Below the pieces are notes generated by a model. It worked only from the letters and a program-made list of their open reading frames with translations, did not search any database and was not told the DNA's origin. A stretch of DNA of 64,000 nt. Source: Macrostomum lignano (Eukaryota). Below, piece after piece: positions 1 through 64,000 of the stretch. The DNA lies in the NCBI GenBank assembly GCA_002269645.1, contig NIVC01000622.1, positions 62,001 to 126,000 of the forward strand, given 5' to 3'. The position numbers and the translations under genes were made by a program. Each line of letters opens with the position of its first letter. Position 1 is the first letter of the stretch.

Positions 1-899
1 ATTTATTTCAATCGAATTACTTACTTAACTACCTAAAATACCTGTAATGTAAGAACCCGCTGGCTCTGTCTGAGAAGCTAATTAAATTAACTGCAGCACC
101 TTTATGAAAGCTATTTTTAAAAAACTACTCCAATCTTGACTTACCTGAGAGACCAATTAAGTCACCTGTTGTAAAGTTATAGTTAATTACACCCGCCTCC
201 AGAAATCTTATCTATCTGAGAAGCCAATTTAAATTATCGGCGGTGCCATAAAAGTTTATTATTACCTGTCTACTTACCTTTAGGGGCAATTAAGTCACCT
301 GCGGTATCCTAAAAGTTAATTACACATCTGCTACCTTTACATGTATCTTATCTATCTGAGAGAGCAATTAATTAAAGTACTTGCAATTAGTCTCGTACAC
401 TTTTGCATTCAGATCAGACTGTTCAAGACTCCCTAATTTACACCTATCAATTCAAGTCATCTAGCTAATGCTGGCTACCTTTACCTAATTAATAATAAAA
501 TATCTAAGCAAAAATTAAATCCCACTACAATTCCTCACAGTTCGTCTGATATATAATTAAAGAGTGGCAGACTTTCGAGGGCTACGAAAGGTGTGAAAAT
601 CATAAAAAATAGTACTAATAAATATTATATTGCATTGATAAACCTTACTAATAGTTCCCTAGCTCAACAATAACTTTATATAGCCTGAATTATAATATAA
701 ACTGCTTTTGCCGTTTTGTTTCGGTTTAACTTCCGTCGCGTTTTGTGTTGTTTTTACCATTTATACTACTGCTGCTGCCGCTAATAAAGACTACTAATAC
801 TATTTTGACAAAACCAAAGTGCAGTTAGTACTTTTTGAAGTGAGCTGTTTGGAAATCTTTGCCTGGCCCTCTCTGCCTTTCCCCCTCCCTCCTATGAAG

Positions 900-3277
900 C
901 CACCGGATGAGGGCCTTGTCGCTAGCGAGAGACTGGCCAAGGCTAAGGCTAGGCAACAGGTACCTAATTAGAGTCCGAATACCTGCAAAATATCATCATT
1001 TATTTATTTTTCTTTCGCGGATGAAATCTTTATAATTGCAGCGGTTTTACCTGCTTTATACATATGTATACATATATTTATATGATTGAGACATCCAAAC
1101 CTTAAAACACCTGGCTTTATGATTGTTTTTATTTATTCCTTCTTTACCTTGTTTATAATTAATCGGTGTTGAGCTTGTGAATTGTATCCGATCTGGTTTC
1201 AATTCTCATTATTGCTGTCGAAAGGTTAAGGCGCTGCTATATAGAAAGTTAGTTATTTATTTAAAATCACCATTGATAAGAAAGCATATCTAATTGATGC
1301 TAATTTTTCTATGGTCGTTGCTAAGGAATTCCCCATTATGGGTTGTTAGATAAGGATTCCCCATTATGGGTTGTTAGATAAGGATTCCCCATTATGGGTT
1401 GTTAGATAAGGATTCCCCATTATGGGTTGTTAGATAAGGATTCCCCATTATGGGTTGTTAGATAAGGATTCCCCATTATGGGTTGTTAGATAAGGATTCC
1501 CCATTATGGGTTGTTAGATAAGGATTCCCCATTATGGGTTGTTAGATAAGTATTCCCCATTATGGGTTGTTGCTAAGGAATTCCCCATTATGGGTTGTTA
1601 GATAAGGATTCCCCATTAGGGGTTGTTGCTAATGAATTCCCCATTATGACTTGTTGCCAAAGGAATTCCCATTGCGGGTTCTTGCTAAGAAATTCCCTAT
1701 TATTGGTTGGAAAAGGAATTCCCAATTTTAGGTTGTTTCTGAGAAATTCTCCATTATGGATTTTTTGAAAAAGGAATTCCTCGCTAGGGTGTTGCAAGAG
1801 GCTTCATCTGTTGCTCAGTGTTAAAAATAGCCAGATAAAAAGCTTAATGAAGTATTGCAGTCGTGAATTTACTGGCCTCGTTAGCTGTTATAATGCTGTG
1901 AAATATTCAACAGTTGATTATTAGATATATTAATTATTCCATTTATATTTCTGCCTGCGGTTCTCTAACTCTGTCTGTCCTAATGGCACCTATCTGCCCT
2001 CTGCTTCTAGTAAATGTATTTATAGTTAATTATTGAATCTATAGAATTTACCTGGCCACCTGGGCAATTTATTAGAGAGTTTAAGTTGTTAAACATTTCA
2101 TTTATTCCAGCATCCGACAAGCAATGCTTCATCCCAGATGGATTTTTGAGTACTTTTCAATGAAATTTTTCAAATTCAATTATATTTGCATTTGCATTAC
2201 CAATTCGAATTACGCACCTAGTTCCAGTTTATTCATCTAATTATCGTATACCTTTCTTTTTAAATTATGTATGCTTCTTGATTTGCTAGCAGCATCTAGC
2301 AGCATAGCTAATAATCAATAATTCTTTTGCTTTAAGAGCACAGATATCAAACAGATAAGCTTTATTCGTGCCAATATCAGCCTATCGTAGTTGCTGAGAC
2401 AGCCTCACTGACTGAAACTTTGTCTCATGTATTGCAGGCATTTCCGGTCTTAATAAATCCGAGGGAAATTCATTTTTTTACATTTGTTTAAGGACCCAGT
2501 GGAGGATCAGGGAGGGCTGGCAGCGGTGGCTCACCTGAAGGATCAGGGAGGGGTGGCTCACCTGAAAAATCAGGGAGGGGTGGCTCACCTGAAGGATCAG
2601 GGAGGGGTGACTCACCTGAAGGATCAGGGAGGGGTGACTCACCTGAAGGATCAGGGAGGGGTGGCTCACCTGAAGGATCAGGGAGGGGTGGCTCACCTGA
2701 AGGATCAGGGAGGGGTTGCTCACCTGAAGGATCAGGGAGGGGTGACTCACCTGAAGGATCAGGGAGGGGTGGCTCACCTGAAGGATCAGAGAGGGGTGGC
2801 TCACCTGAAGGATCAGGGAGGGGTGGCTCACCTGAAGGATCAGGGAGGGGTGGCTCACCTGAAGGATCAGGGAGGGGTGGCTCACCTGAAGGATCAGGGA
2901 GGGGTTGCTCACCTGAAGGATCAGGGAGGGGTGGCTCACCTGAAGGATCAGGGAGGGGTGGCTCACCTGAAGGATCAGGGAGGGGTGGCTCACCTGAAGG
3001 ATCAGGGAGGGGTTGCTCACCTGAAGGATCAGGGAGGGGTGGCTCACCTGAAGGATCAGGGAGGGGTGGCTCACCTGAAGGATCGGGGAGGGGGGCTCAC
3101 CTGAAGGATTCACAAGGATACGTCAGCGCGCACCTTAAGTCTCCCCCCCCGCTCAAGGTACCCTTAAACTCGCTCCCAAACCCGCAGGTGGTGCGCAGCC
3201 TGGACTCGGACCTGATGGACGCCCAGCACCTGCTGCAGTACCAGCAATCCAGGCAGCATCAACAGCAGCCAACCTAA
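900..3277 (+). CDS. Probable last two coding exons of a gene starting upstream of the window (unknown product)
   Basis: Exon 900-959 follows a long pyrimidine tract + AG and ends CAG|GTACCT. Exon 3188-3277 follows CCCGCAG and ends TAA. Both are phase 0 and join as PPDEGLVASERLAKAKARQQ-VVRSLDSDLMDAQHLLQYQQSRQHQQQPT*. No family recognised. Confidence 0.45.
1323..1625. repeat. 28 bp minisatellite AGGATTCCCCATTATGGGTTGTTAGATA, ~10 copies, decaying rightwards to ~1790
   Basis: Direct reading; each unit holds the near-palindrome CCCAT-T-ATGGG. Confidence 0.95.
2503..3105. repeat. 27 bp minisatellite GATCAGGGAGGGGTGGCTCACCTGAAG, ~22 copies
   Basis: Direct reading; explains the repetitive ORFs 2484-3104 (+) and 2478-3113 (-). 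Confidence 0.95.
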
Positions 3278-5604
3278 TAACTTAGCTAATCAAGTGAGTC
3301 ATTTTTAGGTTTCAGTTCTTGGTTTCGAATTGTAGCACTTTGTAAACAGAATGACCATTTCTCTCAATTTTTTAGATCCTGTTCACGCTTCACTCGGCTA
3401 TGCAGCACTGCTTTATTAATATTTTTTTAAAATTAACATTGCCCTATAAAAACTAACACTAAAAATAATGGCTGTGATTTCTGCAATTGTCTATTTTCGC
3501 TCGATTGAGGTCCCCCCCCCCGAAATTTTCTGTCTTTAAAAGTGTGTTTTGAGATGATTTTTTACCTGGTATGCAAGCATTGATTGTGGTAGGCTTGTGG
3601 TGGCACTAGGCATATCTAGAAATGCTTGGTTTAGAATCTATTTTGTGTGAAAGTTTACAAAATTCAAGTATGGTTCAATGGACCCTTATTAATTAATTTT
3701 CCGTTCCCATTGTTTCGTCTTTTAGTTTTTTCCCGCGCTAGCTGGCTAATAAAAAAACAAACGGCTGTTTTTGCTTCTTTCGTGTAATTTTCTTGTTTTA
3801 AGACTATAATGTTTGCAACGCTCTACTGCCGCGGCTGATCAGTAGTCTACTGCGTATAATTCGGTCGTGTAAGTAGTTTCGAATAAATTTTATTTGAGAA
3901 AAATAAACTCTCGTTCTGTTATTTCGCTTTAAATTTTTGTTTGTTATGTTTTTTTTTCAAATTGAAGAGAGCCCTGAGGTTCTCCGCTTCCGTCAGTCAT
4001 CTGTTTTTGCTTTTTGTCATCATGTTTTCTTGTGGCTGCTCCGTCATCCGCTGTAGTGTCATTTTGTCCAGTCGCTTCTAGAACTTTTTTTAGCTTTGTA
4101 TGCCCTTTTAGGACGCGTGTGCGAGCTGGCCGCGTCTTGTGTTGCTTGTTTGTGTTTTTTAACAACTACTAATAGTAATAAAATGTACTTCAAAGCCACT
4201 GTAAGACTCGTGCACTGTGTTTTTCATAAGTTTATTAACGTACTTGTATTGTTTTTTTAATCTGTGTACGGCTGAGTGCCTTTAGGTGGTTCAATTTATG
4301 TAGCTCGCTTAATCATTATATAAAATTTGGTTATTACTAATTAAACGTGATTCAGCATTAAGGACATGCCAGGTGAGTGAATACACCTGTTTCTGTGCAA
4401 CTGTGGCACACTGGCGCGGGTGTACAATAACTGTTCCGCTTTGTTTCTCTCCGCATCAACCGTATAAAAATGTAAAAACTGCGTGTTTAAGTTTGTTCCT
4501 CATTTGCGGAGGGTCGCTAGCCGCTACAATTTTAAATCAGCAAATGCATGTCATTTTGCTCCTCGATGTCTGCTTCAGAGTCAGTCGGCTGATTTATTGT
4601 ATCATCAGTCATAGTCAAAATCGCCCTTCAATGTAATCTGTATTTATAGAATAGCCCTACAATAAGTTTGTTGTTTTGAGCATCTTTTGCGTCAGCTCAA
4701 AAGTTTGCATTGTGTTGTGGCGGAGGACTTCTAAACTAGACAAGCCGAACTGGCACAGGGCTTCTTAGGGCACGATTTATGGTTTACAAAACCTGTTTAC
4801 AAAGCCTGCGGCGCTTCTTAAAGAAACATTATAAATAGACAGCGCAAAGGTCCGCCAAAGAATAGAAAGAATAGGTATAGAAGCTGGATTGTGCTCACTT
4901 GCAAGCGATTCTGACATCAAAGTAGCTATCGTAAACGCTTCTCAAATTGCTCGTCAATTGGCTCGGGTAAGTTAATACGTACTCTATGAGCAAGAGGTAC
5001 ATATTTTTACATGTTTAATTCTCTCGCAATAGTGCCTGGGTTCGATTCCTGCGGCTTAATGTGAATGTCTCGCTTAATGACTCGTCTCGGAAACTCGTAT
5101 ACGGAAGCTGGCCTGGGGTCGTTTCGGGCTATTCTCATTTCTCGCCCATGGGGGCCAAGCCGCAAGGCAAACACAGCGTTACATGTGCATTGCCCGACTA
5201 TATGAGAAGGTTAGTGCCGACGTATGTCCTTTGTAAGCGTGTGCGTGCTCAAGACGACTTAAAGCTACATGTGCGATAGCGTACAAGCCAACGCTGCAAA
5301 ACCCCGCGAAGTCGTAGCTAACTAACCCTTAGCCGTCAGCAGATCCTAAAACTTTCTTGTTCCTTTTGGTAGGACATTGCTATATATTTCCGCCAAACGA
5401 CAATCCGCTGTCCGCCAAACGCGTATCGATTTTTTTGTTTGCTTTTTTGTTTTTTTTCTTGCGGAAAGGTATTAGTTACATGTACATGTACCTTGTAGTT
5501 AGTAAGTTATAGTTAGACAAACCATTCTTAGTATATTCATGTAGTGGATAAGTTAATTGTTTCAAATTTGCTCTCAAACCACTATAGGGCTGGTTGACGA
5601 CGAG

Positions 5605-8600
5605 ATGTCCATCCATTTGGAGGGAGTTGAATTGGACGATATTGAAGCTGAACAGGAAGAAGTCCGCGATGTCGTGACGTGTACTACCGCTAAAACTGTA
5701 TATCAAATAAATGACGCCACCGATGGTAACCAAGTAGAAGATGACAATCGAAAGACCAAAATTAAAGAATTGCATAAAAAGCTTTTCTATTATTCTAAAA
5801 ATCTTGAATTTGAAAAAGCCTTAAAGCATCTCACCGAAAATAAAAAAGAATTTGATGAAGAATACAGCGAAATCAACCAAGTCAAAGACACTGAGAGAAC
5901 TGCCGTGCACTATGCGGCCAATGATGCAGAAGGTGAGCAACTTTTTCAACAGTTGATTGCCCTACAAAACTACAGCGGATTGTCAAACGCAGCAGATAAA
6001 TCTGGTCGCACGCCCATGCATCTTTCGGCCAGGCATCACAGTGAAAAGCAGTTCAAGGCAAACTTCGGGATGCCTCTGTCTGACTCGAAACTTCAGATGA
6101 CTGATGTAAACGGTGCAACCTGTTTGCACTACGCGGCTAGAAATGAAAATTGTTGCGATATTTTCAAGACGGTCATCGAGTCTGTGCCAGACTGTCTAAT
6201 GTGGCGGAGGAAGGACAATGTCACTGTGCTCGACATTTTTATGCGTTATGCCGAGAAAGGCATTGAACAACTGTTTGATGAAGATTGGCGCGGTCTGAAT
6301 GCACTACGAGACGCCATAAAAGATGTGCGGAGGTGCAGAGTAATCGCAAGTACACTTGCATCCACTGGGCGGCAATTAGCAGTGACCCGAGAAAACTATT
6401 TCTTCAAAAAGCGATCGATGCTTTAGAAAGCGACGCAAGTTGGAAGTACTTGACTTCTCTAGGGTCGGATAAGGTGACTCCACTCCATATTGCTGCCACT
6501 GATTGCAATGAAGAAACCGCTAAGTGGCTTCTGTATAAACTAAACAATGAGAGAAGTCTTGAAGATCTGAAGGACTTTGAAGGCAACACTGTGCTACACA
6601 AGGCAGCTTCTAATGAAATGTCGCTGGCCACATTTCTTGACTACCAAGACAAATTAAAACATCCACCGCGAACCCCACATCCATATTTTACATGGCACAA
6701 CAACTTTGGCAAGACCGTGCTTCACATAGCCTTAGAAATGTGCAGTCCTGCAACTCTGAAGACGCTTCTAGAGACCATTGAAAGCTCAGATTTGGAACGT
6801 TTGGTCAAGCTTCAAGACAAAGAAAAAAATACAATGGCACACGATGCCGCAAATAATGAGAGTAGCAAGGTGCTGCAGATCCTGGCAGATCATCTTGGAA
6901 GCTGGAACTTTCTTGCCTGGCGGAACAGCTCAAAGCAGTCCGTTTTGCACTTTGCTGTGAAGCACTATGGAAATATCGACGCGCTACTTGGAGAAGTTAA
7001 GAGATTGAAAACTGAATGGACACTTAATTACGTTGATAACGACGGGAATACTCTGCTTCATTCCTTGTTCCAGACCAACAGAGACGTAGATGATGTGGAA
7101 GCGTTCTGGAAGGCGGCAGAAAGTCTCGTCAAGGCTGGTGTCGATCAATTTGCAGAGCATCATCTCAAAGACACTGGCTCAGTACACTGCACTAAGCGAG
7201 CACTGCCAAGAAATGCTTCGAAGCTTTCTCATTAGCCCAACTGGTTTGCATGCGGTTCATGTATTTGCTGCAAGGCACGACCTGAAGCAGCTTGCTGAAC
7301 CTCTCGCTAAACTGTCGAATCAACAAGTTCAGGATCTACTGCGCCTCCCAGTGACTCAAGCGCACCGCAGCAGTGGTGCAACGGCCTTACACTTTGCCTG
7401 CAAGGCGGGTAATCAAGAGAATATTAGATACCTAATGAGTCAGGGTCTTCAATTGTCTGACGAAACAGACTCCGGTTTGTCTTGTGTTGACTTTGCCGAC
7501 GCTAGCGAGAAACTAGATGAACTCATTGATGCAGTATTTCCTGATGAAGAAGATTGCGATGAAGACGCCGACAGCAACTATGACGACAATGCTAGCGAAA
7601 GATCTAGAGAAATCACACGACAGAGTTCGCTTACCGACGTTAACTTCATTCGTTTATTAGACAAAAGAACTGGAGCTCTCAGGCTCCCAAGTCGAACAAA
7701 AGCTAAAGATTGTCTGGCATCTATTGAGGCGTCAATTGCGTCAGAAGATCTTAGTGCCAAAGAGCAGAACAAGTCGAATGAAAGAAGCGATATGAGTATC
7801 TTGATAAAAGCAATTAAGTCCGACTCCCCAGAGATCTACAGGTGCGCACTGAAACTGTGCCGGGTCACAGCAGAGACCGAGGCAGACTTTCCGGAATTTT
7901 ACAGAGAACGGCTTTTTGACATAAGCAATGAATATGAACTAGGAAATGTTTGTGATAGGTTTTTAACAATTCCATTCAACGAAACTTCAGAATTATCAAT
8001 AATCGATGCAGCTGTCTGCCTTGACAAGATAGACATTCTTATCGATCTTGTGCTCACTCGGCAGTTTGACCTGATTCCTGCATGCATAAATCTGCTCATT
8101 CAGCTGCAGCCGAGAATCGCTAAATCGGAGGGCAAGTCCGAACAGCTTCAGCTGCTGTACAGCAAAGTTATCAGTGTAGCCATGAACGCTCTTGACGCAC
8201 TGTATTCAAACGCTGACGAGGAAGAAAGACAACTTTTGTTCCAGTACATAACTGGCTCGCAATGGGACGATGATTGGGAGACGACTGGTCCCAAGTTTCC
8301 GTGCCGAATGGAAAATGGCTCGACTAAACCCTACACCCTAATGGAAATGATTGAGGAAGCGGGCGATGGCGATCTGTTTGCCAGCGACTGCCTACATAAT
8401 CTGATTGAATCCGAGTGGAGCAACGCCTATTCCCGCTATCGCAGAAATTGCTGCAAACGCAAATTCTCGGTTAAGCCAAGGATAAAATTTTGGATTCACC
8501 TGATCTCCTTTCTAGCATACAACGTTTTTATCGCGTGGTACATAATGGATTTGCCTACGACTTTCAAGTTCTGGCCTGCAGATTTAGTCATGATAGCTTA

Positions 8601-9931
8601 TCTTCTTTCATTTACTTTGCAAGAAGTTCTGGACATCTGCACTCGAAGCAAAAGAAGACGTGCCAAAATATGTGGCATTGAAATAAAAAAATGCCCCGTG
8701 TACTTCAAGGATGTCCTCAACCTACTCGACTGTTCCGCCTTAATATTGATGTGGGCCGGGCTGCTGCTGAAGCTTGCCATGTGGGGCTGCATCTTCAACT
8801 ATGTCACAGGGGTGGACAGCTCCTCGATGTGCAGCGAGACCAACTCAACGGCCTATCAGGCACTCTTCCGCGGTGCGTCAGCTAATCGAACGTGGACCCA
8901 GCCGACTCCGTACAGCGCTTACGCCTGCCAGATGGTTCTGAGCACCGCGTTCCTGCTCTGGGGGTTTCGATCTGTCGCCTTCCTCAGCTACTCGGAGCGA
9001 ATCGGTCCGGTGGTGTCCATGCTCAGGACTTTGATCATCCAGGACTTGATTCCTTTCTCTGTCATTATTGTGATCATATTTTATTCGTTCGGAGTTTTCT
9101 TCTTCAACCTGCTGTATCCGGTTGTCACCTCGACAGAAGCTGACAGAAGCGCGTCTGACTACAGCTGGCATGCCTTTCTGCAGGTGTTCATGCTGCCGCT
9201 AAACCTGCTCTTCACCAACTTTGACGTTCTTCCCACTGAGACGGCTAAAGATAAGGATCAGGTACTGAGAGAAGTGGCCCACCACCTTGGTTACAAGTGG
9301 TTCAGCAGAGTTATGATGTTCGTCTTCCTGCTGCTCTCGAATATCGTGATGATCAACTTGCTGATCGCCCGGTTCAGCTTGACTGTCAGCAAGATGGACA
9401 GCAAGTCTTTAGGAACCTGGAGAAAAAGAAATATAGAAATATTGCGTGAATATCAGAGCTACAGTCCGCTTCCTGCTCCGATTTCTTTTCTGCACTACCC
9501 TATAAAAATGGTGTCGTGGTGCATTAAAAAGAGAAATGATGATAATAACGAGCAAAACAGGCTTTTCCCCGAAATTAAGGTAAGTCTTTGTATTCCATTG
9601 AATTGCAACATTGAGCGGTAAATGTATGAGTGATCAAGAAGTACTTGTACTTTTGATTATTATTTTCTAGGATGCGTGGAACAACGAATCCGATTATCCG
9701 GATAATTACATCGAATTTTTGTTGTTCCAAGCCAGACAGTTCAGACGAATTCGACCGCAGCTGGCCCGGGTGGTGACCAGGAACAAGAGCGACTCGGAAG
9801 CTCTGGTAGCTCACGTGGAGAACCTGGTTTCCACTGCGAACCGCGACCTACACGATCGGCTGGGCCAGCTAGAGGAGGAAATCAATCGAAAGTTCGCGTT
9901 GCTGCAGGAAGCGATCAGTAAGAAAAAGTAG
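5605..9931 (+). CDS. Ankyrin-repeat TRPM-like cation channel (~1,410 aa after frame repair)
   Basis: Three overlapping ORFs (5557-6426, 6285-7235, 7090-9621) give continuous ankyrin motifs (TAVHYAA, TPMHLSA, TCLHYAA, TCIHWAA, TPLHIAA, TVLHKAA, TVLHIAL, SVLHFAV, TLLHSLF, TALHFAC). These are followed by an MHR4-like segment (AMNALDALYSNADEEERQLL...DLFASDCLHNLIESEW), six TM helices, NLLIARF and a TRP-domain-like WRKRNIEILREYQSYSPLPAPISFL. Intron 9580-9670 (AAG|GTAAGT...TTCTAG) leads to coiled-coil exon 9671-9931. Frame breaks near 6320 and 7120-7190. Acceptor at 5586-5587 suggests further 5' exons. Confidence 0.85.
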
Positions 9932-11529
9932 TAGCAAGATTCCTTGTTGTATCAGAAGCAGCTGATGTCTGCGAGTGTGAAAGAAGACGTACTGAAGTGC
10001 TTTGTAGAGTAGATTTTTTCTGCTTCGTGATGTTGAAGACAGTTTCTTTGTTTTTTTTTCACAGCGTCTTAAAAAATGCGCGATTTTACAAAAGTAGCTA
10101 GCTAAACTAACATTTTGTTTGTGTTGCATAACTTTTTAATTTACATTAAAGTTTACCACTTGATATACCATTTCTTAAACTATCTGGTTCCTTGATGTGG
10201 ATTAAGAGTTTTTTTAAAAAGAGTTACTTGTCTATACTTCTCCGATGAGAATTTAGGCATGTAGATCATACAATACAGCATCTTTAACGAGGATTTAAAT
10301 CAATAATACATAAAATAAAATGATTTAAAATGACTCGTAATCCACTCAAAGCATGCCTATATAATGAGGTCAATATATTCGGTATCCAGGATGCGTTACC
10401 CAGTTGCACAGGTTGCACTTATGTTTATATTGTTACTCAATGCGAATTTTATATTTAAATTTTTGCTTGATTTTTAACAAGCTAATATTTATGAATCAAA
10501 GTTCCGACAATTTTCTAAACTTTTCTATCAGTCTATCGAGACATTCTGGACGTCAAATAACGTAAATTTTTTTTGGTAAATTTTCCTCTAAAATTACGTG
10601 TATTTGATGCTCATTTAAACTGACACTCTATAGGCTGTGCCTTCTGTGGACTAACTAACAGATATTTCAAATAGGACTAACTAACAGATATTTCAAATAG
10701 GACTAACTAACAGATGTTTAAACACTTTTAAATTGGAATGTCCATGGCTAACTAAAAAATGAATTCAACAATCGTGAACGCTTCATTATTCAATATTATG
10801 TTTTTTCATTGGACATTTAATTTTATTACTACCTGGTGTGTTCATTCCTTAAACCTTTTAACATCGTTTAAGTACAGGCGTATTTTTAAAAACTGAAATA
10901 GACCTTAATTGAAAGTTTTTTCGAGCACTTCAGTTAAATAAATATGTAGTGTGTGATACTATAAACCTTTTTGTGAACTTAGTGTCTTCGCGTAGAGTTT
11001 TGATGGATTAATTTACATGTAAAAATGAATTACCCGGCTAATAGACACAACACCTGGCGTGAAAAAACATTCGATCCTCAGGCGTAGGAACTTGTGGCGT
11101 ACAGCTACTGAAAACTTTAATGTGTGTAATGAATTTAAAACAAATCTCAATGTGTTTTCATTTCAATTAGCTTTATTATCTTATTCAGCGCGGGGGCACG
11201 GATATTGGATGCTCAGCAACATCGAAAAGTCGCCATCACAGAAGATTCCGTCTGTGGTCGCCACTTTTGAGAGTGCAGGTAAAGTCTCTCAATCTTTGCG
11301 AGTGACGCAACTTAGCTACGCCACGCGGCAGACTTGAGTTCAGGAATGAAATGGTGGGAGCGGCGTGCGAGGCTTGGACGGATTAAAGCTAGCCCGATCA
11401 GTTTTCTCGTATCTTTTATTTCAGAATAGTCCAAGAGAAATTGCTCACTGGCGTATAGAGTGGCGAGTTTGCAATGTTTCTGAGTATATTAGCGCTCGCA
11501 GTAGATTTTGCGACCGTATTTTTTGCCCC

Positions 11530-13395
11530 ACTGCTTGCTCGTCTTTGCGCACAGTTGTATACCATTGGACTGAGAACCTGAGTTCTGTTCTGAAAGTTCT
11601 GTCTGAGAGCAGTGCAATAAATTTTTTGACTATTTTGTTTTGCGCCCATCCACGTGAGCGCTCGTGTTGTACTCGTAACGTTGGTCAATAAGTAAGCTCT
11701 AAAAATTTACAAGGTAGAGCAGATTGCCTAGTCAGGCAAGACACCGCGCACTTGTGACGATAAAGTTGAAAAAGTGAAGCCAACGACCGGCCCGAGAGAA
11801 AGATGGCATGCCCCCCCCCCCAAAAGGGCCATCAATTTTATGGTATTCGAAGCAATCGTATAATTCAAGTGCGACAGGGTGAGGGGCGAGGTGACTTCCC
11901 AGGGCAGACTGGGAGGGTTGGGGCGAGCGACAGAGAGAGACACAATAGCACAGCACTAGTACAGCGAGCCATTTATGAAAGTGACATTATTCAAAGATTG
12001 CAGTAGGTATACACTTGCTGTATTCATGACTAGGGTAATGTTACTGTACCTGTCTCGATCGAACCGAAGCCCATTCTCTTTACTGAGTTCAAATAGACAA
12101 AATGCAGATAGCTCAAACAAAGCTGAAGTTCAGGGTATATTTTTCTCACAAAGCATACACAACAACACAACACAACAACAGTCAGTAGTGTCTCCCTCCA
12201 CGCAAGTTGACATGATTCGCGCACTCAAGACTGCTTAAAAAGTCTGTGGAAACTTCAAAATTGCTAATAAATTGAATATAATGTTGCAATTTACTTTGCA
12301 ATTTACAGCAAGTTGGGTAACTCGTGGCTTGAATTATGATGGGAAGTTTATGATTTGGATTTGAAATACTGTCTGACACGCTTTTGGATTTGCCAGCGGG
12401 CGACTATAAGGCCGCAGTATATACGCGGATTTTCAGTACATGTAGGGCTGGCGCCCCTGGTGCTGGCGCCCCTATGGTGCTAAAGCCCCTGGTGCTAAAG
12501 CCCCTGGTGCTAAAGCCCCTGGTGCTAAAGCCCCTGGTGCTAAAGCCCCTGGTGCTAAAGCCCGTGATGCTAAAGCCCCTGGTGCTAAAGCCCCTGGTGC
12601 TAAAGCCCGTGATGCTAAAGCCCCTGGTGCTAAAGCCCCTGGTGCTAAAGCCCCGCCCCAAAAGACATTGCTTAACTTTTGTGCCGCATTAGGGGGAAGT
12701 TAGCTGTTGCTGAGTGAATGCATATTCGCTATGAATGCCTGGAAAAGAATACTTTTAGGCTTGGATTTGCTGCTTGAACTTTTGACCGAGCAGTGGCCTC
12801 ACTGGGGACCATAAAAGCACCGTTTTTAAATTTTATCATTGCGTGCACTAAGATGGCGCGACTCAATTTATTGTCACTGTTTACTCGTGTTTGCGCAGTT
12901 GTACTATATGGGACTGAGCCTGAGAACTTACGAAAGTTCTGTCTGAGACCCGCGCAATGTGTTGTTTACTCGTTCTTTGCGTCCACCCACAGGAGCGCTC
13001 GCTTTGCAACTTGAGTCAGTAAGTAAAATACTGTAAAAGTTGCACAGTAGAGCAGCTTACCAAGTCAGACAATTACACCGCGCACTTGCTACGGTACACT
13101 GTAGAGTTCAGAATTCGTATCAAACGACCGGCCGAGGAAAGGAAGGCATGCTCACTAGGCATCAATTTTACTATACTCACAGGTTTAGCTACGCGCAGCA
13201 TTTAATGCAAATGTACGGCGGGGTTAGTTGCGAGATGGCGTGATTGATGTACGTGCGTTAGAGAGAACTGGTTAGTTTGGGACAGACTGTGATTTATGAC
13301 AGTCCAAAACCGTGGCTCATTCTTCTCTTTACAGAGTTCAAATGAACAAAACGGTAGCAAAAAAGCTGAAGTTCTCTTTTTCTCACAGTATAATA
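11530..13395. repeat. Two diverged copies of a ~550-630 bp non-coding unit (~11530-12160 and ~12880-13395)
   Basis: Collinear shared blocks such as GAAAGTTCTGTCTGAGA, GAGCGCTCG, ACACCGCGCACTTG, AACGACCGGCC and TTCTCTTTAC.GAGTTCAAAT...AAAGCTGAAGTTC. Confidence 0.75.
12447..12656. repeat. 15 bp minisatellite GTGCTAAAGCCCCTG
   Basis: Direct reading; explains the PLVLK and STRGF repeat ORFs. Confidence 0.95.
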
Positions 13396-13734
13396 GGAGT
13401 CCGGTGGGGGGGGGGAGATCCACTCATCCAGCCGTTGTTCATTTTTGTCGTCGGCTTTATGTCGGCTTTCTACGAACAAGATATTTTCTGTCGTAAGTTT
13501 TGCCTTTTCAACTGTATTATTCGAAAATTTGAATGGCTCGTAATATTGTGTTGCTGAGTACATGATTCTTGTACTTGAAGGACGACCCTAGGCTAAGTAA
13601 GCTACAATAGTTCATGAGTAAGTTAATCTACACAGCAGGTTAATCTGTCTTCTAATTTACTATAAGATAGAATTCTTACACCTAAACCTAAACGTATTGC
13701 GAAAGTTGAATAAATTGGAGTAATACAGTCTAGT

Positions 13735-13975
13735 GCTGCTAAAGCCCCTGTTGCTAAGGGCCTGTTTCTGGTGCCCCTATTGCTGGTGCCCCTGCTGCTG
13801 GTGCTCCTGTTGCTGGTGCCCCTGTTGCTAAGGCCGTGTTTCTAGTGCCCCTGTTGCTGGTGCCCCTGTTTCTGGCGGCCCTGGTGCTGGGGCCCCTTGG
13901 TGCTAAAGCCCCTGTTGCTGAAGCTCCTCTCTGCTGCCAAAGCCCCTGTTGCTGAAGCTCCTCTCTATTGTTAAA
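13735..13975. repeat. Degenerate 15 bp minisatellite (TGCCCCTGTTGCTGG / AAAGCCCCTGTTGCT), related to the 12447 array
   Basis: Direct reading. Confidence 0.85.
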
Positions 13976-14744
13976 GCCAGGGATCACCAGGGATCACCAG
14001 GGATCCTCTTGATGACAGTAGCGTTGAAGTATCTTTGATGGAAGCTTTCGTTTCCTGGAACCTGCGACCCTTTGGCTAGCGTATAATCGAGGTGAAAAAT
14101 TTCAGATGTTTGATGCAATTGTATAAGTTAGCCAAAATAGAGCCCGATCAGAGCTGGAAGACTGCCTTTTCTGTACAGTATGGGTATCCAAAAAATAATT
14201 ATTTAGTACCGGGGCTTACTACCGAATCGCCCAGACTCCATCATCTTGAAACCAGTCGGAGACCCAGTTTACAGTGAGGTTGGCATTACAGCTAAAATAT
14301 AAGATCTACGATCATGATGTATCAGATAAAGGTTTAAATGAAAAAACTAAGAGAAGGAAGTACTTTACCTAATGATTCAAGAAGACCGTATTTTTACATG
14401 ATAAAATAGGCTCAGAAAACAAATGAGTGGAGCCGCGCCATTTTAATGGTTTTTAGGCATAGGACATGTACAATTCTACGTAGGATATAAAATTTACATA
14501 GAATCCTAATTTTATAAACGAAAAGCTCTCTCCAAATTACGAGTACTACGAGCTATATGCCAGTTTGCAAAGATTAGACCGTTTTATTTCAAGTTCTCAT
14601 ATGCCCAGTAAATATTACTTTGCAAAGATTACTTTGCAGTAGCAGAGTCAATATTCAACATTATAAATAGCAAATTCACACACCAAATTGCAGGTCCTGT
14701 AAAGCGCGTCAGTCATTTCACAATAAATTTCGACTTTAAGAATA

Positions 14745-17700
14745 ATGGCCAACTCTGGCATTAAGGCTGGCGCCACTGAGACACAGGAAGACAAGCTGCA
14801 GGGCTTGCGTGAGGATGTAGAAACTCTGCTCCACGTCATCGTGGAAGATCTTCCCGAGAAGTATCGTCAGGATCGACAAGAAAATAAGATCACCCATGAG
14901 ACAGAAAAAAATCTGGTTGAATTAATCAATGCTCAAGATTCACGCATCAAGGCTAAGCTTTCCTCGCAACCAAAACATAACAAGCTTTGGAAGAAAAAAT
15001 TCGACGAATTCTCCGAGCTCTCCATAATCAACGTGGCTATCGCTATCGACAAAGTGAACATTCTGCTTGAGCTGGTTCTCTCCAGACGGCACGACCTGCT
15101 GCCCGCTTGCATCACTTTGCTTATAAAATTGAGACCGAAAATTGCCTCAAAGAAAGGGAATGAAAAGAAACTGAAAGAGCTATGCGCTGATGTTTCGAAC
15201 TTGGCTATGAAATGTCTTGACGAGCTCTACTCCAGAGCAGAAGAAGATAACCAGAAGCAGCTGCTCTTTGGCTACATTAAAGGATCGTTTCCAGACAGTG
15301 CTCACGACACCAAAGGCCCAAAGTTCCCATGCCAACTAGGCGCAAACGCACTGAAATATTTTACTTTGTTGGAGATGATAGACATGTGTGGAGAGGGAGA
15401 TCTGTACGCCACCGAGTGCTTGCACAGGTTGATCAATGAAGAATGGGACCCGCCTAAAAAGAAAAGTCCCAAGGAATCTAACGAAACTGAAGGCAGCAAC
15501 GTTCAATCACGTGAAGAAAGTTGCTTCCTAAATCGACGCGTAAAGCCGAAAATTAAATTTTACATCCATCTTTTCTCTTTCATCACCTTCAACATCTTCT
15601 TCGCCTGGTACATTATGGACTTTCCGAGAACGTTTCGATACTGGCCAGTAGAAATCATTCTGGCAGCCTATTTCCTGTCCTTTACTTTGCAAGAAGTTCT
15701 GGAAATCTGCAAAAGAAGCAGAATCGATAGTCTTTACTTGTGCAACTTTAAAGTAAAGTGCCCCGTGTACTTCAAGGATGTGCTCAACCTACTCGACTGT
15801 TTCGCCTTGATATTGATGTGGGCCGGGCTGCTGCTGAAGCTTGCCATCTGGGGCTGCGTCACAGGCGGAAACCGATCCTCGCTATGCAGCGAGACCAACT
15901 CAACGGCCTACCAGGCACTCTTCCGCGGTGCGTCAGCTGATCGAACATGGACCCAGCCGACTCCGTACAGCGCTTACGCCTGCCAGATGGTGCTGAGCAC
16001 CGCGTTCTTGCTCTGGGGGTTTCGATCTGTCGCCTTCCTCAGCTACTCGGAGCGAATCGGTCCGGTGGTGTCCATGCTCAGGACTTTGATCATCCAGGAC
16101 TTGATTCCTTTCTCTGTCATTATTGTGATCATATTTTATTCGTTCGGAGTTTTCTTCTTCAACCTGCTGTATCCGGTTGTCACCTCGACCGAAGCTGACA
16201 GAAGCGCGTCTGACTACAGCTGGCATGCCTTTCTGCAGGTGTTCATGCTGCCGCTAAACTTGCTCTTCACCAACTTTGACGTTCTTCCCACTGAGACGGC
16301 TAAAGATAAGGATCAGGTACTCGGAGAAGTGGCGCACCACCTTGGTTACAAGTGGTTCAGCAGAGTTATGATGTTCGTCTTCCTGCTGCTCTCGAATATC
16401 GTGATGATCAACTTGCTGATCGCCCGGTTCAGCCTGACTGTCAGCCGGATGGACAGCAAGTCGGTGGAAATCTGGAGAAAAAGAAACGTTGAACTGCTTC
16501 GCGAATACCAGAGCTGCAGTCCCGTGCCCGCGCCGCTCTCCTTTATTCACTACATCTACAAGATCTTCCAGTGGTGCCAGAAGCGGCGGAATAATGCCGT
16601 ACACCCTGAAAATACCCAAGAAGGCCTAATCGAGGTAAATTTATTCTTTTTTCGCCACTAAAACATTTTTTGCATAATTTTTCTTGCAATTTATGAAATA
16701 TTGAGTCGTAAATACTGGTAGATATATATTGCAATACTGATAAATACATAAAACTTTGTTGTTTGACGTTAGATCCTTCTGCCGCAGACACCGCAGACAC
16801 TTGCGTCATATATTATACTGTGTGCACATGGGTAGCGGCAAAGCGTCCGAGTCTCTTTGGCGCAAAATATCAAGGGTTGAATTCCTCGACAAAAGCTATG
16901 AATACTGACCAGGCGCTTGGGCTGCTTTTCATTATTATCGGAAAAATAGCAGGTGGGTTTTTACTCGAAGCGCAACGCCTTTGGTGGTGCCGTCCCGCGA
17001 CCACCGGTGCAGAGGCAGTTCTGCCCACTCTGCTGAATCCTGCAGAGCACATACAAGCGCACCAATATTGTACGCAAGCACGCACTCAAATACACACTCA
17101 CACAGGGTGTACAGCGACCCGGAATTTCTAATTGCCAGACGTGCACACTCTCTGCCCCCCCTCACTAGGAAAGTGTGCTTAGATACGTTTTAATGGTTAG
17201 GTATCATGCAAGCATTCTGGCATCTACTTTGTGGCCAACTGTCGTCGGCGCGAGGTTTTGATTTTTGTTGTTGTTGTTGTTGTTGTTGGTGTTGTTGTTG
17301 CTGTTGTTGTTGTTGCTGTTGTTGTTGTTGTTGTTGTTGTTGTTTTTGTTGCTGCCGCTGCTGTTGTTGTTGTTGTTGTTGTTGTTGTTGCTGCTGCTGT
17401 TGCTGTTGTTGTTGTTGTTGTTGTTGATGCCGGCCCCGCTGGGTCACCTGGTCAATGGGCCTACGGGAACGGTCTGACTGCAACATGGCACAGCCAGCCG
17501 TCAATGCCCCGCTCACCATAGGACAGGGGCCTTGCACCACCGCGTCGCCGCGTGAGTGTGCAGAGGGCATGTCGGTGAGCCTGCCACCAGGTCCACCAGG
17601 GTCAACCCCAGCAGAGGGGCCGGAATTCCAGCTTTCGTGTCCGTGGCCAACGGACCTTCCACCCCACGCCTGACAGTCCAGCACTGGCGGCCAGCCCCGA

Positions 17701-17823
17701 TGGGGTCTAGCCAGTGTCTGGAGCTGCTCGGAGGCCTGCTGGATGTGAGGCTGCTGTTGCTGTTGTTGTTGTTGTTGTTTTTGTTGTTGTTGTTGTTGTT
17801 GTTGTTTTTGTTGCTGCCGCTGC

Positions 17824-17876
<53 letters not shown>

Positions 17877-18312
17877 TTTTTGTTGTTGTTTTTGTTGTTG
17901 TTGTTGTTGTTGCTGCTGTTCTTGTTGTAAGATCTTTCATGACCGATTCAAATGTACGCTCGTACTTCTATAATGAATTCAAACAGAAATTTCAAGTAAG
18001 TTTATGTTCATACTTACAACTGTCGCCCAGGAAACATGGTCAAAGAAACCGAAGGACTTGGAAAGTTACGAAAAATACTTGGAATTCCAAACCAAGCACT
18101 TGCAGCACATTCTGTCGCAACAGCAAAGCCGTAAATTCATGCACGAAGGGATCGACGAGGATGTCAAGAGATACTTAAATCATCTGGTAAAATCCGCCAC
18201 TCGCGACATGCTCAGCGACATGCTCAAAGTGCTGCAGAGCTCAGTCGGTACTGATGATCCTGCTGGGCATATAAAGATTTCAGGTGCAAATCAGACGACA
18301 TCATCTACTTGA
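14745..18312 (+). CDS. Second TRPM-like channel paralog with no ankyrin repeats seen (~720 aa)
   Basis: Exon 14745-16634 (in-frame TAA just upstream; ends GAG|GTAAAT) encodes the MHR4-like region, S1-S6 and TRP domain. Phase-0 exon 18031-18312 (CCCAG|GAA ACA TGG; ETWSKKPKDLESYEKYLEFQ...) aligns with the last exon of the first paralog (DAWNNESDYPDNYIEFLLFQ...). Confidence 0.85.
17040..17165 (+). repeat. Dispersed repeat; related copies at ~44025-44140, and more weakly ~40740-40810 and ~32290-32340 (reverse)
   Basis: Shared GC.CCAATA.TGTACGCA.GCACGCACTCA...CTCACAC.GGGTGTACAGCG...TTTCTAAT...GT.CACACTCTCT between 17060-17150 and 44035-44130. Confidence 0.7.
17263..17928. repeat. Two interrupted (TTG)n arrays (17263-17426, 17751-17928) flanking a GC-rich unique segment, in the last intron of TRP paralog 2
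   Basis: Direct reading; both arrays carry the interruption TTTTTGTTGCTGCCGCTGCTGTTG. Confidence 0.95.
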
Positions 18313-20176
18313 AAGAATAGCTCTGATAGTAGGACATTGAGTCGGTTTAAAATATCTTTTTATATCATTCCTTTTTTGCGGACACCAGTTATAACCATGC
18401 TCTTATTCTGACATTTTCTTCAATATATTTATCTCCTGCGTTTAAAAAAGTCCTAATAATTGAATAAAGTGGCATGCCAACGTAGACTTAAAACAGTTGG
18501 AGCTCAGGTAACTTCATGTTAGACATGTTAGACTAGGTTTGGAACGTCATTGCTTAGACTGAGAGCGGCAACAGACAAAACGAAAAATTCTGAGCCGTCC
18601 TAACATTCTCTCGATTTGTGTGGAATTGTGGCAGATATTGTGTGATCCAGAGAGATTGTGTGTGACCCTGATCCTATCCTGAGAGTAATCCCCTAAGAGT
18701 CCAAGGTAAGTGACCTGGATGATGAGATGTTTCATACTACGAGTAAATTCATGAGCCTCTTCACGGCATCGATTCTCGAACCAGAATCGGTTCGGATTTC
18801 CAAGAAAAAAAGCAGTATAACTATTTAACTTTGTTGAATGTTTGACTGCCTTAACAGCCTCACTTTGCACGATTTCTCACTTTCTTCTTGGCTTTTGCCA
18901 TTCATTAATCACAATTTTAAAGCACTGATATCCCTCTAGTTTAGGAGGCAAAAAGTTATACTTTACAAATTGCTTCTGGTTCTAGAACCAGAACAAGCAA
19001 TATGAAGAGCCTCCATATCAACTGCTCCGACAAGTTATCGGGACGAAAATATTTTTTCTAAAATTTTTTACTTAATTTGACAATTTTTTTATTAAAGGAA
19101 ATTTTATCACTTTGAACTGTAACGCGAATCAACGTGCGAGTTTATATATTTTTTATTTTCTATGTAACTGTTCAAGCCGTTACATGTGCATATTAAGCAC
19201 AAAATATTGCGTTATATTTAGTTTTGTCACATTGACCTGCTAGCTTCTAAGAAAAACTGTCTTCTAACAAATCTCGGAATCACATGTACTGAATAATTAG
19301 CTACTACGTTGAACTTTTTAAATTCATCAAAGTGTCTTATCAATCTATCGTGTTGTTGCGGTGTAGATACATTTTGTTTACTAGATATATAGTAGCTAGT
19401 GTACTAAGTAGTTTTATTGTGAATTTTTCGATAACTTTATTAGATTTTTTAGAATTTTTTATTTTTAGAAGTTTCAGAATTTTTAGATTTTGGATTTTAA
19501 GTTTTTTTCTGCCTTAAAAGAAATCTTTATTTCTTTTGAATTGAATAAACAATGTCACAAGTTATATTGTTATAGCGTACTCATTAGTTGTTAATTACTC
19601 ATAATATTATAGTAGTTTGAGTATCCTATTTTTAATCAATTACAAAATTATCATATTTTTATCACGATTTGTTTAATTTTTTTTTCATTTTTTGTTATCG
19701 CTACTTTGTTTAAACTAATACAGTCCAATAATTGTAGGCAACATTGATGTCTTATATAAAGCGCACACCTGAAAATAATTATAGACGCAACTTTTTCCAC
19801 CTTGCTGAACTCGTCTTTTAACTCCTGCGAACTTTTTCGTGCACATCTCTAAAGAGCGAAGTCTACTTTTTTGTTAATATCCAAGAAGCGTGGAGCAGAG
19901 TAGAGGCGTGAAAGCCTAATAAGAAGTTCAGTGCGTGAAGCGGGAGAAATAGACGTGAATTCTTGGCGATGAAGATTTGTGAAGACTCGGGGTAGTAAAT
20001 ATCAGGCCGTGAAGGCTAACAGGTAAGATTAGGACATAAGGAAAATCTGTAGACAAAGCCCATGTACTTTAGGAAAAATTAAAAATATTACAAAAGAAGC
20101 CGTGAACGTTTAGTAGTATATGGCCCACCACAGGACACCACTGCAGAATTTAATTCAGTAATCACGCTAGCGGATG

Positions 20177-21128
20177 GGGAACCGGAAGCTGAATAGGGAT
20201 AGGTGAACCTGAAGCTGAATAGGGATAGGTGAACCGGAAGCTGAATAGGGATAGGTGAACCGGAAGCTGAATAGGGATAGGTGAACCTGAAGCTGAATAG
20301 GGATAGGTGAACCGGAAGCTGGATAGGGATAGGTGAACCGGAAGCTGAATAGGGATAGGTGAACCGGAAGCTGAATAGGGATAGGTGAACCGGAAGCTGA
20401 ATAGGGATAGGTGAACCGGAAGCTGAATAGGGATAGGTGAACCGGAAGCTGAATAGGGATAGGTGAACCGGAAGCTGAATAGGGATAGGTGAACCGGAAG
20501 CTGAATAGGGATAGGTGAACCGGAAGCTGAATAGGGATAGGTGAACCGGAAGCTGGATAGGGATAGGTGAACCGGAAGCTGAATAGGGATAGGTGAACCG
20601 GAAGCTGAATAGGGATAGGTGAACCGGAAGCTGAATAGGGATAGGTGAACCGGAAGCTGAATAGGGATAGGTGAACCGGAAGCTGAATAGGGATAGGTGA
20701 ACCGGAAGCTGAATAGGGATAGGTGAACCGGAAGCTGAATAGGGATAGGTGAACCGGAAGCTGAATAGGGATAGGTGAACCGGAAGCTGAATAGGGATAG
20801 GTGAACCGGAAGCTGAATAGGGATAGGTGAACCGGAAGCTGAATAGGGATAGGTGAACCGGAAGCTGAATAGGGATAGGTGAACCGGAAGCTGGATAGGG
20901 ATAGGTGAACCGGAAGCTGGATAGGGATAGGTGAACCGGAAGCTGAATAGGGATAGGTGAACCGGAAGCTGGATAGGGATAGGTGAACCGGAAGCTGAAT
21001 AGGGATAGGTGAACCGGAAGCTGAATAGGGATAGGTGAACCGGAAGCTGAATAGGGATAGGTGAACCGGAAGCTGGATAGGGATGGGTGAACCGGAAGCT
21101 GGATAGAGATAGGTGAACCGGAAGCTGG
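20177..21128. repeat. 26 bp minisatellite GTGAACCGGAAGCTGAATAGGGATAG, ~36 copies
   Basis: Direct reading; the 26-aa periodicity of the minus-strand ORFs equals three units. Confidence 0.95.
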
Positions 21129-21214
21129 GACAAATGAATGGCATGAAAATCAAATGGAACTGGAACTGGAACTGGATGTCATAAAATAAAAAAAACTGTC
21201 TTGAATTTTTTAAC

Positions 21215-21287
21215 CACCCCAGGAGGGACTCGAACCCTCAACCTCCGGATTAGAAGTCCGACGCGCTATCCATTGCGCCACTGGGGC
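21215..21287 (-). tRNA. trnR-TCT: tRNA-Arg(TCT), intronless
   Basis: Minus strand GCCCCAGTGGCGCAATGGATAGCGCGTCGGACTTCTAATCCGGAGGTTGAGGGTTCGAGTCCCTCCTGGGGTG folds to a 73 nt cloverleaf with loop CTTCTAA, A and B boxes, and a T-run ~20 nt downstream. Confidence 0.96.
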
Positions 21288-22269
21288 TCTGCAGATCTAA
21301 CGGTTTCTTTTCAAACATATTGTTTTCAACTCTTTCTACACGGTGAAAAAAGAGTTTGTAGGGATTTCTCCCCCCCCAGGGAGTAAACTGAGCTAAGATC
21401 TGGAATCGATTTTCCAAATTTTTCTACGCTCAAAGGCGTCTTGAGCCTCACTCTTGGCTGAACTTGCGCAGTGGGGTGGCTTATTACTAAACCTATTTAT
21501 GGCCAATTCTAAAGCAGATCAGGATGCTAAACTCTGGAACCCGTGGGTTTTCGCTACAAAAATGCTTACGTTGTTAAATTTCAAATGAAGCAATTAGCAT
21601 GCGTTTTTGTACGCGGTGCACTCAGAGGTTTATCAAGCCATATATTCATAAAATGTTACTGTGGAGACCTTCAAACACGCAAAGTTTCAGCAAAAAATCA
21701 GTCCTTTTTTGCTTCTTTTTCTCAATCGATTATATCTCTGGCCAAACCCCATTAAAATCAATAGAAGCATACTTGCAGGGAAGCGGTTTAACAGCTAGTT
21801 AGATCTATCATGTCCCCTGCTGGATTCATCTGCAAAAGTCTAATTGCCGTTTACGGTCGTAGAAACCATTATTACAATTGATTGCTCAATGGGAGTCGAC
21901 TAGGCATTGAATTCCAAGCTTCCATCGGGACCGCGCAACCAACGCTCGGAGGCCGGAGATCGCGCCATAATTAAATGCGGCCCGGGCAGTTTTTCGAAGC
22001 AATTTTCTTTTAAAACAAATTTTCTAACCCTGTGTCTGTCGTTCTCTTTCGAAAAAAATAATTGTTGGCTACCAACTGCTCACTGGTGATAGCTGCAGCC
22101 GAGCCACTTCCGACAGAAACACACGAAAATGAAATGATACACGTAGCTGCACTGCTGTTGCGGCCCCAGCAATGGGAAGGTCTATGGGAACCCAGCGATA
22201 GTCCCTCGTGGGAGAGACGATCGGCTCTCGTGAGCCAATGGCGGCTGAGATACGGGATGCAAATTTTGT

Positions 22270-22276
22270 TATAAAT
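22270..22276 (+). promoter_or_regulatory. Candidate TATA box of EF-hand gene A
   Basis: TATAAAT ~100 nt upstream of ATG 22377. Confidence 0.4.
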
Positions 22277-22376
22277 TGATAAATGGAGCTTTTAAACGGG
22301 ACAGAGCGTGACCACTGGGCACGAGCCGAAAATTCTAGCAGATTATTTTCGAAGTCCTTCTCATCAGACAGAAACA

Positions 22377-22969
22377 ATGGCCGATCAGCAGGAACTCATG
22401 GACATCTTCGACCAGATGGACCGAGATGGAGACCGGATTCTGACTAAAGCGGAGATATCCAGCTTTTTACTGAGTCGCAACTTCAACAAGAAGTTTATTG
22501 AGGTTTGTAAAAAATTTATATTTTACTCAAAATTTTGTCAACAATTAAATATGTTAAACATTAACTTCTGCAGGAGTTCTTAGCAACTTTTGACAGTGAC
22601 AGCGATGGACGAGTTACGGAGGCCGAGTACCGGCAAAAGCTGGGCCTGATGCCAAGTGGCGAGAAGAAGTGAGTTCTTTTCGGCTGAATGTCTCATTGGT
22701 TTCAATGTTCTTTATACTCTTCACACTCAATTTGAACTGTAATGTCCTCCTCCAGCTACTCAAAGTGGTACCAGATCTTCCAAAAGTTCGACAAGGATGG
22801 CTCCGGCTTTATAGACGAGCACGAGCTGCCGCAGCTCATGGTGGAGATCGGCAGCAAGACCACGTACAGTCCGGAGCAGTTCCGCAGGTGGATCGCCGAG
22901 CACGACGCCAACAAGGATGGCAAGATCAGCTACCCGGAGTTCCTCAACTGGGTGCGCGGAGCTAAGTGA
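22377..22969 (+). CDS. Calmodulin-like 4-EF-hand Ca2+-binding protein A (144 aa)
   Basis: Exons 22377-22502, 22574-22668, 22756-22969 with GT-AG introns (phase 0, 2). Loops DRDGDRILTKAE, DSDSDGRVTEAE, DKDGSGFIDEHE, DANKDGKISYPE. Confidence 0.93.
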
Positions 22970-23352
22970 TGATGCAGCGTACTGGAGCCAAGTATTTTTT
23001 TAGTTTTCGATACGGCTACTCTTGAAACTGCACCCCCATTCGCATCTCTGTTTGCTTCTTTCTTACTCGGAATTAAACTGCAAAATCCACAGTTTTAATT
23101 CTGTTTTATTTTAGCTTTTCTCCAGCATGCGCTACTCCATAACTCTGTTATACTGGATCAGGACTATTTGATAGACAATTAGGTTCCATATTATTTGCGC
23201 CATGTTTATAAATTTGTTATGATAAATAAAACTTATTAGCTGAGTGCGAGTTGCGCCCCCGCATAGACATATGCGGAATTCGAAAAAAACGTTATTTTTG
23301 TTTTACAAGATAGATGCCTAAAAAGTTATCTCGAATCAAAAAGTTTTCAGAA

Positions 23353-23425
23353 CACCCCAGGAGGGACTCGAACCCTCAACCTCCGGATTAGAAGTCCGAC
23401 GCGCTATCCATTGCGCCACTGGGGC
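23353..23425 (-). tRNA. trnR-TCT: tRNA-Arg(TCT), identical to the 21215-21287 copy
   Basis: Same 73 nt sequence with different flanks; T-run terminator ~12 nt downstream. Confidence 0.96.
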
Positions 23426-23972
23426 TCCCGACAGTTACAATAAGCGAAATCCCTTTTCAGAAGACTACTCCCATAACGCATTGTACGGGAGTTAAGACTG
23501 GGAGAACGGAGTTTAGAAAGACGACAGGGGGGGGGGGGCTGAAAAACTGTAAAGTTTTCAGAATGCTCAGCTGTGCTCGGAAAACACATGTGCAAAAGTC
23601 TCACACAGGGTGTGCTGCTACTCAGCTGAATGAGTCAGTGAATGAATTCAGTCGTTTACCCAAGAAGGCTCTCACGAGAATTATAGCGCTTACTTGTTTG
23701 ATTAATGCAGTACGACTTGATTCAAGTCAATAAAGTTGAATTTAAACCGTTTTAATTCATGTTTTATTTCAATAATATTCAAAGAACAAAATGATTAACA
23801 AAATCATCAATGCAGAGCTTTTGGGTGTTAAAATTTGATTGCAACAGCAAGACGTTAAGCAGAGTGTTTGCAATAAAAGAGTCAATGCATCCGGATACAT
23901 TTTAAGAGCGATACAATTGGTTTGTCTGTGAGATCAGTAAAAACGATCAGTGTCTAGAATCGCTGCTGACTC

Positions 23973-24566
23973 TCAACTTCTGGGTCCTCTCACCCAGTTG
24001 AGAAACTCGGAGTAGCTGACTCTCCCGTCGGCATCCGAGTCGTGCTCGCGAATCCAGTTCTCAAAGTTGGACCGATTGTACTTGGTTGTGCTGCCGATCT
24101 CCTCCAGCACTTTCGGCAGCTCGTCAGCTTCGATGAAGCCTGAGCCGTCCTTGTCGAATGAATCGAACACGGTTTTCCAAGCCGAGTACCTGAAATTTAG
24201 TTAAGATCGGTGCAATTATTTTGATTCCATAATTAGAATGGGCATCTCACAAAACGCCCAGAAGTTCTTACTCAACCTCCTGCGGCGGGATGAGGCCCAG
24301 CTTCTCCAGACACTCGTTCAGTGTCACCTTGCCATCGTTGTTGGAGTCGAAGTTAGCCAGAAAGGTCTAAAATATGATCGTTTTTAATTTTTAACTTCAC
24401 TTTTAAAGCCTGTTTAATTTGTCTAAGCTTTCTTTACCTGGACAAAATCGGCATTGAAGCCCTTCTTTTTCACCAGGTAGTCGGTGAGCTCCTGCTCAGA
24501 CAGAACTCCATCTCCATTGGCATCCATTGCTCGGAAAATTGACTCCATCTCTTCTATGGTTGACAT
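23973..24566 (-). CDS. Calmodulin-like 4-EF-hand protein B (146 aa)
   Basis: Exons 24566-24438, 24366-24272, 24189-23973; same intron phases and 95 nt middle exon as gene A. Loops DANGDGVLSEQE, DSNNDGKVTLNE, DKDGSGFIEADE, DSDADGRVSYSE. Confidence 0.93.
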
Positions 24567-25005
24567 GATGCCGGTTCCGCTTTGCAAAGTTCGGAAGTGT
24601 AAAACAGTGTAGTGTAGTAGTTTGGCTCAGCTACAGGAGGAATTAACTATTTGATGAGGCCAAGTTCGTGACACGCTGGAGTTGTAAATCCGACTATAAA
24701 ACCAGCAAGCTGCTGCGCGCACAGAAGCTTTGTGGTAGGGCAATTTATTTAATTCTCTCTTGCTGCTGAACGAGCTGCCATCTCATTGTGGCCCCATAGA
24801 TGAGTTTGAATTGCGCAGTGTCTGATCTGCTGGTCCTGCTCCTACGAGCTCTGCTCTCCGTCTCTCTCTTTCTCTCCCTCCCTCATCTCTCAAAGCAGAG
24901 TGCCTAGTATTGAAAAGTAAACACTGTGGGAGCGCCGAGGGTGTGCAGAAATTTTAATTGCGGCTCTAAACGGCATTGCCGCGTGCGCGCGCCTCCGTGC
25001 CCAGT

Positions 25006-25006
<1 letters not shown>

Positions 25007-25096
<90 letters not shown>
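25007..25096. repeat. (CT)n microsatellite
   Basis: Direct reading. Confidence 0.97.
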
Positions 25097-25099
<3 letters not shown>

Positions 25100-26197
25100 A
25101 TGGGCTCTCAAGCTTTCAAGCAGCAGCGAGTATTTAGTTTGCTATGGCTAGCTGTAGCATTTTGCTCTCTTAAAAAACTGCTATTAGCATTACTCCTTCT
25201 GTGTTTTTAATTCTGCTGATTAGAAGTATTCGACATTTCTATGCAAATTTATGGTAGACAATGAAAAGACATTACGGTAGACGGTCTTAAATCCCTTCTG
25301 GAAAGTCGGGAGAAAGGGATTTTAATTAACAGTGAAAATATCGTCAGGCCTGAATATTGATTCGGTCAAGAGTCGCTTTATTCAAGCGTCATTCAGTCGC
25401 TTTACTGAGCTTCCTCTCTTGATACTCGGAACTGGCAACGCAACACTCCTTATCCAACTCATCAACTCATCAGCTGACTGTTCCAATGCGAACACTTGAT
25501 CAACATCCTCGAGAGAAAGCGTTTCAGCAGCTTTATCCAAGTCGAAATTGTCCTTGTACTTCTCGATCTCGGCACTAGTAAGTACACTTATCATTCTGCC
25601 AAGGAAAGCGTCCCAATAAAGAAGTCGGGTCGTAGTCATTTTACAGCTCGTCAGTCAACTGAGAATTAAGTCCTTTCTCCTTTCCTTAGCTCACTATCTA
25701 TATAGGACTGATTCGTAGGACATAGTCTATGGTAGTCTGGTAAAAATGAATCAGTCACGAAACCTTTAGTTTAAACCATAGACGTAAGCATATATACATA
25801 CACTTTTTCGGAATATTAATTTCAGCTGGCTTATGTGGGGGCTCCGCTCGGCGCTGAACACTATCGTATCTAGATAGCGAGTGAAACGAGACTAGACTGC
25901 TTGTTGTAGTCGATAGTTTGCTTGCAGGCGAGAATAATAGCGATCAGTATATTTATTGAATAATTGAGCTGAGTCAGGGTGGTGGCTTAAGTCGCACCAT
26001 GCACATTTGATACTGTACGCATAAGGGGAGAGAGCTAGCAGAGCCACGCGGCGCAGCCGCTAACAACCACCCCAACACACACGATGGTAGGCGCTGCATA
26101 CAACTATCATAGACAAAACGCAAAAAATAGAAAAAAACTTAAGAACGGCATCAAAGCCATGGATGAAGGAATAGAAAGGATCGCTCATCTAAAAGCG

Positions 26198-26813
26198 AGT
26201 CTATGACCAAGACTTCCTAAAAATTAAATAACAATTTAATAACATGGATGAATGAATAGAATGGATTGCTATTCTGGCTCTGGCTATTTTCGTTTTTGAC
26301 TCTTTTGCATCCGGTTCCCCCCCGTGCCTTTTCATTGGTTGATGATTGCCATAGACAATTTTCGGCCTTCGCCCCTTTCTTTCGATGCACAAGCGCAAAG
26401 AACTGAGAATGTCAGTTACTTGCAGAGAATATCGAGCGCTCGTAGGTCTTCCCCCTTTATTTCAAAACACGAGCGAAAGCGCTTGTGCATCGAAAGAAAG
26501 GGGCGAAGGCCGAAAATTGTCTATGGCAATCATCAACCAATGAAAAGGCACGGGGGGAACCGGATGCAAAAGAGTCAAAAACGAAAATAGCCAGAGCCAG
26601 AATAGCAATCCATTCTATTCATTCACCCATGTTTAATAATAGTCCCCCCCTAAGTTCTTACTGACTGAATCGTGTACGCGGGGGGGAATTCCAAAGTCGG
26701 GGCCCAGATGAAGAAAGCAGTTATAAATGTCTAATAGGGACTATTAATAAATTCTATCAACCAATGAATTCATGGGGGATATCCCAATTTTTAGGAAGTC
26801 TTGACGATAGACT
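26198..26813. mobile_element. Non-autonomous inverted-repeat element with an internal 156 bp foldback
   Basis: Outer 28 bp inverted repeats 26198-26225 and 26786-26813 (AGTCTA...CAAGACTTCCTAAAAATT, 3 mismatches). Inner near-perfect arms 26241-26396 and 26479-26633 with an 82 bp spacer. No target-site duplication identified. Confidence 0.7.
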
Positions 26814-27232
26814 ACGCGCACTCGTGTTAAGAGCGTTGCTACAGTCCCAGCCGTGCTTTAGCGCCTCATTTTTACCATAGATAGGACTGCCACTTGGACT
26901 CAAAGCTTTCAGAAAGCGTTACGTTAAGTACCAGTATACCTCAGTTGCAACAAAAGCAATAATTTGGATAGAAAACTGTTATACTGTTTTAGCTTTTGCA
27001 TTTCTATATTACGAGCTATTCTCAATTCTCATTCTTTAAGCCGCCAACCGTTATTATTCAGTCTCTATGCCTGAAATTTTCTCATCGATCAACAGCATAA
27101 TTCAACACCAAAAACGCCAGAGAAGTAACCGTGCGAACCTTCGCACGCCTGCTTGGGGCCGCCCTTTAGCCTTCAATATAAGCGCGCCTTCCCTGGTGAC
27201 ACATCGAGTCGAAGCTCTCACCATCGGCAAGA

Positions 27233-27240
27233 TATAAATA
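27233..27240 (+). promoter_or_regulatory. Candidate TATA box of EF-hand gene C
   Basis: TATAAATA ~180 nt upstream of ATG 27418. Confidence 0.35.
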
Positions 27241-27417
27241 GAAGCAAAGTGGCACAACCCGGCAGCCAAAGTGGGCAACCAACACAACAGCTACCGACTT
27301 CCTCGGGCCGATTCAGGTGACATTAACCAGCGGGATCAGCCCATCGAGCCAAAGACTATTCGCACCGTCAGCCAGGAGCCCGAATCCAGCGTCGAACCAA
27401 CTGAACCTCCGAGCGAC

Positions 27418-28855
27418 ATGGCCAACGAAGAAGAATTGATGAAGTTCTTTGACGAGTGCGACGTGGACGGATCTGGCGAGATCACCTTGGCTGAGCTTAA
27501 GGAAGTTTTTGCCAATAAGAAGGTGGATGAAAACGCGCTTTCGGTAAGGACCTTGAAAAAGATTTCCTGTGTGTGATCGTATTTAATGTAAACAAGGTAC
27601 TCGCAAAAACTGATTAATTTTTTTTGTGTTTTTCAGAGCTACATTGATTCTTTCGATCGCGACCAAGACGGCAAGATAAGTCGCGATGAGTACCGAAAGT
27701 CTCTAGGCCTGTTTCCGGAGAGCGAGAGAAAGTAGGTTTCTTGAATTGATGTTTGTTTTACTGCATCAATGTGTGCCTTTGCACGCGCTTATTAATAAGT
27801 CATACGAGGTCAGCAAAATCAAAGTAATGTAAATAAAAATTATTTTTTCTACCGTATGAATGTACCCGCTCCTTGCGGGTGCAGCAATATTGTCCAGCTC
27901 ATTTATTTCCCTCGGTATGAAAACAGTAAATTGAGGTTCCTGTATTTCCTTTTCGTGTTTATTCGGGTCCTCAAGTGCCTTACGCATGGTTGACAAGCAG
28001 AAATTCATATTCATGGCAGAAAGCCATACCCTGCGGTTCGACTGTCATCTTAATTTTCCACAGGGCTCAAACAGCAACTGAGTTGTTACGGTGTATATAA
28101 GGAACATACTCGTCGAAATAATTTAACACAAATGCCGTCGGCGCACGAAAGCACTCTGGGGGGGGGGGGGCAGGGGGTAATAAAAATCTGGAAATGAGTT
28201 TGTCACTTGCTATCTAAACAATTTTATGGCCGAAATATTCAAGTAGTTGGCAGGTCAAAGCAAGGAGACAGAAGGCGCCTATTCCAGCAACCCGCGAAGA
28301 GTAGCTTTGGATCAATGGCGGAAGGCCCTTTTCAAAAAGAAAGAAAGTGGCTCATCTAGTTTCGTGGACAAACCTAACAAGCCGTCCGATGTTCAAGGAT
28401 GTCCGATGTTTAAGCTGCAGAAGAGGCAGAATTCTCTTTGAAGGTATCCCCAGAGGAACACCCGGAGGAACACTGCGGCGCATTGCATCCGTCGTTGTCA
28501 ATGAGGATCGTGGTGATGGCTCCGATGTCTTTACTGTCGTGATTTAGCGAGTTGTGCTTGTTAAACAATGTTTGGCAGTCTCGTAAGTCTCGTAAGCACC
28601 TTATAAAATTAAAGCCGATTTACTCCAACAAAACCCGACAGAGCGATGGCCTGGCGCGGAGTATTCGAGTCCTTCGATGCAAACGGCTCCGGCAAAATCA
28701 GCCGCGACGAGCTCGACGCCGTCCTGCGCGAGATGCACGGCGGCGACCACGGCTATGACGCGGAGGCGCTGCAGCGATTCCTACAGCAGAACGATAAGGA
28801 TGGCGACGCGGAGCTGGATTATGAGGAGTTTCTCCAGTGGATTCGGCACAACTGA
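27418..28855 (+). CDS. Calmodulin-like 4-EF-hand protein C (144 aa)
   Basis: Exons 27418-27543, 27637-27731, 28642-28855; same phases and exon sizes (126/95/214) as gene A. Loops DVDGSGEITLAE, DRDQDGKISRDE, DANGSGKISRDE, DKDGDAELDYEE. Confidence 0.92.
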
Positions 28856-29119
28856 GGCGACGCATTATGCTATACGCCTAACATAAAACTTTCCTCCCTT
28901 ATACACAGGATTGCCATATAACCATATAACCATTCCGCTTTATTAGTTTTATTGATTTTGGCTTTTATCTATTTAGCAGCCGACATTATATTACGTTATG
29001 CTGCTCGTGCCTAATTCCATCAAAATTAACTAAATAAACAGGCTAAATGTTCCCATTTAAAACTTTTCATTTACCTTCAATAGAAAAAACCTAGTGACGC
29101 TATTTTAACATCGCAACTC

Positions 29120-31180
<2,061 letters not shown>

Positions 31181-31645
31181 TCTTATCTGTCTCTTTTTTA
31201 AAATACATGCTTGTCTCATTGTGCGTAATTCATAAAAAACGCAGCCGAAACAGCGAGTCCTTAAGAGCGTACTACTAAATCAGTTAGGGACGGTGGACAG
31301 AAACCTTCCTCGTCACAAACTTAGATGATTTTTTATCGGCGTGACGTTAGAGTGCGTATGTATTATTATTTTTTGAAACGGCTTACACATTTCCCGACCG
31401 TCAAAGCAAGTTTGCAATGAGAATTGGAGCTCGTTACCCAACTTTTATAGTTGACCGAGCCCACGCGAAACGACCGTGGATAATTAAATGCGGAACGATT
31501 TCAAAGTAATTTTGCTTGGCGAAAAAAAATAATTGGCAAGAAGCCAGAGCGGAGAGCCTACGGACGGCTGATGACCGAAATAGAAAAAAAAATTAGGAAA
31601 ACAGAAACAAGCTTCCAGCTTCCAAGATGAAAGCTAATTACGAAG

Positions 31646-43463
<11,818 letters not shown>

Positions 43464-44175
43464 GATGGCATCGCTCCGATCTTGGCGGAGCTGCGGACCC
43501 TGGACTGCGGCAATTGCTGTCGCGGTTTATGGGTGTGTGGTCGCAGTTAAAGCTTCGATAAATCCTATCGACTGACGAGCAACTGTCAGATAGAGATTCT
43601 CAATAGGCTGCTGCGTGTTCCCCTTTCTGACTGACAATTTTTTAATTGATTTTTTAATCTCGAAGTTGTCTATGGCCGAAAGGGTTTGGCTTACCGTAAT
43701 AACAAATTTGATAATTATTTTTTTTCTTCTACCAGTATTATGTGTGCTAATTCTCAGTTGTGAGAAAGGCGTTTTAAGCCCTCAGTTTTCCATTGTCTCT
43801 AGGTGGTAGACTTTTGAAAGTCTTTTAAAACTAAAACTAAAACTAGTCTCGGCTTTTCTCATATCGTTAAAAGACAAGAAAAATGAACACAACAGATTGA
43901 TACTACAATTCTGGTCAAAATTTTTACTGACATTCAAACAAATACTTTGCGGTTAGGCAATTGAACATTTTGTTATAAATGTCAGAGCAAATGTCTGACT
44001 CAAACCATTCCGTAGACTTCTGAGCACACACAAATGCGCCAATACTGTACGCAGGCACGCACTCATACAAATGCTCACACGGGGTGTACAGCGGTCCTGA
44101 CTTTCTAATCATCAGGAATGTACACTCTCTAGCTGTGCCTTGGAGATTGGCCTTCATGGGTGTAAACTTCGTGAC

Positions 44176-44407
44176 CAGTGGCAGATCTATAGTTTCATTT
44201 TGGGGGAAGGGAGGGCCGAGTTCAAGTTTGGGGCGCCAACACGAGTATAAGGGGCGCCAATTTTTAGGCTAGGGGGCGCAAAAAATGCGTGTAGGGGGCG
44301 AAAAATCAAGCTTAGGGGGCGCAAATTTAGGTTGTTGGGGGGCGCAATGTGTTCGGTTAAGCTATTTGGGGGGGGCGGCCGCCCCCCTTCCCCTAAATCC
44401 GCCCCTG
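44176..44407. mobile_element. hAT-type MITE (232 bp)
   Basis: Imperfect TIRs CAGTGGCAGATCTA / TAAATCCGCCCCTG, and an exact 8 bp target-site duplication TTCGTGAC at 44168-44175 and 44408-44415. Confidence 0.85.
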
Positions 44408-44571
44408 TTCGTGACAACCCCTGACCAAATTTGGTGCAGAATCCCTAAATGAATTTGGCTGGACAAGGAATCGAACCAGGGGTCGAGCTGCTGAGCAAAA
44501 CGACCAGGCATTATTAGAGTCCGGATACGAAACTCGCGTGGATAGAGTTCTTCTGGCTGTCTCCGCAAATC

Positions 44572-44762
44572 TGGTCCTAGTGGTTAGAGCGTCGGACTCA
44601 CGACTTAAAGGTCGGGGGTTCGATTCCTGACCTCAGCGAAAAATCTGCGTCCTTGAGCAAAAATATTAACTCGACATTTCTTCACCCATGACATTGTGAG
44701 ACATTGTTCACTTAAGCTGTCAAATGGGTGCCAGCATTAGCTGTGGTAATTGAGGGTGTGTT
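44572..44762 (+). mobile_element. CORE-type SINE, copy 3 (more diverged core)
   Basis: CCTAGTGGTTAGAGCGTCGG...GGTTCGATTCCTG head, CCTTGAGCAA core start, and the same tail as copy 2. Confidence 0.7.
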
Positions 44763-45939
44763 TGGCGACCCCCAGTCCTTGGAATGAACAGCCGTACGCA
44801 GCCTTCAGATTCGCCGAGCAGTAGCCGCGGCTGAACTGTCGGTTGCACATCTGGCTCAATTGGGGCAGGTGTAAACAATTATTAATATTATTTTTATTAC
44901 TATTCCTATTTGAGTTAAGGCTCATTCACACCACAATTGAATAAAACCTAATTTTCCGTGATGACGAACTTCCATTCTCATTCCTTTCTACATCGATCGT
45001 GAAGATTTTAATGGCTCATGTGATAGCAGTGGGAATCATTCTTTAGAGACTGACACTGACGTCTCTCAACTTAACTGTAAATATTACTTACAGTAGTCAC
45101 TGAATTCAATCAAAATGTAATCAACCTCAAGAAAAAACTTGCCGCACTCCAAAAACACCAGGACTTGTGTAAATACAACTTTTGAAACATCACATCACAA
45201 GTTAGAGTTGAAGCGAATCGGTACACAGACAATGTCCTCCATCAGGGTATCAGTAGCAATTGCACTGTATCCCCTACTCAGGATGGAGTGTGAAATGAGT
45301 TATTGTAAGCTAGCCAATCGGACAAGGCGAGGTCTCAAGAACGGATTGAAATGGGAATGCGCGCTTGCTTTCGATTTTTCTGAATCGAATGGATCAGCAG
45401 TGTTTCACTTCCTGCCAAGGGTTAATGCAGTGCATTTTAGATACAGTTTGAAATGGACTTACCCGTTCGCTACTGCAAAAAGTTCATAGCCGTTGGTAAG
45501 TCAACAAACTGCGTACCGAAGTCCACGTACCGGAAGTCCACGTACTGGTGTCACGTAAACGATAAACGTTATACGCTCGTACTCATAAGATTTGAGAGAG
45601 AGAATAGGCAGCTGAGGAGGCTGCTCAATCGGATGAATGCATTTCACAGATCTGGGCATGTGCCTGATCTAACATTCCCCATCACTGTTACCAAGCGTTC
45701 ACTTACTGCTTGTAAATGTTGTAAATGTACTGAGCCTTTATTATGAGAATTCAGAAAATTTAATAAGAAGCTTTCAAGTGCTGATCTCGACACTCAGGAG
45801 GTTCAACAAGAATGCAAAAATAATATTCTTAGATTTTATTCGCAATTTATCAACATAAACTCTTCGAATTCATAGTTAAAATGGTTTTAAGGTTCTTATA
45901 AAGACTCACACAGCCTTACAGTTTCACCTAACTCACTTA

Positions 45940-46303
45940 GACTTACAGCTTCATCCATACCCACTCAGCCTCACGGCTTCATCCAGACCCACTCAGCCTC
46001 ACAGCTTCATCCATACCCACTCAGCCTCACAGCTTTATCCAGACCCACTCATCCTCATAGCTTTATCCAGACCCACTCAGCCTCACAGCTTCATCCAGAC
46101 CCACTCAGCCTCACAGCTTCATCCAGCCCCACTCAGCCTCCACAGCTTCATCCAGACCCACTCAGCCTCACAGCTTCATCCAGACCCACTCAGCCTCACT
46201 GCTTCATCCAGACCCACTCAGCCTCCACAGCTTCATCCAGACCCACTCAGCCTCACAGCCTCATTCAGACCCACTCAGCCTCAAAGCTTCATCCAGACTC
46301 ACT
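45940..46303. repeat. 28 bp minisatellite CAGCTTCATCCAGACCCACTCAGCCTCA; related array at ~57480-57625
   Basis: Direct reading; the reverse-complement unit matches the last codons (EAEWVWMKL*) of the WSC-PAN genes. Confidence 0.92.
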
Positions 46304-46603
46304 CAGCCTCGCTGGCCAGCTCAGCGGGCACAGCGGTGAACCTCAGCAGGCGGCACATGCGGCTTGAAGACACGAAGGCGCAGCCCTGACAGTCCGGGCT
46401 TCGCTCGCAGGCGGCAGCGCACTGGATGGCGCTCTTGGCAGAGACGCTGCTGTGGGTGATGGAGCTCGATGAAGCCGAGATGTTTGGCACGGCAGACACC
46501 AGCAGTTTGACTTACTTGACTTAGCTGCAGGGCTGTCCCGGAGGGGACACAGCGGGAAGGCGCGGGCGCCCATTCCGCTAATCCCTGAACGGCCGACGCG
46601 TCG

Positions 46604-49600
46604 CTATGGACGGAGGGTTGGCGCCGCCCAGGGAGGTCCCCCAGTGTCGCCAGCAGCTATAGTGCTCTCTGGAAAGGAGAGTTCAGCCCTGCGGGTGGCC
46701 CGAAGGTAGCGCATGAGCTGATTAAAGTTTTCGGGTTTGCACGCTTCAGTAATAGATGTGTGTGGCCCGAGGTAAGTGAGTCTGGCCCGCGTGAAGGCGG
46801 GACAGATGCTGACGAAATGCTCAGCAGTTTCGTCACCTGAGTTGCAGAAACTACAGGTGGCGTTGGTGGCGTTGCCCTGCAGGTACTGGTGCCTGGAGAA
46901 GCCGCCGTGACCTGAGAGGGTCATGGTGGCAGCCCGGATGTATCTGCGCGAGAGGCGCAAGAGGAGCTTCCGGAGCTGGTGAGAGGGCTGAGGGACAGCG
47001 CCTCTGGATTGCCTGCAGTTCGTGCGGTTCGCCCAAGACGAGCGGTGCTGAGTCCTGATCCACGCTTTGATGCGCGAGTCGATGACACAGCCAGGAATCG
47101 GGACAAGAGGTTCGGGGCCGAGAGAGGAGCCGGAGGCACCAACTTTTGCAAGGGTGTCAGCCAGCTCATTTCCTCGGATCCCCACATGCCCCGGAACCCA
47201 CTTAAGGGTAATTTTGTTGGCGGAACCCAAGACGTTGAGAAGTTTGATACAGTCGAGGACTGTAGCAGAGTTGGTGCTGCAGCCGCTGATGGCGTGCAAG
47301 GCAGCTTGGCTGTCCGAATGGAAAATGATGTTCTTACCAGTAACGCCAGTGGCGAGAAGCTCTGCAGTGCAGGAGCTGATGGCCAGAACTTCATTTTGGA
47401 AAACACTGGAGTTGACCCCAGTGTATTGAGCGTGGGTAGCGATGACCCTCCCGTTCAGAAAGATTCCAACACCAAAGCCGGTGTTGGCTGACTGCTTAGA
47501 ACCGTCGGTGTAGCAATGAAGCTCACCAGGGTTCCATTGGTCATTGATGTTATCGCGCGAGTCGATAGCTACGGAGTAGCGCTGTCTCAGGTTGAGCGTT
47601 GAGGCAATGCCATCGGTGAAGACGCGATTGGCCTGACACTCGTTGAGAAAGTTGAGGCACAGATCGCTATGCGGGACAAGGTTCCGCTTAGCAGGTGCTC
47701 TCATGTAAATGAATTTGACGCCGGCATCAATTAGACGCCGCGTCGTTCTAGCCGCCTCACCCCTGATGAAGAGGTCAAGAGGCGGAAGATTAAGGAAGGC
47801 CCCCATGCCAGCAAAGGGCGTGGACCTGGTGGCGTTGCAGATGAGCCTACACGCTCTGCCTTGGATCGTGTTGAGCAGGTCTGCATGGCTTTTGACCTGG
47901 GTAGCGCTAACCCAGACAACAGAGGCGTATGTAATGGCAGGTCTAACTACGGAAGTATAGATCCACCAAAGCCGCTTTGGGGATAGACCCCAAGAAGTGC
48001 CAAGTGCTCGTCGGAGCTGGGCCAGGATGGCTGAGGCACGCTTGGCTTTTGCTTTCACGTGGAAGGACCAGTTGAGCCGGTGGTCAAGTGTGACCCCGAG
48101 ACATCTGGTCTGGTGCGCGAAGGCAATATCTCTGCCGTAGAGCTGCAGAGGACGTATGTTCCAGCGTAGTCTGCTGGTAAACATAATGGCAACGGTTTTG
48201 GGCTCAGAGAGTTCCAAACCATTGTCATTGGCCCAGGATTCTGCTTTGCGGATAAAGCTCTGCATCAGATCCCTGAGCGTGCTGGGAGACGGTCCTGCCA
48301 CAATGGCCGTGACGTCATCAGCATACCCGACTTTGAAGACGGGGTCGGGTCGGGAGTCACTCAGAAGAGCGTCCATGACCAGGTTCCAGAGCGTCGGGGT
48401 GAGGACTCCGCCTTGGGGTCCACCCTTACAGACTCTGGTGGAGGCAGTTTGCCCAAGAAGTTGGGCAGTGACCGTACGGTTGGAGATCATGTACATGATC
48501 CACCGTATGAGGGTAGCATGAGCTTTGCGATTTTGAAGGGCCCTCTGAAACGCTTCAAAGATAACGTTGTCGAAGGCGCCAACAATGTCAAGAAAGAGAG
48601 CCAGGGCGTAACCGTCACCCAGTACCGCCCGTTCAATCTTTTCGACAATCGCATGCAGGGCGCTGTCAGTCGACCTCCCGGTACGGAAGGCGTGCTGATT
48701 ATTGCTGAGGGGCATCGCTGTCAGCTCGCAGGAGAGCAGCCGCCAGAGAATAAGCCTCTCAGTGAGCTTAAGCATTGCTGACGTTAAGCTAATTGGCCGG
48801 AAGGCCTTGACGCTTTGGTAGTCACCCTTCCCAGGTTTGGGAATAAAGACTACTCGAGCTTCAGTCCAGCTTTTGGGAACGTATCCCAGCTGGATAGAGG
48901 CCCGCATAAGATTGCGGGTGAGTCTCAGGAACGAGGGTATCTTGGCTGCTTCACGAAGGAGAACAGGGTAGATACCATCAGGTCCAGGAGATTTGAAGGG
49001 TTTGAAGGTTCTGACCGCACGAGCGATTAGGTCTTCAGTGACAATGCCCGCCGCTAGGGTGGCTCCATCCATCGAATGGTTGTTCTCCGGTCTAGCAGTA
49101 GGTACCCTCGGGAAGAATGTGCTAAGCATATGCTGAAGCACTTCTTCAGGGTCTTTAGTAAGAGAGCCATCATCTTTTTTGATCATGGCTAATTTGGACA
49201 TTTTGTCCATTGTAAGGGCCTTGACAAGCCTAGAAGTAGGTCTGTCTTGATCCAATTCATTGCAGAATTGGCGCCACTTACATTCCTTGGCCTTGCGCAC
49301 TTCAGATTTGAAATTGCGGGAGGCTTGCCGGAAAAGCTCCATGTCCTCCGGGTTTCCGGTCTTCATGGCACGGCGATGAAGGCTTTTGGCCTTCCGCCTG
49401 AGTTTCCCCAGCTCCGGGTTCCACCACGGCGCCGAGGTCTTGCCTCTGTAGGCGCGAGCAGGACAAGCCGCTTCGTAGGCTGCAATAATGCAACCTGTCA
49501 GCGTCTCAGCCATATGATCCACATCCTCGCAGGTCTCAATCGGACGTAAGTCCGTGAGTTCCTGCAGGTGCAGATCAAGGGCAGCCTTGTAGGCCGCCCA

Positions 49601-50343
49601 ATCAGTGTTGCGGATATTGCGCTCCAAGTGATCGGAGACTGGGTTTTAGTGTCCGCGATGTTAAAGGCGATAAAGCAGTGGTCAGACAGGGAGGGCTCCT
49701 CAGACCAGACTCTCCACTCCTCAACTCTGTCAAAGAGTCTTGGGGTAACGAGTGTGGCGTCGAGGACCTCGGTCCATCTGCCATTATTAAAGGTAGGAGT
49801 GCTGCCGCGGTTGCAGAGCATGAGGTTTGTGTTAGAGATGAGGGCCAGAAGCTCCTCTCCTCTAGTGTTGGTATCTTTGCTGCCCCAGTGCTTGTGGTGC
49901 GCGTTGAGGTCGCCCCCTAAGCACAGCTCAGCGTTCTGGGACTCGCAGTACTGCGCGAGGCGCAGTAAACTCTCAGGAGCAGGGTCTCTGTCGCCTGGGA
50001 TATAAACCGAGGCAACAAGACACGTACGCGGAGAGAAATGATTAGATTGGATGACGCAAAGGTCTCCATCAGAGAGATCAGTCCTCAGCCAAGCCTGGAG
50101 ATGGCTAGCAGCGAGGATAGCCGCTCTAGGGCGGCTGTTCCCCGGGCCACACACATAAAAATCAGAGTAGCCAGAGGGAATGTTGGGCAACTTACCGTTG
50201 CGCATCCAGGGTTCCTGGATCAGGATGAGGCCTGGCCTGTACAGCTCAGCAATCTTCATCAGATTTACTGACGCAGATACGCAATGCTGTAAATTTATTT
50301 GCAGACAGAATGTCGCTCCTTTGGCAGCGTGGAGCTTAGTCAT
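46604..50343 (-). CDS. LINE ORF2: AP endonuclease + reverse transcriptase + RNase H + C-terminal zinc finger (one frame break at ~49626)
   Basis: EN motifs QINLQH, LIQEPW, GGDLNAHH..WGS, SDH; RT motifs FRPISL, GPQGGVLTP.LW, YADD; RNase H YTDGSK, SDSQAAL, WVPGHVGIRGNELAD; CSFC...ETAEHFVSIC. Confidence 0.93.
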
Positions 50344-50366
50344 ACTGTATTAAATGCAATATCTGG

Positions 50367-51887
50367 CTAGAGCCCAGGGCCATCAAGGAGACTTGGACAA
50401 CAGATCGTCCTCGTCCCAGGCCGCTGGGGCTTGACTGGGAGATGGGAGTTGGTCGACGTCCATGGCCTCCTCACCCCCACCGGCCCCCCAGCAGAGTCCT
50501 CAGGCTCCGATGACAGGATGGAGGAAGCTTCCTCATCTGCATCTTTACCTTCAGACCCCACCAGGGTGGCCGAGGAGAGCTCGGATTCCGAAGACCCGGC
50601 CTCGTCCTCAACTCCTTCTCCGACTGGCAGGTTTGGTTCCCGGGGCTTGGCCGGAGCCGTTACCACGGTCGCCGAACTGCTGCTAGCAGAGGGGCGAGAC
50701 GCAGCTTTGGCTTTGGGATCGGCTTGCGCCTTTCCTTGGGCCTTAGACTGCGCCCCGCTCTTGCCGGAGATGCCGGGGTTGGCAGTAGCCTTCCCTTTGG
50801 CAGACTTTCCTCGGCGCATCTTGAGCTTGAGGGCACCCAGCTGGAAAGAGGATCCATTAGGGTACCGACTCGCCCAAGTGCTGGAAAGGCCGAGGACAAT
50901 TGAGTTGCCCGACTCCCCCCTGCGGACTTTACGGTGATACACCAGTCCACTAGCAGGGAGGTCGGGGTTCAGACGCAGTAGGACCCGGCGAATAACGTCT
51001 GGTCCAGCTGCGGTGCTCTTAGCAGGGACGAAAACCACATAGGGTATCGTCTTTGGACGCTGGCCCTCGCGAAGAAAAAGAGCTCCGCCAAGGTCAGCAT
51101 CCAAGGAGACCATCGGCAGCCGCTGGAGCAGCTGCCGAGCGTCCTCCTCGCTGCTAGGAGCAATAAGAACGAATGTGCTTCGCAGCACCATCCGCTCAAT
51201 GCCGATGGAGATTCCCTCCTCGACAGTCAGCCCAATCAGATAGGAGTCAACAGCACTCCACACTTTTTGAAGCTGATCAGTGGTCCAGTCCTGGTCGCGA
51301 CCTTGGATGATCACTCCCGGGATTTTGGCCTTGGCCTTCGCCGCAAAGGTAGCTCCCGAAGGAACCTCCTTGTTGGCAGTGGCCATTTGTTGCACCGTGG
51401 TTTCGGCCTCAGCAGCCGCAGCAGCATCTCCAGGGAGCGCCGCCGCTGAACTACCGGAGCTTCCACCGGCCGGCCCGTCTGGTTGCCTTGGGACGCCAGT
51501 CGCTTCAGCATCCATGGTGGACGCCGCCGCTTTGGCCCCCGCAGCTCCCTTCTTGGCCTGCCTTTTGGCGCGTTGTTTAGCGCGTTTGCGCTCAAGCCGA
51601 GCCCGCTGAGCTTCATCGGATCTGCCAGATTTGGCCGGTCCTTTAGGCTCAGAGCTCGCGGTTCCCTTAGATCCACCAGCGGAGCTGGCAGGTCTTTGGG
51701 TATTATGAGTTTGGTAGCTCTGGTCGGATCTGCCAGCAGAGCCAGCCGGTCCTTCCTTTGCCACAGTTGAATCAGTCGGTTGGGATCTGCCAGCAGGGCC
51801 GGCCGGTCCTTCGGACTGAGGTTGGGGTTTAGAAGGGTCCCCGTCCCTAGAGTTAGCTTGATTATCCATAGACGGCTCGAAGGCCAT
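50367..51887 (-). CDS. LINE ORF1 (gag-like, low-complexity ends, no CCHC knuckle seen)
   Basis: Long ORF directly upstream of ORF2; basic coiled segment RARLERKRAKQRAKRQAKK and a folded core from ~VIIQGRDQ to KLKMRR. Probable 1 nt loss in the C6 run at 50484-50489. Confidence 0.85.
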   Translation of the reverse strand: MAFEPSMDNQANSRDGDPSKPQPQSEGPAGPAGRSQPTDSTVAKEGPAGSAGRSDQSYQTHNTQRPASSAGGSKGTASSEPKGPAKSGRSDEAQRARLERKRAKQRAKRQAKKGAAGAKAAASTMDAEATGVPRQPDGPAGGSSGSSAAALPGDAAAAAEAETTVQQMATANKEVPSGATFAAKAKAKIPGVIIQGRDQDWTTDQLQKVWSAVDSYLIGLTVEEGISIGIERMVLRSTFVLIAPSSEEDARQLLQRLPMVSLDADLGGALFLREGQRPKTIPYVVFVPAKSTAAGPDVIRRVLLRLNPDLPASGLVYHRKVRRGESGNSIVLGLSSTWASRYPNGSSFQLGALKLKMRRGKSAKGKATANPGISGKSGAQSKAQGKAQADPKAKAASRPSASSSSATVVTAPAKPREPNLPVGEGVEDEAGSSESELSSATLVGSEGKDADEEASSILSSEPEDSAGGPVGVRRPWTSTNSHLPVKPQRPGTRTICCPSLLDGPGL

Positions 51888-54180
51888 GATAAAAGGTTGG
51901 TGGGCTACCCTCAAAGGGGCGCGGTACCCACCCGGCCGCTCCACCTGACCGGGCAGTAGGCCAATAGCACCCTCAAGGCTGGCCCGACACCAGGAGGGGG
52001 ACCACTTGCGACCGGACTACTCCCCGGCCTTCCAGCCCATCGGCACGGTCAACACCTTAGGCATTAGAGAGTACGTTGAGCAGTACCACGGCCTGCAGGT
52101 TGGCGAGCCAGACCCGCATACCCAAATTCGGCCGAAGCCACTGGATAGGGTCGCCAGCGCCGGAGCCCAGTCTGTCCAGCAGCCCTAGGGACTGCCTTGA
52201 ACACACGCGGGGACGAGTACCCTGGGTCGACTAGCGAGACAGCGTGGGGGGGTCTGCGGCTGCCAAAGGCAAATAGAGGGTGCAGACCTCCCACCAGCCT
52301 TGACCTGCTGAAGATAGGGGCAGGCGTGAAGCATCGCAGACCTTAGCCCATGGGCCTAGTCTGTCGCATACTTCACTGGCATGCTGAATACGCCTTCGCG
52401 TGCACCAGCAGTTTTGTCAGGTATCGTCCATCTGAATTATAACACGATTAATGCCATTTTTGGCCAATTTGCTGAAAAGAAATTTAACTGTTTAAGTCGC
52501 TCAAACTAATTCAGCTCCTACCTGGCGGGTAGAAAAGCTCGTAGATGGAGTTTCTAAAATATCCACCACAGCGAGTCTGCGAGGCATTTCCGCTGCAATT
52601 TTTATTGCACTGGCTCTCAGGTGCGGGGCCGAGTGACCCATAGGTGGAATCACAGCAGCAGAAAGAGCCGTGGTTGACACCAAAGTAGCGAAACCGACCG
52701 AATGCGCAGATCCTGCTGCACATATCCAGTGTCATTGTGGAGAGTTGGACAAAGCCTCCACCATGAACTCCACCATCAGTTGAGTATGGGCCGATTGTCA
52801 GCAGCCCTTTTAGACCAAGAAGGTCCCGGTTGCTGTTATCGCCGTCTACGAAGCAGCCGATGTGGTTGAATCCAAGCGCCTGAGCGGGCACCGTCACAGC
52901 TGCACAGCTAGCAAGGCTGGCAGACAGCAGCACGACAGCGAGTTCATTTACAATTTTTTGCGTCATGGTTTTAGCGCACAGTCTGTATTTATTGTTCTAC
53001 ATTGATGCCTTTAGTGTGCAGTATTTGAAAAAAATGCTTTGCCTGACAACGTTGTCGTTGGCTAGCGAATTGTCTGACGAATGGAAACAGTATTGACTCC
53101 AACCCTTTGTTCAAACATAGGTCTAAATTTTCTGGTTTCTTTCTAAACCTTTGGAGTCAATGGTTATTTATTAGCAGGTAGGTAGCTCTGTTGATAATGA
53201 TGAATCGATGCTTCAGTTTGAGCAACTGTTTATTTGACAGCTTTGACATCAATTGCAACATTCTGATGGCGATGTATATGAGCTAAGAGCTTTTACAACT
53301 TGCATAAAGACATTTAAATATTTTGTTTTAACAAATCTATTTTTAAAAAATAAATAATTAGGTAACTACTCGCTTGGTTGATGAATAGAAACTGCTGCTC
53401 AGGGGGTTCATATTGGGTGCTTGGGAATGTTTACGAGCGGAAGTACCAATACACTAGAAAGAACTGTCTGAACTTCATGCGTTCCTGTGCTGGTTCGTGA
53501 ATGTAATAGAACTGATGAGCTTTAAACGAACTCTTGTACGAAGCTTTCCTCTAAAAATAAGGAAGCCAATTCAACCGACATCCCCGAGTCGGCCGAGTTC
53601 TGTTTGAAGTTATCGGATTGAAGAGCATCGCCATGCCTACTAGGACTGAAAGTGGCCGTCGCTATATTTTCACTGTGTCGCTATGGGAAGATTCAAAAGC
53701 ACCTGCAATCTCCAGAAGAAGACCCTAAAGGCAGGAGACCGTAAAATGTAATTCCGCAATGGCGATAAATAACCGTGCTGGTAGTTCTCTCGTCGCTTAC
53801 CTTGAAGGCGGCCTGCAACTGGCCAGCTTGCGCCACGTCAACTTTCTGTTCTAGCGAGTTCGGTCAGCGTCCAGGTCTGTGCGGCGAAGCAGGATCGCCT
53901 CGACCACCGCCTGGAAGAACGCAACCAACTAGCGATCAGGTAGGGTCTTGGACTGCAGTGCCACCTCAGAATGAAAGACAGGCAGAACCTCACGGACGTC
54001 GGGAACCAGACAGAACTCTCAGTACTCTCAATGCACTGAAATCTCATTAGGGCTGTGGTTTTTATCCAACCAGATCGTTTCTAGAAAACCGGCATAAAAG
54101 CACACACCGACAAGTTTTCATATCTTGCTACAACTAGTCTGAGCAACAGCTGAACTGAAATCAAACCTACTCAAGTAGCT

Positions 54181-54893
54181 ATGCTCAAGACCATCGCCTG
54201 CATTGTGGGTCTCGCCGTCCCGGTGCTTTGTGTTGCCGGTAGAGTAACTCAGATGTCCTACATTGGCTGCTATATAGACGGTGAGACTAGAGACATGAAA
54301 GGACTCTCTGGAGTGAGCAAAATTGGACAGTTTAGCACGTCCGGCATCGCTGTGAGCAGTGCCAGTATGACGCACGAGCTCTGCAGCAGCGTCTGCTCTT
54401 TGGGCGGCTTCCCGTACTTCGGTATTCAGCTCAGTGAGCAGTGCATGTGCAGCACCTCCTACGGATCTCTGGGAGCTGCTAGCGAGACCGACTGCAACCG
54501 CTTTTGCACTGGGAACGGAGCTTCTAAATGCGGAGGCATGTGGCGCAATTCCGTATTTGCTTTGACCTATCCGAGTAAGTTTTTATTACAACGTTTTTAT
54601 TAGAGTTTTCACATGTAATTTCGGCACATTTTGTAAAAGTTTGTGTAATTCTTTTAGAGAAACAGTACTTTGAGCAGTCGCAGAGGCCCACCCAGACGGT
54701 GGAGTCCATCCACAGCACCTACTGGACCAGCGCTGCCCGAACCGACATCGAGTGCATGGGGCTGTGCGAAGCCTCAGCTGCCTGCCAGGCTGTGATTTTC
54801 TCTGGCCAGCAGCGCCTGTGCCACCTACTGAGGTTCGCCTACCCGCCTGCCAGTCTGGGCAGCACCGATGGAGACTTCTTTGCTCGTGGCTGA
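54181..54893 (+). CDS. Secreted WSC + PAN/apple protein 2 (209 aa, intact)
   Basis: Exon 54181-54574 (signal peptide, 8-Cys WSC), phase-1 intron 54575-54657, exon 54658-54893 (IECMGLCEASAACQAVIFSGQQRLCHLL). Confidence 0.92.
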
Positions 54894-56021
54894 CTGACTT
54901 TTGATTCTGGCAGCCCATGGATTGGATGTGAAAAAGAAACCAACTAATTGTTCAGTTTAGGGGAAAATAATTGTATCAAAATTGGCTTTGAAAAAAATAA
55001 GCTTCTGATTTAAAAATTGATGTAATATTTTATCAGCTTTACATAGACTGCCCTGTCCATTTTCAAAATATGTACCGTGCTTACTGCTACTAGAGACTTA
55101 ATTCGAGTGTACTTCGTATTTTATAGCGAACTACTCTACAAGTAAGATTAAATAATAACTAGGGTTTCTTTGTTTCTAAGTTTCTTTGTTATATTCAAGT
55201 TATTTTCTCTGGTCACAATAAAAAGTACAAGCTAAATATTTAATTAAAGAACCCTGGTTGAATTATATTTCAACGATTCAACGAAGTTTTTGAACGCTTA
55301 TTTAGGACTGATACGAGTATGCATTTCTGTTTCCGACTGGGTTTTTTCTTCATTCAAATTGGTGCGTGGCTGTCAGCAGATTGATGTGACAGCGTGGCAT
55401 GCGCAGGGTTGCAACCGTTTTGCTTGCAAAATGCAAATGAAAATAATTGGAATGAAAGATTAGCGAGTGATGTGGCTGGGCTCCTCAGCGGCAGCTCATT
55501 AGTTCCAAGTTGGTTTGCTATTGTAAAGCAGATATTGTATTATATTATATTATACCATTTATATTATATTACTGTCCTAAAGACTTGCGCAGTCAGGAAA
55601 ATAAAATCCCTACTTCAAAAAATTACGGTGCAAAGCAGACCAGACCCGTATTAGTAAAAGCAAAAAATTCAATGATCTCCAAATCATCTTTCAGTTATTT
55701 TCCGCCACGCTGTCGATGAAGAACGGACTCAGCTGGACTCAGCTAGGTAGTCTGGCAGTTCAGGCATCATAAATAATGAATAGGCTCCTAGGATGGGGGC
55801 TGCAGCTGAGCTCAGCATCGCAGTTTAGCCTGTTCAGAAGTTTCAGTTGATGGATAGACCAGCAACAGTGTTCTTTTTTGCAAAGCTTTTTTCACGGGCT
55901 TATGCTTCTAGAAGTCCTAATCTAGGGACCTGACCAGTGAATGGCTCTGACGTTTTTTTGCGGAAAAATTACCGGCAGATTTAAAATCCAGTTTGCACTT
56001 TCGTGAGCATGCTGCTACCTC

Positions 56022-56240
56022 AGGTACTTCTGTGGGCATTGCTATTCTCGCAGGTAATTATGTGGGCATTGCTGTTCTCGCAGGTAATTCTGTGGGCATT
56101 GCTGTTTTTGCAGGTAATTCTGTGGGCATTGCTATTCTCGCAGGTAATTCTGTGGGCATTGCTGTTCTCGCAGGTAATTCTGTGGGCATTGCTGTTCTCG
56201 CAGGTAATTCTGTGGGCATTGCTGTTTTTGCAGGTAATTC
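56022..56240. repeat. 30 bp minisatellite CAGGTAATTCTGTGGGCATTGCTGTTCTCG, ~7 copies
   Basis: Direct reading. Confidence 0.95.
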
Positions 56241-56854
56241 TGTGCTTCAGGGCTCCTGAGATACAGCAGCTTATTAATCCTTGGTATTATTATATTTTAT
56301 GACATTATAATTTTCTGCTAAATCCCTAGACAGCCAGGCAAATAAAATATTTTTACGCTCGTAAATGACAGTCAAAAAAGCATGACAAGCGAGACCCGGA
56401 GCAATAAAAGCAGAAAAAAAAATTTATGATGACCAATTCATTTTTCAGTTTATCCCTCTCGGACTGAATAGGTAGCCGGGTATTTCATGCAGAGGGAAGC
56501 GCCGTCACAACGGTACGCATTCGCGATGTTTTGAGTGGGGAGGCAGCCCCTGATAGGGTGCAGCCCAAAAGCGCTAAACTTGCTAGTAGCTGGTTGCTAA
56601 GGTAATCCGCTCTGCCCTAGCAGGGGTGGCGGAGTTTAGCCCATTCGTTAAGATGGATGCGGCTCTCCCCTTTCCCAAGCCTCTGTACCTCACAGTACAT
56701 CGTAGTGCCTGGGTGCTAAAATGAGTGCCTGGGGCGCAAAATAAGTACCTGGGGCGCTAAAATGAGTGCCTGGGGCGCTAAAATGAGTGCATGCGGCGCT
56801 AAAATGAGTGCCTGTGGCGCTTTACAGAATGAGTGCTGACAAGAGTAAATTGAG

Positions 56855-57138
56855 CTCATTAGTGCACTGGATTTTATTAAACCAGATCGTTTCTAAAAAA
56901 CCTATACAAAAACACAAAGATAAGTTTTCATCTTTTAGCAGAGCTGAATCCCATCTACCCAAGTAACTATGCTCAAGACCATAGTCTGCATTGTGGGTCT
57001 CGCCGTCCCCGTGCTTTGTGTTGCCCGTAGAATAACTCAGGTGTCCTACATTGGCCACTATGTAGACGGTGAGGCTTGAAACATGAAAGTACTCACTGGA
57101 GTGAGCAGAATCGGACGGTTTAGCATCGACGGCCCCGA
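56855..57138 (+). pseudogene. 5' fragment copy of WSC-PAN gene 2 (upstream region plus start of exon 1)
   Basis: Homologous to ~54040-54345; ATG 56969, first WSC Cys changed to His, premature TGA at 57077-57079, homology lost after ~57138. Confidence 0.85.
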
Positions 57139-57596
57139 TGTGGGAGTATGACGCTGACGCTTGAGAAGCCACTGATACGTCTAGGGCATACGATCTGTGG
57201 TCTAAGGTAGACTTGAAGACAGTTTCACAATATACATGTGACACTGTACTTGTACTTTGCTAAATTTAATTGTTTTAAATTTATAAAAAGTCACTCAAGA
57301 TATCCCATGAATGCGATTTGCGTACTCAAAAGCCGATGCTTACTTTTTGATTGCCTGATGGAAAACTTTACATCTGTTTATGGAAATAACGATCGAAATT
57401 GAATCTTATATATTTAATGACTCAACGACAACGACTGTGAACTACACAGTTTCTTCAACTTTTTCCAGTTGGAGCATCTTAGACTTCCAGCTTCATCAAG
57501 ACTCAGTCAGCCTCACAGCTTCATCCAGACCCAGTCAGCCTCCCAGCTTGATCCAGAACTACTTAGCCTCACAGCTTCATCTAGAACCACTCAGCC

Positions 57597-58244
57597 TCAC
57601 AGCTTCATCCAGACCCACTCAGCCTCGCTAGCCACCTCAGTGGGCACAGCGGTGAACCTCAGCAGGTGGCATACACGGTTCGAAGACACAAAGGCGCAGC
57701 CCTGACAGTCCCCTCTCTGGTAGCAGGCGGCAGCGCACTCGATGGCACTCAAAGCAAAGACGCTGCGGTGGGTGATGAAGCTTAAGTAAGCCATGATGGC
57801 AGGCATTGCAGCGACCTTGGTTTTCAACATCGAATGGTCAACTGCGGGTAATCGTTTTTTTCGTGGTTGCCGTTTAAAGTGTCATTTCACAGGGCATTCT
57901 ATCTGACATTCGCTGGCAGGCGCGGCACCCAGAGAGCCGTAGGCGGAGCCGCAGCTGCAGTAAATTCCGTTCTGAGCTCCGAAGTAGTGAAAGCGGCCAT
58001 AGGCGCAGATCTTAGCGCACATCTGCAGCGTCATGGCGGTCTCTCTGACCACAGCTGGATAGCCAGATACCGTAGCGAACGGACCAACCGTGACAATCCC
58101 GACCAAACCGCGCAGGTCCCGGCTGTAGCCGCTGCTGTCAATAAAACAGCCGATGTGATTTATGGTCACAACATTTTGCTGTACTGCGACACCAACTCTG
58201 GTCCAAATCAGAAGGAAAATGAGTTGACCAGCTTTCGACAGCAT
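57597..58244 (-). pseudogene. WSC + PAN/apple gene 3 with truncated WSC exon (probably defective)
   Basis: Exon 1 from MLSKAGQ... ends CQIECPVK* and lacks GN...CGG.RNS.Y.P and the phase-1 donor. The PAN exon after CCCGCAG needs a phase-1 donor and ends TEVASEAEWVWMKL*. Confidence 0.75.
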
Positions 58245-61200
58245 TTTATCTTTAAAAAGGAGGGAGCGCTTTGTTTTCAGTTGGATTGTCAATGATTTTT
58301 ATATTCATCGTTGTGCCGGTAACCATGGAATTAATTTTCTAGATGCATAGGTCCACTGGCCTATTGTCCCACACCATAGGGAGGCTGTTGGCTCAAGACT
58401 CTAGCACGATTTTGCTTCATGCCGTTCCTGTTGTGTAGGTCACGATTTCTTCATAATTTCCAGAAATCAGCTTCTAAACAAAGCTTGAAGCGGATTAAAA
58501 CAGCAAGAGATTTTCTTCCGGTATTTTTTACTTTCAAAACAAGACCACCAGTTTTTTGCAGGTGTTTACAGGGCTTCTCCGCGTCAAACGTGAGTTTAAA
58601 CGCTGCAAGATTTTATTTATTTATAGGGACTAAAACTGAAGCTGTTGTATACTGTTTTTGTGTAGTGGGTAGCACGTAAAATCTACTACTACTGCAAACT
58701 CATGCAGGTTAGAAGAAAACCCTAAGCAAAGATTGATGACAAGCCTTGCCGATTCTATACAAAAATTCTGATCCCAGGGCACTTGCTGTATTGACGTGGT
58801 GCATTAAACCATTCACAAGACAATTACATCATAGCCCGATTGGTAAACATACGCAAAATTGCATTGGAAGCTCGCCTGCCACCGGCTTGTCTTCTCTACC
58901 AGCCAATCGTTCCAGACACAGTACTCACACTCTCATAGAGCGAGGCTGAATGCTACGAAATATTGCTTGTACCACGAAAATCTTCAAAGAATTCTGGCGC
59001 TCTGCTAAGAGACAATGTCTTAGAGTAAACTTCACTTAACCATTCTGGCAAAATGAAATTTCAGCGCAAATTCAATACTGCTACTCAGTAGTAATATAAG
59101 CGCTCTGGAAATTTAAGAAAATAGAAGCCGAAAATTTGAGAATCAGAAGCGCGATTAACAAGAATAGACGTAATTCAGAAGTAATTGCTTTAATATAAAT
59201 ATACGCAAAGTTCGTTCAAGATGAGTTGTTAAGTATTTTTATGTATCATTTGAATGTATGTGCTTTTTATAATGTATCCTGCGTTCCTGGAAACTATCTA
59301 TTAATTATTTTAGTCAGTGTTTATTTAGTAGTGTGTTTTCTTTTCCGCGATACTTACTGTACGTACTTTATTGCTATTGTTTTACTGTATGTTAATTCCT
59401 ATTGTATTTGAAACGCGAATGCGCTGTGTTTGGTGTTAGGGTTCCTAGGCGCCGTGGTAGTTGTAGAGTAGCGTAGTCATTCCAGAATTCGCGTCCATCC
59501 AGTTTAAATAAAATATCTAATTACTTTTTCTGCAAAAATAGATTAAACAAATATATATGAAATAAATAAGGGCGCATTTCACCCACCAAGCAAGGACGCA
59601 TTTATTCATTCATCTGTCATCACAACAAATATTGTTTAAATTTTTCGACTTTAAGGAAGTTTATTTTACAGAGTTACAATTCAAATTTAATTCTTCAAAT
59701 GAGGTTTAGCTAGTTTATTATCTGCTATGATCGAATTCTTGATACGATATATATATATATTTACCTTTTTTAGGTAGCAAAAAACTGTTTGAAAAACTTC
59801 CCACTAGTTTGTACTGACTTACGTGTATAAAATCCACTAATAATCCAAATAAGGCAAATCCTGCAAAGTGATAGTTCAGACACTATTGGTCCTTGAAGAC
59901 AGCCATCAGACATTATGGCGGGATTTTGTCAAAGAAATTCCCGGCCCCATAAGCCTGAAAATCTCATCAATTCCTCCCATCAGCCACAGCATTTTAATAA
60001 TAACCCAATTAACCTTGACAATTCATGAATTCTCCATGACATCTTAGCAATTCAACCCATAAGCCTTAACCACTCAGCATTTCACTTTCTCTGAGCCCTA
60101 AGAAACCCAAAAAATTTATGTGGGACTGACATGGCACTTTTTAGGCTTGCCATGGCGCAGTTTTAAGAAGTAAAAATACAGAAAGCCACTGTTAATGCCG
60201 AATTCTGGGCAATTCTGGGCGATTCTCAATTATTCTTGCGCAGAATTGTCTTTACAAGAAACTGCAGCAGAAATCAAACGGTTTTAACAGAGCCTATCTG
60301 CTACAGTCATCGCTACGAGATCGAAACGAATGAGCCTAGAAAAGTTGTCGGCGAGAGGAAGTGGCAACAGGAGGAAATGCTGCTTTCCTGGTTCAGCCAC
60401 GGCCAACAAGCGAAGAAATGTACGAGTATTTTTAGCTGGGGCAAACAATGTCCGCTCCTTGTCGCACAGATCTGAAAGGAGGGAAGCCTATAGAATCGGC
60501 ATCAGCTTCGCAGCTTCCTGAGAAAAAAAACCTTCTCTCTCGCGGCTTAATTGTCAGAGAGACAAAGATTCGGAGCGAAGACACAAAACAATTTCCGTTG
60601 ATTGTCTTGTAAGAAGCAAGAAGATGGAGCAATAATTTTTAGCTCGCAGCAGTCAGAGTGGCTGAGCTCAGGCTGAACTGCTTTGCTCAGCCCAGTGTTC
60701 AAAGTGAGTCAAAATTCACAGTAGCTAAAACCTGAAATGAAAAATAGAAACAGGACCAAGCAATCAAGCAGTCTTATTTAAACAAAATATGTAGTTCTTA
60801 GCCTACATAACTACTTATACTATGGTAAATAAAAAGCGCGTTCTTTAAGAACTTCACAAGGGCGCTAGAATAATTCAGAGTGACGATGACGATCCTCGAA
60901 TGAGCAGGCTGTCGCGATTGGAGCCGCAGTGTGAGATACTTTTTATGGGCCAATCGCTCATGAGCTCGATGATGCTCAGGTGAAAGCAGCGAAGATGACC
61001 GAGAGGAAGGTAGAGTTTTTAGTATCCAGGAGCATGTTGAGCTGTCTGCAACTGCATAAAAGACAAAATATTAATGAAAATTCCAAGTGCGCTATTTGGA
61101 TTTCGAATACAAAAACTTTTAGAAAATTTTCAATCTGAACTATAGAACGGAATTTACTGATAAGTCAATTGTATTCCTGACCTGAAAACTATCGATACAA

Positions 61201-63073
61201 TAAAATTGTTTAATTTTTGCATCCATTTGCATATAAAACAAGCAAATTTAGCTTTTTTGGAAGAAACGCAATGGATAGCTCATATCAAAAAGAAAGTATG
61301 GTCAAGAGTTGCTCTCAAAATTTGGGATATTCTTTCTGTTTATTCATAGATGAGCGTACAGAGCATTATTTTATATTATACATAATTAGAGCTTGCTTTC
61401 AACATGCGTATACAAGCGTAGGCTCACACCATATCAGATATTGAGTTTAGTTCCAATTATTCTTATCACACCCGTTATTTAAAGACTAATTGATTCCTAG
61501 GGAATGACAAATTAATTAATTTTCCCTCCTAAAAAAATGTCAATCAGTCGTGTACATTTTGATGCCTTTTCAGTCTCATTCAACGCTCCTTCTTCCGCCC
61601 TTGAGTATTCTTGTACTGTCCCATATTATCCTACTAAAAATGCAGGTGCTGATCTTCTATCTTTATCGGCGATTGGCGGCCCGAAACTACCCGTTGCTCG
61701 ATTACGACGTTAAGTCGGTAGGACCGATCGCTTGAACGGCGCCTCGCTGAGGAAGGCTGCACCAGTGCGTCCAGTCGCGTGCTAAGTTTGTGGGTATGTC
61801 CTGGTGCATCAGATTCCGGCATTTTTGAGCACTCGCAAACAGCCGAATGCCAGCAAGGACTCCTCATGACTCAATACCGCCGCACTGTGTATGCCCTACC
61901 GCACCACTGAGCCCAAAGATTCAAGAATTTAAAACGGGGCTTGCAATGAAAATAAAGAGCCAATCAAAATAAGATTAAAAACAGAGGGCAGAAGCACGGC
62001 TGGGACATTTGAGCATTCAAGCTTCTCAGTCGGATGACGGACAAGGTGGTCCATGGTTTGAAAGCTCGAAAACTTCGACTTCAACACGACAGCTCCAATC
62101 TACCCCAACATTCCTTTAGATGCCATACAGTCGATATACAGCTGAAGCCGTCTCTTAGCTCTGTCAAAAATACACGAATAATAATAAGATGTAATAATAT
62201 ATTAGGAAAAATAATGATAATAATAAGTGAAACACTGAAAGACCTAGCTGCTAAATGTCGGCAGGTCTGTATCTAAACATTACCATAACTTATTTAACAT
62301 CCTAGAGCGACGGACACTCCTTGCATTGCACCGGACCGTCATCTTTGCTCACACCAAAGAAAAGCTAGTTGAATGAATATACTACAGCTACTCCAAGGCA
62401 GATGAAGAAATCTGTAGAGCATTGCATGATTTAGAATGATGAACAGCAATAAGGGGTCGAACTTTTGTTGCTCGATATCAATTTCTACAACCGAATTCTG
62501 GTTCGAGCTTCACATCTGCTTTTTTTCTAAATCCTGATCTCCAGAGAGCATCAGACTCCGTGCTCTGAAAATGTTGCATATAATGGGCTCACCTAGAAAA
62601 AAATCACTTCTTTATTATGCACTGTACGTCACTCTAACTCTAAAGATTTATAGTTCAGTTCTTTTTCATCCTACATATGTTATGAGCAACAGGCTAAGAG
62701 CAAATTTATTATTATTCACAGCAGATCTTCGAATATTTTTAGGATTTTTCTTTGTTTAATCATTCTTCAATCATCAGTTCAAAATTGCAAAGAAGCAAAA
62801 CAATTAAAATATTTTTTCAGAGTTGCTATTTGGCTTTGTCAAAGCCAAGCCAGGCTTTCATGATAGTTTTGCAAATTCACCGTAAGGACTTACGTCTTCA
62901 TGCTTTATTTCGAATAAAAGATGTTATGATAGCAACTTGAGGCTAGTAACAAGCCTCACTGTATTTTACGCACTCATTTTCAGAGGATATTAAGGTGTGA
63001 GTCAGTGTTTATTCATGGTTTTAAAATCGTCCTTGATTATCAAGAGTCGTCCAAAAAGTCATCGCGTTGTTTC

Positions 63074-63789
63074 TCAGCCACGCTGGTAAAGATTCCAGTC
63101 GGGTCCGGTCAGGCTGGCTGGCGGGTAGGCGAACGCCAGCAGGTGGCAGGCGAGCAGCCGCTTGGAGAAAACGGCGGCCTGGCAGTCGGCTCTGGCGCTG
63201 CACTTGGCCAGGCAGTGCATGACGGATGGGGTAGCAGCCGGCCAGAACGAGGTCTTGCTGGTCTCCACAGTGAGGGCGGAATTCTTCAACAGATTGTAGA
63301 AATTGTTTTCTGAAATGGATTTGTTTAGAAATTTCTTTGTATTAATATTTGTGGTAAATATTTTCAATATATTTTAACATTACTCGGGTAGGCCAAAGAG
63401 AAAATGGAGCTGGTGCCGAAACCTCCGCAAGTCTGCAGCGAGTTTCCAGCGCACTGCATATCGCACTTGCTATCGTCAAGTTTTCCATGTAATCCATAGC
63501 TTGTGCCGCAGAAGCACTGCTCGCTGAACTGCACTCCGAAGTAGGGGAAGCCGCCCAGAGAACAGACGTCGCTGCAGAATTCGAGCGACATGTCACCGTT
63601 ATTTATTATGCCGATATTAGCATCAATGGTGTACAGCCCAAGCCTGCTCACTCCTTTCAGTGCGGTCAAGTCTCTGTTAGAGTTGTCACCGTCTTGGTAG
63701 CATCCGACGTACGAGATTTGAGCAACCCTGCCTGCAGCACAGGTCAGTAGAGCGCACAGCAACAGTGACTGAAACATGCATATGCTCAT
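63074..63789 (-). CDS. Secreted WSC + PAN/apple protein 4 (intact)
   Basis: Exon 63789 (or 63777)-63384 with signal peptide and 8-Cys WSC, phase-1 intron 63383-63310, exon 63309-63074 (MHCLAKCSARADCQAAVFSKRLLACHLL...QRG*). Confidence 0.92.
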
Positions 63790-63854
63790 TGAGAAGAGCA
63801 AGTGGCTTTAATTTTAAAACAAAGTAGTCTAATGCATCTCAAGGCGTGCGTCAC

Positions 63855-63861
63855 TTTTATA
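63855..63861 (-). promoter_or_regulatory. Candidate TATA box of WSC-PAN gene 4
   Basis: TATAAAA on the minus strand ~66 nt upstream of ATG 63789. Confidence 0.45.
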
Positions 63862-64000
63862 GTTTAGTGAGTACTGGAAGCAGTAATTTAGCTGCTTAAT
63901 TTTTATCCAATCAGCTTTAAGATCGCAGTTTTTTACAACAGATAGAAACTAGACGAAGGTATTTGCCATGTTAAATACTGATTATGACCTAGTTTGGTAT

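What the first reader, a model, noticed from the sequence alone, without database searches (positions are those of the whole stretch)
5605..9931. Chimeric TRP channel: ankyrin array on a TRPM-type core
Seen: ~13-15 ankyrin motifs, then an MHR4-like helix set, TRPM-like S4-S5 linker (FRSVAFLSYSERIGPVVSML), S6 (LLSNIVMINLLIARF), TRP domain with W...EY...PLPAP and a C-terminal coiled coil. Known: TRPM channels normally start with SLOG/MHR1-2 domains and have no ankyrins, whereas long ankyrin arrays typify TRPA and TRPN. Inference: a domain-swapped TRP subfamily with possibly new gating. I cannot exclude that similar flatworm channels are already described.
Basis: partly seen in the sequence, partly recalled or inferred. 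Interest (0 to 1): 0.85.

Follow-up and report, generated by a model that had tools for sequence, protein, structure and literature searches.

The report
Broken flatworm ankyrin–TRPM-like channel gene
This is a flatworm (Macrostomum lignano) gene for an ion channel with a TRPM-type core and about 15 ankyrin repeats in place of the usual TRPM head, a design already described for the schistosome drug target TRPM_MCLZ, and this copy is broken by two frame-disrupting lesions.

Summary
Window 5605-9931 (+) encodes about 15 ankyrin repeats, a helical linker, six TM helices, a TRPM-style TRP domain and a short C-terminal amphipathic helix.

- The reading frame is broken at about 6322-6345. The same sequence is present in a second genomic copy.
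- The frame is broken again at 7156/7157, where 47 nt present in that second copy are missing.
- There is one 91-nt intron (9580-9670).

The organism is Macrostomum lignano. The TM core is closest to TRPM among solved structures: TRPM1 scores E 2e-17 and NOMPC 7e-6, and no TRPC, TRPA or TRPV chain is among the 60 best. No SLOG domain is present.

The gene belongs to a tight clade (99% bootstrap) of at least 17 M. lignano paralogue lineages with the same architecture. That clade groups weakly (61%) with the other ankyrin-bearing, SLOG-less flatworm channels.

This architecture is already published for schistosome TRPM_MCLZ, the meclonazepam target, and its "TRPM-like" clade.

Verdict: a divergent new member of a known kind, and this copy is most likely a young pseudogene. 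An intact, ankyrin-less paralogue lies 5 kb downstream. Interest is modest.

The parts
5605..6327 (+). Start codon, N-terminal region and ankyrin repeats 1-4, in frame 1
   Evidence: The N-terminus is homologous to that of paralogues P0005, P0006, P0013 and P0017.
6322..6345 (+). Lesion j1: a frameshift (frame 1 to frame 3) inside ankyrin repeat 5. The exact base cannot be pinned down.
   Evidence: The sequence is identical in the homeologous locus L001. Paralogues read straight through this point. The only GT..AG that would restore the frame is 14 nt long, too short for an intron.
6330..7156 (+). Ankyrin repeats 5-11, in frame 3
7156..7157 (+). Lesion j2: 47 nt missing relative to L001 (GAAAAATCTC...GACAGTC). 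This shifts frame 3 to frame 1 and destroys ankyrin repeat 12.
   Evidence: The L001 reading ...EKNLGQNCLA... matches paralogues, which read ...ENNVGQNCLH....
7157..7500 (+). Remains of repeat 12 and ankyrin repeats 13-15, in the same open frame as the channel
   Evidence: (Ank at aa 591-614).
7501..8481 (+). Helical linker region. The conserved block 7990-8418 (ILIDLVLTRQFDLIPAC ... LFASDCLHNLIESEW) is MHR4-like.
   Evidence: hhalign: family A linker vs ankyrin+PF25508 channels, 93%, E 2.8e-7. Those channels vs TRPM MHR4, 99.6%, E 2e-23. The direct A-to-TRPM comparison is not significant. Pfam PF25508 is not detected directly.
8482..9375 (+). S1-S6 channel core: S1 8482-8547, S2 8578-8637, S3 8713-8775, S4 8920-8985, S4-S5 linker 8986-9042, S5 9043-9114, pore helix and filter (LLFTNFD) 9163-9225, S6 9298-9375
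9409..9489 (+). TRP helix and the following PLPAP motif (WRKRNIEILREYQSYSPLPAPISF)
9580..9670 (+). Intron, 91 nt, GTAAGT...TTCTAG, phase 0
   Evidence: The joined reading DAWNNESDYPDNYIEFLLFQARQFRRIRP matches the conserved paralogue motif. Paralogue 2 has an intron at the same position.
9671..9931 (+). Last exon: conserved helix YPDNYIEFLLFQARQFRRIRP (9695-9757), heptad-like amphipathic helix (9794-9928) and stop codon
   Evidence: The HMMER alignment to TRPM1 and TRPM2 runs into their coiled-coil region.
14745..18312 (+). Tandem paralogue 2: an ankyrin-less short channel with an open frame. Exon 1 is 14745-16633, the intron is 16634-18027 and exon 2 is 18028-18312.
   Evidence: It is close to P0002.

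Best explanation
The interval is a two-exon Macrostomum lignano gene for a subunit of about 1,410-1,430 residues of a TRPM-like cation channel. About 15 ankyrin repeats take the place of the SLOG/MHR1-2 head of canonical TRPM.

Shown:
- Behind the ankyrin array come a helical linker, an S1-S4 domain, a pore with an unusual filter (LLFTNFD; the family consensus is FGxF[E/D]), a TRPM-type S6, a TRP helix plus PLPAP motif, a conserved post-TRP helix and a short heptad-like C-terminal helix.
- The S1-S4 domain keeps four positions invariant across the family: the S2 glutamate, the S3 asparagine and aspartate, and a TRP-helix glutamate.
- The gene belongs to a well-supported clade expanded in M. 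lignano.
- The frame is broken twice. One frameshift is shared with a homeologous copy, and there is a 47-nt deletion.

Inferred:
- The four invariant positions are the TRPM Ca2+-site positions.
- The clade shares its ankyrin-for-SLOG architecture by descent with the TRPM_MCLZ-type "TRPM-like" channels of parasitic flatworms.
- Intact relatives work as tetrameric cation channels, gated through the S1-S4 pocket and Ca2+ site and the TRP helix. The ankyrin array would act as a cytoplasmic sensor or tether.
- This copy is a recently inactivated pseudogene and makes no full-length channel.
For: Organism and family:
- The best protein hits are M. lignano.
- An exhaustive HMMER search of 1.84 billion representatives gives 33 hits at E<1e-30. 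Those checked are M. lignano proteins of 1,380-1,970 aa carrying Ank plus Ion_trans.

TRPM affinity:
- PDB phmmer: TRPM1 scores 2.3e-17 and nearly all of the best 60 chains are TRPM. NOMPC scores 6.6e-6 and the Chlamydomonas TRP-like channel 2.9e-7. No TRPC, TRPA or TRPV chain is among the 60.
- More distant library hits with recognisable domains are SLOG/PF25508 TRPMs or ankyrin-bearing flatworm channels.
- The S2 E, S3 N..D and TRP EY..LPxP motifs are conserved.
- Foldseek of a low-confidence model returns only TRPM chains in its top 50.

No SLOG.

Linker: transitive profile match to TRPM MHR4.

Tree: family A 99%, neodermatan ankyrin clade 100%, all ankyrin-bearing versus SLOG TRPMs 61%.

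Literature: TRPM_MCLZ lacks SLOG, has N-terminal ankyrin repeats, is Ca2+-permeable, is encoded by three exons, and lies in a "TRPM-like" clade next to TRPM (PMC10788528, PMC11731825, PMC12861061).

Lesions:
- Described.
- The automatic model P0004, from a third haplotype, skips both sites.
- L001 carries further lesions: -1 nt at 6585, -60 nt at 8482, +1 nt at 8684, and loss of homology after 9211.
- Window versus L001 shows 25 non-synonymous and 16 synonymous changes, a ratio of about 0.5.
Against: - The union of all ankyrin-bearing clades has only 61% NJ bootstrap support.
- Core identity of this protein to the MCLZ-like clade (22.6%) is no higher than to SLOG TRPMs (21.7%).
- No TRPC, TRPN, TRPA or TRPS sequences could be put in the tree. 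Placement relative to them rests on HMMER and Foldseek ranking only.
- Pfam's TRPM MHR domain (PF25508) and TRPM_tetra are not detected in this family.
- The structure models are poor, with pLDDT 42 and 52.
- That the neodermatan clade contains Smp_333650 is inferred from the published statement that it is the only SLOG-less, ankyrin-bearing schistosome TRPM. It was not confirmed by accession.
- Pseudogene status rests on genome sequence alone. No transcript data were available, and apart from the two lesions the frame stays open for 4.2 kb.
Confidence: 0.7

Rival explanations
1. The gene is intact and functional. The two frame breaks would then be assembly errors, strain polymorphisms or unrecognised processing.
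For: - The rest of the 4.2-kb coding sequence is open.
- Against its tandem paralogue, the TM part shows purifying selection (dN/dS about 0.26).
- The homeolog L001 shows the frame can be open at j2.
Against: - j1 is base-for-base identical in L001, and it is also skipped by the independent model P0004.
- j2 is a clean 47-nt deletion, which is not a homopolymer-type error, and it is shared with the P0004 haplotype.
- The only frame-restoring GT..AG candidates are 14 and 16 nt long, and the 16-nt one gives a worse ankyrin repeat (reasoning).
- No database protein matches the 843-aa open frame.
Confidence: 0.15
2. The family is an independent TRP lineage that acquired its ankyrin array separately from the TRPM_MCLZ-type clade. 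In effect it would be a new, unnamed TRP subfamily rather than a relative of TRPM_MCLZ.
For: - It is equally distant (about 22% core identity) from the MCLZ-like, ankyrin+PF25508 and SLOG TRPM groups.
- Support for one ankyrin-bearing clade is only 61%.
- Pfam MHR is undetectable.
- The pore filter is divergent.
- The ankyrin arrays are much longer.
Against: - The linker profile matches the ankyrin+PF25508 channels (E 2.8e-7) but not SLOG TRPMs.
- It shares the derived motif RQFD(L/I/Q)IP(A)C with them and with the cestode MCLZ-like protein.
- The NJ topology does unite all ankyrin-bearing channels.
Confidence: 0.2
3. The damaged locus still makes a shortened channel. The 47-nt deletion puts ATG 7090 in frame with the last three ankyrin repeats and the whole channel, giving 917 aa after splicing. 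That would resemble the ankyrin-less neighbour.
For: - The open frame 7090-9621 plus the last exon is intact.
- Short ankyrin-less paralogues with open frames exist next door and elsewhere: P0001, P0002 and window 14745-18312.
Against: - There is no evidence of a promoter, trans-splice site or transcript.
- The first roughly 22 residues would be out-of-frame translation of former ankyrin coding sequence.
- Sister copies are accumulating further lesions in the channel part.
Confidence: 0.1
4. The ankyrin array and the channel are two separate genes that merely lie next to each other.
For: The frame breaks at j1 and j2 separate most of the array from the channel in this copy. Several database models of relatives are split in this way, for example the Schistocephalus fragments P0198-P0200.
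Against: - Three ankyrin repeats and the channel share one uninterrupted frame.
- L001 is open across j2.
- Full-length single proteins exist for many paralogues.
- P0014 (1,537 aa) lies on a contig of only 5.1 kb, so ankyrin array and channel must be read through with little or no interruption.
Confidence: 0.03

Closest known systems
Flatworm TRPM_MCLZ / "TRPM-like" clade (Schistosoma mansoni Smp_333650, the meclonazepam-activated channel; PMC10788528, PMC11731825, PMC12861061)
   Same: - It has N-terminal ankyrin repeats instead of SLOG/MHR1-2.
- Its 6TM core clusters next to TRPM.
- It has a TRP helix and few exons (three there, two here).
- It is confined to flatworms so far.
- The linker shares the RQFDxIPAC-type motif with the cestode member.
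   Different: - The window's gene sits in a separate clade (99%) from the neodermatan clade (100%), with only about 23% core identity.
- It has about 15 clear ankyrin repeats, and paralogues have more.
- The pore filter is FTNFD or FGxF[E/D].
- The family is greatly expanded in M. lignano.
- This copy is broken.
- Drug sensitivity is unknown.
Canonical TRPM channels (TRPM1-8; SLOG + MHR3/4 + 6TM + TRP + coiled coil)
   Same: - They are the best sequence and Foldseek matches.
- The S2 E, S3 N..D and TRP EY..LPxP motifs, the S6 NxxxxNLLIA motif and a C-terminal helical region are shared.
- The linker is related to MHR4 through intermediates.
   Different: - No SLOG, PF25508 or TRPM_tetra hit.
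- An ankyrin array sits at the N-terminus.
- The filter lacks the TRPM GE motif.
M. lignano ankyrin + PF25508 (TRPM2-like domain) + Ion_trans channels (P0059, P0072, P0084, P0087)
   Same: They come from the same organism, have ankyrin repeats, lack SLOG and have a TRPM-like core. Their linker is homologous by profile.
   Different: They keep a Pfam-detectable TRPM MHR3/4 domain and a TRPM-like filter (VGEY). They form their own clade at 100%.
TRPN / NOMPC (29 ankyrin repeats + 6TM)
   Same: It has a long N-terminal ankyrin array followed by a linker helical domain and a TRP channel core.
   Different: The core similarity is far weaker: PDB E 6.6e-6 against 2.3e-17 for TRPM1. The TRP-domain and S2/S3 motifs are of the TRPM type.

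Membership tests
TRPM (melastatin) sensu stricto | N-terminal SLOG / MHR1-2 domain (Pfam LSDAT_euk) | tested here: not met
   No LSDAT hit in the window protein or in 7 family members, even at E<=10. True TRPMs in the same hit list do have it.
TRPM (melastatin) sensu stricto | MHR3/4 region (Pfam PF25508, TRPM2-like domain) before pre-S1 | tested here: inconclusive
   There is no direct Pfam hit. The profile match is transitive only: family A to ankyrin+PF25508 channels at E 2.8e-7, and those to TRPM at E 2e-23. The direct comparison is not significant.
TRPM (melastatin) sensu stricto | S1-TRP core closest to TRPM among TRP families | tested here: met
   PDB phmmer ranking, representative-library hits and Foldseek top 50 all TRPM (low-confidence model). 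There was no explicit tree with TRPC, TRPN or TRPA.
TRPM (melastatin) sensu stricto | The S2 E and Q, S3 N and D, and TRP-helix E positions, which from my own knowledge of TRPM2/4/5/8 structures form the Ca2+ site, plus the TRP motif ..EY..(R)P.LPPP | tested here: met
   The window protein has QEVLD (S2), LNLLD (S3) and ILREYQSYSPLPAP. E, N, D and E are invariant in the family, and the Q position is D/E/N.
TRPM (melastatin) sensu stricto | C-terminal tetramerising coiled coil (Pfam TRPM_tetra) | tested here: inconclusive
   There is no Pfam hit. A heptad-like helix lies at 9794-9928. The HMMER alignment to TRPM1 and TRPM2 extends into their coiled-coil region.
Flatworm ankyrin-bearing "TRPM-like" group (TRPM_MCLZ type) | N-terminal ankyrin repeats, no SLOG, TRPM-like 6TM core | tested here: met
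.
Flatworm ankyrin-bearing "TRPM-like" group (TRPM_MCLZ type) | Forms one clade with the other ankyrin-bearing flatworm channels, beside TRPM | tested here: inconclusive
   The bipartition is present in the NJ tree but has only 61% bootstrap support. The linker profile and motif support it.
Flatworm ankyrin-bearing "TRPM-like" group (TRPM_MCLZ type) | Orthology to Smp_333650 / activation by meclonazepam | tested here: not met
   Orthology is not met. The window's family (99%) is separate from the neodermatan clade (100%) that holds the cestode, trematode and monogenean members. Drug activation is not testable here.
TRPN (NOMPC) | TM core groups with NOMPC | tested here: not met
   NOMPC scores E 6.6e-6 (27.8 bits) against TRPM1 at 2.3e-17 (65.7 bits).
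TRPA / TRPC / TRPV | TM core or family-specific domains (for example TRP_2 and the EWKFAR box for TRPC) | tested here: not met
   None is among the 60 best PDB chains at E<=1e-5. There is no TRP_2 hit. The TRP box reads WRKRN.
Functional protein-coding gene | Uninterrupted reading frame from start to stop after splicing | tested here: not met
   Two frame-disrupting lesions are present.

The most novel reading that the evidence does not exclude
The window's family could be an unnamed TRP subfamily of free-living macrostomid flatworms. It would combine a NOMPC-like ankyrin array of 15 or more repeats with a TRPM-type core that retains the putative Ca2+-site residues and has an altered selectivity filter. 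It would have expanded to at least 17 paralogue lineages as sensory receptors (mechanical, thermal or chemical). It might fill roles that TRPN and TRPV have in other animals; the published schistosome TRP list names only TRPA, TRPC, TRPM, TRPML and TRPP (PMC12861061).
Probability: 0.15. Interest if true: 0.6.

Novelty: new member of a known kind. Interest (0 to 1): 0.3.

Why it matters
Himmel et al. 2020 inferred that ankyrin repeats were lost before the TRPM-TRPS split (PMC7306681). The flatworm ankyrin-bearing TRPM-like channels are the exception. One of them, TRPM_MCLZ, is an anthelmintic target.

A free-living, genetically tractable flatworm that carries dozens of such genes could serve as an experimental system. 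It could be used to ask how an ankyrin array gates a TRPM-type core, and how this architecture arose.

The locus itself adds little. It is a decaying copy and should not be chosen for expression work. Automatic gene models of it (A0A1I8G2X0, Mlig004347g1) are artefactual, because they skip or mistranslate the lesions.

Tried and rejected
- **Micro-introns at the frame breaks.** GT..AG candidates of 14 nt (6325-6338) and 16 nt (7140-7155) would restore the frame. I rejected them as too short. L001 reads through 47 extra coding nt at j2, and paralogues are continuous at both sites.
- **Word-indexed homologue searches.** The three searches returned only 3, 4 and 15 proteins, too few for a deep alignment or for named TRPC, TRPN or TRPA references.
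- **AlphaFold models.** With the permitted shallow alignments they were poor, at pLDDT 42.3 and 51.6. I treat the Foldseek result as weak support, and no claim about the linker fold rests on it.
- **Direct Pfam detection of TRPM MHR, TRPM_tetra or SLOG in the family.** Nothing was found. The direct hhalign of the family linker against TRPM was not significant.
- **Published flatworm TRP FASTA.** Supplementary Dataset 1 of PMC12861061 is not held, so no tree with all TRP subfamilies could be built.
- **Ankyrin counting.** A single-consensus ankyrin phmmer was too insensitive to count repeats. I counted them by motif and Pfam instead.
- **Literature on an M. lignano expansion.** Searches found no description of this family's expansion. 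The library covers only open-access papers.
Full report
**What is in the sequence.**
The + strand between 5605 and 9931 carries four overlapping open frames that together read as one protein:
- frame 1 from ATG 5605 to about 6327
- frame 3 to 7156
- frame 1 to 9579
- frame 2 from 9671 to the stop at 9929-9931, after a canonical 91-nt intron (GTAAGT...TTCTAG, 9580-9670)

The conceptual product is 1,411 residues. Pfam finds ankyrin families across the first 660 residues (Ank_2 at E 2.9e-31) and Ion_trans in the rest (E 6.5e-8).

Fifteen TxxH-type ankyrin motifs can be placed.

**The two frame breaks are lesions.**
The best protein hits are Macrostomum lignano. The locus of one of them, L001 (NIVC01000027), is a collinear copy about 98.5% identical to the window.
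- At the first break (about 6322-6345) the two copies are identical base for base.
- At the second break L001 has 47 extra nucleotides that keep its frame open. They encode ...EKNLGQNCLA..., which matches the ...ENNVGQNCLH... of paralogues.
- Paralogue alignment shows continuous ankyrin repeats across both sites.
- Frame-restoring GT..AG stretches exist but are only 14 and 16 nt long.

The UniProt model A0A1I8G2X0 (P0004) comes from a third haplotype. It has the window's 47-nt deletion but carries L001's substitutions. It skips both sites with invented introns and fuses the gene to its neighbour.

L001 itself has more damage: -1 nt at 6585, -60 nt in S1, +1 nt at 8684, and loss of homology after 9211.

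Window versus L001 differ by 41 substitutions in the coding part, 25 non-synonymous and 16 synonymous. That gives a ratio near 0.5, which suggests relaxed constraint but is not decisive.

I conclude that every copy I could see is disrupted, and that this is most likely a young pseudogene. It was functional until recently. Against the tandem paralogue, the S1-TRP part shows dS 0.35 and dN 0.09.

**What kind of channel it is.**
Against all PDB chains, the channel half matches TRPM1 best (E 2.3e-17), followed by TRPM2, 7, 3, 4, 8 and 5. NOMPC scores 6.6e-6 and the Chlamydomonas TRP-like channel 2.9e-7. No TRPC, TRPA or TRPV chain is among the 60 best.

An exhaustive HMMER search of 1.84 billion representative proteins gave 934 hits, 33 of them at E<1e-30.
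- The strong hits I checked are M. lignano proteins of 1,380-1,970 residues with the same layout. That layout is a long ankyrin array, a conserved linker (ILPDLILTRQFELIPAC...GPKFP...LFATDC), 6TM, IWRK..EMLREY...LPPP, then YP.EY..FL.FQA.QFR..RP and a coiled-coil-like tail.
- One strong hit, P0014, sits on a 5.1-kb contig binned as a Kangiellaceae MAG.
- Weaker hits fall into two groups. The first is other ankyrin-bearing flatworm channels: several M. lignano proteins with Ank + PF25508 "TRPM2-like domain" + Ion_trans, Opisthorchis "ankyrin repeat protein", and Schistocephalus "TRPM7". The second is genuine TRPMs with SLOG and PF25508 domains from flatworms, tunicates, a hemichordate and a choanoflagellate.

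No SLOG, PF25508 or TRPM_tetra is detectable in the window's family, even at E<=10.

Motif comparison shows:
- The S2 glutamate, the S3 N..D pair and the TRP-helix glutamate are invariant. From my own knowledge of TRPM2/4/5/8 structures, these are the positions of the TRPM Ca2+ site.
- The S6 motif is TRPM-like (N..M.NLLIA).
- The post-TRP LPxP motif is TRPM-like.
- The filter is divergent. The family consensus is FGxF[E/D], this gene and its nearest relatives have FTNFD, and TRPM has [FY]GE[LF].

**The linker.**
Profile-profile comparison links the window family's block 7990-8418 to the ankyrin+PF25508 channels (93%, E 2.8e-7, 126 columns). It links those channels to the MHR4 part of true TRPMs (99.6%, E 2e-23). 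The direct comparison is not significant.

The derived motif RQFDxIP(A)C is shared by the window family, the M. lignano ankyrin+PF25508 group and the cestode protein P0201. "MHR4-like" is therefore supported only transitively.

Two AlphaFold runs with the few sequences I was allowed to use gave pLDDT 42 and 52. Foldseek of the better model returned only TRPM chains in its top 50, but with TM-scores of about 0.25. I count this as weak support.

**Phylogeny.**
I built NJ trees of the pre-S1-to-TRP core. They used 57 sequences, 302 columns and 300 bootstraps. The first tree was rooted on a choanoflagellate TRPM. Bootstrap support:

| Grouping | Bootstrap |
|---|---|
| Window family | 99% |
| Window family plus two short or divergent M. 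lignano relatives | 99% |
| Neodermatan ankyrin clade | 100% |
| M. lignano ankyrin+PF25508 clade | 100% |
| All ankyrin-bearing channels versus all SLOG TRPMs | 61% |

Core identity of the window protein is about 22% to each outside group. The family is clearly TRPM-related, but its exact position is not settled. I could not obtain TRPC, TRPN, TRPA or TRPS sequences to include.

**What is already known.**
Sm.TRPM_MCLZ (Smp_333650), the target of meclonazepam, is described as a TRPM channel that lacks MHR1/2-SLOG and has N-terminal ankyrin-like repeats. It is encoded by three exons and is Ca2+-permeable (PMC10788528, PMC11731825).

A 2026 paper places it in a clade next to TRPM and proposes the label "TRPM-like" because of the ankyrin repeats (PMC12861061). 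The review states that it is the only schistosome TRPM paralogue without SLOG. I therefore infer that the neodermatan ankyrin clade in my tree is the TRPM_MCLZ clade. That clade includes Schistocephalus, Hymenolepis, Heterobilharzia, Paragonimus, Opisthorchis and monogeneans.

Himmel et al. 2020 found no ankyrin repeats in TRPM or TRPS. The 2026 TRPM evolution paper does not mention flatworms. I found no description of the M. lignano expansion.

**Mechanism.**
Shown:
- the domain order
- the conserved residues at the S2, S3 and TRP-helix positions
- the TRP helix
- the broken frame

Inferred from established TRPM structures and from the TRPM_MCLZ experiments:
- Intact family members assemble as tetramers through the TM core and C-terminal helix.
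- They conduct cations.
- They are gated through the S1-S4 pocket and Ca2+ site, coupled by the TRP helix.
- The ankyrin array serves as a cytoplasmic input or tether.

The stimulus is unknown. For this locus the expected outcome is no full-length protein. A truncated product from ATG 7090 is conceivable but has no support.

**Verdict.**
The claim of a new subfamily design does not, and the locus is defective. It is a divergent new member of the published flatworm ankyrin-TRPM-like kind.

Noticed in passing
window 14745-16633 + 18028-18312 (+): A tandem paralogue lies 5 kb downstream. It is an ankyrin-less short TRPM-like channel with an open frame, starting MANSGIKAG... directly before the linker domain, and it has an intron at the same position as the main gene. 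Its divergence from gene 1 is mosaic. The linker has saturated dS and no DNA similarity, while S1-TRP is 87% identical at DNA level (dS 0.35, dN/dS 0.26). This suggests gene conversion or a chimeric duplication.
   Followed up: partly
window 46604-51944 (-): A non-LTR (LINE-type) retrotransposon sits in a GC-rich block (55-59% GC). It has a 525-aa ORF with no Pfam hit, an AP-endonuclease ORF, and a 1,007-aa ORF with reverse transcriptase and RNase H.
   Followed up: partly
window 1322-1709, 2525-3109, 12453-12654, 20172-21127, 29120-31192, 35001-36084, 37071-38301, 39349-39971, 45902-46310: The window is unusually rich in mini- and microsatellite arrays (units of 4-28 bp, up to about 260 copies). 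Several create long spurious ORFs on both strands. They account for the extreme GC and AT skews in the composition profile.
   Followed up: no
L001 3760-6027 versus window 2519-3109: The 27-bp minisatellite upstream of the gene is about four times longer in the homeologous locus, so the array length differs between the copies.
   Followed up: no
P0014 / MEE4247282.1 (5,106-bp contig): A 1,537-aa member of this animal channel family (ankyrin array + TRPM-like core, 35% identical) is deposited as a protein of a Kangiellaceae bacterium MAG. This is almost certainly a mis-binned eukaryotic contig. It also suggests the gene is close to intronless in that organism.
   Followed up: partly
P0102 (Clonorchis sinensis KAG5447154.1, 1,708 aa): This model carries ankyrin repeats (aa 63-136) in front of a SLOG + PF25508 + Ion_trans TRPM. 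It is either a fused gene model or a real TRPM with both ankyrin repeats and SLOG. If real, it bears on how the ankyrin-for-SLOG architecture arose.
   Followed up: no
P0037 (Opisthorchis viverrini, 1,906 aa): The model contains two complete channel cores (aa 684-994 and 1363-1679). It is probably two tandem MCLZ-like genes fused by annotation.
   Followed up: no
window 17190-17930, inside the intron of paralogue 2: Long CAG/CTG-type triplet arrays give poly-Q, poly-L and poly-V ORFs on both strands.
   Followed up: no
L002 (NIVC01000217) 2395-4268 and 9919-11792: Another M. lignano locus carries two tandem copies, 7.5 kb apart, of the short ankyrin-less paralogue (P0001 type).
   Followed up: no
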